Source: Armatimonadota bacterium (GTDB lineage: Bacteria > Armatimonadota > SYMT01). Taken from it: a stretch of 50,699 nt of DNA. The notes beneath the pieces are model-generated. The model was not told the DNA's origin. It searched no databases and saw only the letters and a list, made by a program, of their open reading frames with translations. The position numbers were made by a program, and so were the translations under genes. Shown here piece by piece: positions 1 through 50,699 of the stretch (its first letter is position 1; every line of letters starts with the position of its first letter). The stretch covers positions 1 to 50,699 of the forward strand of contig JBKBRF010000048.1 of NCBI GenBank assembly GCA_046292385.1. The letters are read 5' to 3'.

Positions 1-119
1 ATCAGTTGGAGGAGCTCCGAAGCAGGTTCCTCCACTTCCTGCACCGCTTCCAGGATGGCAGCGAAGCACTCCTGCGCTACGTTGGCCTACTTAAGCCCGG
101 TTAATTTCTTGACTCCCAT
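1..119 (-). pseudogene. 5' part of a possible CDS running off the window edge, with an in-frame TAG at codon 11
   Basis: GAGGGA RBS-like sequence, then ATG at 119; reads MGVKKLTGLK*ANVAQECFAAILEAVQEVEEPASELLQL to the edge. Confidence 0.25.
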
Positions 120-250
120 AATTCCCTCGCTGAAAGGCCTGCGGCCACGCGTCCTCCGGACGCCCAGATCCCAGGTGACGCTACTCACCTCGCAGCAGGG
201 ATGGCTGCCCGGGTTGCTCGTTGAGCCTCACGACTGGCCAACCAGTGCTC

Positions 251-300
251 AGCCCGCGCAGGCGGGCTTTGCTCTCTGTAGCCTCGACTTCAGTCGCAGG
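251..300. repeat. REP-like palindromic element
   Basis: Hairpin AGCCCGC-GCAG-GCGGGCT followed by GTAG-led imperfect palindrome GTAGCCTCGACTTCAGTCGCAGG, just past the oxidoreductase stop. Confidence 0.5.
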
Positions 301-334
301 CAGCGACCGCGCCAAGGCCGCCGGGCCCCCGGTC

Positions 335-1456
335 CTACACCACCGGCGCGAAGGTCGTCCGGAGCTCTTGCGCCTGGCCGGTTTCCGCGGCGCGGTAGCC
401 GCTCTCGATGATGTCGATCACGTGCCGGGCGTGCTCCGCGGTGCCGACCGCCGGCGTTCCCTCCCGCGCCAGGTCGGCGAGCTGCAGGAGGTCCTGGAAG
501 ACGTGGAACTCCTCGGTGGGATGCCGCTCGTTGTAGTCCGGCAGCACGACGTTGATGCCGCCGACCGCCTGCTTCTCCCGGCCGGGGAAATCGAACGGCT
601 CCCCGTTGAGCTGGTCGCCAACGAGCGACCCCTTGATGCCGAAGAAGCTGGGCGTGCCGAAGATCGGGTTGATGCCGCCCGCCGCGGTGCCGTAGCAGAA
701 GGCGAAGACCGCCTGGCCGAAGTCGACCAGGATCGCGGTGTTGTCGTCGCAGTCGCTCGGGAACATCTCTCCGCGGAACTCCCGCTCCTGAAGCAGCGTG
801 CCGGAGATCGCCGTCACCCGCTTCGCCGGACCGAGGATGCCGGTGAGCGAGTGGAGACCGTAGACCGTCATGTCGTAGAGCGGGCCGCCGCCCGGCTTGC
901 GCCAGTACCAGGCGGGGTTGATGTTGGAGAGCACGTCCTCCCCCTGCCGCACCCCCTCCTGCTCGTGGTAGCTCCCGAAGGCGGCGCCGGTGGTCGCCCA
1001 CGCCAGCCGGCCGATGGCGCCGTCTTCGATCAGCTCTTTCATCCGGCGGAGGTGCGGGCGGAGCATCTGCCCGGGGGAGGAGACCAGCTTCACGCCGGCC
1101 GCCTCCGCCCGGGCGATCAGGTCGTCCGCCTCCTCCACGGCGGTGGTCATCGTCTTGTTGAAGTGGAGGTGCTTCCCGGCGGCGAGGCACTGGAGCCCCT
1201 GCTCGTAGTGGAGCGCGATCGGGGTGCCGATCGTGACGGCATCCAGGTCGCCCTCGCGCAGCATCTGCTCCAGGCTCTCGAACGCCTGCGGCACGCCGTA
1301 CCGCTCGGCGGCGGCCTGCGCGCGGCCGGGAACGGTGTCACAGACCGCCGCCGCGACCACGCGATCGTTGAAGTCGCCGACCGCCAGGTGCGCCAGCGCG
1401 CCGCGGATGCCGATGCTGCCGGCGCCCAGCACGCCGATCCGGATGGGATTTGCCAT
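335..1456 (-). CDS. Gfo/Idh/MocA family oxidoreductase
   Basis: Rossmann motif IRIGVLGAGSIG, GKHLHFNKTM (EKP-equivalent), GGGPLYDMTVY; start set at MANPIRIG. Confidence 0.9.
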   Translation of the reverse strand: MANPIRIGVLGAGSIGIRGALAHLAVGDFNDRVVAAAVCDTVPGRAQAAAERYGVPQAFESLEQMLREGDLDAVTIGTPIALHYEQGLQCLAAGKHLHFNKTMTTAVEEADDLIARAEAAGVKLVSSPGQMLRPHLRRMKELIEDGAIGRLAWATTGAAFGSYHEQEGVRQGEDVLSNINPAWYWRKPGGGPLYDMTVYGLHSLTGILGPAKRVTAISGTLLQEREFRGEMFPSDCDDNTAILVDFGQAVFAFCYGTAAGGINPIFGTPSFFGIKGSLVGDQLNGEPFDFPGREKQAVGGINVVLPDYNERHPTEEFHVFQDLLQLADLAREGTPAVGTAEHARHVIDIIESGYRAAETGQAQELRTTFAPVV

Positions 1457-1523
1457 GAGGTGACTCTCTGCTTTCGAGCGGCTCTGCTTACGCGACAGAC
1501 TGGAATCCACGTTCTATATCTGA

Positions 1524-1608
1524 ATGGGCGAGTGGGGGAGTGGGCGAGCTTGAGAACCCGCTTCCGGAGGCGGGTCTCCCACTCACCCACTCGCCCTTGC
1601 GCCCACTC
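1524..1608. repeat. Inverted array of ~8-bp repeats
   Basis: GGGCGAGT/GGGGGAGT units on the left; complementary ACTCACCC/ACTCGCCC units on the right. Confidence 0.6.
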
Positions 1609-1637
1609 CAGCACGTTAGAAGTAGCTGGACCGCGGA

Positions 1638-3197
1638 CTACGAGTGGAGGAGGACCTGGCCGGCGAGCGTGCCGGTGTGGCGGCCGCCGTCGACCACCAG
1701 AGCGCCGTTCACCACGACGAACGGAATGCCTTCCGGTGGGCGGCACGGATCTTCGTAGGTGGCGGCGTCGCGCACCGTGGCGGGGTCGAAGACGGTGAGA
1801 TCGGCGGCAAGGCCCGGCGCGATCCGGCCGCGGTCGCGGAATCCCATCCGCTGGGCGGGGAAGCCGGTCATCTTCCAGACCGCCTCTTCCAGCGTGAGCA
1901 GCCGCTGCTCCCGGACGTAGCGGGAGAGGAGCCGGGGGAACGCGCCGTAAAGGCGGGGGTGGGTCTTTCCGGGGAGGTGGAGCCCGTCGCTGCCGAGCAT
2001 CTGCGCCGGGTGAGAGAGGATGCGGCGGAGGTCGTCCTCATCCCCCAGGTGCGCGATGAAGCAGGCCTGGAGCTCGTCTTCAACCACCACGCGGCAGACC
2101 AGCTCGCCGATCGACAGCCCCTCCGACTCCGCCATCCGGGCGAACGTCTCCCCCTCGTACCGCTTCCAGGCCGGGTTGCGGGCGCCGCAGAGCACGTGGC
2201 GAGTCCAGTCGCGATCGGCGGCGTTCATCGCCTCGATGACCCGCGCGCGGGTGTCCGGCTCGTGGAGGCGCTCCAGCAGCAGCGCGGGACTGCCGGCGGT
2301 CGCCCAGGTCGGCAGCATCGCCTGCACCAGCGTGCTGCCGGCGGTATACGGATAGCTGTCGTAGGTCACGTCGAGGCCGGAGGCTCGGGCGCGGTCGAGG
2401 TGCGCCAGCACCTCCTCGGAGCGGCCCCAGTTGCGCGCGCCGCCGATCTGGAGGTGCGACACCTGCAGCGGCGCGCCCGACTCCCGGCTCGTCGCGTACG
2501 ACTCGTCGAGCGCGTCGAGGATCGCGTCGCCGTAGTCGCGCATGTGCGTGGCGAAGAAGCCGCCTCTCTCCGCCACCGCCCGGCAGACGGCGACATTCTC
2601 CTCCGGCGCGGCGTAGCTCATCGGGGAGTACCAGAGGCCGGTGGAGATGCCCCAGGCCCCCTCGTCCATCCCCTGCCGGATCAGGTCGGTCATCACCCGC
2701 AGCTCGTCGGGCGCCGCGGGACGGTCCGCCATCCCCATCGCGGAGACGCGCACCGCCCCGTGCGGAATCAGGTAGGCGGCGTTGGTGGCGATGCCGCGGC
2801 GGTAGCGGGAGAGGAATTCGCCGACGCTGCGCCAGCTCCAGTCGACTCCGGCGTCGTCGCCGAAGAGTCCCAGCAGGTACTCCTTCTGGATGCCGAGGCC
2901 CGCCGCCGTCACCGGCGCGAAGCCGAGGCCGCAGTTGGAAAAGACCTCGGTGGTCACCCCCTGCAGCACCTTCGGCTCGTGGGTGGGACGCGCCAGCAGG
3001 GCGATGTCGGCGTGGGTGTGGATGTCGATGAAGCCGGGAGCGACCACCAGCCCGGCGGCGTCGATCTCCCGCGCCGCCTGCGCCGCGGAGAGGTCGCCCA
3101 CGGCGGCGATCCGCTCCCCCTCGATCCCGACGTCGGCCCGGTAACCGGGGCTGCCGGTCCCGTCCACCACCGTCCCGTTCCGGATGATCAGGTCCAA
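1638..3197 (-). CDS. N-acyl-D-amino-acid deacylase (amidohydrolase family)
   Basis: MDLIIRNGTVVDGTG, APGFIDIHTH, GVTTEVFSNCG, GSDG, HPRLYGAFPR; TTG start with a G-rich RBS. Confidence 0.92.
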   Translation of the reverse strand: MDLIIRNGTVVDGTGSPGYRADVGIEGERIAAVGDLSAAQAAREIDAAGLVVAPGFIDIHTHADIALLARPTHEPKVLQGVTTEVFSNCGLGFAPVTAAGLGIQKEYLLGLFGDDAGVDWSWRSVGEFLSRYRRGIATNAAYLIPHGAVRVSAMGMADRPAAPDELRVMTDLIRQGMDEGAWGISTGLWYSPMSYAAPEENVAVCRAVAERGGFFATHMRDYGDAILDALDESYATSRESGAPLQVSHLQIGGARNWGRSEEVLAHLDRARASGLDVTYDSYPYTAGSTLVQAMLPTWATAGSPALLLERLHEPDTRARVIEAMNAADRDWTRHVLCGARNPAWKRYEGETFARMAESEGLSIGELVCRVVVEDELQACFIAHLGDEDDLRRILSHPAQMLGSDGLHLPGKTHPRLYGAFPRLLSRYVREQRLLTLEEAVWKMTGFPAQRMGFRDRGRIAPGLAADLTVFDPATVRDAATYEDPCRPPEGIPFVVVNGALVVDGGRHTGTLAGQVLLHS

Positions 3198-3418
3198 GGC
3201 AGCCCCCTCCCGCGCAGCACAGCCCGCTCCGGCGCGAGGCGGCGAGCCGCGGCCGCATTGGGGTCACATCTCAACGGAGCTCCACACCCACCCCGGTGCA
3301 GCGGAGGTCACCCAGCGAATCTTCGCGGAGTGACGCGCTTGCGGATACTGTTGGCGAAATCAGCAGGGCAGGAGGATTACCGGCTATCGAGCACTCCGGC
3401 GAGATTCCCCTGGCGGGG

Positions 3419-3526
3419 AAGCGGTGGCAAGCCACCGCACTCCACAGACTGCACCGGGGCAGTCTCCCTTTCGACGAGAGGGAATCTCTTCCGGGCTAGC
3501 CTGTGGAGTGCGAATGCTTGCTTTCG
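3419..3526. repeat. Inverted pair of REP-like palindromes (REPIN-like)
   Basis: AAGCGGTGGCAAGCCACCGCACTCCACAG (3419-3447) and an inverted degenerate copy starting CTGTGGAGTGCG (3501-3526); 12-bp perfect complement. Confidence 0.6.
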
Positions 3527-3757
3527 CGCCCCGCGTCAGCGGGGCCACCGGAGAAGCTTCCCGATTTCGCCAACAGTATCCTTGCGCGGCCTCCCTAACG
3601 AAGCCGAACCTGTCAGGCCCAGGCGATACAGGCGCACGTTCCTCACCCGGGCGACTGCACCTCCGATAGAAGGGCCGCGCGAGCGCGTCACTCCGGCAGT
3701 ACCGAATCGCCAATACCGCTTCACGAAGCCCTGACAGGACCCGGGAAGGCGGTGACT

Positions 3758-6700
3758 CTACTCGAACACCACCAGCAGGTCGCCGGTGTCCACGCGGGTG
3801 CCAGGGGAGACGAGCACTTCCTTGATCTTGCCGCGCATGGGGCTGTTGATGTGCATCTGCATCTTCATCGCCTCCATCGCGACCAGAAGCTGCTCCTTCT
3901 CCACGTCCTGCCCCGGCTTCACGGCTACTTCCACCACCGCGCCCGGCATCGGCGCGCCGAGGTGGTGCAGGTCGTCCGGGTCGGCCTTCGGGTGGCGCTG
4001 CACCGCGGCCACGGCGCTGCGGTCCGGCACCTTCACCTCGCGCGGGTGGCCGTTCAGCTCGTAGAAGAGCGTCACCATCCCCTCGGGGTCCGGCTGGCTC
4101 CGGGCGATCAGCTTGATGAAGAGCGTCTTGCCCCGCTCGATCTGGATCGAGGTCTCCTCGCCCGGCTGCATTCCGTAGAAGAAGATCTCGGTCGGCACCT
4201 GCGTCACGTCGGAGTACTTCTCCCGGTGCGCCGCGAAGTCGGTGAAGACGCGCGGGTACATCAGGTAGGAGAGCACTTCCGTCTCGCTGGCGGCCCTGCC
4301 GATCTTGCGCTCCACCTCCGCACGCACCTGGCCGAAGTCGACCGGCGGCAGGTGTTGGCCCAGGCGTCCTTCCACGGGGGTGCGGCCCTTCAGCACGGCT
4401 TCCTGCAGGCGCGCCGGGAAGCCGCCCTCCGGATAGCCGATCTCCCCGGCGAAGAGGCCGACCACCGACTCGGGGAATTGGATCTCGTGCCCGCGGTTCA
4501 GCACGTCGTCCGGCGTCAGGTCCTGCGTGAGCATGAAGAGCGCCAGGTCGCCGACCACCTTGCTGGAGGGGGTCACCTTCACGATGTCGCCCAGCATCTC
4601 GTTCACCGTGGCGTACATCTGCTTTAGCTCCGGCAGGCGGTCGCCCAGGCCCATCGCCTCCGCCTGCGGCCGCAGGTTGCTGTACTGGCCGCCGGGAATC
4701 TCGTGCAGGTAGACGTCGCCGGAGTTGCTCTTCAGGTCACTCTCGAACGGCGCGTAGTACTCCCGCACCACGCTCCAGTAGTCGGCGTGGCGCAGCAGCG
4801 CCTCGAAGTCGAGCTCGGTGTCCCGCTCCTGGCGCTGGAGCGCCGCCGCCAGCGTGTCGAGGCTCGGCTGGCTGGTGAGGCCGGACATGGAGCTGATCGC
4901 CGCGTCGACCACGTCGACTCCCGCCTCCGCCGCAAAGAGGAGCGAGGCCATCTGCCCGCCGGAGGTGTCATGGGTGTGAAAGTGGATCGGCAGACCGACC
5001 TCCTGCCGGAGGGCGCGGACCAGCTCGCGCGCGGCGTAGGGGCGGAGCAGGCCCGCCATGTCCTTGATCGCCAGGATGTGCGCGCCCGCCTTCTCCAGCT
5101 CCTTCGCCAGGCGCAGGTAGTAGTCGAGGTGGTACTTCGGCCGCTCGGGGTCGAAGAGGTCGCCGGTGTAGCAGATCGCCGCTTCCGCGATCGCGCCGGT
5201 CTCCCGCACCGCCTCGATGGCGGGAAGCATCGCGGGGACGTAGTTGAGCGAGTCGAAGATGCGGAAGACGTCGATCCCCTCCCGCGCCGCCACCCGCACG
5301 AACTCGCGCACCACGTTGTCCGGGTAGTTGGTGTAGCCGACCGCGTTCGCCCCGCGCAGCAGCATCTGGAACAGCACGTTCGGCACGCGCTCGCGGAGCT
5401 GCGCCAGCCGCTCCCACGGGTCCTCGAAGAGGAAGCGCATCGTCACGTCGAACGTGGCGCCGCCCCACATCTCCAGCGAGAAGAGGTTCGGGAAGTCCCG
5501 CGCGATCGCGTCGGCCACCTGCAGCATGTCGACGGAGCGCACGCGGGTGGCGAGGAGCGACTGGTGCGCGTCTCGCAGCGTCGTGTCGGTCACCAGCAGC
5601 CGCTTCTGATCGCGCACCCACTCCGCGAACTTCTCCGGCCCCAGCCGCTTCAGCACGTCCCGGGTGCCTTCCGGCGGAGCGGAGAGCTCGTCGAAGACCG
5701 GCACCAGCGGCTCGCGCAGGTTCTTCGGCGCCGCGCCGCGGGGGACGGTTGGGTTGCCGTTCACCACCACGTCCCCGATGAACTGGAGCAGCTTGGTGGC
5801 TCGGTCGGCCCGTCGCTCGAACTCGAAGAGCTCCGGCGTCTCCTCGATGAAGGTCGTCGTCGCCTGCCCGGCCTGGAAGACCGGGTGGCGGACCACGTTC
5901 TCCAGGAACGGGATGTTCGTCTTGACGCCGCGCACGCGGAACTCGCTCAGGCCGCGCGCCAGCTTGTGGCAGCAGTCCTGGAAGTCGAGGCTGGAGGCGG
6001 AGAGCTTCACCAGCAGCGAGTCGTAGAACGGCGTGATCACCGCGCCGGTAAAGGCGGTGCCGCCATCGAGGCGGATGCCGAATCCGGCGGCGGAGCGGTA
6101 GTGGGTGATGCGGCCGTAGTCCGGGATGAAGTTGTTTGCGGGGTCTTCCGTGGTGATGCGGCACTGGATGGCGAAGCCGCGCATCTGCACCGCCTCCTGC
6201 CCGGAGATGCTGATGGCGGGATCGGAGAGCGGCCGCCCCTCCGCCACGTGGATCTGCGACTTCACCAGGTCGACTCCGGTGATCATCTCGGTCACCGTGT
6301 GCTCCACCTGGATGCGCGGGTTCATCTCGATGAAGTACCAGCCGCCCTCCGCGTCGACCAGGAACTCCACGGTGCCGGCGTTGTTGTAGCCGATTGAGCG
6401 CGCGAGCCGGACCGCGGCGTCGCAGAGCGCCTCCCGCAGTTCCGGGGTGATGGAGGGGCTGGGGGCGATCTCGATCACCTTCTGGTGGCGGCGCTGGACG
6501 GAGCAGTCACGCTCGAACAGGTGCACCACGTTGCCGTGCTGGTCCCCCAGCACCTGCACCTCGATATGCTTCGGGCGCCGCAGGTACTTCTCCAGGAAGA
6601 CGTCGCCGCGCCCGAAGGCGGTCTCCGCCTCCCGGGAGGCGGCGGCGAAGTGCTCCCGCAGCTCTCGCTCGCTGTGGGCCACGCGCATGCCGCGCCCGCC

Positions 6701-7204
6701 TCCGCCGAAGCTCGCCTTCAGGATCACCGGATAGCCGACCGGCTCCGCCCACGCGGCGGCCGCTTCCCCGCTCGAAAGCGGCTCGTCGGTGCCAGGCACC
6801 ACCGGAATCCCGAGCTCCTGCGCCTTGCGCCGGGCCGCCGTCTTGTCGCCCATCGCGTCGAGCACTTCCGGCGAGGGGCCGATGAAGACGATCCCCGCTT
6901 CCGCGCAGGCACGGGCGAACTCCGCGTTCTCCGAGAGGAAGCCGTAGCCGGGGTGAATCGCGTCCGCGCCGTGTTTGCGGGCGATGCCGACGATCGCCTC
7001 GATGTCGAGGTACGCCTTCAGCGGGTCACGGTTCTCCGGCAGGGGATAGGTCTCGTCCGCCTTGTACCGGTGCAGGGCGCCGCGATCTTCCTTGGAGTAG
7101 ATGCCGATGGTGCGGATGTCGAGCTCCGCGCAGGCGCGGAAGACGCGGATGGCGATCTCGCTGCGGTTGGCGACCAGGATGCGCTGAAAGGATCGGATGG
7201 GCAT
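3758..7204 (-). CDS. pyc: Pyruvate carboxylase
   Basis: Biotin carboxylase (ANRSEIA, HPGYGFLSEN, ERDCSVQRRHQK), carboxyltransferase (RDAHQSLLATR, EMWGGATFD, IKDMAG) and biotinyl EAMKM motifs. Confidence 0.98.
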   Translation of the reverse strand: MPIRSFQRILVANRSEIAIRVFRACAELDIRTIGIYSKEDRGALHRYKADETYPLPENRDPLKAYLDIEAIVGIARKHGADAIHPGYGFLSENAEFARACAEAGIVFIGPSPEVLDAMGDKTAARRKAQELGIPVVPGTDEPLSSGEAAAAWAEPVGYPVILKASFGGGGRGMRVAHSERELREHFAAASREAETAFGRGDVFLEKYLRRPKHIEVQVLGDQHGNVVHLFERDCSVQRRHQKVIEIAPSPSITPELREALCDAAVRLARSIGYNNAGTVEFLVDAEGGWYFIEMNPRIQVEHTVTEMITGVDLVKSQIHVAEGRPLSDPAISISGQEAVQMRGFAIQCRITTEDPANNFIPDYGRITHYRSAAGFGIRLDGGTAFTGAVITPFYDSLLVKLSASSLDFQDCCHKLARGLSEFRVRGVKTNIPFLENVVRHPVFQAGQATTTFIEETPELFEFERRADRATKLLQFIGDVVVNGNPTVPRGAAPKNLREPLVPVFDELSAPPEGTRDVLKRLGPEKFAEWVRDQKRLLVTDTTLRDAHQSLLATRVRSVDMLQVADAIARDFPNLFSLEMWGGATFDVTMRFLFEDPWERLAQLRERVPNVLFQMLLRGANAVGYTNYPDNVVREFVRVAAREGIDVFRIFDSLNYVPAMLPAIEAVRETGAIAEAAICYTGDLFDPERPKYHLDYYLRLAKELEKAGAHILAIKDMAGLLRPYAARELVRALRQEVGLPIHFHTHDTSGGQMASLLFAAEAGVDVVDAAISSMSGLTSQPSLDTLAAALQRQERDTELDFEALLRHADYWSVVREYYAPFESDLKSNSGDVYLHEIPGGQYSNLRPQAEAMGLGDRLPELKQMYATVNEMLGDIVKVTPSSKVVGDLALFMLTQDLTPDDVLNRGHEIQFPESVVGLFAGEIGYPEGGFPARLQEAVLKGRTPVEGRLGQHLPPVDFGQVRAEVERKIGRAASETEVLSYLMYPRVFTDFAAHREKYSDVTQVPTEIFFYGMQPGEETSIQIERGKTLFIKLIARSQPDPEGMVTLFYELNGHPREVKVPDRSAVAAVQRHPKADPDDLHHLGAPMPGAVVEVAVKPGQDVEKEQLLVAMEAMKMQMHINSPMRGKIKEVLVSPGTRVDTGDLLVVFE

Positions 7205-7397
7205 AGGGGAGCGAAGCGTGGGGCGCGCCGCAAGGGCGCGGCTGCCGGTATCTTCCGCATTATACCTCGGCGTCGAGCGGCAGCATGGAGCGCGGTGGCC
7301 CGCGCGCGGTCTCGTGGCGGAGGCGGAGCTTTTCTCACGAAGGTATTCTTAAGTGATGGTCAGCGCCCCCGCGAGAGCAGGCCGCTCAGGGAGAAAC

Positions 7398-10300
7398 ATG
7401 CCGGTAGAGACGAAGCAGACGCCCCCCAGCGGAGGGGAGCCGCCCGAACGAGCCCGCCCCATCGCGGCGTGGGGCTTGCTGGCGCTCCTGATGCTGGCGG
7501 CGCTGGCCGGCAACGTCTTCAGCGCGCCGCTCTTCCTCGGGCTCGACTTCCTCTTCGGCAGCATCGCCGTGTTGGTAACGGTCGCGCTGTTCGGGACCGG
7601 GTGGGGCGTTGCCGCGGCGCTGGCTGGCAGCCTCTACACCTGGCTGCTCTGGAACCACCCCTACGCCATTCTGATCCTGGTGGCGGAGGCGGTCTTCGTG
7701 GGGCTGCTCACGCACCGGAGGCGCGTCAGCCTGCTCCTGGCGGACGCCGCGTTCTGGCTGCTGTTCGGAATCCCGCTGGTCGGCATCTTCTACGGCGCGC
7801 GCATGGGGACCGGGGTGGAGGCGACCACCCTGATCGCGCTCAAGCAGAGCGTGAACGGCATCTTCAACGCCCTGCTGGCGAGCCTGCTCCTCACTCACCT
7901 GCCGCTCCGCCGCTGGGCCGGCCGCGCCGACCAGGACACCGTCCCGTTCCGGGAGACCGTCTTCAACGTGATGGTGGCGCTGGTGCTCTTTCCCACGCTG
8001 CTGCTCACCGTGCTCCAGGGCCGCAATGAGATGGAGCGGATCGATGCCAGTCTCCGCTCCCAGCTCCGCCTGAGCGCGATCTCGCTCGACAGCCGCGTGG
8101 AGGCGTGGATCCAGCGGCACCTGCGCGCGGTCTCGGCCTTGGCCGGCATCGCCCAGCGCTCCGGGCCCGGCAGCCGCGCGGCCCTCCAGCAGAGCGCCGC
8201 GGCGATCCACGAGGCGTTTCCGGATTTCCACAACCTCTACCTCGCGGACCGGAACGGCACCACCGTCGTCTTCCACCCGCCGCGCAACGCGCGCGGGGAA
8301 TCGACGCTCGGGCTCAACTTCTCGGACCGGGACTACTACCGGCAGATGCGGGAAACCCTCAAGCCGGTCGTCTCCGACATCTTCCTCGGCCGGGGCGGCG
8401 TGGAGACGCCGATCATCACTGTCAGCGTGCCGATCGTGGAGAACGGGGAGTTGACCGGCTACGCGCTCGGCGCGGTCGACGTCACCGGGCTCGATCAGCT
8501 CCTCACCGAATCGCTGGAGGATGCCGGGGTGCAGGCGACGCTGATGGACGGCGAGCGGCGCATCATTGCCAGTACGGTGGCCGGTGCCGACGCCGCCGAG
8601 GCGTACCAGCCTCCCGGGGCGGGAGATATCCAGCCGATCGGCGGCGGGGTCTTTCGCTGGGTCCCGTGGGAGGCGAACACGCCCGCGGTGACGCGCTGGC
8701 GCGATTCGTTCTACCTGCGGCGGCTCGCCTGGGAGAACGTATCCTGGACCCTGGAGCTGCAGGCGCCCGTGGGCCCCTACCAGCGCGACCTCCACCGCCG
8801 GTACCTGGAGAGCTTCGTGGTGATGCTCGTGCTCACCGTGCTGGCGCTGCTGCTCGCGCTCGCCTTCACGGAGTGGCTGGCGACCCCCCTGGCACGTCTC
8901 GCCACCGTCACCACCAACCTTCCGGCCCGGATCCACGATCGGGCGGCGATCCCCTGGCCCCAGGTGCGGATCGCGGAGATCGCCTCGCTGGTCGGGAACT
9001 ACCGCACCATGCTTCAGGCGCTGCAGGACCAGTTCCAGGCGCTGCTGGGAGCCAACGCCAGCCTGGAAGAACGGGGGCAGGAGCTGGAAGAGCGGAACCG
9101 CGCGCTCCGGACGGAGGTGGAGGAGCGCAGCCGGGTGGAGCAGGCGCTCCGGCTCTCCGAAGAGCGGTACCGGACGGTACTGGAAGAGTCGCCCATCGCC
9201 ACGCAGACCTTCGCCCCGGACGGCACCTGGCTCGACGCCAACCGCGCGTGGGAGACGCTCTGGGGCGCGAAGATCTCCGATCTCGCCGGCTACAACCTTC
9301 TGCAGGATCCACAGCTCGAGCGCCGCGGGGTGATGCCGTGGATCCGGCGCGCCTTCTCCGGGCAGCCGGTGGTGCTCCCTCCGGTGCTCTACGAGCCGGC
9401 GGAGATCGGCGCGGCGGGCCGGCCGCGGTGGGTAGAGGCGTACCTCTATCCGGTTAAGGACCCCGCCGGAGAGATCCGCGAGGTGGTGCTGATGCTCCAG
9501 GACATCACGGAGCGGAGGCTGGTGGAAGAAGAGCGCCTGCGGCTCCTCTCCGCGGAGCAGGCGGCGCGCGAGCGGGCCGAGCGGCTCTACGAGGAAGCGC
9601 AGGAAGAAGCGCGGCGCAAGGACCAGTTCCTGGCGATGCTGGCGCACGAGCTGCGGAACCCGCTGGGCGCCGTGGCCAACGCCCTGCACGTGCTGCAGAC
9701 GCCGGAGGCCTCGCCGGAAGCACGCGAGCGGGCCCTGGCGGTGCTCTCCCGGCAGGTGCGGCACCAGTCGCGCATGGTCGACGACCTGCTGGACGTCTCA
9801 CGCATCGAGCGCGGCAAGGTCGAGCTTCGCTGCGAGGTCCTCGACCTGGTCGCCGTCGTGCGGGAGGCGCGGGACGACGCCCAGGACGCATCCGGCGCCG
9901 CGGGTCCGCGTCTCCGGCTGGAGATCGAGCCGGACGAGCCGCTCCTGATACGCGGGGACTCGACCCGCCTGGCCCAGGTCCTGGGCAACCTGCTCCAGAA
10001 CGCGCGCAAGTTCACGCCGGCGGACGGCGAGATCACGCTCTCGCTGCGGCGGGAGCCGCCGGGTCCGGACCAGGCGGGGGAGGGGACGGCGGTGATCACC
10101 GTGGCGGATACCGGCATCGGCATCCGGCGGGAGATGCTGCCGCACGTCTTCACGATCTTCGCGCAGGAAGATTCCAGTCTCGACCGCAGCCGCGGCGGCC
10201 TGGGCCTCGGCCTCGCGCTGGTGAAGGGGATCGTGGAGCTGCACGGAGGAGACGTCTCCGCCGTCAGCGGCGGACCCGGCAAGGGCGCCGCGTTTACGGT

Positions 10301-10751
10301 GCGCCTGCCGCTGCTCGCGACGTCCGAGCTGGACGGCCGGGAGACCCCGCCGGCGCCGGGTCCGTCCGGGGACGTGACCGAGCCGCTCCACCCGCGCCGC
10401 GTGCTGGTGATCGAGGACAACCGGGACGCTGCGGAGACGCTCGCGGACATGCTGGACCTCTTCGGCTACGAGGTGGCGCAGGCCTATTCCGGGCCGGAAG
10501 GTTTGGACGCGGCGGCGCGGTTTCACCCGGACGTGGTGCTCTGCGACATCGGCCTACCCGGCATGAGCGGGCTGGAGGTGGCGCAGGCCCTCCGCCGCGA
10601 CCCGGAGCTGGGTCACGCGCGCCTGGTAGCCGTGACCGGCTACGGGCAGCACGAGGACGTACGCCGCACCCGCGAGGCCGGCTTCGACCACCACCTCACC
10701 AAGCCGATCGACCCGGAAACGCTGCGCAGCCTGCTCGAGTCTAGGGTCTAG
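7398..10751 (+). CDS. Membrane hybrid sensor kinase (multi-TM, Cache-like, PAS, HisKA, HATPase, REC)
   Basis: N-terminal TM helices, FSDRDYY Cache-like motif, [50 protein letters not shown] after GGGAGA RBS. Confidence 0.92.
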   Translation: MPVETKQTPPSGGEPPERARPIAAWGLLALLMLAALAGNVFSAPLFLGLDFLFGSIAVLVTVALFGTGWGVAAALAGSLYTWLLWNHPYAILILVAEAVFVGLLTHRRRVSLLLADAAFWLLFGIPLVGIFYGARMGTGVEATTLIALKQSVNGIFNALLASLLLTHLPLRRWAGRADQDTVPFRETVFNVMVALVLFPTLLLTVLQGRNEMERIDASLRSQLRLSAISLDSRVEAWIQRHLRAVSALAGIAQRSGPGSRAALQQSAAAIHEAFPDFHNLYLADRNGTTVVFHPPRNARGESTLGLNFSDRDYYRQMRETLKPVVSDIFLGRGGVETPIITVSVPIVENGELTGYALGAVDVTGLDQLLTESLEDAGVQATLMDGERRIIASTVAGADAAEAYQPPGAGDIQPIGGGVFRWVPWEANTPAVTRWRDSFYLRRLAWENVSWTLELQAPVGPYQRDLHRRYLESFVVMLVLTVLALLLALAFTEWLATPLARLATVTTNLPARIHDRAAIPWPQVRIAEIASLVGNYRTMLQALQDQFQALLGANASLEERGQELEERNRALRTEVEERSRVEQALRLSEERYRTVLEESPIATQTFAPDGTWLDANRAWETLWGAKISDLAGYNLLQDPQLERRGVMPWIRRAFSGQPVVLPPVLYEPAEIGAAGRPRWVEAYLYPVKDPAGEIREVVLMLQDITERRLVEEERLRLLSAEQAARERAERLYEEAQEEARRKDQFLAMLAHELRNPLGAVANALHVLQTPEASPEARERALAVLSRQVRHQSRMVDDLLDVSRIERGKVELRCEVLDLVAVVREARDDAQDASGAAGPRLRLEIEPDEPLLIRGDSTRLAQVLGNLLQNARKFTPADGEITLSLRREPPGPDQAGEGTAVITVADTGIGIRREMLPHVFTIFAQEDSSLDRSRGGLGLGLALVKGIVELHGGDVSAVSGGPGKGAAFTVRLPLLATSELDGRETPPAPGPSGDVTEPLHPRRVLVIEDNRDAAETLADMLDLFGYEVAQAYSGPEGLDAAARFHPDVVLCDIGLPGMSGLEVAQALRRDPELGHARLVAVTGYGQHEDVRRTREAGFDHHLTKPIDPETLRSLLESRV

Positions 10752-10767
10752 GGTCTAGGGTTTAGGG
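10740..10767 (+). repeat. Heptamer tandem repeat (TCTAGGG)n
   Basis: TCTAGGG x3 plus TTTAGGG, overlapping the kinase stop codon. Confidence 0.75.
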
Positions 10768-10920
10768 GGTAGGGTGCAGATCTGTGGCGGGCTGGCTGCG
10801 CCACCCTGGCAAGGCTGCTCTTGCAGCTGCTCTTGCTCGCCGCCACCGCGGCGATAAGCGAGCTCTTCCGCCGTCCGGCTCTCAGGAAGAGGCGAGAAAC
10901 GCTCGGCGGCTCCCGTGTAA

Positions 10921-11094
10921 CCACCCCAGTCATCCTGAATGAAATGAAGGATCTACGTCACCAGGGTTACGTGAGAGCTGCGGACTTGCCGTTCGGGAGT
11001 GCCTCGGCAGGCGCGGTCCTCGTCACGTACGTGCGGGCTCCGGTCCAACACGGCTGCCGAGATCCTTCCCTGTCGGTCAGGATGACTGGGGTGG
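10921..11094. repeat. MITE/REPIN-like inverted-repeat element
   Basis: Perfect 18-bp terminal IR CCACCCCAGTCATCCTGA / TCAGGATGACTGGGGTGG plus inner IR GAAGGATCT / AGATCCTTC. Confidence 0.75.
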
Positions 11095-11279
11095 AGGACA
11101 GTAGGGCCGCTCGTCCTCACCGGCAGTAGCTACGCTGCGCTCCCAGCGCAGCCACCTTACAGCGCGCTATACAAGCACTCGCGCTTCGGGGTAGGGCGGG
11201 GAAAGAGGATCCCCATGCCGGAGCCACCGCCAGCACTGCGCCCGGCAGGACGTGAGGGAGAGCGGTGGGAGGTTCTCGC

Positions 11280-11326
11280 TACGGAATACGAGATACGGAA
11301 TACGACCTACGGAATACGACCTACGG
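11280..11326 (+). repeat. Heptamer tandem repeat (TACGNNN)n
   Basis: TACGGAA TACGAGA TACGGAA TACGACC TACGGAA TACGACC TACGG. Confidence 0.8.
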
Positions 11327-11328
11327 CC

Positions 11329-11718
11329 CTAAACGTCCGCCGTGCCGTTCTCCAGGACCCGCTTGACCAGGGAGACCAGCTCCTTGGGGTGGAACGGCTT
11401 CGGCAGGTAGAGCTCCGCGCCCTCCTTGAGGCCTTCCACGATATCCGCGTTGTGCGTCTTGACCGTGAGCATGATGACCGGGGTCTCCATCAGCTCGCCG
11501 TCCGCCTTGATCTCCCGGAGCACTTCGAAGCCGTCTTTGCGCGGCATGATCACGTCCAGGATTACCAGGTCCGGATGGTGCTCGCGGACCCGCAGCATGC
11601 CTTCCACCCCATCGGCCGCCGTCAAGACCTGGAAGCCCTCCTTCTCGAGGTTGACCTGGATCAGGCGCACGATGTGCGGCTGATCGTCTACTACCAGGAC
11701 AGATTTCTTCATCGACAT
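11329..11718 (-). CDS. Single-domain response regulator (REC)
   Basis: VLVVDD, DLVILDVIMPRKDG, VIMLT, YLPKPF. Confidence 0.93.
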   Translation of the reverse strand: MSMKKSVLVVDDQPHIVRLIQVNLEKEGFQVLTAADGVEGMLRVREHHPDLVILDVIMPRKDGFEVLREIKADGELMETPVIMLTVKTHNADIVEGLKEGAELYLPKPFHPKELVSLVKRVLENGTADV

Positions 11719-11830
11719 GCGGTCTCCGCTGGGCCCGGTGCCAGTGCCCCTGATCCGGTCGTCCGCCGCAGCCCCTGCGGCAGATAGAAGTTAGCGGCCG
11801 GAGGGGCATTTGCCTCCCGGCCGCGGAAGC

Positions 11831-12271
11831 CTACGCCACCTGCTGCCGGGGGAGCGTGGCGAGGAGCGGCGCGAGATCGGTGGCCTCGAGCGCCGCGAAT
11901 GCCGTGCTCGTCTCCCACAGCTCGATCCGGTGCAGCGCGGCGCCGAACTCCGGCAGGATCTCCGCGGCGATCCAGAAGAGCAGGTTCTCCGCCGTCGTGA
12001 TGCCGCCCACCACGTCGTTCAGGTGGTAGTGGTCCAACCGCCCGATCACTCGCTCCCGGACTACCCGCTTGACGTCCCGGAAGTTGCGGACCATGCCGGT
12101 CTCCGGATCGACCGGTCCCCGCACCGCCACCAGGAGCCGGTAGCTATGCCCATGAAGACGGGCGCAGCTCCCGAACACTTCCACGTTCTTTTGCTGGCTC
12201 CAGTCGTCGCGCCAGAGCTGGTGGCTGGCCTCGAAGCGGAACTCGACGGTAATCAGCGCGGTAGGTTGCAT
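11831..12271 (-). CDS. queD: 6-carboxytetrahydropterin synthase / PTPS family
   Basis: FEASHQL, CARLHGHSY, DPETGMV, LDHYHLN, TAENL, LWET. Confidence 0.88.
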   Translation of the reverse strand: MQPTALITVEFRFEASHQLWRDDWSQQKNVEVFGSCARLHGHSYRLLVAVRGPVDPETGMVRNFRDVKRVVRERVIGRLDHYHLNDVVGGITTAENLLFWIAAEILPEFGAALHRIELWETSTAFAALEATDLAPLLATLPRQQVA

Positions 12272-12277
12272 CGCTCT

Positions 12278-12286
12278 ATTCTAGCA
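12278..12286 (-). promoter_or_regulatory. Extended -10 box, probable leaderless queD promoter
   Basis: TGcTAGAAT, then 6 nt, then the queD ATG; no clear RBS. Confidence 0.5.
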
Positions 12287-12349
12287 CGCGTGCGTACCTC
12301 CGGTACGGCGGCGCGGCACATCGCGCGGTTCCGGCGGGTATCATGCGGA

Positions 12350-12940
12350 GTGCCATTCGAACTTCCTCTTCCGGAGCTCCTGCGCGAGGAGACCCGCCGC
12401 GAGCACGACCGCCTCGAGCAGCGGATCGACTTGCTGCGTCCGGACTTCTCCCCGGCGGAGTACCGCGCGCTGCTCGCCCGATTCCTGGGTTACTACGAGC
12501 CGCTGGAGCGGGGCCTGGCGGCGCACCCCTGGGCGGAGCTGGGGCACCCCTTGCAGCCGGGTGAGAGGCCCGCGCTCCTGGCCCGGGACCTCGGGGTGCT
12601 GGGGCTCTCTCGTGAAGCGATCTCCGCCCTTCCGCGGTGCGGCGCCGTTCCGGACGTGGGCGATCTCTCCCGCGCGGCGGGAGCGCTCTACGTGCTGGAG
12701 GGCGCCGCGCTCGGCGGGCAGGTCGTGGCGCGCCATCTCCGGCGTACGCCGCTCCTTCGGGAGCTCCCGGCGGCTTTCTTCGGAAGTGACGGCGCGGACG
12801 TGGGTGCCCGCTGGCGCAAGTTCCGAGCTTTGCTGGAGGAGCTGGGTCGGTCGCGCCTGGAACGAGGGATGGTGATCGACGGCGCCCGCGCCACGTTCCG
12901 CCGCCTGGACGACTGGCTCGCCGAAAGGAGCCCCGCTTGA
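12350..12940 (+). CDS. bphO: Biliverdin-producing heme oxygenase (BphO-type)
   Basis: LREETRREHDRLE (proximal His), GALYVLEGAALGGQVV, AFFG, RWRKF; GTG start inferred; stop overlaps the bphP start. Confidence 0.88.
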   Translation: MPFELPLPELLREETRREHDRLEQRIDLLRPDFSPAEYRALLARFLGYYEPLERGLAAHPWAELGHPLQPGERPALLARDLGVLGLSREAISALPRCGAVPDVGDLSRAAGALYVLEGAALGGQVVARHLRRTPLLRELPAAFFGSDGADVGARWRKFRALLEELGRSRLERGMVIDGARATFRRLDDWLAERSPA

Positions 12941-15213
12941 GCGCTTCTCCCGAGATCCGACCGGCCGCTGACCTGCGGGACTGCGACCGCGAGCCGATCC
13001 ACGTCCCCGGCTCGATCCAGCCGCACGGCGCGCTCCTGGTGCTCCGGGAGCCGGACCTGCAGGTGCTGCAGGTGAGCGCTAATGCCGGCGCGCTGCTCGG
13101 TCGCGGCCCGGAAGAGCTGCTCGACCGGCCGTTCGACCTCCTCCGTCCGGACGACCTGGCCAGCCTGAGACAGCTTCACGAACAGTCGTCGCTGGCGGAA
13201 GTGAACCCCCTGCGGGTGGAGACGGCGGGAGGAGATTGTTTCGACGCGATCGTCCACCGGACTGCGGGAGGCCTGGTGCTGGAGCTTGAGCCGGCGCCGG
13301 AGCCGGCCGCGCCCGGCCTCATGGGCTTCTACCACCGGGTCCGCCGCGCGGCAGCGCGCCTGGAGAGCGCCCCGGACATCCGCGCGCTCTGCGACGCGGC
13401 CGCGGAGGAGGTCCGGCGCCTGACCGGCTTCGACCGGGTGATGATCTACCGCTTCGACCCGGAGTGGAACGGCGAGGTGGTGGCGGAGGATCGCGCCGGA
13501 GACGTGGAGTCGTTCCTTGGCCTGCATTACCCGGCCACCGATATCCCGCCGCAGGCCCGGCAGCTCTATACCGTGAACTGGCTGCGCCTGATCGCGGACG
13601 TGCAGTACGCGCCCACGCCGCTGGTGCCGGCGCTCAATCCGGCCACCGGCGCACCGCTCGACATGAGCTTCTCCGTGCTCCGGAGCGTCTCGCCCGTGCA
13701 CGTGGAGTACCTGCAGAACATGCGGGTCGGCTCGTCGATGTCGGTCTCGCTGCTCCACGAAGGGCGGCTCTGGGGCCTCATCGCGCTGCACCATCGCTCG
13801 GCGCGGTTCGTTCCGTACGAGGTGCGGCAGGCGTGTGAGTTCCTGGGTCAGGTGCTCTCGCTGCATCTTTCGCTCAAGGAAGAGCAGCGCGACTATCAGC
13901 AGCGGGTCCAGCTCGCCGAGATCCGCACCGGGCTGCGCGAGCGGCTGGAGCAGGAGAGCGACATGGCGCAGGCGCTGAGCCAGGGCGCCGAGTTACTGCT
14001 GCGGACGGTAAACGGGGCCGGCGCCGCGGTCCGGCTGTTCGGTCAGGTCACCTGCGTCGGCGAGACACCGGAGGCCGCGGTGGTCGCCCGCCTGATGCAC
14101 TGGCTGGATGCCGAGAGGCCCGCGGAGACGTTCCACACCGACTCGCTCTCCGCTGTGCTTCCGGAGGCGGCGGAGTGGGTGGAGCACGCCAGCGGCATCC
14201 TGACGATCTCGCTCTCCGACCGCGACCGGATCGTCTGGTTCCGGCCGGAGGTGGTGCGGACCGTCAACTGGGGCGGCGATCCGAACCACCCGGTCCTGCC
14301 GAAAGGCGCGCGCATCCACCCGCGGCGCTCCTTCGAGCTCTGGAAGCAGCGGGTGCGGCGCAAGTCGCTGCCGTGGACCGACGAGGAGCTGCGCTCCGCC
14401 GCCGCGCTGCGCGGGGACCTGGTCGACATCTTCGTGCGGAGGGCGGAGCAGCGCTCCCGGGCGCGATTGGAAGCGCTCAACCAGGAGCTCGCCCGCAGCA
14501 ACGCCGAGCTCGACTCGTTCGCTTACGTCGCCTCGCACGACCTGAAAGAGCCGCTCCGGGGCATCCGCAACTACACCAAGTTCGTCCTGGAAGACTTCGG
14601 CGACTCCCTTCCGGAAGAGGGGCAGGAGCGGCTCGGGACGGTGGTCCGCCTCTCCGACCGCATGGAAGAGCTGATGGACTCGCTCCTCCATTACTCCCGG
14701 GTGGGACGGGGTCACCTGGCGATCCAGGACTGCGATCTCAACCTGGTGGTGGCCGGAGTGCTGGAGCTGCTCGAGCCGAGGATCGAGGAGAAGGGGGCGG
14801 AGGTCGCCGTCGAGGGGCCGCTGCCGGTGATCCGCTGCGACGTGAGTCGCATTTCGGAGGTATTCGCCAACCTGATCGGGAACGCCATCAAGTACAACGA
14901 GAGCGATAGGCCCCGCGTGGAGATCGGATACGAAGGGGATGCGCAGCGCCAGGAAGAGCTGGTCTTCTACGTCCGGGACAACGGCATCGGCATCCCGGAG
15001 CGGCACCACGAAGGCATCTTCGAGTTCTTCCGGCGACTCCACACGCGCGACCGCTTCGGCGGCGGGACCGGTGCCGGCCTGTCGATCGTCAAACGCATCG
15101 TAGAGCGTCACGGCGGCCGGGTCTGGGTGGAGAGCGCGCCCGGCGAGGGCAGCGCGTTCCGGTTCGCCCTGCCGGTGGTGCCCGCTTCCGCCGCCTTTCC
15201 GGCCGCCGGTTAG
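12937..15213 (+). CDS. bphP: Bacteriophytochrome histidine kinase (PAS-GAF-PHY-HK)
   Basis: CDREPIHVPGSIQPHG, FDRVMIYRF, PATDIPPQAR, RSVSPVHVEYL, WGGDP...PRRSF, SHDLKEPLR, HATPase boxes. Confidence 0.96.
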   Translation: MSASPEIRPAADLRDCDREPIHVPGSIQPHGALLVLREPDLQVLQVSANAGALLGRGPEELLDRPFDLLRPDDLASLRQLHEQSSLAEVNPLRVETAGGDCFDAIVHRTAGGLVLELEPAPEPAAPGLMGFYHRVRRAAARLESAPDIRALCDAAAEEVRRLTGFDRVMIYRFDPEWNGEVVAEDRAGDVESFLGLHYPATDIPPQARQLYTVNWLRLIADVQYAPTPLVPALNPATGAPLDMSFSVLRSVSPVHVEYLQNMRVGSSMSVSLLHEGRLWGLIALHHRSARFVPYEVRQACEFLGQVLSLHLSLKEEQRDYQQRVQLAEIRTGLRERLEQESDMAQALSQGAELLLRTVNGAGAAVRLFGQVTCVGETPEAAVVARLMHWLDAERPAETFHTDSLSAVLPEAAEWVEHASGILTISLSDRDRIVWFRPEVVRTVNWGGDPNHPVLPKGARIHPRRSFELWKQRVRRKSLPWTDEELRSAAALRGDLVDIFVRRAEQRSRARLEALNQELARSNAELDSFAYVASHDLKEPLRGIRNYTKFVLEDFGDSLPEEGQERLGTVVRLSDRMEELMDSLLHYSRVGRGHLAIQDCDLNLVVAGVLELLEPRIEEKGAEVAVEGPLPVIRCDVSRISEVFANLIGNAIKYNESDRPRVEIGYEGDAQRQEELVFYVRDNGIGIPERHHEGIFEFFRRLHTRDRFGGGTGAGLSIVKRIVERHGGRVWVESAPGEGSAFRFALPVVPASAAFPAAG

Positions 15214-15289
15214 TCCTTGTCTACAGCTTCTTCCCCACGCCGCACCGGGCCGAGCGGGGCGACGTCCAGTCCTCTCCTGAGGAGTCCGC

Positions 15290-16945
15290 ATGTCGGTTGA
15301 GCGGCTCAAAACCCTGATCGTAGACGACAGCCCGGAAGACCGGGAGACGGTGCGCCGCTACCTGAAGCAGGCGGACGGCTACGAGTACGACTGCCTGGAA
15401 GCGGAGACGGGCGAAGAGGCGATCGAGGTCTTCCGCCGCGAGCGGCCGGACGTGCTGCTGATCGACTTCCGCCTGCCCGACATGAACGGGCTGGAGCTGA
15501 TCGCCGAGATCATCGACCTGTCGGACAGCGTGCTGCTGCCGGTGGTGATGCTGACCGGCACCGGCAATGAGCAGATCGCCGTGGAAGCGATGAAACGGGG
15601 TGCCCAGGACTACCTGGCGAAGGGCACGACCACCCCGGAGAGCCTGCGGCGGGCGATCCACTACACGGTGGAGAAGATCCGCATCCTCCGCATGCTGGAA
15701 GATCAGCGGCTGGAGCTGGAGCTGGCGAACCGGGAGCTGGCACGGAGCAACCGCGAGCTGGCGCAGGCGGATCAGCGGAAGGACGCCTTCCTGGCGATAC
15801 TCGCGCACGAGCTGCGCAACCCGCTCGCCGCCACCCGCAACGCCCTGGAGGTGCTGCGCCTCGCCCGCTCGGACGAGGCGCGCTACCAGCAGGCGCTGGT
15901 GGTGCTGGAGCGGCAGATCCGCCATTAGAGCCGCCTGCTGGACGACCTCCTCGACGTCTCCCGCATCACCCAGAACAAGATGCTCTTGCGCCCGGAGCGG
16001 GCCGACCTGACCGAGATCATCCGCCTCACGCTGGAGGACCAGCAGCCCGCGCTCGACCGGGGCGGACTGCTGGTGAGCGTCTCGCTGCCGGAAGCGCCGG
16101 TCGGCCTCGTGGGCGACCCGGTCCGCCTCTCTCAGGCGGTCGGGAACCTGATCCACAACGCCATCAAGTTCACCGATCCGGGTGGTCGGATCTTCGTTTC
16201 CCTGAGCGTAGAGCCGGCGGGAAGCGATGGGGCTTCCCGGGCGGTGCTCGCGGTGCGAGACAACGGGATCGGCATTGCGCCCGACCTCCTGCCGCGCCTG
16301 TTCGACACCTTCTCCCAGGCGGACCGCAGCCTCGACCGCAGCGGCGGCGGGCTGGGGCTGGGGCTCTCCCTGGTGAAGGGTCTCACCGAGCTGCACGGCG
16401 GCACCGTAGAGGTGGAGAGCGCGGGCCTGGGGCAGGGGAGTGAGTTCCGGATCTGCCTCCCCGTGCCGCGGGAAGCGCCGGGGCCGGCAGAGACCCCCGT
16501 CCGTCCGCCGGAACGAGTCGATGCCTCACCTCCGCGCTCCGGCGCGCCGGCCGCGCGGGCGCTGCGGGTGCTCGTAGTGGAAGACAACCGGGATGCCGCG
16601 GACACCCTCCAGGACCTGCTGGAGATCCACGGCCACGAGGTGCACGTCGCCTTTACCGGCGCCGCCGGGGTAACCGTGGCGCAGGAGCTCCGGCCGGACG
16701 TGATTCTCTGCGACGTGGGGCTCCCCGGCAAGGACGGCTACGAAGTGGCACGGGAGCTGCGCGCGAACCCGATCACCGCGTCCGTGCGCCTGATCGCGGT
16801 CTCCGGCTACGGCCAGTTGGAAGACCGCGTCCGCGCCCGTGAGGCGGGGTTCGACCTCCACCTTACGAAACCGGTCGATCCGGCCGAGCTGGTGGAGCTG
16901 ATCCGCCGCGGCGGAGAGCCGCCGGAAGCTGCCGCGCACCCCTGA
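15290..16945 (+). pseudogene. REC-HisKA-HATPase-REC hybrid kinase interrupted by one in-frame TAG (15926-15928)
   Basis: ORFs 15290..15928 and 15980..16945 share a frame; reading through gives RQIRH*SRLLDDLLDVSRI versus RQVRHQSRMVDDLLDVSRI in the 7398 kinase. Confidence 0.85.
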
Positions 16946-16948
16946 GCG

Positions 16949-16985
16949 CGCAAGCCCCGCCGGCGGATGCGCGGCGGGGCTTGCG
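16949..16985. terminator. Hairpin between convergent genes
   Basis: 14-bp stem CGCAAGCCCCGCCG / CGGCGGGGCTTGCG. Confidence 0.6.
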
Positions 16986-17007
16986 AGGCGGTTCTTGTTC
17001 TCGCCGG

Positions 17008-18537
17008 TTAGACGAACGGCCGCTCGTCGTTGCCGTGCGCCAGCGGGCGCGGCAGGTCGGTGCCGCCCATCAGCCACTCGTCCAGGCCGGCGGCGGCGTG
17101 GCGCCCTTCGCTGATCGCCCAGACGATCAGGCTCTGACCGCGGGTCATGTCTCCGGCCACGTAGACGCCGGGAACGCTGGTGGCGCGGTTGCCGTCGGAC
17201 TTCACGTTGCCGCGCGGGTCCAGCTCCACGCCGAGCTGCTCCACCAGCCCGCCCTTCTCCGGGCCGACGAAGCCCATCGCCAGGAAGACCAGGTCCGCCT
17301 CCCAGATCTCCTCCGAGTCCGGGATATCGACGAAGCGCGGGCGCCCGTTCTCGAGCTGCATCTCGCTGCGCACCGTCCGGAGCGCCTTCAGGTTGCCCTG
17401 CTCGTCCCCGATGAACTCCTTGGTGTTGATCTGGTACTCGCGGTCGCAGCCCTCTTCGTGGGCGCTGGAGACGCGGAAGACGTTGTCCCACTGCGGCCAC
17501 GGGTTGCTCGGCGCGCGGTGGTCCGGCGGGCGGGAGACGATCTCGAACTGCGCCACGCTGGCGCACTCCTGGCGATGCGAGGTGCCGAGGCAGTCCGCCC
17601 CGGTGTCGCCGCCGCCGATGATGATCACCTTCTTGCCGGTCGCCTGGATGTACTCCGACATCGTATCGGAGGAGCCGTAGGGCGGCGTGTCCCGCACCCA
17701 GATGCGGCCGTCCCGCTCCTCGTAGTCACCCAGCGCGAACCGGTTCGCCATCGGCAGGTAGTGCATCGCCTGGTAGATGCCGCGGAGGTTGCGTCCGGGG
17801 ATCGGCAGGTTGCGCGCCTGGGTGGCGCCGGCCGCCAGAAGCACCGCGTCGAACTCCCGCCGCAGGTCGTCGCCGGTCACGTCCTTGCCCACGTCGACTC
17901 CGCTGCGGAACACCACGCCTTCCGCTTCCATCTGCTCAATTCGCCGGTCAAGGAACCGCTTCTCCATCTTGAACTGGGGGATGCCGTAGCGGAGCAGCCC
18001 GCCGGGGCGGTCGGCCCGCTCGAAGACGGTGACCTCGTGCCCGGCGCGCCGGAGCTGCTGGGCGGCGGCGAGCCCGGCGGGGCCGGAGCCGATCACGGCG
18101 ACCTTCTTGCCGGTCCGCTTCGTCGGCGGCTCGGGCCGGATCCAGCCTTCGTCCCATGCCTTATCGACGATGGAGCACTCGATCAGCTTGATCGTGACCG
18201 GCGGCTGGTTGATGCCGAGCACGCACGACGACTCGCACGGGGCGGGACAGAGCCGGCCGGTGAACTCCGGAAAGTTGTTCGTGGCGTGAAGCCGGTCGAT
18301 CGCGTCGCGCCAGCGGTCGCGGTAGACCAGGTCGTTCCAGTCCGGGATCAGGTTCCCCAGCGGGCAGCCCTGGTGGCAGAACGGGATGCCGCAGTCCATG
18401 CAGCGCGCGCCCTGCTCCTCCACCTTCAGCAGCGGGAACGGGTTGTAGACCTCGTTCCAGTCGTGCACCCGCTGCGGTACCGGCCGGCGCACCGGCGTCT
18501 CGCGCGTGTATTCCAAAAATCCAGTCGGCTTACCCAT
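17008..18537 (-). CDS. gltD: Glutamate synthase small subunit
   Basis: [66 protein letters not shown]. Confidence 0.97.
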
Positions 18538-18643
18538 TTACTTGCTTCCTGACCTCTTACTAACGGCTGACTCGCGACCCCGACGAACCAAAGACCGTGC
18601 GAGATAACGTCCTGTGGTCACTGCCCCACGATCCTTCAGCGCC

Positions 18644-18988
18644 CTACGAGAGCGCCAGCGTGCGTCGCAGCGCTTCGTCGACCTGAGTCATCTCATCGAA
18701 TCTTCCGATCACCCTCGCAATGAAGGCATTCGAGACCGTTACCAGATCGTCAGTCACGATGACGGAATCGGTTCGCAGCCCCGCGGCGGTGGCGGCAGGA
18801 GTTCCTAACAGCACTGTCGCGGCTGGGATGCCCGGCCCGCAGCATGTTGCTCGTGATGAGCGCGAGGACTGGGCAATTCCGGTATCCAGATCATCGGCCT
18901 GCACCACCAGCGCCGGACGACGCTTGGCGGTGACGAGATCAGAGTTGGGGAACAGCACCAGCACCACGTCCCCGCGGCTATAGCTCAT
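18644..18988 (-). CDS. PemK/MazF-family toxin with an internally frameshifted segment
   Basis: RGDVVLVLFP, KRRPALVVQ, GL..DS motifs; the expected ITS motif lies in another frame. Confidence 0.8.
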   Translation of the reverse strand: MSYSRGDVVLVLFPNSDLVTAKRRPALVVQADDLDTGIAQSSRSSRATCCGPGIPAATVLLGTPAATAAGLRTDSVIVTDDLVTVSNAFIARVIGRFDEMTQVDEALRRTLALS

Positions 18989-19208
18989 CGTAGACGTCCA
19001 TCTCGGGGCGGTCCCAGTCCTCGGCTACCAGGCCAAGCCGGGACCGCAGCGCCTGCGCCTCCTTCGGAGTGATGCCGGCGGCGCCCAGGTGGACCGGCCC
19101 CGCGTCCGGAAGGAACGTTACCAGAACGCGAGCGCCCTCTGCGGCGGCCGGCTCTTCTACGAGCTCCACCTTACCCCCACGGTAGATTCCTTCGAGCGTT
19201 CTCAGCAT
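18978..19208 (-). CDS. Putative antitoxin (DUF104/AF2212-like N-terminus)
   Basis: 76 aa; LEGIYRGGKVEL...VLVTF; acidic tail EDWDRPEMDVYDEL; GGAGGT RBS; overlaps the toxin start. Confidence 0.7.
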   Translation of the reverse strand: MLRTLEGIYRGGKVELVEEPAAAEGARVLVTFLPDAGPVHLGAAGITPKEAQALRSRLGLVAEDWDRPEMDVYDEL

Positions 19209-19230
19209 CGCTATACCTCCAGCGGCGCCG

Positions 19231-22200
19231 CTACTCCGCTCCGGCGAGGGTGCCGCCGCCGAGCGCTTCCAGCTCTCGCTGCTTCTGCTGAAGCATCACG
19301 CGCTTGTAGTCGACCGGCATCACCTTACGGAAGAGCTGCTTCTTCTCGTCCCATGCTGCCAGGATCTCTGCCGCCAGCGTGCTCCCGGCCAGGTCGCGGT
19401 GCTGCTCCAGCAGCTCGCGGACGAGCGCCTGGTCTTCCGGATCCTCGAACGGCTCCAGCTCCACCATCTCGGTGTTCAACCGCACCTGGAAGTCGCCGTC
19501 CTCGTCCAGCACGAACGCCATGCCGCCGCTCATGCCGGCGCCGAAGTTGCGGCCGGTCTTGCCGATCACCACCACGATGCCGCCGGTCATGTACTCGCAG
19601 CAGTGGTCGCCGGTGCCTTCGACCACGGTGTGGACGCCGGAGTTCCGGACCGCGAACCGCTCGCCCGCCTTACCGCGGAAGAAGGCGCGGCCGCTGGTGG
19701 CTCCGTAGAGGGCCACGTTGCCGATCAGGATGTTCTCCCGCGGCACGAAGGTCGATTCCCGGGGCGGGAAGACCACCACCCGGCCGCCGGAGAGGCCCTT
19801 GCCGCAGTAGTCGTTCGCGTCGCCCTCCAGCGTGAGGGAGATTCCGCGCGGCACGAAGCCGCCGAAGCTCTGTCCCGCCGAGCCGTGGAACTTCAGCCGG
19901 ATCGTGTCGTCCGGCAGCCCACCACCGCCGAACTTCCGCGTCACTTCGCTGCCGAGGATGGCGCCGACCGTCCGGTGCACGTTCTGGATCGGCAGCGTCG
20001 CCTCCGCCGTGGGGAGGGCCGGAATGACGGAGGCGTCCGGGACCTGCTGGCCGGTCAGGTCCTGCTGGACCGCCGGGCACCAGTTCACGTAGTACGGCAG
20101 CTCCAAGATCTTCTTGATCTGCGGATCGCACAGGAGCTGGTAGTCGAGCGCCGTCTCCAGGCCGTGGTCCTGCTCCACCCGCTTGAAGACGCCGACCTCC
20201 GGACCGACCTCCGGCCGGTAGAGGATCTTGCTGAAATCGAGCCCCTTCGCCTTGTAGTGGTCGACCGCCTTCTTCATGTCGAGCAGGTCGCTGCGGCCGA
20301 CCATCTCCTCCACGGTGCGGAACCCGAGCTTCGCCATGATCTCGCGCAGCTCTTCCGCGATGTAGAGGAAGAAGTTGACCACGTGGTCCGCCTGCCCGCT
20401 GAACCGGGCGCGCAGCTCCGGGTTCTGCGTGGCGATGCCGACCGGGCAGGTGTCCAGGTGGCAGACCCGCATCATGATGCAGCCCATCACCACCAGGGCG
20501 GAGGTGGCGAAGCCGTACTCCTCCGCCCCGAGCAGCGCGGCGATGGCGACGTCGCGGCCCGTCTTGAGCTGGCCGTCGGTCTGCACCACGATCCGGTCTC
20601 GCAGCTTGTTGAGCACCAGCGTCTGCTGCGTCTCCGCCAGTCCCAGCTCCCACGGCAGGCCCGCGTACTTGATCGAAGTGAGCGGGCTGGCTCCGGTGCC
20701 GCCGTCGTGACCGCTGATCAGGACCACGTCGCTGTGGGCCTTGGCCACGCCGGCGGCAACGGTGCCGACCCCAACCTCGGAGACCAGCTTCACGCAGATG
20801 CGGGCCCGCGGGTTAGAGTTCTTGAGATCGAAGATGAGCTGCGCCAGGTCTTCGATCGAGTAGATGTCGTGGTGCGGCGGCGGGCTGATGAGGCCCACGC
20901 CGGGAGTGGTGCCGCGCACCTTGGCGACCCACGGGTAGACCTTGTGGCCCGGGAGCTCGCCGCCTTCACCCGGCTTCGCGCCCTGCGCCATCTTGATCTG
21001 GAGCTCGTCCGCGCTCACCAGGTACTGGCTGGTGACGCCGAAGCGCCCGCTCGCCACCTGCTTGATGCGGCTGCGGCGGCTGTCGCCGTTCGGCTCCGGC
21101 AGGAACCGGTCCGGGTCCTCGCCGCCCTCGCCGGTGTTGCTCCAGCCGCCCAAGCGGTTCATCGCGATCGCCAGCGTCTGGTGCGCCTCCTGGCTGATCG
21201 AGCCGTACGACATCGCCCCCGTGGCGAACCGCTTCACGATCTCGGAAGCGGGCTCCACCTCCTCGATCGGGATCGGGGTGCGCTCGGCGAACTTGAATTC
21301 CATCAGGCCGCGCAGGGTGCAGAGCCGCTGGCTCTGCTCGTCGACCCGCGAGGTGTACTGCTTGAAGATGTCGTACCGGCCCGCGCGGGTGGCGTGCTGG
21401 AGCCGGAAGACGGTCTCCGGATTGAAGAGGTGGTACTCCCCGTCCCGGCGCCACTGGAACTGCCCGCCGCCGGGGAGCTGCCTGGGGCCGGCGGGGCGAT
21501 CCGGATAGGCGACGTGATGGTGCGCCAGCACCTCGCGAGCCACTTCTTCCAGTCCGATGCCGCTCACCTGCGAGGGGGTGCGGGTGAAGTAGCGGTCGAT
21601 GAACTCCTGGTTGAGGCCTACCGCCTCGAAGATCTGCGCGCCGCGGTAGCTCTGGACGGTGCTGATGCCCATCTTGGCCATCACCTTAACCACGCCCTTG
21701 TAGACCGCCTTGATGTAGTTCTTCTCCGCCTTCTCGTAGTCGCCGGAGAGCATCCCCTGCTGGACCATGTCATCCAGGCTCTCGAACGCCAGGTACGGGT
21801 TCACCACCCCGGCGCCGTAGCCGAGGAGCAGGCAGAAGTGGTGGACCTCCCGCGCGTCGCCGCTCTCCACCACCAGGCCCACCTTCATGCGGGTCCGCTC
21901 CCGCACCAGGTGATGGTGCAGGCCGGCGCAGGCGAGGAGCGACGGGATCGGCGCGTGCTCGGCGTCGACGCCGCGGTCGGAGAGGATCAGCACGTTGGCG
22001 CCGTCCGCAATGGCGCGGGAGGCGGCCTGGAACAGCTCCTCCAGCGCCCGCTCCATTCCGGCGGCGCCTTCGGCCGCCTTGAAGAGCATCGGGATCACCG
22101 CGGATTTGAAGCCGCAGTCGTCCGCGCCTCCGCTTAGCCGCTTCAGGCGCGCGAGCTCGTCGTTGTTGACCAGGAAGCTGTCGAGCGCGATCTGGTGCGC

Positions 22201-23886
22201 CGCGTCCGGGCCCGGCTCCAGCAGGTTGCTCTCCGGCCCGAGCCGCGTCTTGACGGAGGTGACGATCTCCTCGCGGATGCAGTCGAGCGGCGGGTTGGTC
22301 ACCTGCGCGAAGAGCTGCTTGAAGTAGTTGTAAAGGAGCTGCGGCTGGTCCGAGAGCACCGCCAGCGGAGTGTCGGTCCCCATGGAGCCGATCGCCCAGA
22401 TGCCGTTGGTTGCCATCGGCCCCAGGATGTACTTCTGGTCCTCCACCGTGTAGCCGAACGCCTGCTGACGCTGCAGCAGCGAGTCGTGGTCCGGCGAGGG
22501 TACGTGGCCCGCGTCCGGCAGCTCGGCGATGTGGACCGTCTTCTCCTGCAGCCACTCCCCGTACGGGCGAGCGGCGGCCAGGCTGCTCTTCAGCTCTTCG
22601 TCGGAGACGATGCGGCCTTCTTCCATGTTCACCAGGAACATGCGGCCCGGCTCCAGGCGGCCCTTCAGGAGCACGTTCGCCGGGTCGACCTCCAGCACGC
22701 CCGCCTCGGACGCCATGATGACGCGGTCGTCCTTGGTGACCCAGTAGCGGGAGGGGCGGAGGCCGTTGCGGTCGAGCGTGGCGCCGATCGTCTTGCCGTC
22801 GGTGAAGCCGATGGAGGCGGGACCGTCCCACGGCTCCATGAAGCAGGAGTGGAACTGGTAGAAGTCCTTCTTCGCCTGCGGCATCGTCTCGTGATGCTCC
22901 CAGGCTTCCGGGATCAGCATCATCATCGCGTGCGCCGGCGCGCGGCCGCCTTTGATGAGCAGCTCGACGACGTTGTCCAGCACCGCGGTATCGCTGCCGT
23001 CCTCGTCCGGGATCACCGGCAGCAGCTTCCGCAGGTCCTCCTCCGAGAAGAGGGTGGAGCGGAGCAGCGACTGCCGCGCGTGCATCCAGTTGATGTTGCC
23101 GCGCTTGGTGTTGATCTCACCGTTGTGGGAGATCACCCGGAACGGATGCGCCAGCTCCCAGGCGGGGAAGGTGTTGGTGCTGAAGCGCGAGTGGAACATG
23201 CAGAGCGCGCTCTTCATGCCCGCATCCCGCAGGTCCGGGAAGTAGAGCGGCACCTGCTCCGGCGTCAGCATCCCTTTGTAGACGATGGTGTAGCAGGAGA
23301 GGCTGGGGAAGTAGAAGTACTCCCGGTCAGTCAGGTCGGACGCGCGCACCTCGTTCTCGAAGCGGCGGCGGATGACGTAGAGCTTCCGCTCGAAAGCGTC
23401 CGGGTCGCGCATCTCCGCGCCCATCCCGACGAACGCCTGCAGCATCGCCGGCTCGACCGCGATGGCGCTGGCGCCGAGGGAGCTGTTGTCGGTCGGCAGC
23501 GGCCGCCAGCCGAGGAAGCGCTGGCCTTCCTCCGCCACGATCCGCTCGAAGAGCCGCTGGCCCGCCGCGCGGGAGGCGTCGTCCTTCGGCGCGAAGAAGA
23601 TGCCGGCCCCGTACTCGTGCCAGTCCGGCAGCGCGATTCCGAGCTCGGAGCACTTCTCCACGAAGAACTCGTGCGGGATCTGGATGAGTACGCCCGCGCC
23701 GTCCCCCGTGTTCACCTCGCACCCGCAGGCGCCGCGGTGGTTCAGGTTGTTCAGGGCCGTGATGCCGTCCCGGATGATGGAGTGAGAGCGCTCGCCCTTC
23801 AGGTGGACGAGAAAACCGACGCCACAGGCGTCGTGCTCGTGAGCCGGGTCATACAGGCCCTGCTTCTGCGGATATCCGGTCGCCAT
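19231..23886 (-). CDS. gltB: Glutamate synthase large subunit
   Basis: [72 protein letters not shown] domain; start at MATGYP. Confidence 0.98.
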
Positions 23887-24039
23887 CTCCCAATACCTCG
23901 TCTGCTCTGCCCGCCGTCTCGAGCGGTTTTGAAAGCGCTGCCCTCGCAGCACCGTTACCTTCGTTCTCTCGCGCTCCGGGGGGTGGGGAAACCCCGCGGC
24001 GGGTCCGGATAGGACCCGGGGCGCCGTGCCGGAATACGC

Positions 24040-24079
24040 AAAAGGGCGGCGCCTCGTACATAGCGAGGACGCCGCCCTT
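24040..24079 (-). terminator. Intrinsic terminator in the gltB 5' leader
   Basis: Minus strand AAGGGCGGCGtCCTCG-loop-CGAGGCGCCGCCCTTTT. Confidence 0.7.
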
Positions 24080-24111
24080 CGTTGGGCTGCCGGACCCGGC
24101 CCTCATCGGCC
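24075..24111 (-). promoter_or_regulatory. ANTAR-type dual-hexaloop RNA motif
   Basis: P1 GGCC-GAUGAG-GGCC, P2 CCC-AACGAA-GGG; P2 overlaps the terminator 5' arm. Confidence 0.65.
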
Positions 24112-24347
24112 GGTCCGGTGAAGCTCGTTCGACTTCAAACTGGGTGGAGCGCGGGAACTCCTACGTCGGAGCGCCGCAATGGTGTAGCCCACTCCAGCAG
24201 CGCCGCTCGGAGGGGTAAGTCAATTATATAGCGGGAGTCAAGAACGGAGGCAAAGGCGAAGTGGCTCGAATTCCCAGAGCTGCCTCGTCTTTTGTCGATG
24301 CGGTATTAGAGTAGGGAGGCAAGAGAGCGTCTACCGGAGAGATGAGG

Positions 24348-24794
24348 ATGTCCGAAGAGAAGTCGTTCGAAGTGGTGGACCGCCGCCGTGTGGGCCAGCA
24401 AGCGACCCCCGGCGGCGAAGAGACGGAGAGCCCGGCCGCGGAGAGCGCAGCCACGGAAAGTGCGGCCGCGGAGGCGGCGGAAACCGGGCCGGCGGGGTTC
24501 AACGAGGAGCCGCTCGGCGGGCTCGACGGCCAGATGCCGGACCTCGGCGTCGACGGAATCCTGCGGATGGCGATCGGGCTGCTGCACGAGCGCGCCTGGA
24601 TCGACCTCGGCCTGCAGGGCGACCCGATCACGGGTCAGATCCAGGCGAAGCTGCCGGACGCACGCCGCGCGATCGACGCGGTGGCCGACCTGGCGAAGTA
24701 CGTAGACGCCACCGCCACGCCGGAGGAGAAGCGGGAGCTGCAGGTGATGCTGACGAACCTGCGCGTGAACTACGTACGGCTCTCTCAAGGATGA
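24348..24794 (+). CDS. DUF1844 family protein
   Basis: FEVVDRRR N-terminus, acidic linker, LGLQGDPITG...ARRAID...L..EEKR.L...L..LR.NYV. Confidence 0.8.
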   Translation: MSEEKSFEVVDRRRVGQQATPGGEETESPAAESAATESAAAEAAETGPAGFNEEPLGGLDGQMPDLGVDGILRMAIGLLHERAWIDLGLQGDPITGQIQAKLPDARRAIDAVADLAKYVDATATPEEKRELQVMLTNLRVNYVRLSQG

Positions 24795-24823
24795 AGGATG
24801 AGGGATGAGGGATGAGGGATGAA
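24789..24823 (+). repeat. Heptamer tandem repeat (GGATGAR)x5
   Basis: GGATGAA GGATGAG GGATGAG GGATGAG GGATGAA, overlapping the stop codon. Confidence 0.8.
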
Positions 24824-24867
24824 TCCGCACCCTCGGTAATCGGGAGGTCCTGCTCCTGCTCGGCTCG

Positions 24868-25515
24868 TCAGGCGCACTTTGCGGCGCGGATGAAGGCGGC
24901 GAGGCGCTTCTCGTCCAGGGAGCCGTTCAGGCGGACGCCGGAGCAGACGTCGAGGCCGAAGGGGCGGGCGGCGCGCACCGCCTCCGCCGCGTTCTCCGGC
25001 GTCAGCCCGCCGGCCAGGTAGACCGGCACGCGGGCCGTCTCCACGATGCGGCGGCTAACAGTCCAGTCGTGGACGCGGCCGGTGCCGCCCAGCTCCTTCA
25101 CCGGCAGGTCCGGACGGCCGGAATCGAGCAGGAGCGCGTCCGCGGTCTCCGCGGCCTCTCGCGCGTCTTCCAGCGACTCCCGTCCGGTTACGTGGATCAC
25201 CTGCACCAGCCGCACTCCCGGCAGCTCGCGCCTCAGGAACCGGCGGTCCTCCGGCTCCAGCCGGTCGCAGAGCTGCAGCACCTCGGTCCCCGTCCGCCGC
25301 TGCTGCGCCGCAATCTCCGCCGGGTCCGGGCTACACGTGAGCAGGAACCGGGAAACGCCCGGCGGGACGGTCGCCGCGATCTCCGCTATTAACGCCTCCG
25401 GGATCACCCCCGGGCCGCTCGGCATCGCGGAAACCAGCCCCACCGCCGAAGCCGCCAGCCCCACCGCCAGGCGCGCCTCCTCCATACTCGCGATACAGCA
25501 GACCTTGATTCGCAT
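24868..25515 (-). CDS. trpF: Phosphoribosylanthranilate isomerase
   Basis: MRIKVCCI, ALLLDSG, LGGTGRVHDW, LAGGLTPEN, GLDVCSGV. Confidence 0.9.
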   Translation of the reverse strand: MRIKVCCIASMEEARLAVGLAASAVGLVSAMPSGPGVIPEALIAEIAATVPPGVSRFLLTCSPDPAEIAAQQRRTGTEVLQLCDRLEPEDRRFLRRELPGVRLVQVIHVTGRESLEDAREAAETADALLLDSGRPDLPVKELGGTGRVHDWTVSRRIVETARVPVYLAGGLTPENAAEAVRAARPFGLDVCSGVRLNGSLDEKRLAAFIRAAKCA

Positions 25516-25532
25516 GCTTCGGTTCTTGGGAA

Positions 25533-25957
25533 GTGTGAGAAAGGAGATAAGGGGATGAATTGGGGATAAGGGGGATGGGCAGCCTTCCGGACTGAGCCTC
25601 CTACTCCTACTCGTTCTCTTACTCTTACTCAAAAGGCCGCCCGAACCGGGAGGGTGCCCCGGGTAAAGTGGTCGGCTTCCCCGCGCCAGAGGTTGGGATT
25701 CATTCCCGATTCCCCGAAGCGATCGCCGGCAGTTGACTGCCGGCGGCACCAACCGCGGAGTTCACTCCGCCCGGCTCGTCGCCGCCCGCCACGACCTTCC
25801 GCCTGGATCGAGCTCTCGAGGACGCGCCGGAGCACGTAGGTGGCCAGCGAGCAGGAGCAAGAGCAGGAGCAGGACCTCCCGTGTACGGAGGGTTCGGACT
25901 TTAGCCTTTAGCCTTCTGCCTTTAGCCTTTGAAGGCCTTCTGCCTTTAGCCTTTAGG
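25533..25957. repeat. Intergenic repeat mosaic
   Basis: GATAAGGGGGATGGGCAGCC block, (CTCCTA/CTCTTA)n arm, inverted (GAGCAG)n arm near 25849-25873, (CTTTAGC)n heptamers at 25899-25957. Confidence 0.7.
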
Positions 25958-26063
25958 ATCCCTCTGCACTCCGTCTTATGAAAACCCCCTTCATTTTCTC
26001 TTCATTTGCGTGGGCTAACCCTTACATCAGAAGCCATTCGAACATCCGAAAAGGGAGCCAACG

Positions 26064-26702
26064 ATGGAACCGTGCTGCTATCCCCACCGCTCTTCCGGGC
26101 CGCGCGCCGCCGTGGCGAGTGACGACCGGAACCTGCTGCTGCGCGCGGCGCGCGGCGACGCGGAGGCGTTTACGGCGCTCTTCCAGCGGCACCGCGCCGG
26201 GCTCCAGGGCTATCTCTACCGGAAGCTGCGGAGCGCGGACGAGGCGGAGGACGCGGTGGCGCTGACCTTTCTGAAGGCGTGGCGCGCGCGGGAGAGCTTT
26301 CGGGGAAGTTGCCCCGGCAAGTCGTGGCTTTACCAGGTGGCGACCCGCGTGGCGCTCGACCTCCTCCGCCGGCGCCAGCGCCGACCCTCCGAGCTGGAGC
26401 TGGACGGCGGCGATGCGGAGCTGCCGGACCTCGACCTGGCGGACGACTCGCTCGATCCCGCCGGCCATTTCCTGGAGCGGGAGCGGGTGCTGGAGACCGG
26501 GCGCGCGGTGCGGGGAGCAGTCGACCGCCTCGCGCCGGAGGACCGCCGCCTGCTGGCGCTCTTCTACTTCGAAGGGTACGACTACTCCCAGATCAGCAGC
26601 ATCCTCGGCGTCTCTCGCAGCCAGGTGCGCGGACGCCTGCACCGGATCCGCGGCCGGCTGCGTCACGAGCTGGAGGGCAGCAGCCAGCTCGTGCCGTCGT
26701 AG
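26064..26702 (+). CDS. ECF (sigma-70 family) sigma factor
   Basis: GDAEAFTALF, AEDAV..TFLKAW, SWLYQVA, C-terminal HTH YSQISSILGVS; AAGGGAG RBS. Confidence 0.92.
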   Translation: MEPCCYPHRSSGPRAAVASDDRNLLLRAARGDAEAFTALFQRHRAGLQGYLYRKLRSADEAEDAVALTFLKAWRARESFRGSCPGKSWLYQVATRVALDLLRRRQRRPSELELDGGDAELPDLDLADDSLDPAGHFLERERVLETGRAVRGAVDRLAPEDRRLLALFYFEGYDYSQISSILGVSRSQVRGRLHRIRGRLRHELEGSSQLVPS

Positions 26703-26811
26703 CATCGGTCGGGAGCCAGGGTTTCCGGAGGGGCGGACGCGTGGATCATAATTGCAGGGCCCGCCGGGACGCGCCGCGGCGGGGCGATGCCGTCCTCCTT
26801 CCAGACCTGAC

Positions 26812-28284
26812 ATGCACGAGATTACGATTGCCGGACTCGGCCCCGCGGGGCTGTCGCTGCTCTCCGCGGAGAGCCTGCGCGTGCTGGAGCACGCCCCGAG
26901 ATTGATCCTGCGGACGGAGCGGCACCCGGCCGCCGCGGAGCTGCGCGCGCGCGGCGTGGCGTTCACCGGCCTCGACCCGATCTACGAGGCGACCGAGGAG
27001 TTCTCCGCGCTCTATCCACGCCTCGCGGAGGAGGTCCTGCGCCAGGCTGAAGAGGGTCCGGTGGTCTACGCCGTCCCCGGCCACCCGCTGCTCGGGGAGG
27101 AGAGCGTGCGGCTGCTGCTGGCCGGGGCGCGGGAGCGCGGCACTGCGGTGCGCGTGGTGCCGGCGCCCGGCTTCACCGACGTGGTCGCCGCCGCGCTCGC
27201 GTCCCACGGACGCCTGAGCGATCTCACCGAGTGGCAGGTTGCCGACGGCGCCGCGCTCGACCGCGTCTGGTGGGATCCGGCCCGTCCTACGCTCGTCTTT
27301 CAGCTCGACGACCCGCGCGTCGCCTCCCGCGTGAAGCTGGCGCTGCTGGAGGAGTATCCGGACGAGCTGGAGGTGGTGCTGGTCCACAGCGCCGGCGATT
27401 CCGAGCGGGAGCGGGTGGTGCCGCTGCCCCTCTACCGGATCGACCACGAGAGCGCGGTGCGGCTCGACCACCTCACGACGCTCTACGTGCCCCCCGTCCC
27501 CCCGGAAGAGCGCCGCCCCGCGTTCCGGGAGCTGGTCGACGTGATCGCCACCCTGCGCGGACCGGAGGGCTGCCCGTGGGACCGGGAGCAGACCTACGCC
27601 TCGCTGAAACGCTTCGTGATCGAAGAGGCGTACGAGGTGCTCGAAGCGGTCGATTCCGACGACCCGGACCGGCTGCGCGACGAACTGGGCGACCTGCTGC
27701 TGCAGGTGGTCCTCTACGCGCAGATCGGGCGGGAGGAGGGGTACTTCGACATCCGCGACGTGATCGCCGGCATCGTGGAGAAGATGATCCGCCGCCACCC
27801 CCACGTCTTCGGCGACGTGACCGCGGAGAGCGTGGAGGACGTACACCGGAACTGGGAGGCGATCAAGCAGCAGGAGAAGCCGGAGCGCACCAGCGTGCTG
27901 GACGGCGTCCCGCGGGAGCTGCCGGCGCTGATGAAGGCGCTGGAGGTGAGCAAGCGCGTGGTGAAAGTCGGCTTCGAGTGGCCCGGCTTCGAGGAGGTGC
28001 TGGCGAAGCTGGACGAGGAGGTGGCGGAGCTCAAGGAGGAGCTGGCCGACCGCGATCCGGAGCGGCTCCGCGGGGAGCTGGGCGACCTGCTCTTCACGGT
28101 GGTGAACGTGGCCCGCTGGCTCAAGATCGATCCGGAAGAAGCGCTGCGCCAGATGCTGGATCGGTTCGGGGCGCGGTTCCGGGAAGTGGAGCGCCTCGCC
28201 GCCGCGCAAGGCCGGCCGCTGACCGAGCTCGGAATCGAAGAGCTGGACCGCCTGTGGGAGCAGGCGAAGGGGACACTGGGGTAG
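26812..28284 (+). CDS. mazG: Tetrapyrrole-methylase-like / MazG pyrophosphohydrolase fusion (YabN-type)
   Basis: ITIAGLGP, LRTERHP, VYAVPGHP; GCPWDREQT, EEAYE, ELGDLLLQ, KMIRRHPHVF; second ELGDLLF. Confidence 0.93.
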   Translation: MHEITIAGLGPAGLSLLSAESLRVLEHAPRLILRTERHPAAAELRARGVAFTGLDPIYEATEEFSALYPRLAEEVLRQAEEGPVVYAVPGHPLLGEESVRLLLAGARERGTAVRVVPAPGFTDVVAAALASHGRLSDLTEWQVADGAALDRVWWDPARPTLVFQLDDPRVASRVKLALLEEYPDELEVVLVHSAGDSERERVVPLPLYRIDHESAVRLDHLTTLYVPPVPPEERRPAFRELVDVIATLRGPEGCPWDREQTYASLKRFVIEEAYEVLEAVDSDDPDRLRDELGDLLLQVVLYAQIGREEGYFDIRDVIAGIVEKMIRRHPHVFGDVTAESVEDVHRNWEAIKQQEKPERTSVLDGVPRELPALMKALEVSKRVVKVGFEWPGFEEVLAKLDEEVAELKEELADRDPERLRGELGDLLFTVVNVARWLKIDPEEALRQMLDRFGARFREVERLAAAQGRPLTELGIEELDRLWEQAKGTLG

Positions 28285-28302
28285 CGGGGAACCGGCGGGG
28301 AG

Positions 28303-28809
28303 CTACCGGACGAGGATGTAGCGGAAGCGAACGTCGGCCGGGACCTGCATCACCATCCGGTTGACGCGGGGGAGCAGACCGGCGCCGCCCACCAGGACCG
28401 CCTTCTGGATCGAGCCGGGACGGTTCTCGGCGGCGGGAGTGGCGAGCGTCTCCACGATCGAGTCGAAAAGCCCGTCGAAGCGCTCCGGACAGTCCCGGAG
28501 AAACGCTTCTACCTCCGGCCAGAGCAGCACGCCGCGGCGGGTGCGGCCGTTCGCGGCAGCGCGGTCGTCCAGGGAGATACCCGGGGAGATGCCGCGCCGG
28601 ATGCCGGTGGCAGGCATGGAGACGACCTGCGCGCAGTCGGTCTTCTCGAGCTCTCGCCGCAGCGACTCGGCCACCTGCGCCGGGTCCCCCTGGACCACCA
28701 CGAGGGCCAGCAGGTCGCACCCGTTCAGGGCATTCACCGCGGCGAGGCCCGCGCAGCCGCGGCGGGCACCGCTGGCATGACAGCAGCTAGAGGAGATCTC
28801 GGGCAGCAT
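28303..28809 (-). CDS. Hypothetical protein
   Basis: Fills the gap between genes with globular-like composition; no family recognised; start uncertain. Confidence 0.55.
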   Translation of the reverse strand: MLPEISSSCCHASGARRGCAGLAAVNALNGCDLLALVVVQGDPAQVAESLRRELEKTDCAQVVSMPATGIRRGISPGISLDDRAAANGRTRRGVLLWPEVEAFLRDCPERFDGLFDSIVETLATPAAENRPGSIQKAVLVGGAGLLPRVNRMVMQVPADVRFRYILVR

Positions 28810-29055
28810 CAGCTCAATGATACCCCAACGACCGGGTGGCTACACCAGTGAGCCGCCCGGCGCCGGCCCACCCCAACGTAGTAAGTTGCGAGAAATACCG
28901 GAAACGGGTTCCCCAAAAAGAAGGAGACTCCTCCTGCTTCTTTGCGAAATCTTGGCAAATCCCCCTGGAGCCTGCCCGAACCGGCCCGACTGGCTGCGGC
29001 TCGCCGCGGCTCGCGAGAGGGGCGGGGAATGCATGCCTTGCAAGCGGCGCCGGCA

Positions 29056-29874
29056 TCAGATCCACCCTCTCCGGCGGTAAACTTCGAAGCCGATCACCTC
29101 GTGCAGCCACTCCCGCAGCGCTCGGAGGCGCTGCCCGGGGGAGCGAATCGAGTCGACGTCGAAGTCGAGATTGATGCCGGGCACCGCCCTCACCTTCACG
29201 CCTGCCTTCTCGAAGACCGCGGCGGCACGCCGGGTGTGAGTCGCGTCGGTCACCAGGAGCAGCTCGTCCCAGCCTCGCTCCGCCGCCAGCCGGGCCACCG
29301 CCAGCGCCTCATCGCGGGTGTTCGTGACCGGCCCCACTTCCTCGATCCGGCAGTCGATCCGGAACAGCTTCAACTGCGGCTCGATCGCCGCGCGAGGGCT
29401 CACCGCCGGCGGCTTCACGCAGGTCAGCACGAGGGTGGACGTCAATTCGCTTCGAATCAACTCATAGGCCCGGAGGGAGCGCCCTTGCAAGCTGGGCGTC
29501 GGCACTCCCGACGGAGTTACCCCGGCGGCCAGCACCACGACGGCATCGGCTTTGCGCGCCCCGTCGTTTCGGACCAGGCCCCGCACCGCCGGACCGATCC
29601 AGGGGGTGAAGCCGGCGATCAGGAAGCCGAGGCAGGCGGCGCCGGCCACTCCCCAGAGCGCCCACCGCAGCCGGGTCATTCCGGCGGCGGCCCCGCCCAG
29701 GGCCAGCACCGGGACCGCTTCGATCGGGGGTAGCAGGCCGAGGTCGCGGATGCCCAGCAAGTAGAGGAGCTGCCAGGCGCAGATCGTCAGGATGGCGCCG
29801 GCCAGGGCGTGGGGGAGGTCCGGCCGATCGAACAGCCAGCGCAGCCGGGACTTGATGCGAGGAGTGGAGGCCAT
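29056..29874 (-). CDS. YdcF/ElyC (DUF218) family membrane protein
   Basis: N-terminal TMs, ADAVVVL, NTRDEA, LLVTDATHTRRA, EWLHEVIG; start at MASTPR. Confidence 0.88.
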   Translation of the reverse strand: MASTPRIKSRLRWLFDRPDLPHALAGAILTICAWQLLYLLGIRDLGLLPPIEAVPVLALGGAAAGMTRLRWALWGVAGAACLGFLIAGFTPWIGPAVRGLVRNDGARKADAVVVLAAGVTPSGVPTPSLQGRSLRAYELIRSELTSTLVLTCVKPPAVSPRAAIEPQLKLFRIDCRIEEVGPVTNTRDEALAVARLAAERGWDELLLVTDATHTRRAAAVFEKAGVKVRAVPGINLDFDVDSIRSPGQRLRALREWLHEVIGFEVYRRRGWI

Positions 29875-29884
29875 CGGCGAGGGT

Positions 29885-30550
29885 TCAGAGAGGCTGCCCG
29901 GGAGTCTTGCCGCCGGGCGCCCCCGGTTCCTCCCAGCCGGCCGGACCCACGGCGCGCAGGCTCTGCCGCAGGCCCAGACTCCGGTATTCGTGAGGCAGCA
30001 GGGAGAAGTAGTGAGTGTCCGCCGGCAGCCCGTCCACTCCCAGCTCCGACTGCCGCAGCGTGCCCTCGTGCCGGAATCCCACCCGCTCGGCGACGGCCCG
30101 GCTGCGGTGGTTGTCCGCATCGCAGCGGATCGACACCCGGCGCGCCTCGAGCAGCTCGAACGCGAAGGCGGTGATGCCGCGGACTGCCTCGGTGACGTAG
30201 CCGCGGCCGCTGAACGGCGTGCGGCACCAGTAGCCGACGTCGAACGACGGAATCTCCCAGACGATGTTGTGCAGCCCGCTGCTGGCGACCAGCGTCTCCG
30301 TGCCCTTCAGGAAGACGAGTAGTCGGAGGTCACTCCGTTCCAGGAAGCCGATCCGGGCACGGCGGAGGTTCTCCTCCACCAGCGACTCCTGCGGATCCTC
30401 GGAGGCCCACAGCATCCACGGGCGCAGCTCCGCCAGCGACTCGCGGATGGCGCGGCACACCTCCGGCCCGTCCCCCGCGCGCGGCGCGCGGATCAGCAGC
30501 CGCTCGGTCTCGAATTCTTCGGGAATGTCGCGCAGGATCGGCGGGAGCAT
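29885..30550 (-). CDS. GNAT N-acetyltransferase (RimJ/RimL-like)
   Basis: ETERLLIR, ELRPWM, VGYW, GRGYVTEA, N.RSRAVAERVGF. Confidence 0.9.
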   Translation of the reverse strand: MLPPILRDIPEEFETERLLIRAPRAGDGPEVCRAIRESLAELRPWMLWASEDPQESLVEENLRRARIGFLERSDLRLLVFLKGTETLVASSGLHNIVWEIPSFDVGYWCRTPFSGRGYVTEAVRGITAFAFELLEARRVSIRCDADNHRSRAVAERVGFRHEGTLRQSELGVDGLPADTHYFSLLPHEYRSLGLRQSLRAVGPAGWEEPGAPGGKTPGQPL

Positions 30551-30646
30551 CACCACCTCCGCGGGAGGTTCGTCTCCTACCGCTCGCCCTCCTCCGGGAG
30601 ACGGGTGTCAGGCAGCCGGGCGGTATGCTGATGTTGAGGAGCCCTG

Positions 30647-31603
30647 ATGCAATCCGAGCCAGACCTCCAGCCGTTCTATCTCCCCGCGTCCCGCCCCGAA
30701 TCGGAGCCGGGCCTGCCCGCCGCCGCTCGCGTGGCGCTCTACCTTCTCTGCTGGGTAGCCGCGATCCTCGCCGCGCAAACTGTAGCCGCGGTCGGCTGGC
30801 TGAGGACCGGGGGGTCGGAGGCGCAGTTGACGACGAGTCAGCTTCCGCCTCCCCAGTTCCTCTGGCAGCTGCAGTGGACCGCGCTCCTCTTCACCCTCGG
30901 CGTGACGTACTTCTTCGTGCGCGTGATCGACCGGCGTGCGCTGCGATCGCTCGGATTCGAGCTGGTGCCGAAGTGGTGGGCGCACTGGGCGCTCGGATTC
31001 GGGATCGAGGCGGCGCACTTCTCCGCGCTCTTCCTGATCGGGGTCGCCGCCGGCTGGTACCGCGTCACCGGTACCGCCGACCTGCCCTACGCGGCGGGCA
31101 TCCTCTTCGTGGCGCTGGTGATCGCCCTCCCGGCGGCGGCGGTGGAGGAGATCACGATGCGCGGCTACGTGCACCAGGCGCTGGAGCGGCGGTATGGCGT
31201 CTGGCCCGCCGTCGCGGTGAGCTCCATCGTGTTCGCGCTCCTGCACGCGTTCAACCCGGACGGCCTCAAGCCGCTCTCCATCGTGGGACTGCTGGCCGCC
31301 GGCGTCTACCTGAGTGTCGCCTACCTCGCCACGCGCCAGCTCTGGCTCCCCATCGCGGCGCACGCCGCCTGGAACATCGCCCAAGGACCGTTCTTCGGCC
31401 TGCCGGTCAGCGGCATGGTAATGCCGGCCAGCGTCCTCGAGACCCGCATCCAGGGCCCGGAGCTCTGGACCGGCGGCGTTTTCGGACCGGAAGCCGGCCT
31501 GCTGGTGCTCCTCACCACGGCGGCTTTCACGCCGATCCTCTGGCACACCGCCCGCGCCTGGCTCACCATCCCTCGAGGAAGTACCGAACCGGAACACGTG
31601 TAA
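30647..31603 (+). CDS. CPBP (Abi/CAAX) intramembrane metalloprotease
   Basis: EEITMRG, FALLH, HAAWN, WTGGVFGPEAG; multiple TMs. Confidence 0.92.
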   Translation: MQSEPDLQPFYLPASRPESEPGLPAAARVALYLLCWVAAILAAQTVAAVGWLRTGGSEAQLTTSQLPPPQFLWQLQWTALLFTLGVTYFFVRVIDRRALRSLGFELVPKWWAHWALGFGIEAAHFSALFLIGVAAGWYRVTGTADLPYAAGILFVALVIALPAAAVEEITMRGYVHQALERRYGVWPAVAVSSIVFALLHAFNPDGLKPLSIVGLLAAGVYLSVAYLATRQLWLPIAAHAAWNIAQGPFFGLPVSGMVMPASVLETRIQGPELWTGGVFGPEAGLLVLLTTAAFTPILWHTARAWLTIPRGSTEPEHV

Positions 31604-31846
31604 GAAAAGGAGATGTGGGGATGTGGGAACGGAGATAAGGGGGATGGGCAGCCAATCGAGCTTCAGCTGCGAATCGGACTCTTTCTCCTACTGCTCTAAA
31701 AAAGGCCGTCGAGATGTAGCACGGCGGGTAAGCACTCCGGCGCGGCCTAACGCCCCAACCCCCTTCCCTGAAGTGGAAGGGGGAGTCGCAGCATCACACC
31801 CATAGCTTCCCTCTCCTCTCAGGAGAGGGACCGAGGGTGAGGCCCC
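31598..31846. repeat. Intergenic repeat mosaic with REP-like hairpins
   Basis: 20-bp block identical to 25565-25584; hairpins CCCCCTTCC..GGAAGGGGG and TCCCTCTCCT..AGGAGAGGGA. Confidence 0.65.
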
Positions 31847-32023
31847 GTGAGCAGGAGCCGGCGCCGCCCATTTACATGGCCGCGGGTGACCCGGAGGGTC
31901 ATCGACAACTCCTACTCCAATGGCCCTCCGAACCGGCGTAACCCCGGGCAGCGATCGGCCCCTCTGGAGCATCACCGCGCGCTCGCAGCAACACCCGCGG
32001 CGCGCGGCGGCAGCTCGGGCCCG

Positions 32024-33304
32024 TTACCGGTCCACTACGACGGGGGGCACGTTGGGGGCTTCGATCACCGCTTCCAGGATCGCGAACGCCATCTCGTCGG
32101 TGGTCTGCTCGCCGAAGCGGACCCGTCGGGGCGGGTCGCTCGGGTTGAGCGGGTTGTCGGTGGTGTTGTCGTAGTAGGCCACCAGCTCCACCTCGGTGCC
32201 CTTCGGTAGGAGGAGCGGCTCCCGGTAGCGGTAGCTGTCCTGCCAGCGGTAGTCCCAGCGGGGGATCCAGACCAGCTCTTTGCGCGTGCCGTCCGGCAGC
32301 TTCGCGGTCACCTTCATCTCCTGGCCCAGCAGGTGCATGTGCGGCATGATGCTCAGGACGCGCACGTCGGCCGGCAGCTTGTTGACTCCACGCACCTCGT
32401 GACGGGCGGCGCCCGGCGGGATGTCGATGTTGAGCGACCCCAGGATGAAGGTGCGCGCCTCCTGGCGGACCGGCTCCTTGGCGAAGTAGAGGCCCACGCG
32501 GGTGCGGTCCTTCTCCACCTTGCCGGTCTTGTGGTAGTGCATCTGGATCACCACGTCGGCCCCCTTGGGGAGCGGGCGGCCCACTCCGGCAGGCAGGAAG
32601 CGCGGGAGATTACCGGGCGCCCAGACGCCCTGGATGCGTGCGGCGGGGATCTTGATGCCTCCCGGGCCGGAGCTGTAGCCGGGGCCCGGATCGGCGGCGT
32701 CGAGCTTGCGTCCCTGCCCGGAGGTGTCGACGAAGCTCACCACGTGGTGGACCACCCGCGCGTTGCCGGGGCGGAAGTCGATCGCCACCACCTGCTTATC
32801 CTCGGGCAGGTTGGCCGGCAGCACGAAGACGCGGAACTCGTCGTCGCCGTGCGCCGCCACCTCGTACTCCTCGGACGGCTCCAGCACCAGGTCCGGCTCT
32901 CCCAGCATCCAGCCGTCCGTCCACACCTTCGGCTTCGGTGCGTCCTTCCGGTTCCCGGCCGGCATGCCGCCGTCGACCCAGGCCGCCAGCGTGGCGATCT
33001 CGGCGTCCGGCATGCGGCGGGAGTCGGCGAAGTCGCCGTGGTCCGGAGCGGCGAGCCAGGGCGGCATCTGCCGGTTGCCGGTGAGCGCCTTGATCTCCGT
33101 GCCCCAGCGCTTCGCCTGGTCGTAGGTCAGCAGCGAGAACGGCGCCACCTGGCCCGGCCGGTGGCAGCCTTCGCAGCGGCTCTGAAGGATCGGCGCGACG
33201 TCGCGGTAGTAAGTCGGCTTCTTCGCCGGCGCGGCGGCCCCGACCGAGACGGCGACCAGCACCCCCACGGTGCCCAACCCCCACGCGGCTCGACTGAACG
33301 ACAT
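32024..33304 (-). CDS. Exported c-type heme / copper type II ascorbate-dependent monooxygenase-like protein
   Basis: Signal peptide, CEGCH, MPPW, VVHHV, QMHY, MPHMHLLG, WDYRWQ, TTDEM. Confidence 0.8.
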   Translation of the reverse strand: MSFSRAAWGLGTVGVLVAVSVGAAAPAKKPTYYRDVAPILQSRCEGCHRPGQVAPFSLLTYDQAKRWGTEIKALTGNRQMPPWLAAPDHGDFADSRRMPDAEIATLAAWVDGGMPAGNRKDAPKPKVWTDGWMLGEPDLVLEPSEEYEVAAHGDDEFRVFVLPANLPEDKQVVAIDFRPGNARVVHHVVSFVDTSGQGRKLDAADPGPGYSSGPGGIKIPAARIQGVWAPGNLPRFLPAGVGRPLPKGADVVIQMHYHKTGKVEKDRTRVGLYFAKEPVRQEARTFILGSLNIDIPPGAARHEVRGVNKLPADVRVLSIMPHMHLLGQEMKVTAKLPDGTRKELVWIPRWDYRWQDSYRYREPLLLPKGTEVELVAYYDNTTDNPLNPSDPPRRVRFGEQTTDEMAFAILEAVIEAPNVPPVVVDR

Positions 33305-33565
33305 CGCTTCTCCCCTTGCTTCGACCGGCGGCACGCAGCGGCCCCTCTATCCCACGACATAGACGTAAGGCGCCGCCAATCGTTTCGCGGCGGGCACCCC
33401 GGAGAATGGGTCCGCTGCGGCGCGGCCCGCTGGGCACCGCTAGAATCTGTTCCGAGTAGTCTCGCCGCTATCCCGGAGGCGCGTTCGGGCGCTCCGGATC
33501 GCCCGGAAGTCAGAAGAAGGGTCCGGCGGCGGCCGCGGCGATTGACCGGGGTCCGGAGGTTGGAC

Positions 33566-33593
33566 GGTTTCCAAGCGCAACCGGAGAGGGTAG
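33566..33593 (+). promoter_or_regulatory. SigB/SigF-like promoter upstream of prkA
   Basis: GGTTT-N17-GGGTAG. Confidence 0.45.
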
Positions 33594-33751
33594 ACAGAAG
33601 GGCCGGCCTCGCACCCCGTGACCCGGCGCCGACTTCCACCCGCGAACTGCTCTCGCGGACCGCTCGAAGGAAGCGCCTGCTCGGCGGGAGGGTGCCGGTG
33701 CTCTCCGGCGCAAGCGGTGAGGGTCAACGGATACGTGAAAGGGGCAACGGA

Positions 33752-35692
33752 ATGGACCTGATGCAGCGGCTTAGCGAATTCCGCTCTGAAGAGGAGGCGC
33801 TGCGCTGGGAGGGAACCTTCGCCGAATACCTGGAGAAGGTGAAGGAGAATCCTCGGATCGCGCGCCTGGCGCACGGCCGCATCTTCGACATGATGATGGC
33901 CGCCGGCGTGGACCGGCCGGAGGACCAGGAGTATTCCCGCTACCACTTCTTCGACGACGAGTTGTTCGGGCTGGAGAAGCCGCTCCAGCAGCTGGTGGAG
34001 TACTTCAACAGCGCCGCCCAGCGGCTGGAGGTGCGCAAGCGCATCCTGCTCCTGATGGGGCCGGTCGGCGGCGGCAAGTCGACCATAGTGAGCATGCTCA
34101 AGCGGGGCCTGGAGGCGCACACCCGCAAGCCGGAAGGCGCCGTCTACTCGATCAAGGGCTGCCCGATGCACGAGGAGCCGCTCCACTTGATCCCGGACGT
34201 GCTCCGGACGGAGTTCGAGCGGGAGACCGGCGTCTACGTGGAGGGCGATCTCTGCCCCCACTGCCGCTTCTACTTCGAGCGGGACGGCTCCGACGTGCCG
34301 AACCATCCGTTCGGGAGCGACTTCCAGCGGCTCTCGTTCGAGAGCGTGCCGGTGCAGCGGATCGTCTTCAGCGAGAAGCACCGCGTCGGGATCGGCACCT
34401 TCACGCCGAGCGACCCGAAGAGCCAGGACATCTCCGAGCTGGTGGGCGGCATCGACCTCTCCACCATCGGCGAGGTGGGGGTCGAGTCCGACCCGCGCGC
34501 CTACCGCTTCGACGGAGAGCTGAACATCGCCAACCGGGGTCTCATGGAATTCATCGAGATGCTGAAGTGCGATGAGAAGTTCCTGTATGTCCTGCTCACG
34601 CTCTCCCAGGAGCAGAACATCAAGACCGGCCGGTTCTCCATGATCTATGCGGACGAGGTGGTCGTCTCGCACACCAACGAGAACGAGTACGCCGCGTTCG
34701 TCGGCAACCGTAAGAGCGAGGCGCTCCAGGACCGCATCATCCTGGTGAAGGTACCGTACAACCTGCGCGTCAGCGAGGAGATGCGGATCTACGACAAGCT
34801 GCTGCGCCAGAGCAGCGCGCTGGCGAACGTCCACATCGCGCCGCACACGCTGCGCGTCTCCAGCCTCTTCGCCATCCTGACGCGCCTGGAGCCGCCGAAG
34901 AAGGCCGGCATGAGCCTGATGAAGAAGCTCCGGCTCTACGACGGCCAGGACGTGGAAGGCTTCACCACCAAGGACGTGCGGGAGCTGCAGGAAGAGACCG
35001 ACCGCGAGGGCATGGACGGCATCAGCCCGCGCTACGTGATCAACCAGCTCTCCCGCGCGCTGATCCGCGAGGGGGTGACCTGCATCAACCCGATCGCGGC
35101 GCTCCGCGTGCTGCGGGACGGCCTGGACCAGCACACCTCCATCACCAAGGCGGACCGGGAACGCTACCTCAACCTGATCGACGAGGCGCGCCGCGAGTAC
35201 GACGACATGGCGAAGCTGGAGGTGCAGCGGGCGTTCGTCTACAGCTTCGAAGAGAGCGCGCGGACGCTGCTGAACAACTTCCTGGACAACGTGGAGGCGT
35301 TCTGCAACCGCCAGAAGGTGCGGGATCCGTTCACGGACGAGGAGGTCGACCCGGACGAGAAGCTGATGCGCTCCATCGAAGAGCAGATCGGGATCACCGA
35401 GAACGCCAAGAAGACGTTCCGCGAAGAGATCCTGATCCGCATGGCGGCGATGGCGCGCAAGGGGCAGAAGTTCGAGTACACCAGCCACGAGCGGCTGCGG
35501 GAGGCGATTGAGAAGAAGCTCTTCGCGGACCTGCGGGACGTGGTGAAGATCACCACCTCCACCAAGACTCCCGACGCGGAGCAGCTTCGGAAGATCAACG
35601 AAGTGGTCGACCGCCTGATCGAAGAGCAAGGGTACTGCCACGTCTGCGCGAATGAGCTGCTGAAGTACGTAGGGACGTTGCTGAACCGCTAG
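33752..35692 (+). CDS. prkA: PrkA/YeaG family AAA+ / serine kinase
   Basis: WEGTFAEYL, Walker A GPVGGGKST, CPMHEEPL, SQDISELVG, ANRGLMEFIEMLK, GMDGISPR; start at MDLMQRL. Confidence 0.95.
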   Translation: MDLMQRLSEFRSEEEALRWEGTFAEYLEKVKENPRIARLAHGRIFDMMMAAGVDRPEDQEYSRYHFFDDELFGLEKPLQQLVEYFNSAAQRLEVRKRILLLMGPVGGGKSTIVSMLKRGLEAHTRKPEGAVYSIKGCPMHEEPLHLIPDVLRTEFERETGVYVEGDLCPHCRFYFERDGSDVPNHPFGSDFQRLSFESVPVQRIVFSEKHRVGIGTFTPSDPKSQDISELVGGIDLSTIGEVGVESDPRAYRFDGELNIANRGLMEFIEMLKCDEKFLYVLLTLSQEQNIKTGRFSMIYADEVVVSHTNENEYAAFVGNRKSEALQDRIILVKVPYNLRVSEEMRIYDKLLRQSSALANVHIAPHTLRVSSLFAILTRLEPPKKAGMSLMKKLRLYDGQDVEGFTTKDVRELQEETDREGMDGISPRYVINQLSRALIREGVTCINPIAALRVLRDGLDQHTSITKADRERYLNLIDEARREYDDMAKLEVQRAFVYSFEESARTLLNNFLDNVEAFCNRQKVRDPFTDEEVDPDEKLMRSIEEQIGITENAKKTFREEILIRMAAMARKGQKFEYTSHERLREAIEKKLFADLRDVVKITTSTKTPDAEQLRKINEVVDRLIEEQGYCHVCANELLKYVGTLLNR

Positions 35693-35904
35693 ACGCCGGA
35701 GAAGTGGGAATAAGGGAGTACGGCGAGACCTTACTCCCTCTCCTCTCCCCCGGGAAGAAAGCGAGCATGCCACTGATAGCTCCCCTCTCCTCACAGGAGA
35801 GGGGACGGGGGTGGTCCCGCGGCGAGTGGCTCTTGAGTAGGAGCAAGAGTAAGAGAACGAGTAGGAGTAGGAGAGGGACCGGGATCGAAGGGAGCGGATG
35901 GACC
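35693..35904. repeat. Repeat mosaic in the prkA-yhbH spacer
   Basis: Hairpin at 35776-35814 resembles 31802-31841; 35845-35873 is the exact reverse complement of 25598-25626. Confidence 0.7.
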
Positions 35905-37068
35905 GTGGCGATAGTATCCGTCAGCCAGGCCGACTGGTCGCTGCACCGCAAGGGGTTCATCGACCAGGACCGGCACGAGCAAAAGATCAAGGAGGCAATC
36001 AAGAAGAACCTCCATGAGATCGTGAGCCGGGAGGACATCATCCTCTCGGACGGCAAGCGCGTGGTCAAGGTCCCGATCCGCTCCCTGGAGCAGTACAAGT
36101 TCCGCTTCGACCACAACAAAGGCGAGCGTGTGGGCCAGGGGCAGGGCGGGACGAAGGTCGGCGACGTCGTCGCGCGCGATCCGGACGACGGGCAGGGCCA
36201 GGGGGCCGGCAAGGGCAAGGGCCAGGCCGGCGACCAGGCGGGAGTCGACTACTTCGAGGCGGAGGTCGACATCGACGAGCTTTCCGCGCTGATCTTCGAG
36301 GACCTGGGGCTGCCGAACCTGGAGGAGAAACGGAGCCGCCAGCTCGAGGTGGAGAGCGTCGCGTTCAAAGACATCCGCCGCGCCGGGATCATGGCGAACC
36401 TCGACAAGCGCCGGACCGTGATGGAGAACATCAAGCGCAACGCGATGCGCGGGGACGCCCGCTTCGGGAACATCCGGAGCGAGGACCTGCGGTTCAAGAC
36501 GTGGGACCGCGAGGTGCGGCACGAGTCGAACGCGGTGGTGATCGCGATGATGGACGTCTCCGGCTCCATGGGCGAGTTCGAGAAGTACATCGCGCGGAGC
36601 TTCTATTTCTGGATGGTCCGCTTCCTCCGCACGAAGTACGAGAACGTGGAGATCGTCTTCATCTCCCACCACACCGAGGCGAAGATCGTCTCCGAAGAGG
36701 AGTTCTTCACCAAGGGAGAGAGCGGCGGCACCCGCGTCTCCAGTGCCTACTCCCTGGCGCTGGAGACGATCCAGGAACGGTACCGCCCGGAAGAGTGGAA
36801 CATCTACCCGTTCCACTTCTCCGACGGCGACAACATGTTCAGCGACAACCGGACCTGCGTGGAGCTGGTCCACCGCCTGCTGGAGGTCTGCAATCTCTTC
36901 GGGTACGGGCAGATCAAGCAGGGCTGGTATCCCGCCGGCACGCTGATGAGCGTCTACAGCCAGGAGATCGACAACGATAAGTTCGTGGCGGTCACCATCG
37001 AGGACAAGGAAGACGTCTACCCGGCGCTCCGCAAGTTCTTCGCCCTGCGGAGCCCGATCCCGGCCTGA
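35905..37068 (+). CDS. yhbH: YhbH/YeaH (DUF444) VWA-like protein
   Basis: DWSLHRKG..DQ.RH, MMDVSGSM, GESGGT, FHFSDGDN; GTG start. Confidence 0.93.
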   Translation: MAIVSVSQADWSLHRKGFIDQDRHEQKIKEAIKKNLHEIVSREDIILSDGKRVVKVPIRSLEQYKFRFDHNKGERVGQGQGGTKVGDVVARDPDDGQGQGAGKGKGQAGDQAGVDYFEAEVDIDELSALIFEDLGLPNLEEKRSRQLEVESVAFKDIRRAGIMANLDKRRTVMENIKRNAMRGDARFGNIRSEDLRFKTWDREVRHESNAVVIAMMDVSGSMGEFEKYIARSFYFWMVRFLRTKYENVEIVFISHHTEAKIVSEEEFFTKGESGGTRVSSAYSLALETIQERYRPEEWNIYPFHFSDGDNMFSDNRTCVELVHRLLEVCNLFGYGQIKQGWYPAGTLMSVYSQEIDNDKFVAVTIEDKEDVYPALRKFFALRSPIPA

Positions 37069-37142
37069 GGTGCCGCCGGTCTCCGTCCTCACGCACCGGC
37101 GCGCAGCCCGCTTTCCGGGAGATGCGGAACTGAACTTTGACC

Positions 37143-38597
37143 ATGAGCAGTGATCTCGATGCCCTCCGCAACGCCGTCCAGGAGATCTGGGAGGCGAGCG
37201 AGTCGACCGGTCTCGACCCGTTCCCGATCCACTTCGACATCGTCCCGGCCAGCGTGATGTACGAGATCGGCGCGTACGGTCTTCCGGGGCGCTTCTCCCA
37301 CTGGACCCACGGGAAAGCATTCCACCAGATGAAGACCATGTATGACTATGGTCTCTCCAAGATCTACGAGCTGATCATCAACACCAACCCGGCGCAGGCG
37401 TTCCTGATGGAAGCGAACAGCCTGATCCAGAACAAGCTGGTGATCGCGCACGTCATCGGGCACTCCGACTTCTTCAAGCGCAACGCCTACTTCCAGCACA
37501 CCGACCGCCAGATGGCGGAGACCGCCGGCGTGACCGCGGAGCGGATCCGCGCCTACGAGCGGGAGCACGGCGAGAAGGTGGTGGAGGAGTTCCTCGACGC
37601 GGTGCTCTCCATCCAGGAGCACATCGACCCGCACCTCCGCATGCGCCGCCGCGACGGCAGCGCCCCCGCCGAGCCGCCCCGGCGCCGCACCACCCCGTAC
37701 GACGACCTCTGGCGCATGCGGGAGAAGGAAGAAGACGCGCCCGCCGCCCCACGGCCCCGCATCCCGGAAGAGCCGGAGAAAGACCTGCTGCTCTTCCTGC
37801 TGGAGTACGCGCCGGAGCTGCAAGACTGGCAGCGGGACGTGCTGAACATCGTCCGCAACGAGATGATCTACTTCCTGCCGCAGATGCAGACCAAGACCAT
37901 GAACGAGGGCTGGGCCTCCTACTGGCACAGCCGCATCTTGCGGGAAATGGACCTTACGGCGGAGGAGCACCTGGAGTTCACGCGCCTGCACGCGGGCGTG
38001 CTCTCCCCTTCGCCGCGGGGCACCTCGATCAATCCGTACTACGTCGGGTTCAAGATCTTCGAGGATATCGAGCGGCGCTGGAACGGGGACCTCACCGAAG
38101 AGGAGCGGCGGGAGTACCGGGAGACGAACTTCGGCAAGGAATGGCCGCACGCCGGCAAGGGCCGCGAGAAGATGTTCGAAGTGCGGGAGATGGAGAACGA
38201 CGTCTCCTTCCTGCGCAACTACCTCACCCGCAAGCTGGTGGATGAGCTCGACATGTACATCTACCGCAAGGAAGGCAACGAGTGGGTGGTGGTGGAGAAG
38301 GACTGGCGGAAGATCCGGGACTCGCTGGTGGAGAGCATGACCAACTTCGGCTTCCCGTACCTCGTGGTACAGGACGGCGACTACCGCCGCGCGCGGGAGC
38401 TGCTGCTTCACCACAGCTTCGACGGCCGCGAGCTCGACCCCAACTACGGGTTCAAGACGCTCCGCTACCTCTACCAGCTCTGGGGCCGGCCGGTCCACCT
38501 GGAGACGACGGTCGATGACCAGCCGGTGCTCTGGACCTACGACGGGGAGCAGGAGCTGGTAAACCAGAAGCCGGCTCAGGGTGAGCAAGCGCCATAG
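37143..38597 (+). CDS. spoVR: SpoVR/YcgB family protein
   Basis: GLPGRFSHWTHGK, IYELIIN, AHVIGHSDFF, TKTMNEGWASYWH, NPYYVG, LWGRPVHLET. Confidence 0.95.
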   Translation: MSSDLDALRNAVQEIWEASESTGLDPFPIHFDIVPASVMYEIGAYGLPGRFSHWTHGKAFHQMKTMYDYGLSKIYELIINTNPAQAFLMEANSLIQNKLVIAHVIGHSDFFKRNAYFQHTDRQMAETAGVTAERIRAYEREHGEKVVEEFLDAVLSIQEHIDPHLRMRRRDGSAPAEPPRRRTTPYDDLWRMREKEEDAPAAPRPRIPEEPEKDLLLFLLEYAPELQDWQRDVLNIVRNEMIYFLPQMQTKTMNEGWASYWHSRILREMDLTAEEHLEFTRLHAGVLSPSPRGTSINPYYVGFKIFEDIERRWNGDLTEEERREYRETNFGKEWPHAGKGREKMFEVREMENDVSFLRNYLTRKLVDELDMYIYRKEGNEWVVVEKDWRKIRDSLVESMTNFGFPYLVVQDGDYRRARELLLHHSFDGRELDPNYGFKTLRYLYQLWGRPVHLETTVDDQPVLWTYDGEQELVNQKPAQGEQAP

Positions 38598-38720
38598 TCG
38601 CTCGCTTCCGCGGCCCGGGGCGACCGCGGGCCGGCCACTCCCGAAGAAACGGGCGCGCGGAATGCCAGCAGGCCGCTACCGCCAGCCCTCTCGGTGGAGG
38701 CACCGCTCCCCGGTTTTGTC

Positions 38721-38850
38721 ATTCTTCACTGCGTTCAGGATGACCCCCGAGGAGGCGAGCGGAGTCCGCGCCTCGCCGGCGCTGCCACGGGCGCGTACCT
38801 CACGGACCCGGGAAGCTGGAAACGGTAGGGCCACCCGTCCTCACCGGCAG
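38721..38850 (+). repeat. Partial second copy of the 10.9-11.1 kb element
   Basis: ATTCTTCACTGCGTTCAGGATGAC and GTAGGGCCACCCGTCCTCACCGGCAG (24/26 identical to 11101-11126). Confidence 0.65.
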
Positions 38851-38857
38851 AAACCAC

Positions 38858-38884
38858 GATGGCCGGGGTTCACCCCCGGCCATC
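38858..38884 (-). terminator. Hairpin downstream of the stress operon
   Basis: 11-bp stem GATGGCCGGGG / CCCCGGCCATC. Confidence 0.55.
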
Positions 38885-38916
38885 CTGTCTACCTCCGGCC
38901 CTGTCCCCTGCGCCGC

Positions 38917-40194
38917 TTACGCGGTGCCGGGTCGGCCAGTGCTCGAGGTGGTCGACCAATCATCGACACCCAGCTCTTCCTCCGTCTCCTCATCGGAGAG
39001 GGAGGTGTAGGTGGTCGCGGTCTCCACGTGGGCGGTGGTGGCGCCGGTGCTGCCTTCCGACCCGACCCCCGGGATGCCGGAGAACTCGTTCATGCCGCCG
39101 GTTCCGCCCATGGCAGTCCCCATCTGACTACCCTGGGTGCCCTGCCCGCCGCCGCTCATCATCGACTCCGGAGTCAGGCCCTGGCTCTGGGCTTCCTGCT
39201 TGACGGTCTCCTTCGTCTGCTCCAGGACGTGCCCCGCCTCTTCCTTTACCGTCTCGGCGGCGCGCTGGGCGACGGTCTGCACCTTCCCGCCGATCTCCTG
39301 GGCCCGCTCCTTGGCCTGGTCCATCAACCGGTCGCGCGTCTCGCCCATCATCCGGTCTTCCGCGCGGGTCTCCGGGAGCAGCATGCCGGCGACGGCGCCC
39401 AGCAGCATCGCGCCCGCGGCCAGCGCGAACGGGTTGTTCTGGCGCAGGTCGTGGAACATATCGGAGAGCTCTTCCGCCCGGGAGCGCGCCTCCAGCTTCA
39501 TCAGGCTGGCGCGGTAGGCCGCCTCGTCGCCGACGCCGCTCACCTTTTCCTTGACGGTACCGGCGAGCTCGCTCGCCCTGGTGCGGACGTTCTCCGCCAT
39601 CTCTCCGGCGCGCTCGCGGGCCTCGTGCGCCATCTCGCCGGCCCGCTCGCCCACGTCGCTCATCCGGCGCTGGGCACGCTCGGTCAGGGAGCTGCCGGAG
39701 CCCGCTTCCGCCTCCATACCCTCGTAGCGGCCGCCGGTGGCGCCGTAGGCGGTGCCCTCATAGTAAGAGCCGCCGTACTGCGGTCCGTGGAGCTCCCGGT
39801 AGCGGCCGCCGCGGTAGCCGCCCTCGCGATACCGCCGGCCCGAAGTGGAGCCGCTGCTCTGGCGGCTCATCAGGAGCCAGCCGATCCCGATACCGATCAG
39901 CGCGAACGGAATGGGATCCCGGCGCACCGTGTCCCACGCGGACTGTCCCGCGTCGCGTACGTTGTCCATATATACCTCCGCCGTATCCTTCACGCTCGTC
40001 ATCGCGCTGTCCATCGCGTGCTGCGCGCGGCCGATCGTGGCATCGTGCAGCCCCTGCTTCGCCTGCTCGGCCAGGTGACTCGGATCGAGCCGGTCCTTCA
40101 GCTCGTTGATCGTGTCGCTCATCTCCGCCCGGGTCTGCTCCACGCGCTCCCGGTGCTCGCGGATCTCGCGATCACTCATATCGGTCTGGTCCAT
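38917..40194 (-). CDS. DUF3618-domain protein with LEA-like helical repeats and an ElaB/YqjD-like segment
   Basis: IR...E.TRAEMS.TI.EL..RL.P, PIPFALIG, NPFAL...G...G.LLPET..E...MG. Confidence 0.8.
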   Translation of the reverse strand: MDQTDMSDREIREHRERVEQTRAEMSDTINELKDRLDPSHLAEQAKQGLHDATIGRAQHAMDSAMTSVKDTAEVYMDNVRDAGQSAWDTVRRDPIPFALIGIGIGWLLMSRQSSGSTSGRRYREGGYRGGRYRELHGPQYGGSYYEGTAYGATGGRYEGMEAEAGSGSSLTERAQRRMSDVGERAGEMAHEARERAGEMAENVRTRASELAGTVKEKVSGVGDEAAYRASLMKLEARSRAEELSDMFHDLRQNNPFALAAGAMLLGAVAGMLLPETRAEDRMMGETRDRLMDQAKERAQEIGGKVQTVAQRAAETVKEEAGHVLEQTKETVKQEAQSQGLTPESMMSGGGQGTQGSQMGTAMGGTGGMNEFSGIPGVGSEGSTGATTAHVETATTYTSLSDEETEEELGVDDWSTTSSTGRPGTA

Positions 40195-40235
40195 CACTTC
40201 CCCTCCATCTCCCGTCGTGGTTCATTCGTTTCCGC

Positions 40236-40658
40236 CTACGCGGCGCGCCGGCGCACCGCGGGCCGCTCTTGCTCGCTCACGTCTTCTGTGAGCGCCTCCA
40301 CCGTCTCGCGCGGCGCCAGGTCTTCCTTCTTCAGGGCATCCAGGCCCTTCCAGGCGAGGAAGCCGCCGCCCGCGGTCACGGCAATGCCGACCAGCAGCGC
40401 GGAGAGCCAGAGCGGCACCCCGAGCGCGGCGAGGATGAAGACCACCGCCGCCAGCAGCGTCAGGAAGCCGCCGTAGGCGATCGCGCCGCCCGCCGCGATC
40501 ATCCCGGCGTCCTTGCCGGCCCGGCGGGCCTTCGTGGTCAGCTCCGCCTTCGCCAGCGCCACCTCTTCCCGCACCAGCGTGGTCACTTCCCGGGTGAGAT
40601 CTCCGAACAGCTCTCCCAGGCTGCGCTCCTCGCCGGGGCGTCGTGCGTCCGACATCAT
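40236..40658 (-). CDS. YqjE-like / holin-like (DUF1469) membrane protein
   Basis: RSLGELF..L......LVREEVALAKAE, two TMs, LAPRETVE.L.ED. Confidence 0.85.
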   Translation of the reverse strand: MMSDARRPGEERSLGELFGDLTREVTTLVREEVALAKAELTTKARRAGKDAGMIAAGGAIAYGGFLTLLAAVVFILAALGVPLWLSALLVGIAVTAGGGFLAWKGLDALKKEDLAPRETVEALTEDVSEQERPAVRRRAA

Positions 40659-40661
40659 CGC

Positions 40662-41414
40662 TTAAACCTCCCGGTTGCCCTCTCCGCGAGCGGTGTAGGT
40701 CAGGTCGTCCGTCTCGTCATAAGTGTCCACGTCTGCCGCGCCGGTGGTCGGGCTGCCGTACGACTGGTAGCCGCTCGGCATGGTGTGGCCCTCGGTGCGC
40801 GCGCCGTAGGCGGTGCCGCCGCCGGTGTAGCCGCCCTGGCCAGAGCTCTCGGGCCGGTATCGGTACCCTTCCAGCTCGCGGCGGGTAGGCCGGCCGCGGA
40901 CCATCCAATCCGGGTGGCGGCTCTGGCCGGTGTAGTCGTCCGGAACCCCGCCGCCGGACGAATACGACGCGGACGACGAAGAGCTCTTCAGGAACCGCGC
41001 CGCCAGGAAGCCGAGCACCAGCGCGCCGCCGATCAGCAGCGTCGGCTGCCGCCGGGCGAAGTTCTCCACTTCCCGGACCATGTCTTCGACATCGTGCTCC
41101 CGCAGGTAGCCGGACAGGTTGTCCGCCACGTCGCCAGCGGCAGTCATGCAGTTGCCGAGCACCGGCTGCTGCTCCTGAAGCTTGCCGCCGGTCTCCCGGA
41201 ACGCGTCGGCGACGGTATGTAGGCTCTCCGCCGCGCGGTCCTTCTGCTGCGAGGCCTGGGTCTTGATCTGGTCTTTCGCCTTATGGGCGAGCTCGCTCAC
41301 GCCCTGCGTGGCACTCTGCATCGTTTCGCGGGTCGTCTCTTTGGCCTGCTCCATCATCGAGCCGCTGCCGCTGTTCCCGCTCCACGAGGTCTGGTTTCCA
41401 GCACTCTGCTCCAC
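40662..41414 (-). CDS. ElaB/YqjD (DUF883)-like stress protein
   Basis: Helical N-terminus, VENFARRQP.L.IGGAL.LGFLAARFLK anchor; GTG start with GGAGG RBS. Confidence 0.75.
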   Translation of the reverse strand: MEQSAGNQTSWSGNSGSGSMMEQAKETTRETMQSATQGVSELAHKAKDQIKTQASQQKDRAAESLHTVADAFRETGGKLQEQQPVLGNCMTAAGDVADNLSGYLREHDVEDMVREVENFARRQPTLLIGGALVLGFLAARFLKSSSSSASYSSGGGVPDDYTGQSRHPDWMVRGRPTRRELEGYRYRPESSGQGGYTGGGTAYGARTEGHTMPSGYQSYGSPTTGAADVDTYDETDDLTYTARGEGNREV

Positions 41415-41496
41415 GGTGTTTTCCTCCCTCCACTCACATCCAGCTCGTCTCCGGCGCGCGTAGGGCCTGCCCGAACGCGCCGGGAGACGATAGGCT

Positions 41497-41524
41497 CTTC
41501 CCGGTAAGCGCCGTTCACAAAACC
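41497..41524 (-). promoter_or_regulatory. SigB/SigF-like promoter of the stress operon
   Basis: GGTTT-N17-GGGAAG on the minus strand. Confidence 0.5.
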
Positions 41525-41587
41525 CGCCCCCCCAGCGGGCAACCCGCCGATACCGGACCGGGAAAGAGCCGGCGAAAGAGGAGCTTG

Positions 41588-42499
41588 ATGGCCCGACATC
41601 TCTACCTGCACTCCGAAGACCTGGACGGCTGGCTGGCGCCGCACAACCACGAGATCCCGGCCCGCTACGTGGCGCTCCTCTCCCGGCTGGAGGGGCTCTC
41701 GGTGGAGGCGGGCGGCGAGCGCCACGAGCTGCGGATCGTGCTGAACAGCGGCAAGTCGCCGGCCTACCTGGAGGCGCAGGCGGCGCGCTTCGGCGGAGGG
41801 CACCTGATCGGCTGTATCGGCGCTGCCTACAGGGCGGTCGGCGGGCCGACTCACCGGGTGGCGCCGCCCACCGACGACTTCCGCCGCCTGCGGCAGCTGC
41901 TGGGCTTGCCGGAGCGGCAGACCGGCGTGCTCCCGGTACCCGGCGCCGGGGAAGCGGTCGAGCTGGTGGCGGAGGAAGGGAAGCAGGACGAGCACGGCGA
42001 CCTGGTGCTGACCCTCTTCCCGGAGCCGGAGCCCGTGGCGCACCGCTGGCGCTTCCGCGGGGGGCTGGACCGGCACGAGCTCTGCCGCCGAGTGCGGGAG
42101 GCGATCGAGGGACATCGGCTGGCGCTGCACGCCTACCCTCCTCACGGCGACGGCGGGCTCGACATCGTCCCGATCGCCTTCGGCCGCCCGCTGGGGAAGT
42201 GGACTCTCCCCTGGATCGCCCGGCAGCTGTTTCCGGAGTCGACGCTCTACGTCACGCACGGCGGCGACTCCGGTACCGATCTCCCCGCGCTGGAGGAGCC
42301 GGGGGTGCTGCCGCTCACCGCCACCGGCACCGACGTGGTGGACGCCGTCCGGCGGGGCGACGGGTTGGTAGTGGATGGACCCGCGGCCGGGGGACCGGCG
42401 GTACTTCGCTGCTACCGGGCGCTGGCGCGGCGCGGCTTCTACGGCCCGCTCTCTCCGCAGGTGGAGCGGATCTGTGCCGATTTCGGCAATGGAGTGTGA
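41588..42499 (+). CDS. Divergent HAD-superfamily-like protein
   Basis: DLDG motif I, LNSGK motif II, K...GDSGTD motifs III/IV. Confidence 0.6.
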   Translation: MARHLYLHSEDLDGWLAPHNHEIPARYVALLSRLEGLSVEAGGERHELRIVLNSGKSPAYLEAQAARFGGGHLIGCIGAAYRAVGGPTHRVAPPTDDFRRLRQLLGLPERQTGVLPVPGAGEAVELVAEEGKQDEHGDLVLTLFPEPEPVAHRWRFRGGLDRHELCRRVREAIEGHRLALHAYPPHGDGGLDIVPIAFGRPLGKWTLPWIARQLFPESTLYVTHGGDSGTDLPALEEPGVLPLTATGTDVVDAVRRGDGLVVDGPAAGGPAVLRCYRALARRGFYGPLSPQVERICADFGNGV

Positions 42500-42564
42500 C
42501 CTCCCTCACCGGGTGGGGCGGTAGCCGCTCCCCGCGGGAGCAACACTCGACTCGGAGGTGCCGC

Positions 42565-43317
42565 ATGCGTCGATTACGGGTCGTCCCCCTGCTCCTGCTG
42601 CTTCCGCTCCCCGCGCTCCTGGCCGGCCCCCAGGCCGCCGCGCAGCTCAAGCCGGATCCGCCCGCGCAGCCGGCCGGCTGGAAGCCGGGATCGGAGGCGC
42701 GCGCCGCGGCGAGCGGCGGGGCGCGCATCGTCCGGGAGTTTGTCTGGGGCCAGGCGCTGGAGCCGGCCAGCGGCGTCTTCCGCCTGCGCGCGATCGACCG
42801 CACCTGGGGCGAGGACCCACAGTCCCGCGACGAGCTCGGCGAGTGCCTGGCCCGGGTGGAAGTGCCCGCGGAAAAAGCCGAGTACTACGTCCGGTTCAAG
42901 CACCTGCGCCGGATCGGAAAGCGCCGGCCGACGATGGGCGGCGTGATGGTGAACCATGCCCTCTTCGGCGACACCGAGCTGGGCGGCCCCGGCCTCTTCC
43001 CGCGGCTGAAGGCATACGTGGCGGTCTGGGGCCTCGCGGACGTGGAGAAGAACGGAAAGGTGATCGGCCGGAACCGCAGCGCGCTGGCGTGGGTGGGGCA
43101 GGGCGCCCGCGGGGAGGACGGCCGCTGGCTCTACGAGGCCGATCCGGAGCAGGTCACCGCGCACCTGGTCGTCTTCGGCAGCCTCGGCCACGGCGCGCCC
43201 CTGCAGCAGACCCGCGACGGCTTCCTCCACTTCGAGTGGCCCGCCGCCAAGGTGATCGCCCCCGGTTTCGCGCACGACCCGGCGAAGCCGGCGTCCACGG
43301 TCGCGGCCGGCAAATGA
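42565..43317 (+). CDS. Exported hypothetical protein
   Basis: GGAGGT RBS; Sec-type signal MRRLRVVPLLLLLPL...AAA; beta-rich mature region. Confidence 0.7.
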   Translation: MRRLRVVPLLLLLPLPALLAGPQAAAQLKPDPPAQPAGWKPGSEARAAASGGARIVREFVWGQALEPASGVFRLRAIDRTWGEDPQSRDELGECLARVEVPAEKAEYYVRFKHLRRIGKRRPTMGGVMVNHALFGDTELGGPGLFPRLKAYVAVWGLADVEKNGKVIGRNRSALAWVGQGARGEDGRWLYEADPEQVTAHLVVFGSLGHGAPLQQTRDGFLHFEWPAAKVIAPGFAHDPAKPASTVAAGK

Positions 43318-43347
43318 GCCGGTAGCTTGCCGTTCGCACCGACTGGG

Positions 43348-43495
43348 GCATATTCCGTATTGCGTATCGCATAGCGACGCGCCGGCACCGCCTGGCGAGG
43401 CATCCTGCCCGGCGAGAAGCTGGAAGGCGCCCCGACCAGCACGACGTTTGGGAAGCGGTAGCAGCACTCCGCTACGCAATACGCAATACGCACTA
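43348..43495. repeat. Inverted heptamer-repeat arms
   Basis: TTCCGTA TTGCGTA on the left; TACGCAA TACGCAA TACGCAC on the right; same unit family as 11280-11326. Confidence 0.65.
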
Positions 43496-43587
43496 TCCCG
43501 ACAGGAAGCCCCGCTCCCGGAAGCGAACAGGGATGCGGGTCGCCGGCCCCTTTGCCTGCGCGCGGCCGTTGGCGTGGAGAGCCGCAG

Positions 43588-46245
43588 ATGGCTTCCGGGA
43601 GCCCGGGAAGCTACACGTTCCTGTTTACCGACCTGGAGGGCAGCACCCGGCTCTGGGAAGAATTCCCGGAGCGCGCGCGGTCGCTGCTGCTGCGTCACGA
43701 AGAGCTCCTGCGAGTCGCGTTCGACCGGCACGGAGGACGCGTCTTCAATACCGCGGGCGACGCGCTCCACGCGGTCTTCTCCCTTCCCACGGAGGCGCTC
43801 CGGGCCGCCGCGGAGGCCCAGGCGGCGCTGCGGGCGGAGCCGTGGGGAGAGGGCGGGCCGCTCCGGGTCCGCATCGGCATCCACGCGGGTCCGGCGGAGC
43901 GGCGCGGCGAAGACTTCCTCGGGGTCGCCCTCCACCGGGCCGCGCGGGTGCTCCAGGCCGCACACGGGGGGCAGACGCTCGTCTCCAGCGCGGTGGAGGC
44001 GCTCGCCCGCGACACCTTGCCGCGGGAGCTCGATCTGATCGACCTCGGCACGCACCGGCTCCGCGACCTGGTAGCGGTGGAGCGGCTCTACCAGCTCCTC
44101 CACCCGGAGGTGACGGAGCGCTTCCCCGCGCCGCGGACGCTCAATGCCACCGCCAACAACATCCCCGCGCAAGCGAACCGCTTTATCGGCCGCGAGCGGG
44201 AGCTGAGCGAGCTGCGGGAGCTGCTCCGGGAAACCCGCGCGCTCACGCTCACCGGACCCGGCGGCTGCGGCAAGACCCGGCTGATGCTTCAGCTCGCGGC
44301 GGAGCTGACGGAGGAGTACCCGGACGGCGTCTGGCTGGTCGACCTCTCCGCCGTCACCCAGGGTGAGCTGGTGCCGCAGACCGCCTGTCACGCGCTGGGC
44401 CTGCGGGAAGAGGCGGCTCGCAGCCCGCTGGAGACGCTGCGCAACCACGTCTCCGGCCGCCGGCTCCTGGTCCTGCTCGACAACTGCGAGCACCTGGTCG
44501 ACGCCTGCGCCCGCATGGTCGCCGACCTCCTCGCCGCCGCGCCCGGGATCCGCGTCCTGGCTACCTCACGCGAGGGGTTGAACGTCCCGGGCGAGGCGCT
44601 CTGGCCGCTCCAGCCGCTGGAGCTGCCGCCCGCCTCCGGCAGCCGCGGCCGCGCGAGCGATCCGGCGGAGCTGCTCTCCTGGGACTCGGTCGCCCTCTTC
44701 GTGGAGCGGGCTCGCGCGGCGAAGCCCGACTTCGCGCTCGACGATCGCTCCGCGGCCGCGGTGGCGCAGATCTGCCGCCGCCTCGACGGACTGCCACTGG
44801 CCCTGGAGCTCGCCGCGGTCAAGCTCCGCGTCCTCCCGCCCGAGCAGCTCTCCCGGCGCCTCGATGACCGGCTGGCGATCATCGCGGGAGGGAGCCGGAC
44901 CGCGCCGCCGAGGCAGCAGACCCTGGACGGGCTGATCGCGTGGAGCTATGGACTTCTCGCGCCGCGCGAGCGCCGCCTGTTCCGCCTGCTCTCCGTCTTC
45001 GGCGGCGGGTGGACGCTGGAAGCGGCGGAGGGAGTCGCCGGCCGGCTGCGGGGGCTGCGGCAGCAGGTGCAGCCGGAGGAGGTGCTGGAGCTGCTGACCC
45101 GACTGGTGGAGCAGTCGCTCGTCGTGGCGGAGCTCGACACGGGAGACGCGCGTTACCGCATGCTGGAGACGATCCGGCACTACGCGCGAGAGAGACTGGA
45201 GGAGTGCGGGGAGCTGGAGGCGTGCCGGGACGCTCACGCGGCCTACTTCGTGGAGCTGGCGGAGCTGGCGGAGCCCTCCCTGCGCGGGGTGGACCAGGCG
45301 CGCTGGCTCGACTGCCTGGACGCCGAGCACGACAACTTCCGCGCGGCGCTCACCTGGAGTCTCCAGCAGCAGGACGCCTCAAGCGCGCTGCGCCTGACCG
45401 GGGCGCTCTGGTTCTTCTGGTACACCCGCGGGCACCTGCGGGAGGGCCGGGACTGGTGCAGCCGCGCTCTCCAGGCGGAGACCGCCGCTCCGGCAGAGGT
45501 GGTGGCCAAGGCCTGCAGCGCCGCCGGCAACCTCGCCTGGGCCCAGGGCGACAGCGAAGTGGCGCTCGCCCTGCACCAGCGCAGCCTCGCCCTGCGCCGG
45601 GAGATCGGGGACCGCCGCGGCATCGCCGGCTCCCTCAACAACCTCGGCCTGGTCAGCCGGGAGCGCGGGGACCCGACCGCCGCCCGCGCGTACTTGCAGG
45701 AGAGTCTCGGCCTCTGGCGGGAGCTGGGCGAGCAGCGTCCGGCCGCGACGGCGCTGAGTAACCTGGGCGCGCTCGAGTACGACGCGGGAGAGCTGGCGGA
45801 AGCGCAGGAGCGGTACGAAGAGAGTCTGCGCCTGCTCCGCCGCCACGGAGAGCGCAGCAGCATCGCGGTCACCCTGCACAACCTCGGGGAGATCGCCCGG
45901 CGCCGCGGCGAGCTGGTCCGCGCGGAGGAGCTCTTTCGGGAAAGCCTGCAGCTCCGCGCCGACCTGCAGGACGTCCGCGGCACCCTTCGCGTGCTGCAGG
46001 AGCTGGCCGTGCTCCGGCTGGACCAGGGCCGGGCGACCGAGGCCGCGGAGCTCTTTGCCGCCGCCGCCGCCGCCCGGGAGGAATTGGGCGACGAGGGAGC
46101 CCCGGCGGAGCGCGAGGAGCGGGAGAAGGAGCTCGAGCGGCTCCGGGCGGCGCTGGCGCCGGCGGAGCTCTCGGCTGCCTGGGAGCGGGGACGGGCCACC
46201 ACTTGGCCGGACGCGGTCGCCCACCTGCTAACCGGCCCCACTTGA
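43588..46245 (+). CDS. Class III cyclase-like domain + STAND (NB-ARC-like) ATPase + TPR protein
   Basis: FTDLEGST, GDA, RIGIHAG; FIGRERE, GPGGCGKT, LLDNCEHL, LDGLPLALELAA; TPR repeats (SLNNLG, LSNLG, LHNLG). Confidence 0.92.
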   Translation: MASGSPGSYTFLFTDLEGSTRLWEEFPERARSLLLRHEELLRVAFDRHGGRVFNTAGDALHAVFSLPTEALRAAAEAQAALRAEPWGEGGPLRVRIGIHAGPAERRGEDFLGVALHRAARVLQAAHGGQTLVSSAVEALARDTLPRELDLIDLGTHRLRDLVAVERLYQLLHPEVTERFPAPRTLNATANNIPAQANRFIGRERELSELRELLRETRALTLTGPGGCGKTRLMLQLAAELTEEYPDGVWLVDLSAVTQGELVPQTACHALGLREEAARSPLETLRNHVSGRRLLVLLDNCEHLVDACARMVADLLAAAPGIRVLATSREGLNVPGEALWPLQPLELPPASGSRGRASDPAELLSWDSVALFVERARAAKPDFALDDRSAAAVAQICRRLDGLPLALELAAVKLRVLPPEQLSRRLDDRLAIIAGGSRTAPPRQQTLDGLIAWSYGLLAPRERRLFRLLSVFGGGWTLEAAEGVAGRLRGLRQQVQPEEVLELLTRLVEQSLVVAELDTGDARYRMLETIRHYARERLEECGELEACRDAHAAYFVELAELAEPSLRGVDQARWLDCLDAEHDNFRAALTWSLQQQDASSALRLTGALWFFWYTRGHLREGRDWCSRALQAETAAPAEVVAKACSAAGNLAWAQGDSEVALALHQRSLALRREIGDRRGIAGSLNNLGLVSRERGDPTAARAYLQESLGLWRELGEQRPAATALSNLGALEYDAGELAEAQERYEESLRLLRRHGERSSIAVTLHNLGEIARRRGELVRAEELFRESLQLRADLQDVRGTLRVLQELAVLRLDQGRATEAAELFAAAAAAREELGDEGAPAEREEREKELERLRAALAPAELSAAWERGRATTWPDAVAHLLTGPT

Positions 46246-46270
46246 CGCCGCGCGGCAACAGCGCCACAAT
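46242..46270 (+). promoter_or_regulatory. Sigma70-type promoter of the MPE(F/Y)IPET cassette
   Basis: TTGACG-N17-CACAAT. Confidence 0.6.
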
Positions 46271-46317
46271 GTTCTTGACTGTAGATCTTGCAAGCGAGCG
46301 CCCATCTGGAGGCCTCT

Positions 46318-46740
46318 ATGCCGGAGTTCATCCCCGAGACGATCCAGCCGGTGCCGCTGCCGCCCGCCCCCCCGCCTGAAGGCCAGGGTTGGGGACCGGT
46401 CGGCCTCGAGATCGCCACCAAGCCGGTGGGCCGCGGAGACTTCGTGGTCCTCTACATCGTGATGGACGACGTCCCTCCGGCTGCCAAGCCCGTCACCCTC
46501 AAGATCCACGTGGTCAAATCGTCCGACGGCACCGTGCTGACGCAGCCGAATGACGTCCGAACCTACCTCGAAGATTACCCCCAGGGGGCTATCCCGGTTC
46601 GGAAGAAGATCCATCTCGTGGTGCTGCAGGTGAAGGAGAACGCACCGGAAAGCGCCACGGTCATCGTGAACGCCCACGCTGCCAAGCAGTCCGGCGGCGG
46701 CAATGGTGGCGCCTCCGGCAGCTTCCAGATCAAGGTGTAG
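46318..46740 (+). CDS. Hypothetical protein 1 (140 aa): MPEFIPET leader, Pro linker, beta-rich domain
   Basis: GGAGG RBS before ATG 46318; shares its N-terminus with the next two ORFs. Confidence 0.8.
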   Translation: MPEFIPETIQPVPLPPAPPPEGQGWGPVGLEIATKPVGRGDFVVLYIVMDDVPPAAKPVTLKIHVVKSSDGTVLTQPNDVRTYLEDYPQGAIPVRKKIHLVVLQVKENAPESATVIVNAHAAKQSGGGNGGASGSFQIKV

Positions 46741-46766
46741 CCGCCCGCCAGTTATTGGAGACCGAC

Positions 46767-46919
46767 ATGCCCGAGTACATCCCGGAAACGCCTACCCCTA
46801 CCCCGACACCCCCTCCGCCTCCGCCTCCGCCGACCGAGCCGACGGAGCCGACCGAGCCGACGTCGCCCACCAGCCCCAGCGGCACCAGCGGCGGCACGGC
46901 GCCGTCGACGGGCGGATAG
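46767..46919 (+). CDS. Small protein 2 (50 aa): MPEYIPET leader with Pro/Thr/Ser/Gly tail
   Basis: GGAG RBS; MPEYIPETPTPTPTPPPPPPPPTEPTEPTEPTSPTSPSGTSGGTAPSTGG*; absent from the ORF track. Confidence 0.75.
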   Translation: MPEYIPETPTPTPTPPPPPPPPTEPTEPTEPTSPTSPSGTSGGTAPSTGG

Positions 46920-47026
46920 AGGCGAGAGGCTGCAGCCGGACCGCGCGCCAGTAGATGGAGCGCCGGACGGCGCCCCGCGCTGCCGGCCGCGGACCGCATC
47001 CAGGTGCAGCGGTAAGGAGCTACACG

Positions 47027-47428
47027 ATGCCCGAGTTCATTCCCGAGACCGTGACTCCTGTGCCGGTGCCCCCGGGTTCCGACCCAGGTCCCGCCACCGA
47101 GCCCCAGCAGACGCGTCATTGCGACCACGTCGACCCGACGAAACCGCCTCCGCCGGCGAAGGCCGGCAACCTCGTCTACGTCTGCGTCCAGTTGACGGAA
47201 CGCGCGGGCGCGGATGTGGAGCTCGAGATGGAGACCGGAGGAACGGGCAATCAGTATGTCGCCACCCGCCGCAATCCGAGCTTCAAAGAGGGGGAGCAGG
47301 TGGGCGCAGGCCTCGTCGTCCTGAAGAACCGGGTCGACGACTCCCGGCTCACGATCACCGTGTTCGGTAAGGACGAGCGTGGCCACCGCCTGCCGGGCAA
47401 GACCGCGACGATCGAAATCGAGAAGTAA
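47027..47428 (+). CDS. Hypothetical protein 3 (133 aa): MPEFIPET leader, Pro linker, beta-rich domain
   Basis: AAGGAG RBS before ATG 47027; same leader motif. Confidence 0.8.
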   Translation: MPEFIPETVTPVPVPPGSDPGPATEPQQTRHCDHVDPTKPPPPAKAGNLVYVCVQLTERAGADVELEMETGGTGNQYVATRRNPSFKEGEQVGAGLVVLKNRVDDSRLTITVFGKDERGHRLPGKTATIEIEK

Positions 47429-47477
47429 GCGGCGACCTCCGCAGCGGAGAGGGAAACCGCCGCGGAGGCGGAACTGC

Positions 47478-47515
47478 ACGGGGGAGCGACAACTCGGTCG
47501 CTCCCCCGTTTTGTT
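47478..47515 (+). terminator. Rho-independent terminator
   Basis: 13-bp stem ACGGGGGAGCGAC / GTCGCTCCCCCGT followed by TTTGTT. Confidence 0.8.
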
Positions 47516-49852
47516 ATGGCGACAGACGAACGAGCTCACGTCTTCGGGATCCGGCACCACGGGCCGGGCTCCGCACGGAGCCTGCTGCGGGCCCTGGAAG
47601 TGCTGCAGCCGGACCTGGTGCTGGTAGAAGGGCCGCCCGACGCCGCGCCGGTCCTCTCCCTGGCGGCGCACCCGGAGATGCGACCGCCGGTGTCGCTGCT
47701 CGTCTACGCGGCCGACACGCCGCGGCAGGCGGTCCACTACCCGTTCGCGGAGCTTTCCCCGGAGTGGCAGGCGCTCCGCTTCGCGCTCGCCCGCGGGATC
47801 GAGGTGCGGTTCATCGATCTCCCGCAGGCGCATCGCCTGGCGCTGGAGATGCCGCCCGCTCCCCCGGAAGCCGGCCCAACCAATGCAGAGGCTCCCCCAG
47901 AGTCCGCAGTGGACGAGCCGCCGGCGGTCGAGGAGGCGGAGGAGATCCGGGACGACGTGCTCGATCCCGCGCGGGCGGTGCGCCGGGACCCGATCGGGTG
48001 GCTGGCACGGGCGGCCGGCTACTCCGACGGCGAGCGCTGGTGGGACCTGGCCGTGGAGCAGCGGCGGGACGGTGAGGAGCTGTTCGCCGCGGTGCGAGAG
48101 GGGATGACCGCCCTCCGCGAGGCAGTAGAGGCCGACTACCCGCCGTCTACCCCCGAGGAGCAGGAGCACGCGCTGATGGAGGCGCGGCGGGAAGCGTGGA
48201 TGCGCCAGTCGCTGCGCGCGGCGCTGCGGGAGGGGTTTCAGCGGATCGCCGTCGTCTGCGGCGCCTGGCACGTGCCGGCGCTCCAGCCGGGCCTGCCGGT
48301 GAAGAGCGACGCAGAGCTGCTGAAGGGGCTCCCGAAGGTGAAGGTGGCCGCCACCTGGGTGCCCTGGACCCACGGCCGCCTCTGCTACGCCAGCGGCTAC
48401 GGCGCCGGGATCGAGTCGCCCGGATGGTACCTCCACCTCTGGCGCCATCCGGAGCGGACCGCCGTCCGCTGGCTCACCCACGTGGCGCGGCTGCTGCGCG
48501 GGGAAGACCTGGACGCCTCCAGCGCCCACGTGATCGAGGCGGTGCGGCTCGCAGAGACGCTGGCGGCGCTGCGGGGACGGCCGAACGCCGGCCTGGCGGA
48601 GCTGAACGAGGCGGCGCAGGCGGTGCTCTGCTTCGGCGACCTGCTCCCGATGCAGCTCGTCCACCGCAAGCTGATCGTCGGCGAGACGCTGGGCGAGGTG
48701 CCGGAGGAGACCCCTTCCGTCCCGCTGCAGCAGGACCTGCAGCGGGAGCAGCGGCGGCTGCGGCTGAAGCCGGAGGCGGGGGAGCGGACGCTCGACCTCG
48801 ACCTGCGGCGGGAGCTCGACCTCGGCCGCAGCCACCTCCTGCACCGCCTGGAGCTGCTCGGCGTGCCGTGGGGCCGGCCGGAGCGCGCCTACGGCAAGAG
48901 CGGCACCTTCCACGAGCTGTGGCGGCTGCGCTGGGATCCGGACCTCTCCGTGGCCCTGATCGAGGCGGGGGTCTGGGGCAACACGCTGGCCGACGCCGCC
49001 TCCGCCCGGGCGCGCGACGCGGCCGACCGCGCCGCCGACCTCGCCGGGCTCACTTCGCTCCTCGACCGCGCGCTCCTGGCGGAGCTGCCGGAGGCGGTGA
49101 CTTACCTGATGGAGCGGATCCGGGAGCGGTCGGCGGTCGGCGCGGACACCGCCCAGCTCATGAGCGCGCTGCCGCCGCTGGCCCGAGTCCTGCGCTACGG
49201 CAGCGCCCGCCGCACCGACGCGGAAGCGGTGCGGGAGGTGGTAGACGGGCTGGTAGTGCGGATCTGCATCGGCCTGCCGGCTGCCTGCGCCTCTCTGAAC
49301 GACGAGGCGGCGGGCGAGATGCTCCAGCGCCTGGCGGCGGTCCACGAGAGCCTCTCGATCCTCGATCGCCCGGAGCACCTGGAGCCGTGGCACGAGGCGC
49401 TGGCGCGTCTCGCCTCGCAGCAGGGTATCCACGGCCTGCTCGCCGGCCGCTGCTGCCGCCTGCTCCTCGATGCCGGCCGCTTCACCCGGGAAGAGGTGGC
49501 GCGCCGGCTGGGGCTGGGCCTCTCCACCGCGGTCGACCCGACCCAGGGCGCCGCCTGGGTGGAAGGGCTGCTCGCCGGGAGCGGACTGCTCCTGCTCCAC
49601 GACGAGGCGCTCTGGGAGGTGGTCGACTCCTGGGTCACCCGGCTCCGCGAAGACGCCTTCGTGCCGCTCCTGCCGCTGCTGCGCCGCACCTTCTCCACCT
49701 TCGACCCGGCGGAGCGCCGGCAGATCGGGGAGCGGGTCCGCAGCGGCGCCCGGCACCGACCGCGCGCCGGAGCCGCCGGTGTGGAGGAAGCGCGCGCGGA
49801 CCTGGTGCTGCCGATCGTCCGGCAGCTGCTGGGCCTGCCGCAGCCGGCGTAA
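47516..49852 (+). CDS. DUF5682 (YehM-like) family protein
   Basis: FGIRHHGPGSA, LVEGP, PFAELSPEWQA, REAWM, VVCGAWH, GYGAGI.SPGWY, LLRRTFSTF. Confidence 0.88.
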   Translation: MATDERAHVFGIRHHGPGSARSLLRALEVLQPDLVLVEGPPDAAPVLSLAAHPEMRPPVSLLVYAADTPRQAVHYPFAELSPEWQALRFALARGIEVRFIDLPQAHRLALEMPPAPPEAGPTNAEAPPESAVDEPPAVEEAEEIRDDVLDPARAVRRDPIGWLARAAGYSDGERWWDLAVEQRRDGEELFAAVREGMTALREAVEADYPPSTPEEQEHALMEARREAWMRQSLRAALREGFQRIAVVCGAWHVPALQPGLPVKSDAELLKGLPKVKVAATWVPWTHGRLCYASGYGAGIESPGWYLHLWRHPERTAVRWLTHVARLLRGEDLDASSAHVIEAVRLAETLAALRGRPNAGLAELNEAAQAVLCFGDLLPMQLVHRKLIVGETLGEVPEETPSVPLQQDLQREQRRLRLKPEAGERTLDLDLRRELDLGRSHLLHRLELLGVPWGRPERAYGKSGTFHELWRLRWDPDLSVALIEAGVWGNTLADAASARARDAADRAADLAGLTSLLDRALLAELPEAVTYLMERIRERSAVGADTAQLMSALPPLARVLRYGSARRTDAEAVREVVDGLVVRICIGLPAACASLNDEAAGEMLQRLAAVHESLSILDRPEHLEPWHEALARLASQQGIHGLLAGRCCRLLLDAGRFTREEVARRLGLGLSTAVDPTQGAAWVEGLLAGSGLLLLHDEALWEVVDSWVTRLREDAFVPLLPLLRRTFSTFDPAERRQIGERVRSGARHRPRAGAAGVEEARADLVLPIVRQLLGLPQPA

Positions 49853-49935
49853 GCGTCGTTTGGCAGGCCCGGGGAGAGCGGGCGACCGCACCCGAGATGC
49901 GGCCGCCCCGGAAGCACTTTCGCCGGTTCGAAACT

Positions 49936-50343
49936 CTACGCCGCCTGTCGCCCCGCCTCCGCGGTCGCCGCCGCGCTGCCGCCGCTCTTCGCGTGGACGG
50001 CGCTCACGGCCGAGGGCACGTCCTCGTAGATCTTCATGATCGAGTCGAGCCGGGTCAGCCGCAGCATCCGCTGGATGGTGGTGTTCGGCGCCGCCAGGTG
50101 GAGGCCGCCGCCCGTGGGGCGCAGGCGCTTCGTCGCGCCGAGCAGCGTGCCGAAGCCGCTGCTGTCCATGAACGTAACTCCCGAGAGATCGATGATGACG
50201 TCGTTGTTCCCCTCGGAGACCAGGCTCACCACCGCCTGTTTGAAGAGCGGGGCGGTGTAGATATCGATCTCGCCGGAGACGGAGAGGACGGGCAGCCCAT
50301 CGACCCTCTGGACGTTATGGTCTAGTCGTATTGGAGATGGCAT
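49936..50343 (-). CDS. STAS-domain anti-sigma-factor antagonist (RsbV/SpoIIAA-like)
   Basis: GEIDIYTAP, IDLSGVTFMDSSGFG.L, LRLTRL. Confidence 0.92.
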   Translation of the reverse strand: MPSPIRLDHNVQRVDGLPVLSVSGEIDIYTAPLFKQAVVSLVSEGNNDVIIDLSGVTFMDSSGFGTLLGATKRLRPTGGGLHLAAPNTTIQRMLRLTRLDSIMKIYEDVPSAVSAVHAKSGGSAAATAEAGRQAA

Positions 50344-50459
50344 CGGTCTTCGGTTTCCTTTAGCCGGAGCGCTCCGGCAGCGCGGTTCTGCTTCTCCCGA
50401 GTCTCTGGCACGGCACCGTCACAGCCGGAAACAGCCTCTCAAGACCGGGCACCGGAGGT

Positions 50460-50484
50460 ATACCCACAGGCTTACTTCTTTAAC
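50460..50484 (-). promoter_or_regulatory. SigB-like promoter of the STAS gene
   Basis: GTTAAA-N13-GGGTAT on the minus strand. Confidence 0.5.
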
Positions 50485-50507
50485 TCCCAATCAGCAAGCA
50501 GGGGCCA

Positions 50508-50534
50508 GGTTTCGGTCGCTCTCCCACCGGGTAC
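50508..50534 (+). promoter_or_regulatory. SigB/SigF-like promoter of the edge gene
   Basis: GGTTT-N16-GGGTAC. Confidence 0.5.
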
Positions 50535-50579
50535 AGGCCGGGTAATCGACACTCGTCAGTCGGGTTGGGAGGCCCCACG

Positions 50580-50699
50580 ATGTACCAAGAGAGCCCCGAA
50601 TCCTGGACCGACACCCTGTTCTGGGGCGTCACGATCGTGATCGCGCTGCTGGTGATCGGCATGCCGATGGCAGTCTACTTCCACTGGCTGCCGCTGCCG
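50580..50699 (+). CDS. 5' part of a membrane protein, truncated by the window edge
   Basis: GGAGG RBS; MYQESPESWTDTLFWGVTIVIALLVIGMPMAVYFHWLPLP with one TM. Confidence 0.65.
   Translation, partial: MYQESPESWTDTLFWGVTIVIALLVIGMPMAVYFHWLPLP

Follow-up and report, generated by a model that had tools for sequence, protein, structure and literature searches.

Organization of the Cassette

A contig from an uncultured soil bacterium assigned to the Armatimonadota (JBKBRF010000048.1) encodes three small proteins that begin with almost the same eight residues, MPE(F/Y)IPET, and that otherwise have little in common, raising the question of what this shared N-terminus does and for which system. The stretch of DNA analyzed here (hereafter, the window) is 50,699 nt in length. 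A first-pass annotation of the window had described three tandem open reading frames (ORFs), each with its own ribosome-binding site, an MPE(F/Y)IPET start, and a Pro-rich sequel, and this description is borne out by the sequence and its translations. The features of the locus are as follows.

43552-46245, + strand: cyclase-STAND-TPR gene, the upstream neighbor (897 aa; domains from Pfam)
46242-46270, + strand: promoter-like site TTGACG-N17-CACAAT (9 of 12 matches)
46318-46740, + strand: ORF1 (140 aa); MPEFIPET, IQPVPLPP, a Pro-rich stretch, and a predicted all-beta domain
46767-46919, + strand: ORF2 (50 aa); MPEYIPET and a Pro/Thr-rich tail, lacking a globular domain
46929-46977, + strand: 49-nt DUF5682 relic, matching codons 29-45 of the downstream DUF5682 gene (47602-47650)
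47027-47428, + strand: ORF3 (133 aa); MPEFIPET, VTPVPVPP, a Pro-rich stretch, and a predicted Ig-like beta-sandwich
47429-47509, + strand: structured 3' region; an imperfect hairpin (47429-47477), then a 13-bp terminator-like hairpin (47478-47509)
47516-49852, + strand: DUF5682 gene, the downstream neighbor (778 aa; PF18934, E = 1e-285)

Shine-Dalgarno (SD)-like sites precede ORF1 (GGAGG, 46308-46312), ORF2 (GGAG, 46757-46760), and ORF3 (AAGGAG, 47014-47019), with spacings to the ATG of 5, 6, and 7 nt, respectively. The promoter-like site is the only one between 45900 and 47900 (mean in 50 shuffles, 0.0), and its -35-like hexamer is overlapped by the stop codon of the cyclase-STAND gene. At the other end, the 13-bp hairpin has 10 GC pairs and the tail TTTTGTT, and the region 47429-47530 is predicted to fold at -59 kcal/mol (z = -5.9), a value equaled by none of 200 shuffles. 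Both elements that had been proposed to bracket the cassette are therefore present as quoted. These flanking signals do not prove the cassette to be "self-contained": with an interrupted T-tract after the hairpin, and with the DUF5682 gene starting at 47516, 7 nt past the hairpin and without an SD site of its own, transcriptional read-through from the cassette into the DUF5682 gene is possible.

The N-terminal parts of the proteins are rich in proline, which makes up a fraction of 0.24 (ORF1), 0.40 (ORF2), and 0.31 (ORF3) of residues 1-45. The reported absence of a Sec or Tat signal agrees with a simple hydropathy and charge check, in which no signal-peptide-like N-terminus was found in the three ORFs: the net charge over the first 10 residues is -2, KD values do not exceed 1.1 in any 19-residue window, and a hydrophobic h-region is lacking.

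Coding Status of the Three ORFs

Based on coding-like composition, the pattern of substitution in ORF3, and an in-frame deletion in ORF2, the three ORFs look like real genes. Their CAI-like values are 0.65 (ORF1), 0.56 (ORF2), and 0.60 (ORF3), compared with 0.21-0.43 for alternative frames and 0.73-0.77 for neighboring genes, and the GC content of ORF1 by codon position is 0.68/0.43/0.86. A 1019-nt contig from a soil run, representing a 97%-identical strain, contains ORF3, for which 15 differences are listed (7 non-synonymous and 8 synonymous). These correspond to a dN/dS of ∼0.29 (P = 0.018 versus the neutral expectation), a test that rests on 15 differences in a comparison listing 40 of 154. 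The seven residue changes are the same seven found in the protein P0005. Among the differences listed, 6 fall within the 107 nt of the ORF2-ORF3 spacer. Additionally, contigs of two runs share an in-frame, 6-nt deletion in ORF2 (at 46812).

The alternative, that the frames are open by chance within GC-rich spacer DNA, would fit the lack of homologs beyond near-identical strains, the lower GC content of the cassette region (0.63-0.67 versus 0.73-0.76 in the flanks), and the low complexity of ORF2, which is absent as a called protein from the protein collection. Chance frames would not, however, be expected to show coding-like codon usage and codon-position GC that the alternative frames lack, an SD site at the proper distance from all three starts, constraint in ORF3, tag changes that are synonymous but for one conservative substitution, or a deletion that keeps the frame, and we regard this explanation as exceedingly improbable.

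Selection on the Shared Octapeptide

The ATG-led strings quoted for the three starts are exact at 46318, 46767, and 47027, and the rest of the genes has indeed diverged. Across the three copies, five of the six changes in codons 2-8 are synonymous and the remaining one is a conservative F/Y replacement (P = 0.0026), i.e., 5 changes on 4.7 synonymous sites versus 1 change on 16.3 non-synonymous sites, in a small sample of 6 changes only. The N-terminal parts of ORF1 and ORF3 align with a score of 84 (shuffled, 36 ± 5.6; reached by 0 of 2000 shuffles), whereas their C-terminal parts have no detectable similarity (24 versus a shuffled 24.6 ± 4.4; z = -0.13). Purifying selection on the octapeptide, at the peptide rather than the DNA level, is supported by these comparisons, in line with what the first-pass annotation had proposed.

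The extent of the shared DNA can be refined: likeness among the three starts begins exactly at the ATG and spans ∼47 nt (16 codons) at 62-77% identity, the upstream regions are not alike, and outside the tag and the DUF5682 relic the likeness is at background level. Behind the octapeptide, ORF1 and ORF3 have a hydrophobic-x-Pro-hydrophobic-Pro-hydrophobic-Pro-Pro segment, and hydrophobic residues at positions 9, 12, and 14 are kept in these two proteins but not in the domain-less ORF2.

Neighboring Genes and Origin by Duplication

The upstream neighbor contains Guanylate_cyc, AAA_16/nSTAND1/NB-ARC, and TPR_12/TPR_10 domains (Pfam), with no HTH or Rap family listed; the two frames upstream of this cyclase-STAND sensor have no Pfam family. 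In 29 stretches around its closest paralogs (9 loci and 20 stretches, with some genes covered more than once), the search yielded no credible case of tandem ORFs sharing their ends. One ORF pair flagged near these paralogs looks like a wrong frame.

The DUF5682 gene at this locus is detached from its usual SWIM-DUF5691-AAA_5-DUF5682-VWA operon. Each of 6 further genomes from the family, and 9 of 40 relatives, had a DUF5682 match, and in the DUF5682 loci of related genera (5 of 6 loci readable) a tag-bearing ORF is absent and the AAA_5 gene directly precedes DUF5682. A role for the cassette as an accessory of this operon was rejected, given the absence of co-occurrence in the five readable loci. 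Among the relatives' loci examined, neither neighbor has a conserved association with the cassette.

The 49-nt relic between ORF2 and ORF3 is 78% identical to the DUF5682 gene, with a score of 21.5 (408 control windows: mean 10.1, sd 1.46, maximum 16). At the level of DNA similarity, this relic shows the footprint of a tandem segmental duplication, by which the cassette would have grown locally, and ORF2 is probably a truncated copy.

Distribution of the Motif and Genes

Recurrence of the motif at the N-termini of clustered small genes had been set beforehand as the test of a wider role, and a pattern search found none outside the cassette. Within its own genome, the motif occurs on these three ORFs and on no other protein; a search of 400 other genomes from the phylum gave no match, and no other cluster among 5.8 billion protein clusters bears it. 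Searches of one genome for each of 185,579 species, and of the JGI metagenomes and IMG/VR, returned single, chance-like matches at most. ORF1 was not found in 40 relatives, in which the one match (E = 0.006) is not credible. The only carriers of the cassette are near-identical strains in soil and root metagenomes, with near-identical DNA in the same gene order (STAND-ORF1-ORF2; ORF2-ORF3-DUF5682) in soil/root runs from three studies besides the probable source.

Because the motif does not recur, the proposal that it is the tag of a wider "uncharacterized system" is not upheld, and the octapeptide is at most a docking motif private to a single young family of genes. Since neither motif nor genes occur elsewhere, the cassette is a young, lineage-private (species-level) gene family rather than the carrier of a general sorting tag.

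Family and Fold Predictions

No described family was recognized, consistent with the initial reading: no match rose above threshold in Pfam-A, NCBIfam, PADLOC, PHROGs, or the PDB sequences. ORF1 and ORF2 matched no families among the Pfam-A and NCBIfam profiles, and ORF3 had sub-threshold noise only (DUF5953, 13 bits against a cut-off of 25; spIIAB, 12 bits against a cut-off of 135). PADLOC and PHROGs gave no matches, and among the PDB sequences there were none for ORF3 and one for ORF1 (E = 8.6).

The AF2 model of ORF3 (pLDDT 62, pTM 0.59) has seven or eight strands, including one at residues 6-14, while that of ORF1 (pLDDT 56) has no N-terminal strand; the corresponding Atlas models have pTM values of 0.74 (ORF3) and 0.44 (ORF1). 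For the ORF3 model, Foldseek returned nothing at E ≤ 0.001, and the best VIA match had a Z of 8.2, with many tied Ig-like domains at Z ∼7, the usual background for VIA. The VIA and Atlas alignments of ORF3 span residues 1-133, as judged from the first and last aligned residues only. From these models of low-to-middling confidence, ORF3 is predicted to be a generic Ig-like beta-sandwich, and ORF1 less surely so.

Fpg/Nei DNA glycosylases start with MPE-x-PE, in which Pro2 and Glu3 are catalytic, and we take the first residues of the three ORFs to resemble this N-terminus. Assignment to these enzymes was rejected: no such Pfam family was matched at E ≤ 1 by the three ORFs, and the proteins are too short for the DNA-binding domains.

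Comparison With Known Systems

The layout recalls the RRNPP/RRNPPA cassettes of Bacillota and their phages, in which the gene for a TPR-containing intracellular receptor is directly followed by small genes sharing a short peptide, and in which the peptide genes can be duplicated in tandem. Here, however, the candidate receptor is a cyclase-STAND-TPR protein rather than an RRNPP receptor with an HTH or phosphatase, the small proteins lack an export signal, the shared peptide is N-terminal, and two of the small proteins bear a 90-100-residue domain. Membership was rejected on export (net charge of -2 and no h-region in the simple hydropathy check) and on receptor lineage (Rap/NprR/PlcR/PrgX/AimR), with no HTH or Rap family listed in the neighbor.

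A short terminal peptide joined by a flexible linker to a variable payload, on several proteins per locus, is also typical of the encapsulation peptides of bacterial microcompartments (BMC) and the cargo-loading peptides of encapsulins. Those peptides are amphipathic helices or C-terminal shell-binding motifs, whereas the tag described here is acidic and contains proline. Neither BMC shell proteins (PF00936; control positive in E. coli and Synechococcus) nor encapsulins (PF04454, family 1 model only; control positive in 3 genomes) were matched in the genome, which is 98.45% complete.

In donor-strand exchange of chaperone-usher pilins, as in the IxI tail of small heat shock proteins (sHSP), a terminal segment binds a neighboring beta-sandwich. 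The likeness to these systems lies in an Ig-like or crystallin-like sandwich whose short terminal segment, carried by a flexible arm, could occupy the groove of another subunit; in contrast to donor-strand systems, the cassette has no signal peptide, chaperone, or usher, and its segment is Pro-rich. There is no alpha-crystallin (HSP20) Pfam match, and chaperone-usher subunits were rejected, as the N-terminus is not signal-like and the neighbors are a cyclase-STAND protein and DUF5682. Orphan families expanded in tandem likewise have no homologs outside one species-level lineage, GC content and codon adaptation below those of their neighbors, a duplication relic, and a truncated copy; the difference here is an eight-residue N-terminal motif under strong constraint in proteins otherwise diverged beyond recognition.

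Function of the Shared Octapeptide

Our preferred explanation, the truth of which we place roughly in the balance, is that of a lineage-restricted orphan family, grown in place, whose octapeptide serves as a short motif for docking to a partner encoded nearby. Tandem segmental duplication would have built the cassette just upstream of the displaced DUF5682 gene, and each of the three genes would be translated from a ribosome-binding site of its own. Lying exposed at the extreme N-terminus, the octapeptide would act alone as a short linear motif read by one common partner; that it works alone is inferred from its retention in the domain-less ORF2, in which the hydrophobic pattern behind it is lost. 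Since no other protein of the genome bears the motif, the partner would most likely be encoded locally, the candidates being the TPR sensor of the adjacent cyclase-STAND protein, the family's own beta-sandwich, and DUF5682.

The strand that AF2 models at residues 6-14 of ORF3 would be compatible with part of the conserved stretch having a structural role, and some weight, albeit limited, may be given to the possibility that this stretch is the first strand of the family's own Ig-like sandwich. Joined by a long Pro-rich loop, it could pack in cis or be donated to a neighboring subunit, and in the homo- or hetero-oligomers so formed ORF2 would act as a cap or competitor consisting of the strand only. 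The VIA and Atlas alignments reported over residues 1-133, the hydrophobic residues kept only where there is a domain, and a motif private to the cassette, as suits a self-contained interaction, are in agreement with such a strand. Yet the most conserved residues (1-5) lie outside it, at a pLDDT below 50-60, the ORF1 model lacks it, a segment with six prolines among 16 residues is poorly suited to form a hydrogen-bonded strand, and ORF2 keeps the octapeptide without a domain for it to pack on. It is less likely still that the shared start has no peptide-level function, being instead a leftover of duplication or gene conversion or the product of constraint on translation initiation or a 5' RNA element. 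The documented duplication history, the tiny sample of sites, and a likeness that starts exactly at the ATG, as expected of a translation-start element, accord with this explanation; recent conversion or RNA-sequence constraint would predict the opposite of the pattern in the tag, with its synonymous sites near saturation and a single change at non-synonymous ones, and the DNA identity over 47 nt is too low to suit it (62-77%).

Phe and Tyr are destabilizing N-terminal residues under the bacterial N-end rule, and the F/Y position is the sole variable one in a strictly N-terminal tag. A processing tag or conditional N-degron, cut (e.g., after Glu3) to expose Phe/Tyr or recognized by a protease, could thus give the three proteins a shared, controlled half-life, but we consider this improbable: no protease gene linked to the cassette was found, and residues 5-8 and the Pro pattern are conserved as well, which goes beyond the needs of a simple degron. 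Sorting or targeting within a wider system (a secretion route, microcompartment, or nanocompartment) appears very improbable despite the tag-linker-payload build reminiscent of compartment cargo, as the motif is on three proteins only and recurs in no collection searched, shell and encapsulin matches are absent from a nearly complete genome, and the N-terminus does not resemble a signal peptide.

Within the preferred docking explanation, we infer that the cyclase-STAND-TPR protein is a candidate receptor of the tag. The specific proposal that the octapeptide is the cognate ligand of this adjacent TPR sensor, and that the three tag-bearing proteins tune its cyclic-nucleotide output, is unlikely as it stands. 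If true, two different Ig-like "heads" and one bare tag would tune the cyclase, and the cassette would represent a cytoplasmic, non-secreted counterpart of receptor-propeptide cassettes.

Cassette Organization and Expression Signals

The three genes of the cassette, ORF1 to ORF3, lie on one strand between a gene for a cyclase-STAND-TPR protein (43552-46245, +) and a gene for a DUF5682 protein (47516-49852, +), and each begins with the octapeptide MPE(F/Y)IPET, here termed the tag. The features of the region are as follows:

46242-46270, promoter-like element TTGACG-N17-CACAAT
46318-46740, same strand as ORF2 and ORF3, ORF1, 140 aa, starting MPEFIPET
46767-46919, same strand as ORF1 and ORF3, ORF2, 50 aa, starting MPEYIPET
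46929-46977, between ORF2 and ORF3, relic matching DUF5682 codons 29-45 (38/49 nt)
47027-47428, same strand as ORF1 and ORF2, ORF3, 133 aa, starting MPEFIPET
47478-47509, 13-bp hairpin with 10 GC pairs and the tail TTTTGTT

Shine-Dalgarno-like sites precede the starts by 5-7 nt (GGAGG for ORF1, GGAG for ORF2, and AAGGAG for ORF3), and the sequence thus reads as the first-pass annotation had claimed, with three co-oriented frames that each have a ribosome binding site. The promoter-like element is the sole such site in 45900-47900 (mean of 0.0 in 50 shuffles), and the 3′ region (47429-47530) is strongly structured (-59 kcal/mol, z = -5.9). The description of the unit as self-contained requires qualification: because the DUF5682 start codon (47516) lies 7 nt past the hairpin and has no Shine-Dalgarno site of its own, and because the T-tract of the hairpin is interrupted, transcription may continue through the hairpin into the DUF5682 gene.

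Coding Status and Strain Variation

ORF1 and ORF3 are real genes. Their GC content by codon position (0.68/0.43/0.86 and 0.69/0.47/0.83, respectively) is accompanied by codon-adaptation indices, referenced to the long genes of the same genome, of 0.65 for ORF1, 0.56 for ORF2, and 0.60 for ORF3, against 0.21-0.43 for overlapping alternative frames and 0.73 and 0.77 for the two neighboring genes. Near-identical cassette DNA occurs in Logan contigs from soil and root metagenome runs (X2-X8) of three studies, and in a hot-spring run that is possibly the source; runs with small shares (X9-X17) are not counted here. No RNA run was listed for the stretch, and the only one labelled metatranscriptomic has a share of 0.06. 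In one soil run (X2), a 656-nt contig spans 46138-46793 (8 differences) and one of 1019 nt spans 46818-47833 (28 differences), so that the orders STAND-ORF1-ORF2 and ORF2-ORF3-DUF5682 are the same in that strain. Among the 40 of 154 strain differences that were listed, 15 fall in ORF3, comprising 7 non-synonymous (299 sites) and 8 synonymous (100 sites) changes, which gives a dN/dS of ~0.29 (P = 0.018 versus neutrality) for the differences listed; 6 others of those listed fall in the 107-nt spacer between ORF2 and ORF3. The seven residue changes that the X2 differences cause in ORF3 are those of P0005, the only relative recovered by protein search. Within the poly-Pro stretch of ORF2, contigs of two runs have a deletion of 6 nt (at 46812) that preserves the frame. 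ORF2 is probably translated, and is the weakest of the three as a gene. With these codon and strain data, the notion that the frames are spurious can hardly be entertained.

Selection on the N-Terminal Peptide

The first-pass annotation had proposed that selection acts on the shared peptide, and the substitution pattern bears this out. Across codons 2-8 of the three copies there are six changes, five synonymous and one F/Y, distributed over 4.7 synonymous and 16.3 non-synonymous sites (P = 0.0026). Aligned over their N-terminal parts, ORF1 and ORF3 score 84 (shuffles 36 ± 5.6; 0/2000 reach 84), whereas over the C-terminal parts the score is 24 (shuffles 24.6 ± 4.4), which amounts to zero similarity. 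As no DNA likeness was found between the cassette genes outside the tag, the regions upstream of the starts included, what is conserved is the peptide and not the DNA.

The likeness of ORF1 and ORF3 reaches approximately codon 16 (47 nt, 77% identity). Positions 9, 12, and 14 are hydrophobic in both, and are P, T, and T in ORF2, which consists of the tag and a Pro/Thr-rich tail and nothing else. Since the hydrophobic-Pro pattern is kept only in the two domain-bearing copies, residues 9-16 would belong to the domain and residues 1-8 would form an independent element.

Distribution of the Motif and Genes

Only this cassette carries the motif, and only one uncultured lineage carries the genes. 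In the host genome (7.04 Mb, 91 contigs), 15 places in six frames match PE[FYWLIVM][ILVM]PE, and the motif itself occurs only at the three cassette genes. The back-translated tag pattern, allowing at most one mismatch, has no match in 400 other genomes of the phylum. In a collection of one genome per species (185,579 species) it has 22 single-copy matches, where ~13 are expected by chance by our arithmetic with equal base frequencies; several are orthologues of one another, and all but one of the 22 fall within unrelated frames or short ones. In the JGI metagenomes there are 32 single matches, of which none coincides with a small Pro-rich ORF, and in IMG/VR there is a single match with an unrelated continuation. 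None of the matches in these three collections belongs to clustered small genes, and nearly all lie within unrelated proteins. The plasmid collection (DNA search) and the phage collection (searched with the ORF3 protein) gave no match.

One public match, and only one, continues into a Pro/Glu-rich stretch. It lies at 2001-2023 of L024, a stretch of the Saccharibacteria MAG contig JAYTSU010000030.1, in a single-copy frame of 444 codons that is open for 55 codons upstream of the motif, and the Pro/Glu-rich stretch is followed by a hydrophobic segment. This match is probably a coincidence.

At the protein level, a profile built from 40 residues of both N-termini recovered from 5.8 billion protein clusters only ORF1 and the ORF3 cluster (2/1765 candidates), and the best hit of a 22-column tag profile in 60 relatives (E = 0.029) is an Arg-rich frame that appears to be wrong. 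ORF3 was searched exhaustively with HMMER and ORF1 by word-seeded searches. For ORF3, 1.84 billion representatives yielded five proteins at E ≤ 0.001, including the 95% relative P0005; the other four, ankyrin-repeat or other repeat proteins aligned only over short repeated stretches, were judged spurious. For ORF1, the search at similar lengths returned only itself (1/86 candidates) and that at longer lengths scored none of 1889 candidates, results that the tool itself flags as weak evidence; no relatives were found in 40 related genomes. Within the host genome, a phmmer search of 73,223 six-frame ORFs with the ORF1 and ORF3 domains matched nothing but the queries themselves. The cassette proteins have no Pfam, NCBIfam, PADLOC, PHROGs, or PDB-sequence match, in agreement with the initial view that they belong to no recognized family. 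Recurrence of the motif at the N-termini of clustered small genes, which the first-pass annotation had named as the support to be sought for its broader proposal, is absent from all collections searched, and by that criterion the reading of the peptide as a tag of a wider system therefore fails.

Genomic Neighborhood and Origin

The upstream neighbor, 897 aa long, combines cyclase, STAND NTPase, and TPR domains. Four frames examined for an upstream hydrolase match no Pfam family at E ≤ 0.1. The cyclase-STAND-TPR family is strongly expanded in relatives, where one genome can have as many as 20 matches, and has only 3 matches at E ≤ 1e-30 in the host genome. Among 29 stretches around the closest cyclase-STAND paralogues (9 loci and 20 fetched stretches, several overlapping on the same genes), no credible tandem ORFs with shared ends were found; the search used on the 20 stretches, which lie downstream of paralogues, recovered 3/3 pairs when applied to the cassette as a positive control. 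One flagged pair, in stretch L114 (G005:C10:45000-49700; frames 1384-1668 and 3220-3666, 1.8 kb apart, both starting MAGGPR...), was rejected: both frames are Arg-rich and look misread, lying over repeated DNA or over paralogous genes that follow a cyclase-STAND gene.

In related genera, the DUF5682 gene belongs to an operon with the order SWIM-DUF5691-AAA_5 (MoxR-like)-DUF5682-VWA_CoxE (5/6 loci, the sixth being a 3.1-kb fragment). In the host genome this operon is dispersed: SWIM, DUF5691, and AAA_5 are at 174680-178571 of contig C5, VWA stands alone at 193-1350 of contig C38, and DUF5682 is behind the cassette. The separated parts are apparently intact (tblastn identities 43-79%). No literature was found on "DUF5682," and, judged by titles and the openings of abstracts, none of that on yehM/yehL/MoxR is apparently about function.

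The relic between ORF2 and ORF3 scores 21.5, where 408 control windows have a mean of 10.1, a standard deviation of 1.46, and a maximum of 16. It indicates that a tandem duplication took in a tag-bearing ORF and the 5′ end of DUF5682, and ORF2 is plausibly a truncated older copy. The cassette would then have expanded in place, adjoining DUF5682 already before the tandem duplication. Its GC content (0.63-0.67) is lower than that of the flanks (0.73-0.76), and GC below that of the flanks is frequent in young genes.

Other Features of the Window

Elsewhere in the window, a hybrid kinase with Cache/PAS domains is encoded at 7353-10751, and a complete PrkA/DUF444/SpoVR trio, a conserved stress/starvation module, at 33440-38597 (+). 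The region 12790-16945 carries a bacteriophytochrome histidine kinase (PAS_2-GAF-PHY-HisKA-HATPase) followed by a hybrid histidine kinase frame (15281-16945; receiver + HisKA | HATPase + receiver) with an in-frame TAG at 15926-15928, within the HisKA helix (...LERQIRH*SRLLDDLLDVSRI). The interruption may reflect a nonsense mutation or a pseudogene, or else a sequencing error.

Predicted Structure and Possible Role of the Tag

AlphaFold2 models built without a useful alignment are all-beta (ORF1, pLDDT 56; ORF3, pLDDT 62, pTM 0.59), and ESM Atlas models have a pTM of 0.44 for ORF1 and 0.74 for ORF3. Foldseek gave no match for ORF3 at E ≤ 0.001, and a wide VIA search produced ties among many Ig-like domains at Z 7-8, a level that the tool itself rates as background. 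These models would suggest no more than a small Ig-like sandwich, with no function implied.

Three proteins with sequence-unrelated remainders and eight constant residues, one of them having only a Pro/Thr-rich tail besides the tag, would fit a short linear motif that a single partner recognizes. With the motif confined to these three proteins, such a partner is expected to be local; candidates would be the adjoining TPR sensor, the family's own sandwich, or DUF5682. TPR domains bind peptides.

Other explanations can be weighed against this reading. The AlphaFold2 model of ORF3 predicts residues 6-14 as a strand within the sandwich, and the tag might serve self-association through strand donation, which we consider unlikely. 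That the octapeptide has no function at the peptide level is a little less probable again, given the excess of synonymous changes within it. A role in processing or as a degron is quite improbable, and a general sorting tag very improbable, the motif being confined to the cassette.

In its working, the cassette would be most like receptor-plus-peptide or tag-plus-payload arrangements, although it is a member of no known family of these. It differs from RRNPP-type cassettes, in that no receptor of that type was found here and the small proteins show no export signal, Sec or Tat, in a simple hydropathy and charge check, as had been noted at the outset; from microcompartments and encapsulins, as no shell gene of either kind (PF00936, PF04454) was found in this genome; and from pilus systems, as there is no pilus machinery here. 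The cassette is most suitably classed as a taxonomically restricted orphan family whose N-terminal motif is under selection.

The present value of these observations is mainly negative, in that the motif, however striking, is no general targeting signal and its genes are private to one lineage. If the docking motif reading is true, nature would offer here a compact case of a newborn gene family wired to a partner via eight residues, and the cassette may give the first ligand for one member of the cyclase-STAND-TPR sensors, a very large and unstudied family of the Armatimonadota.
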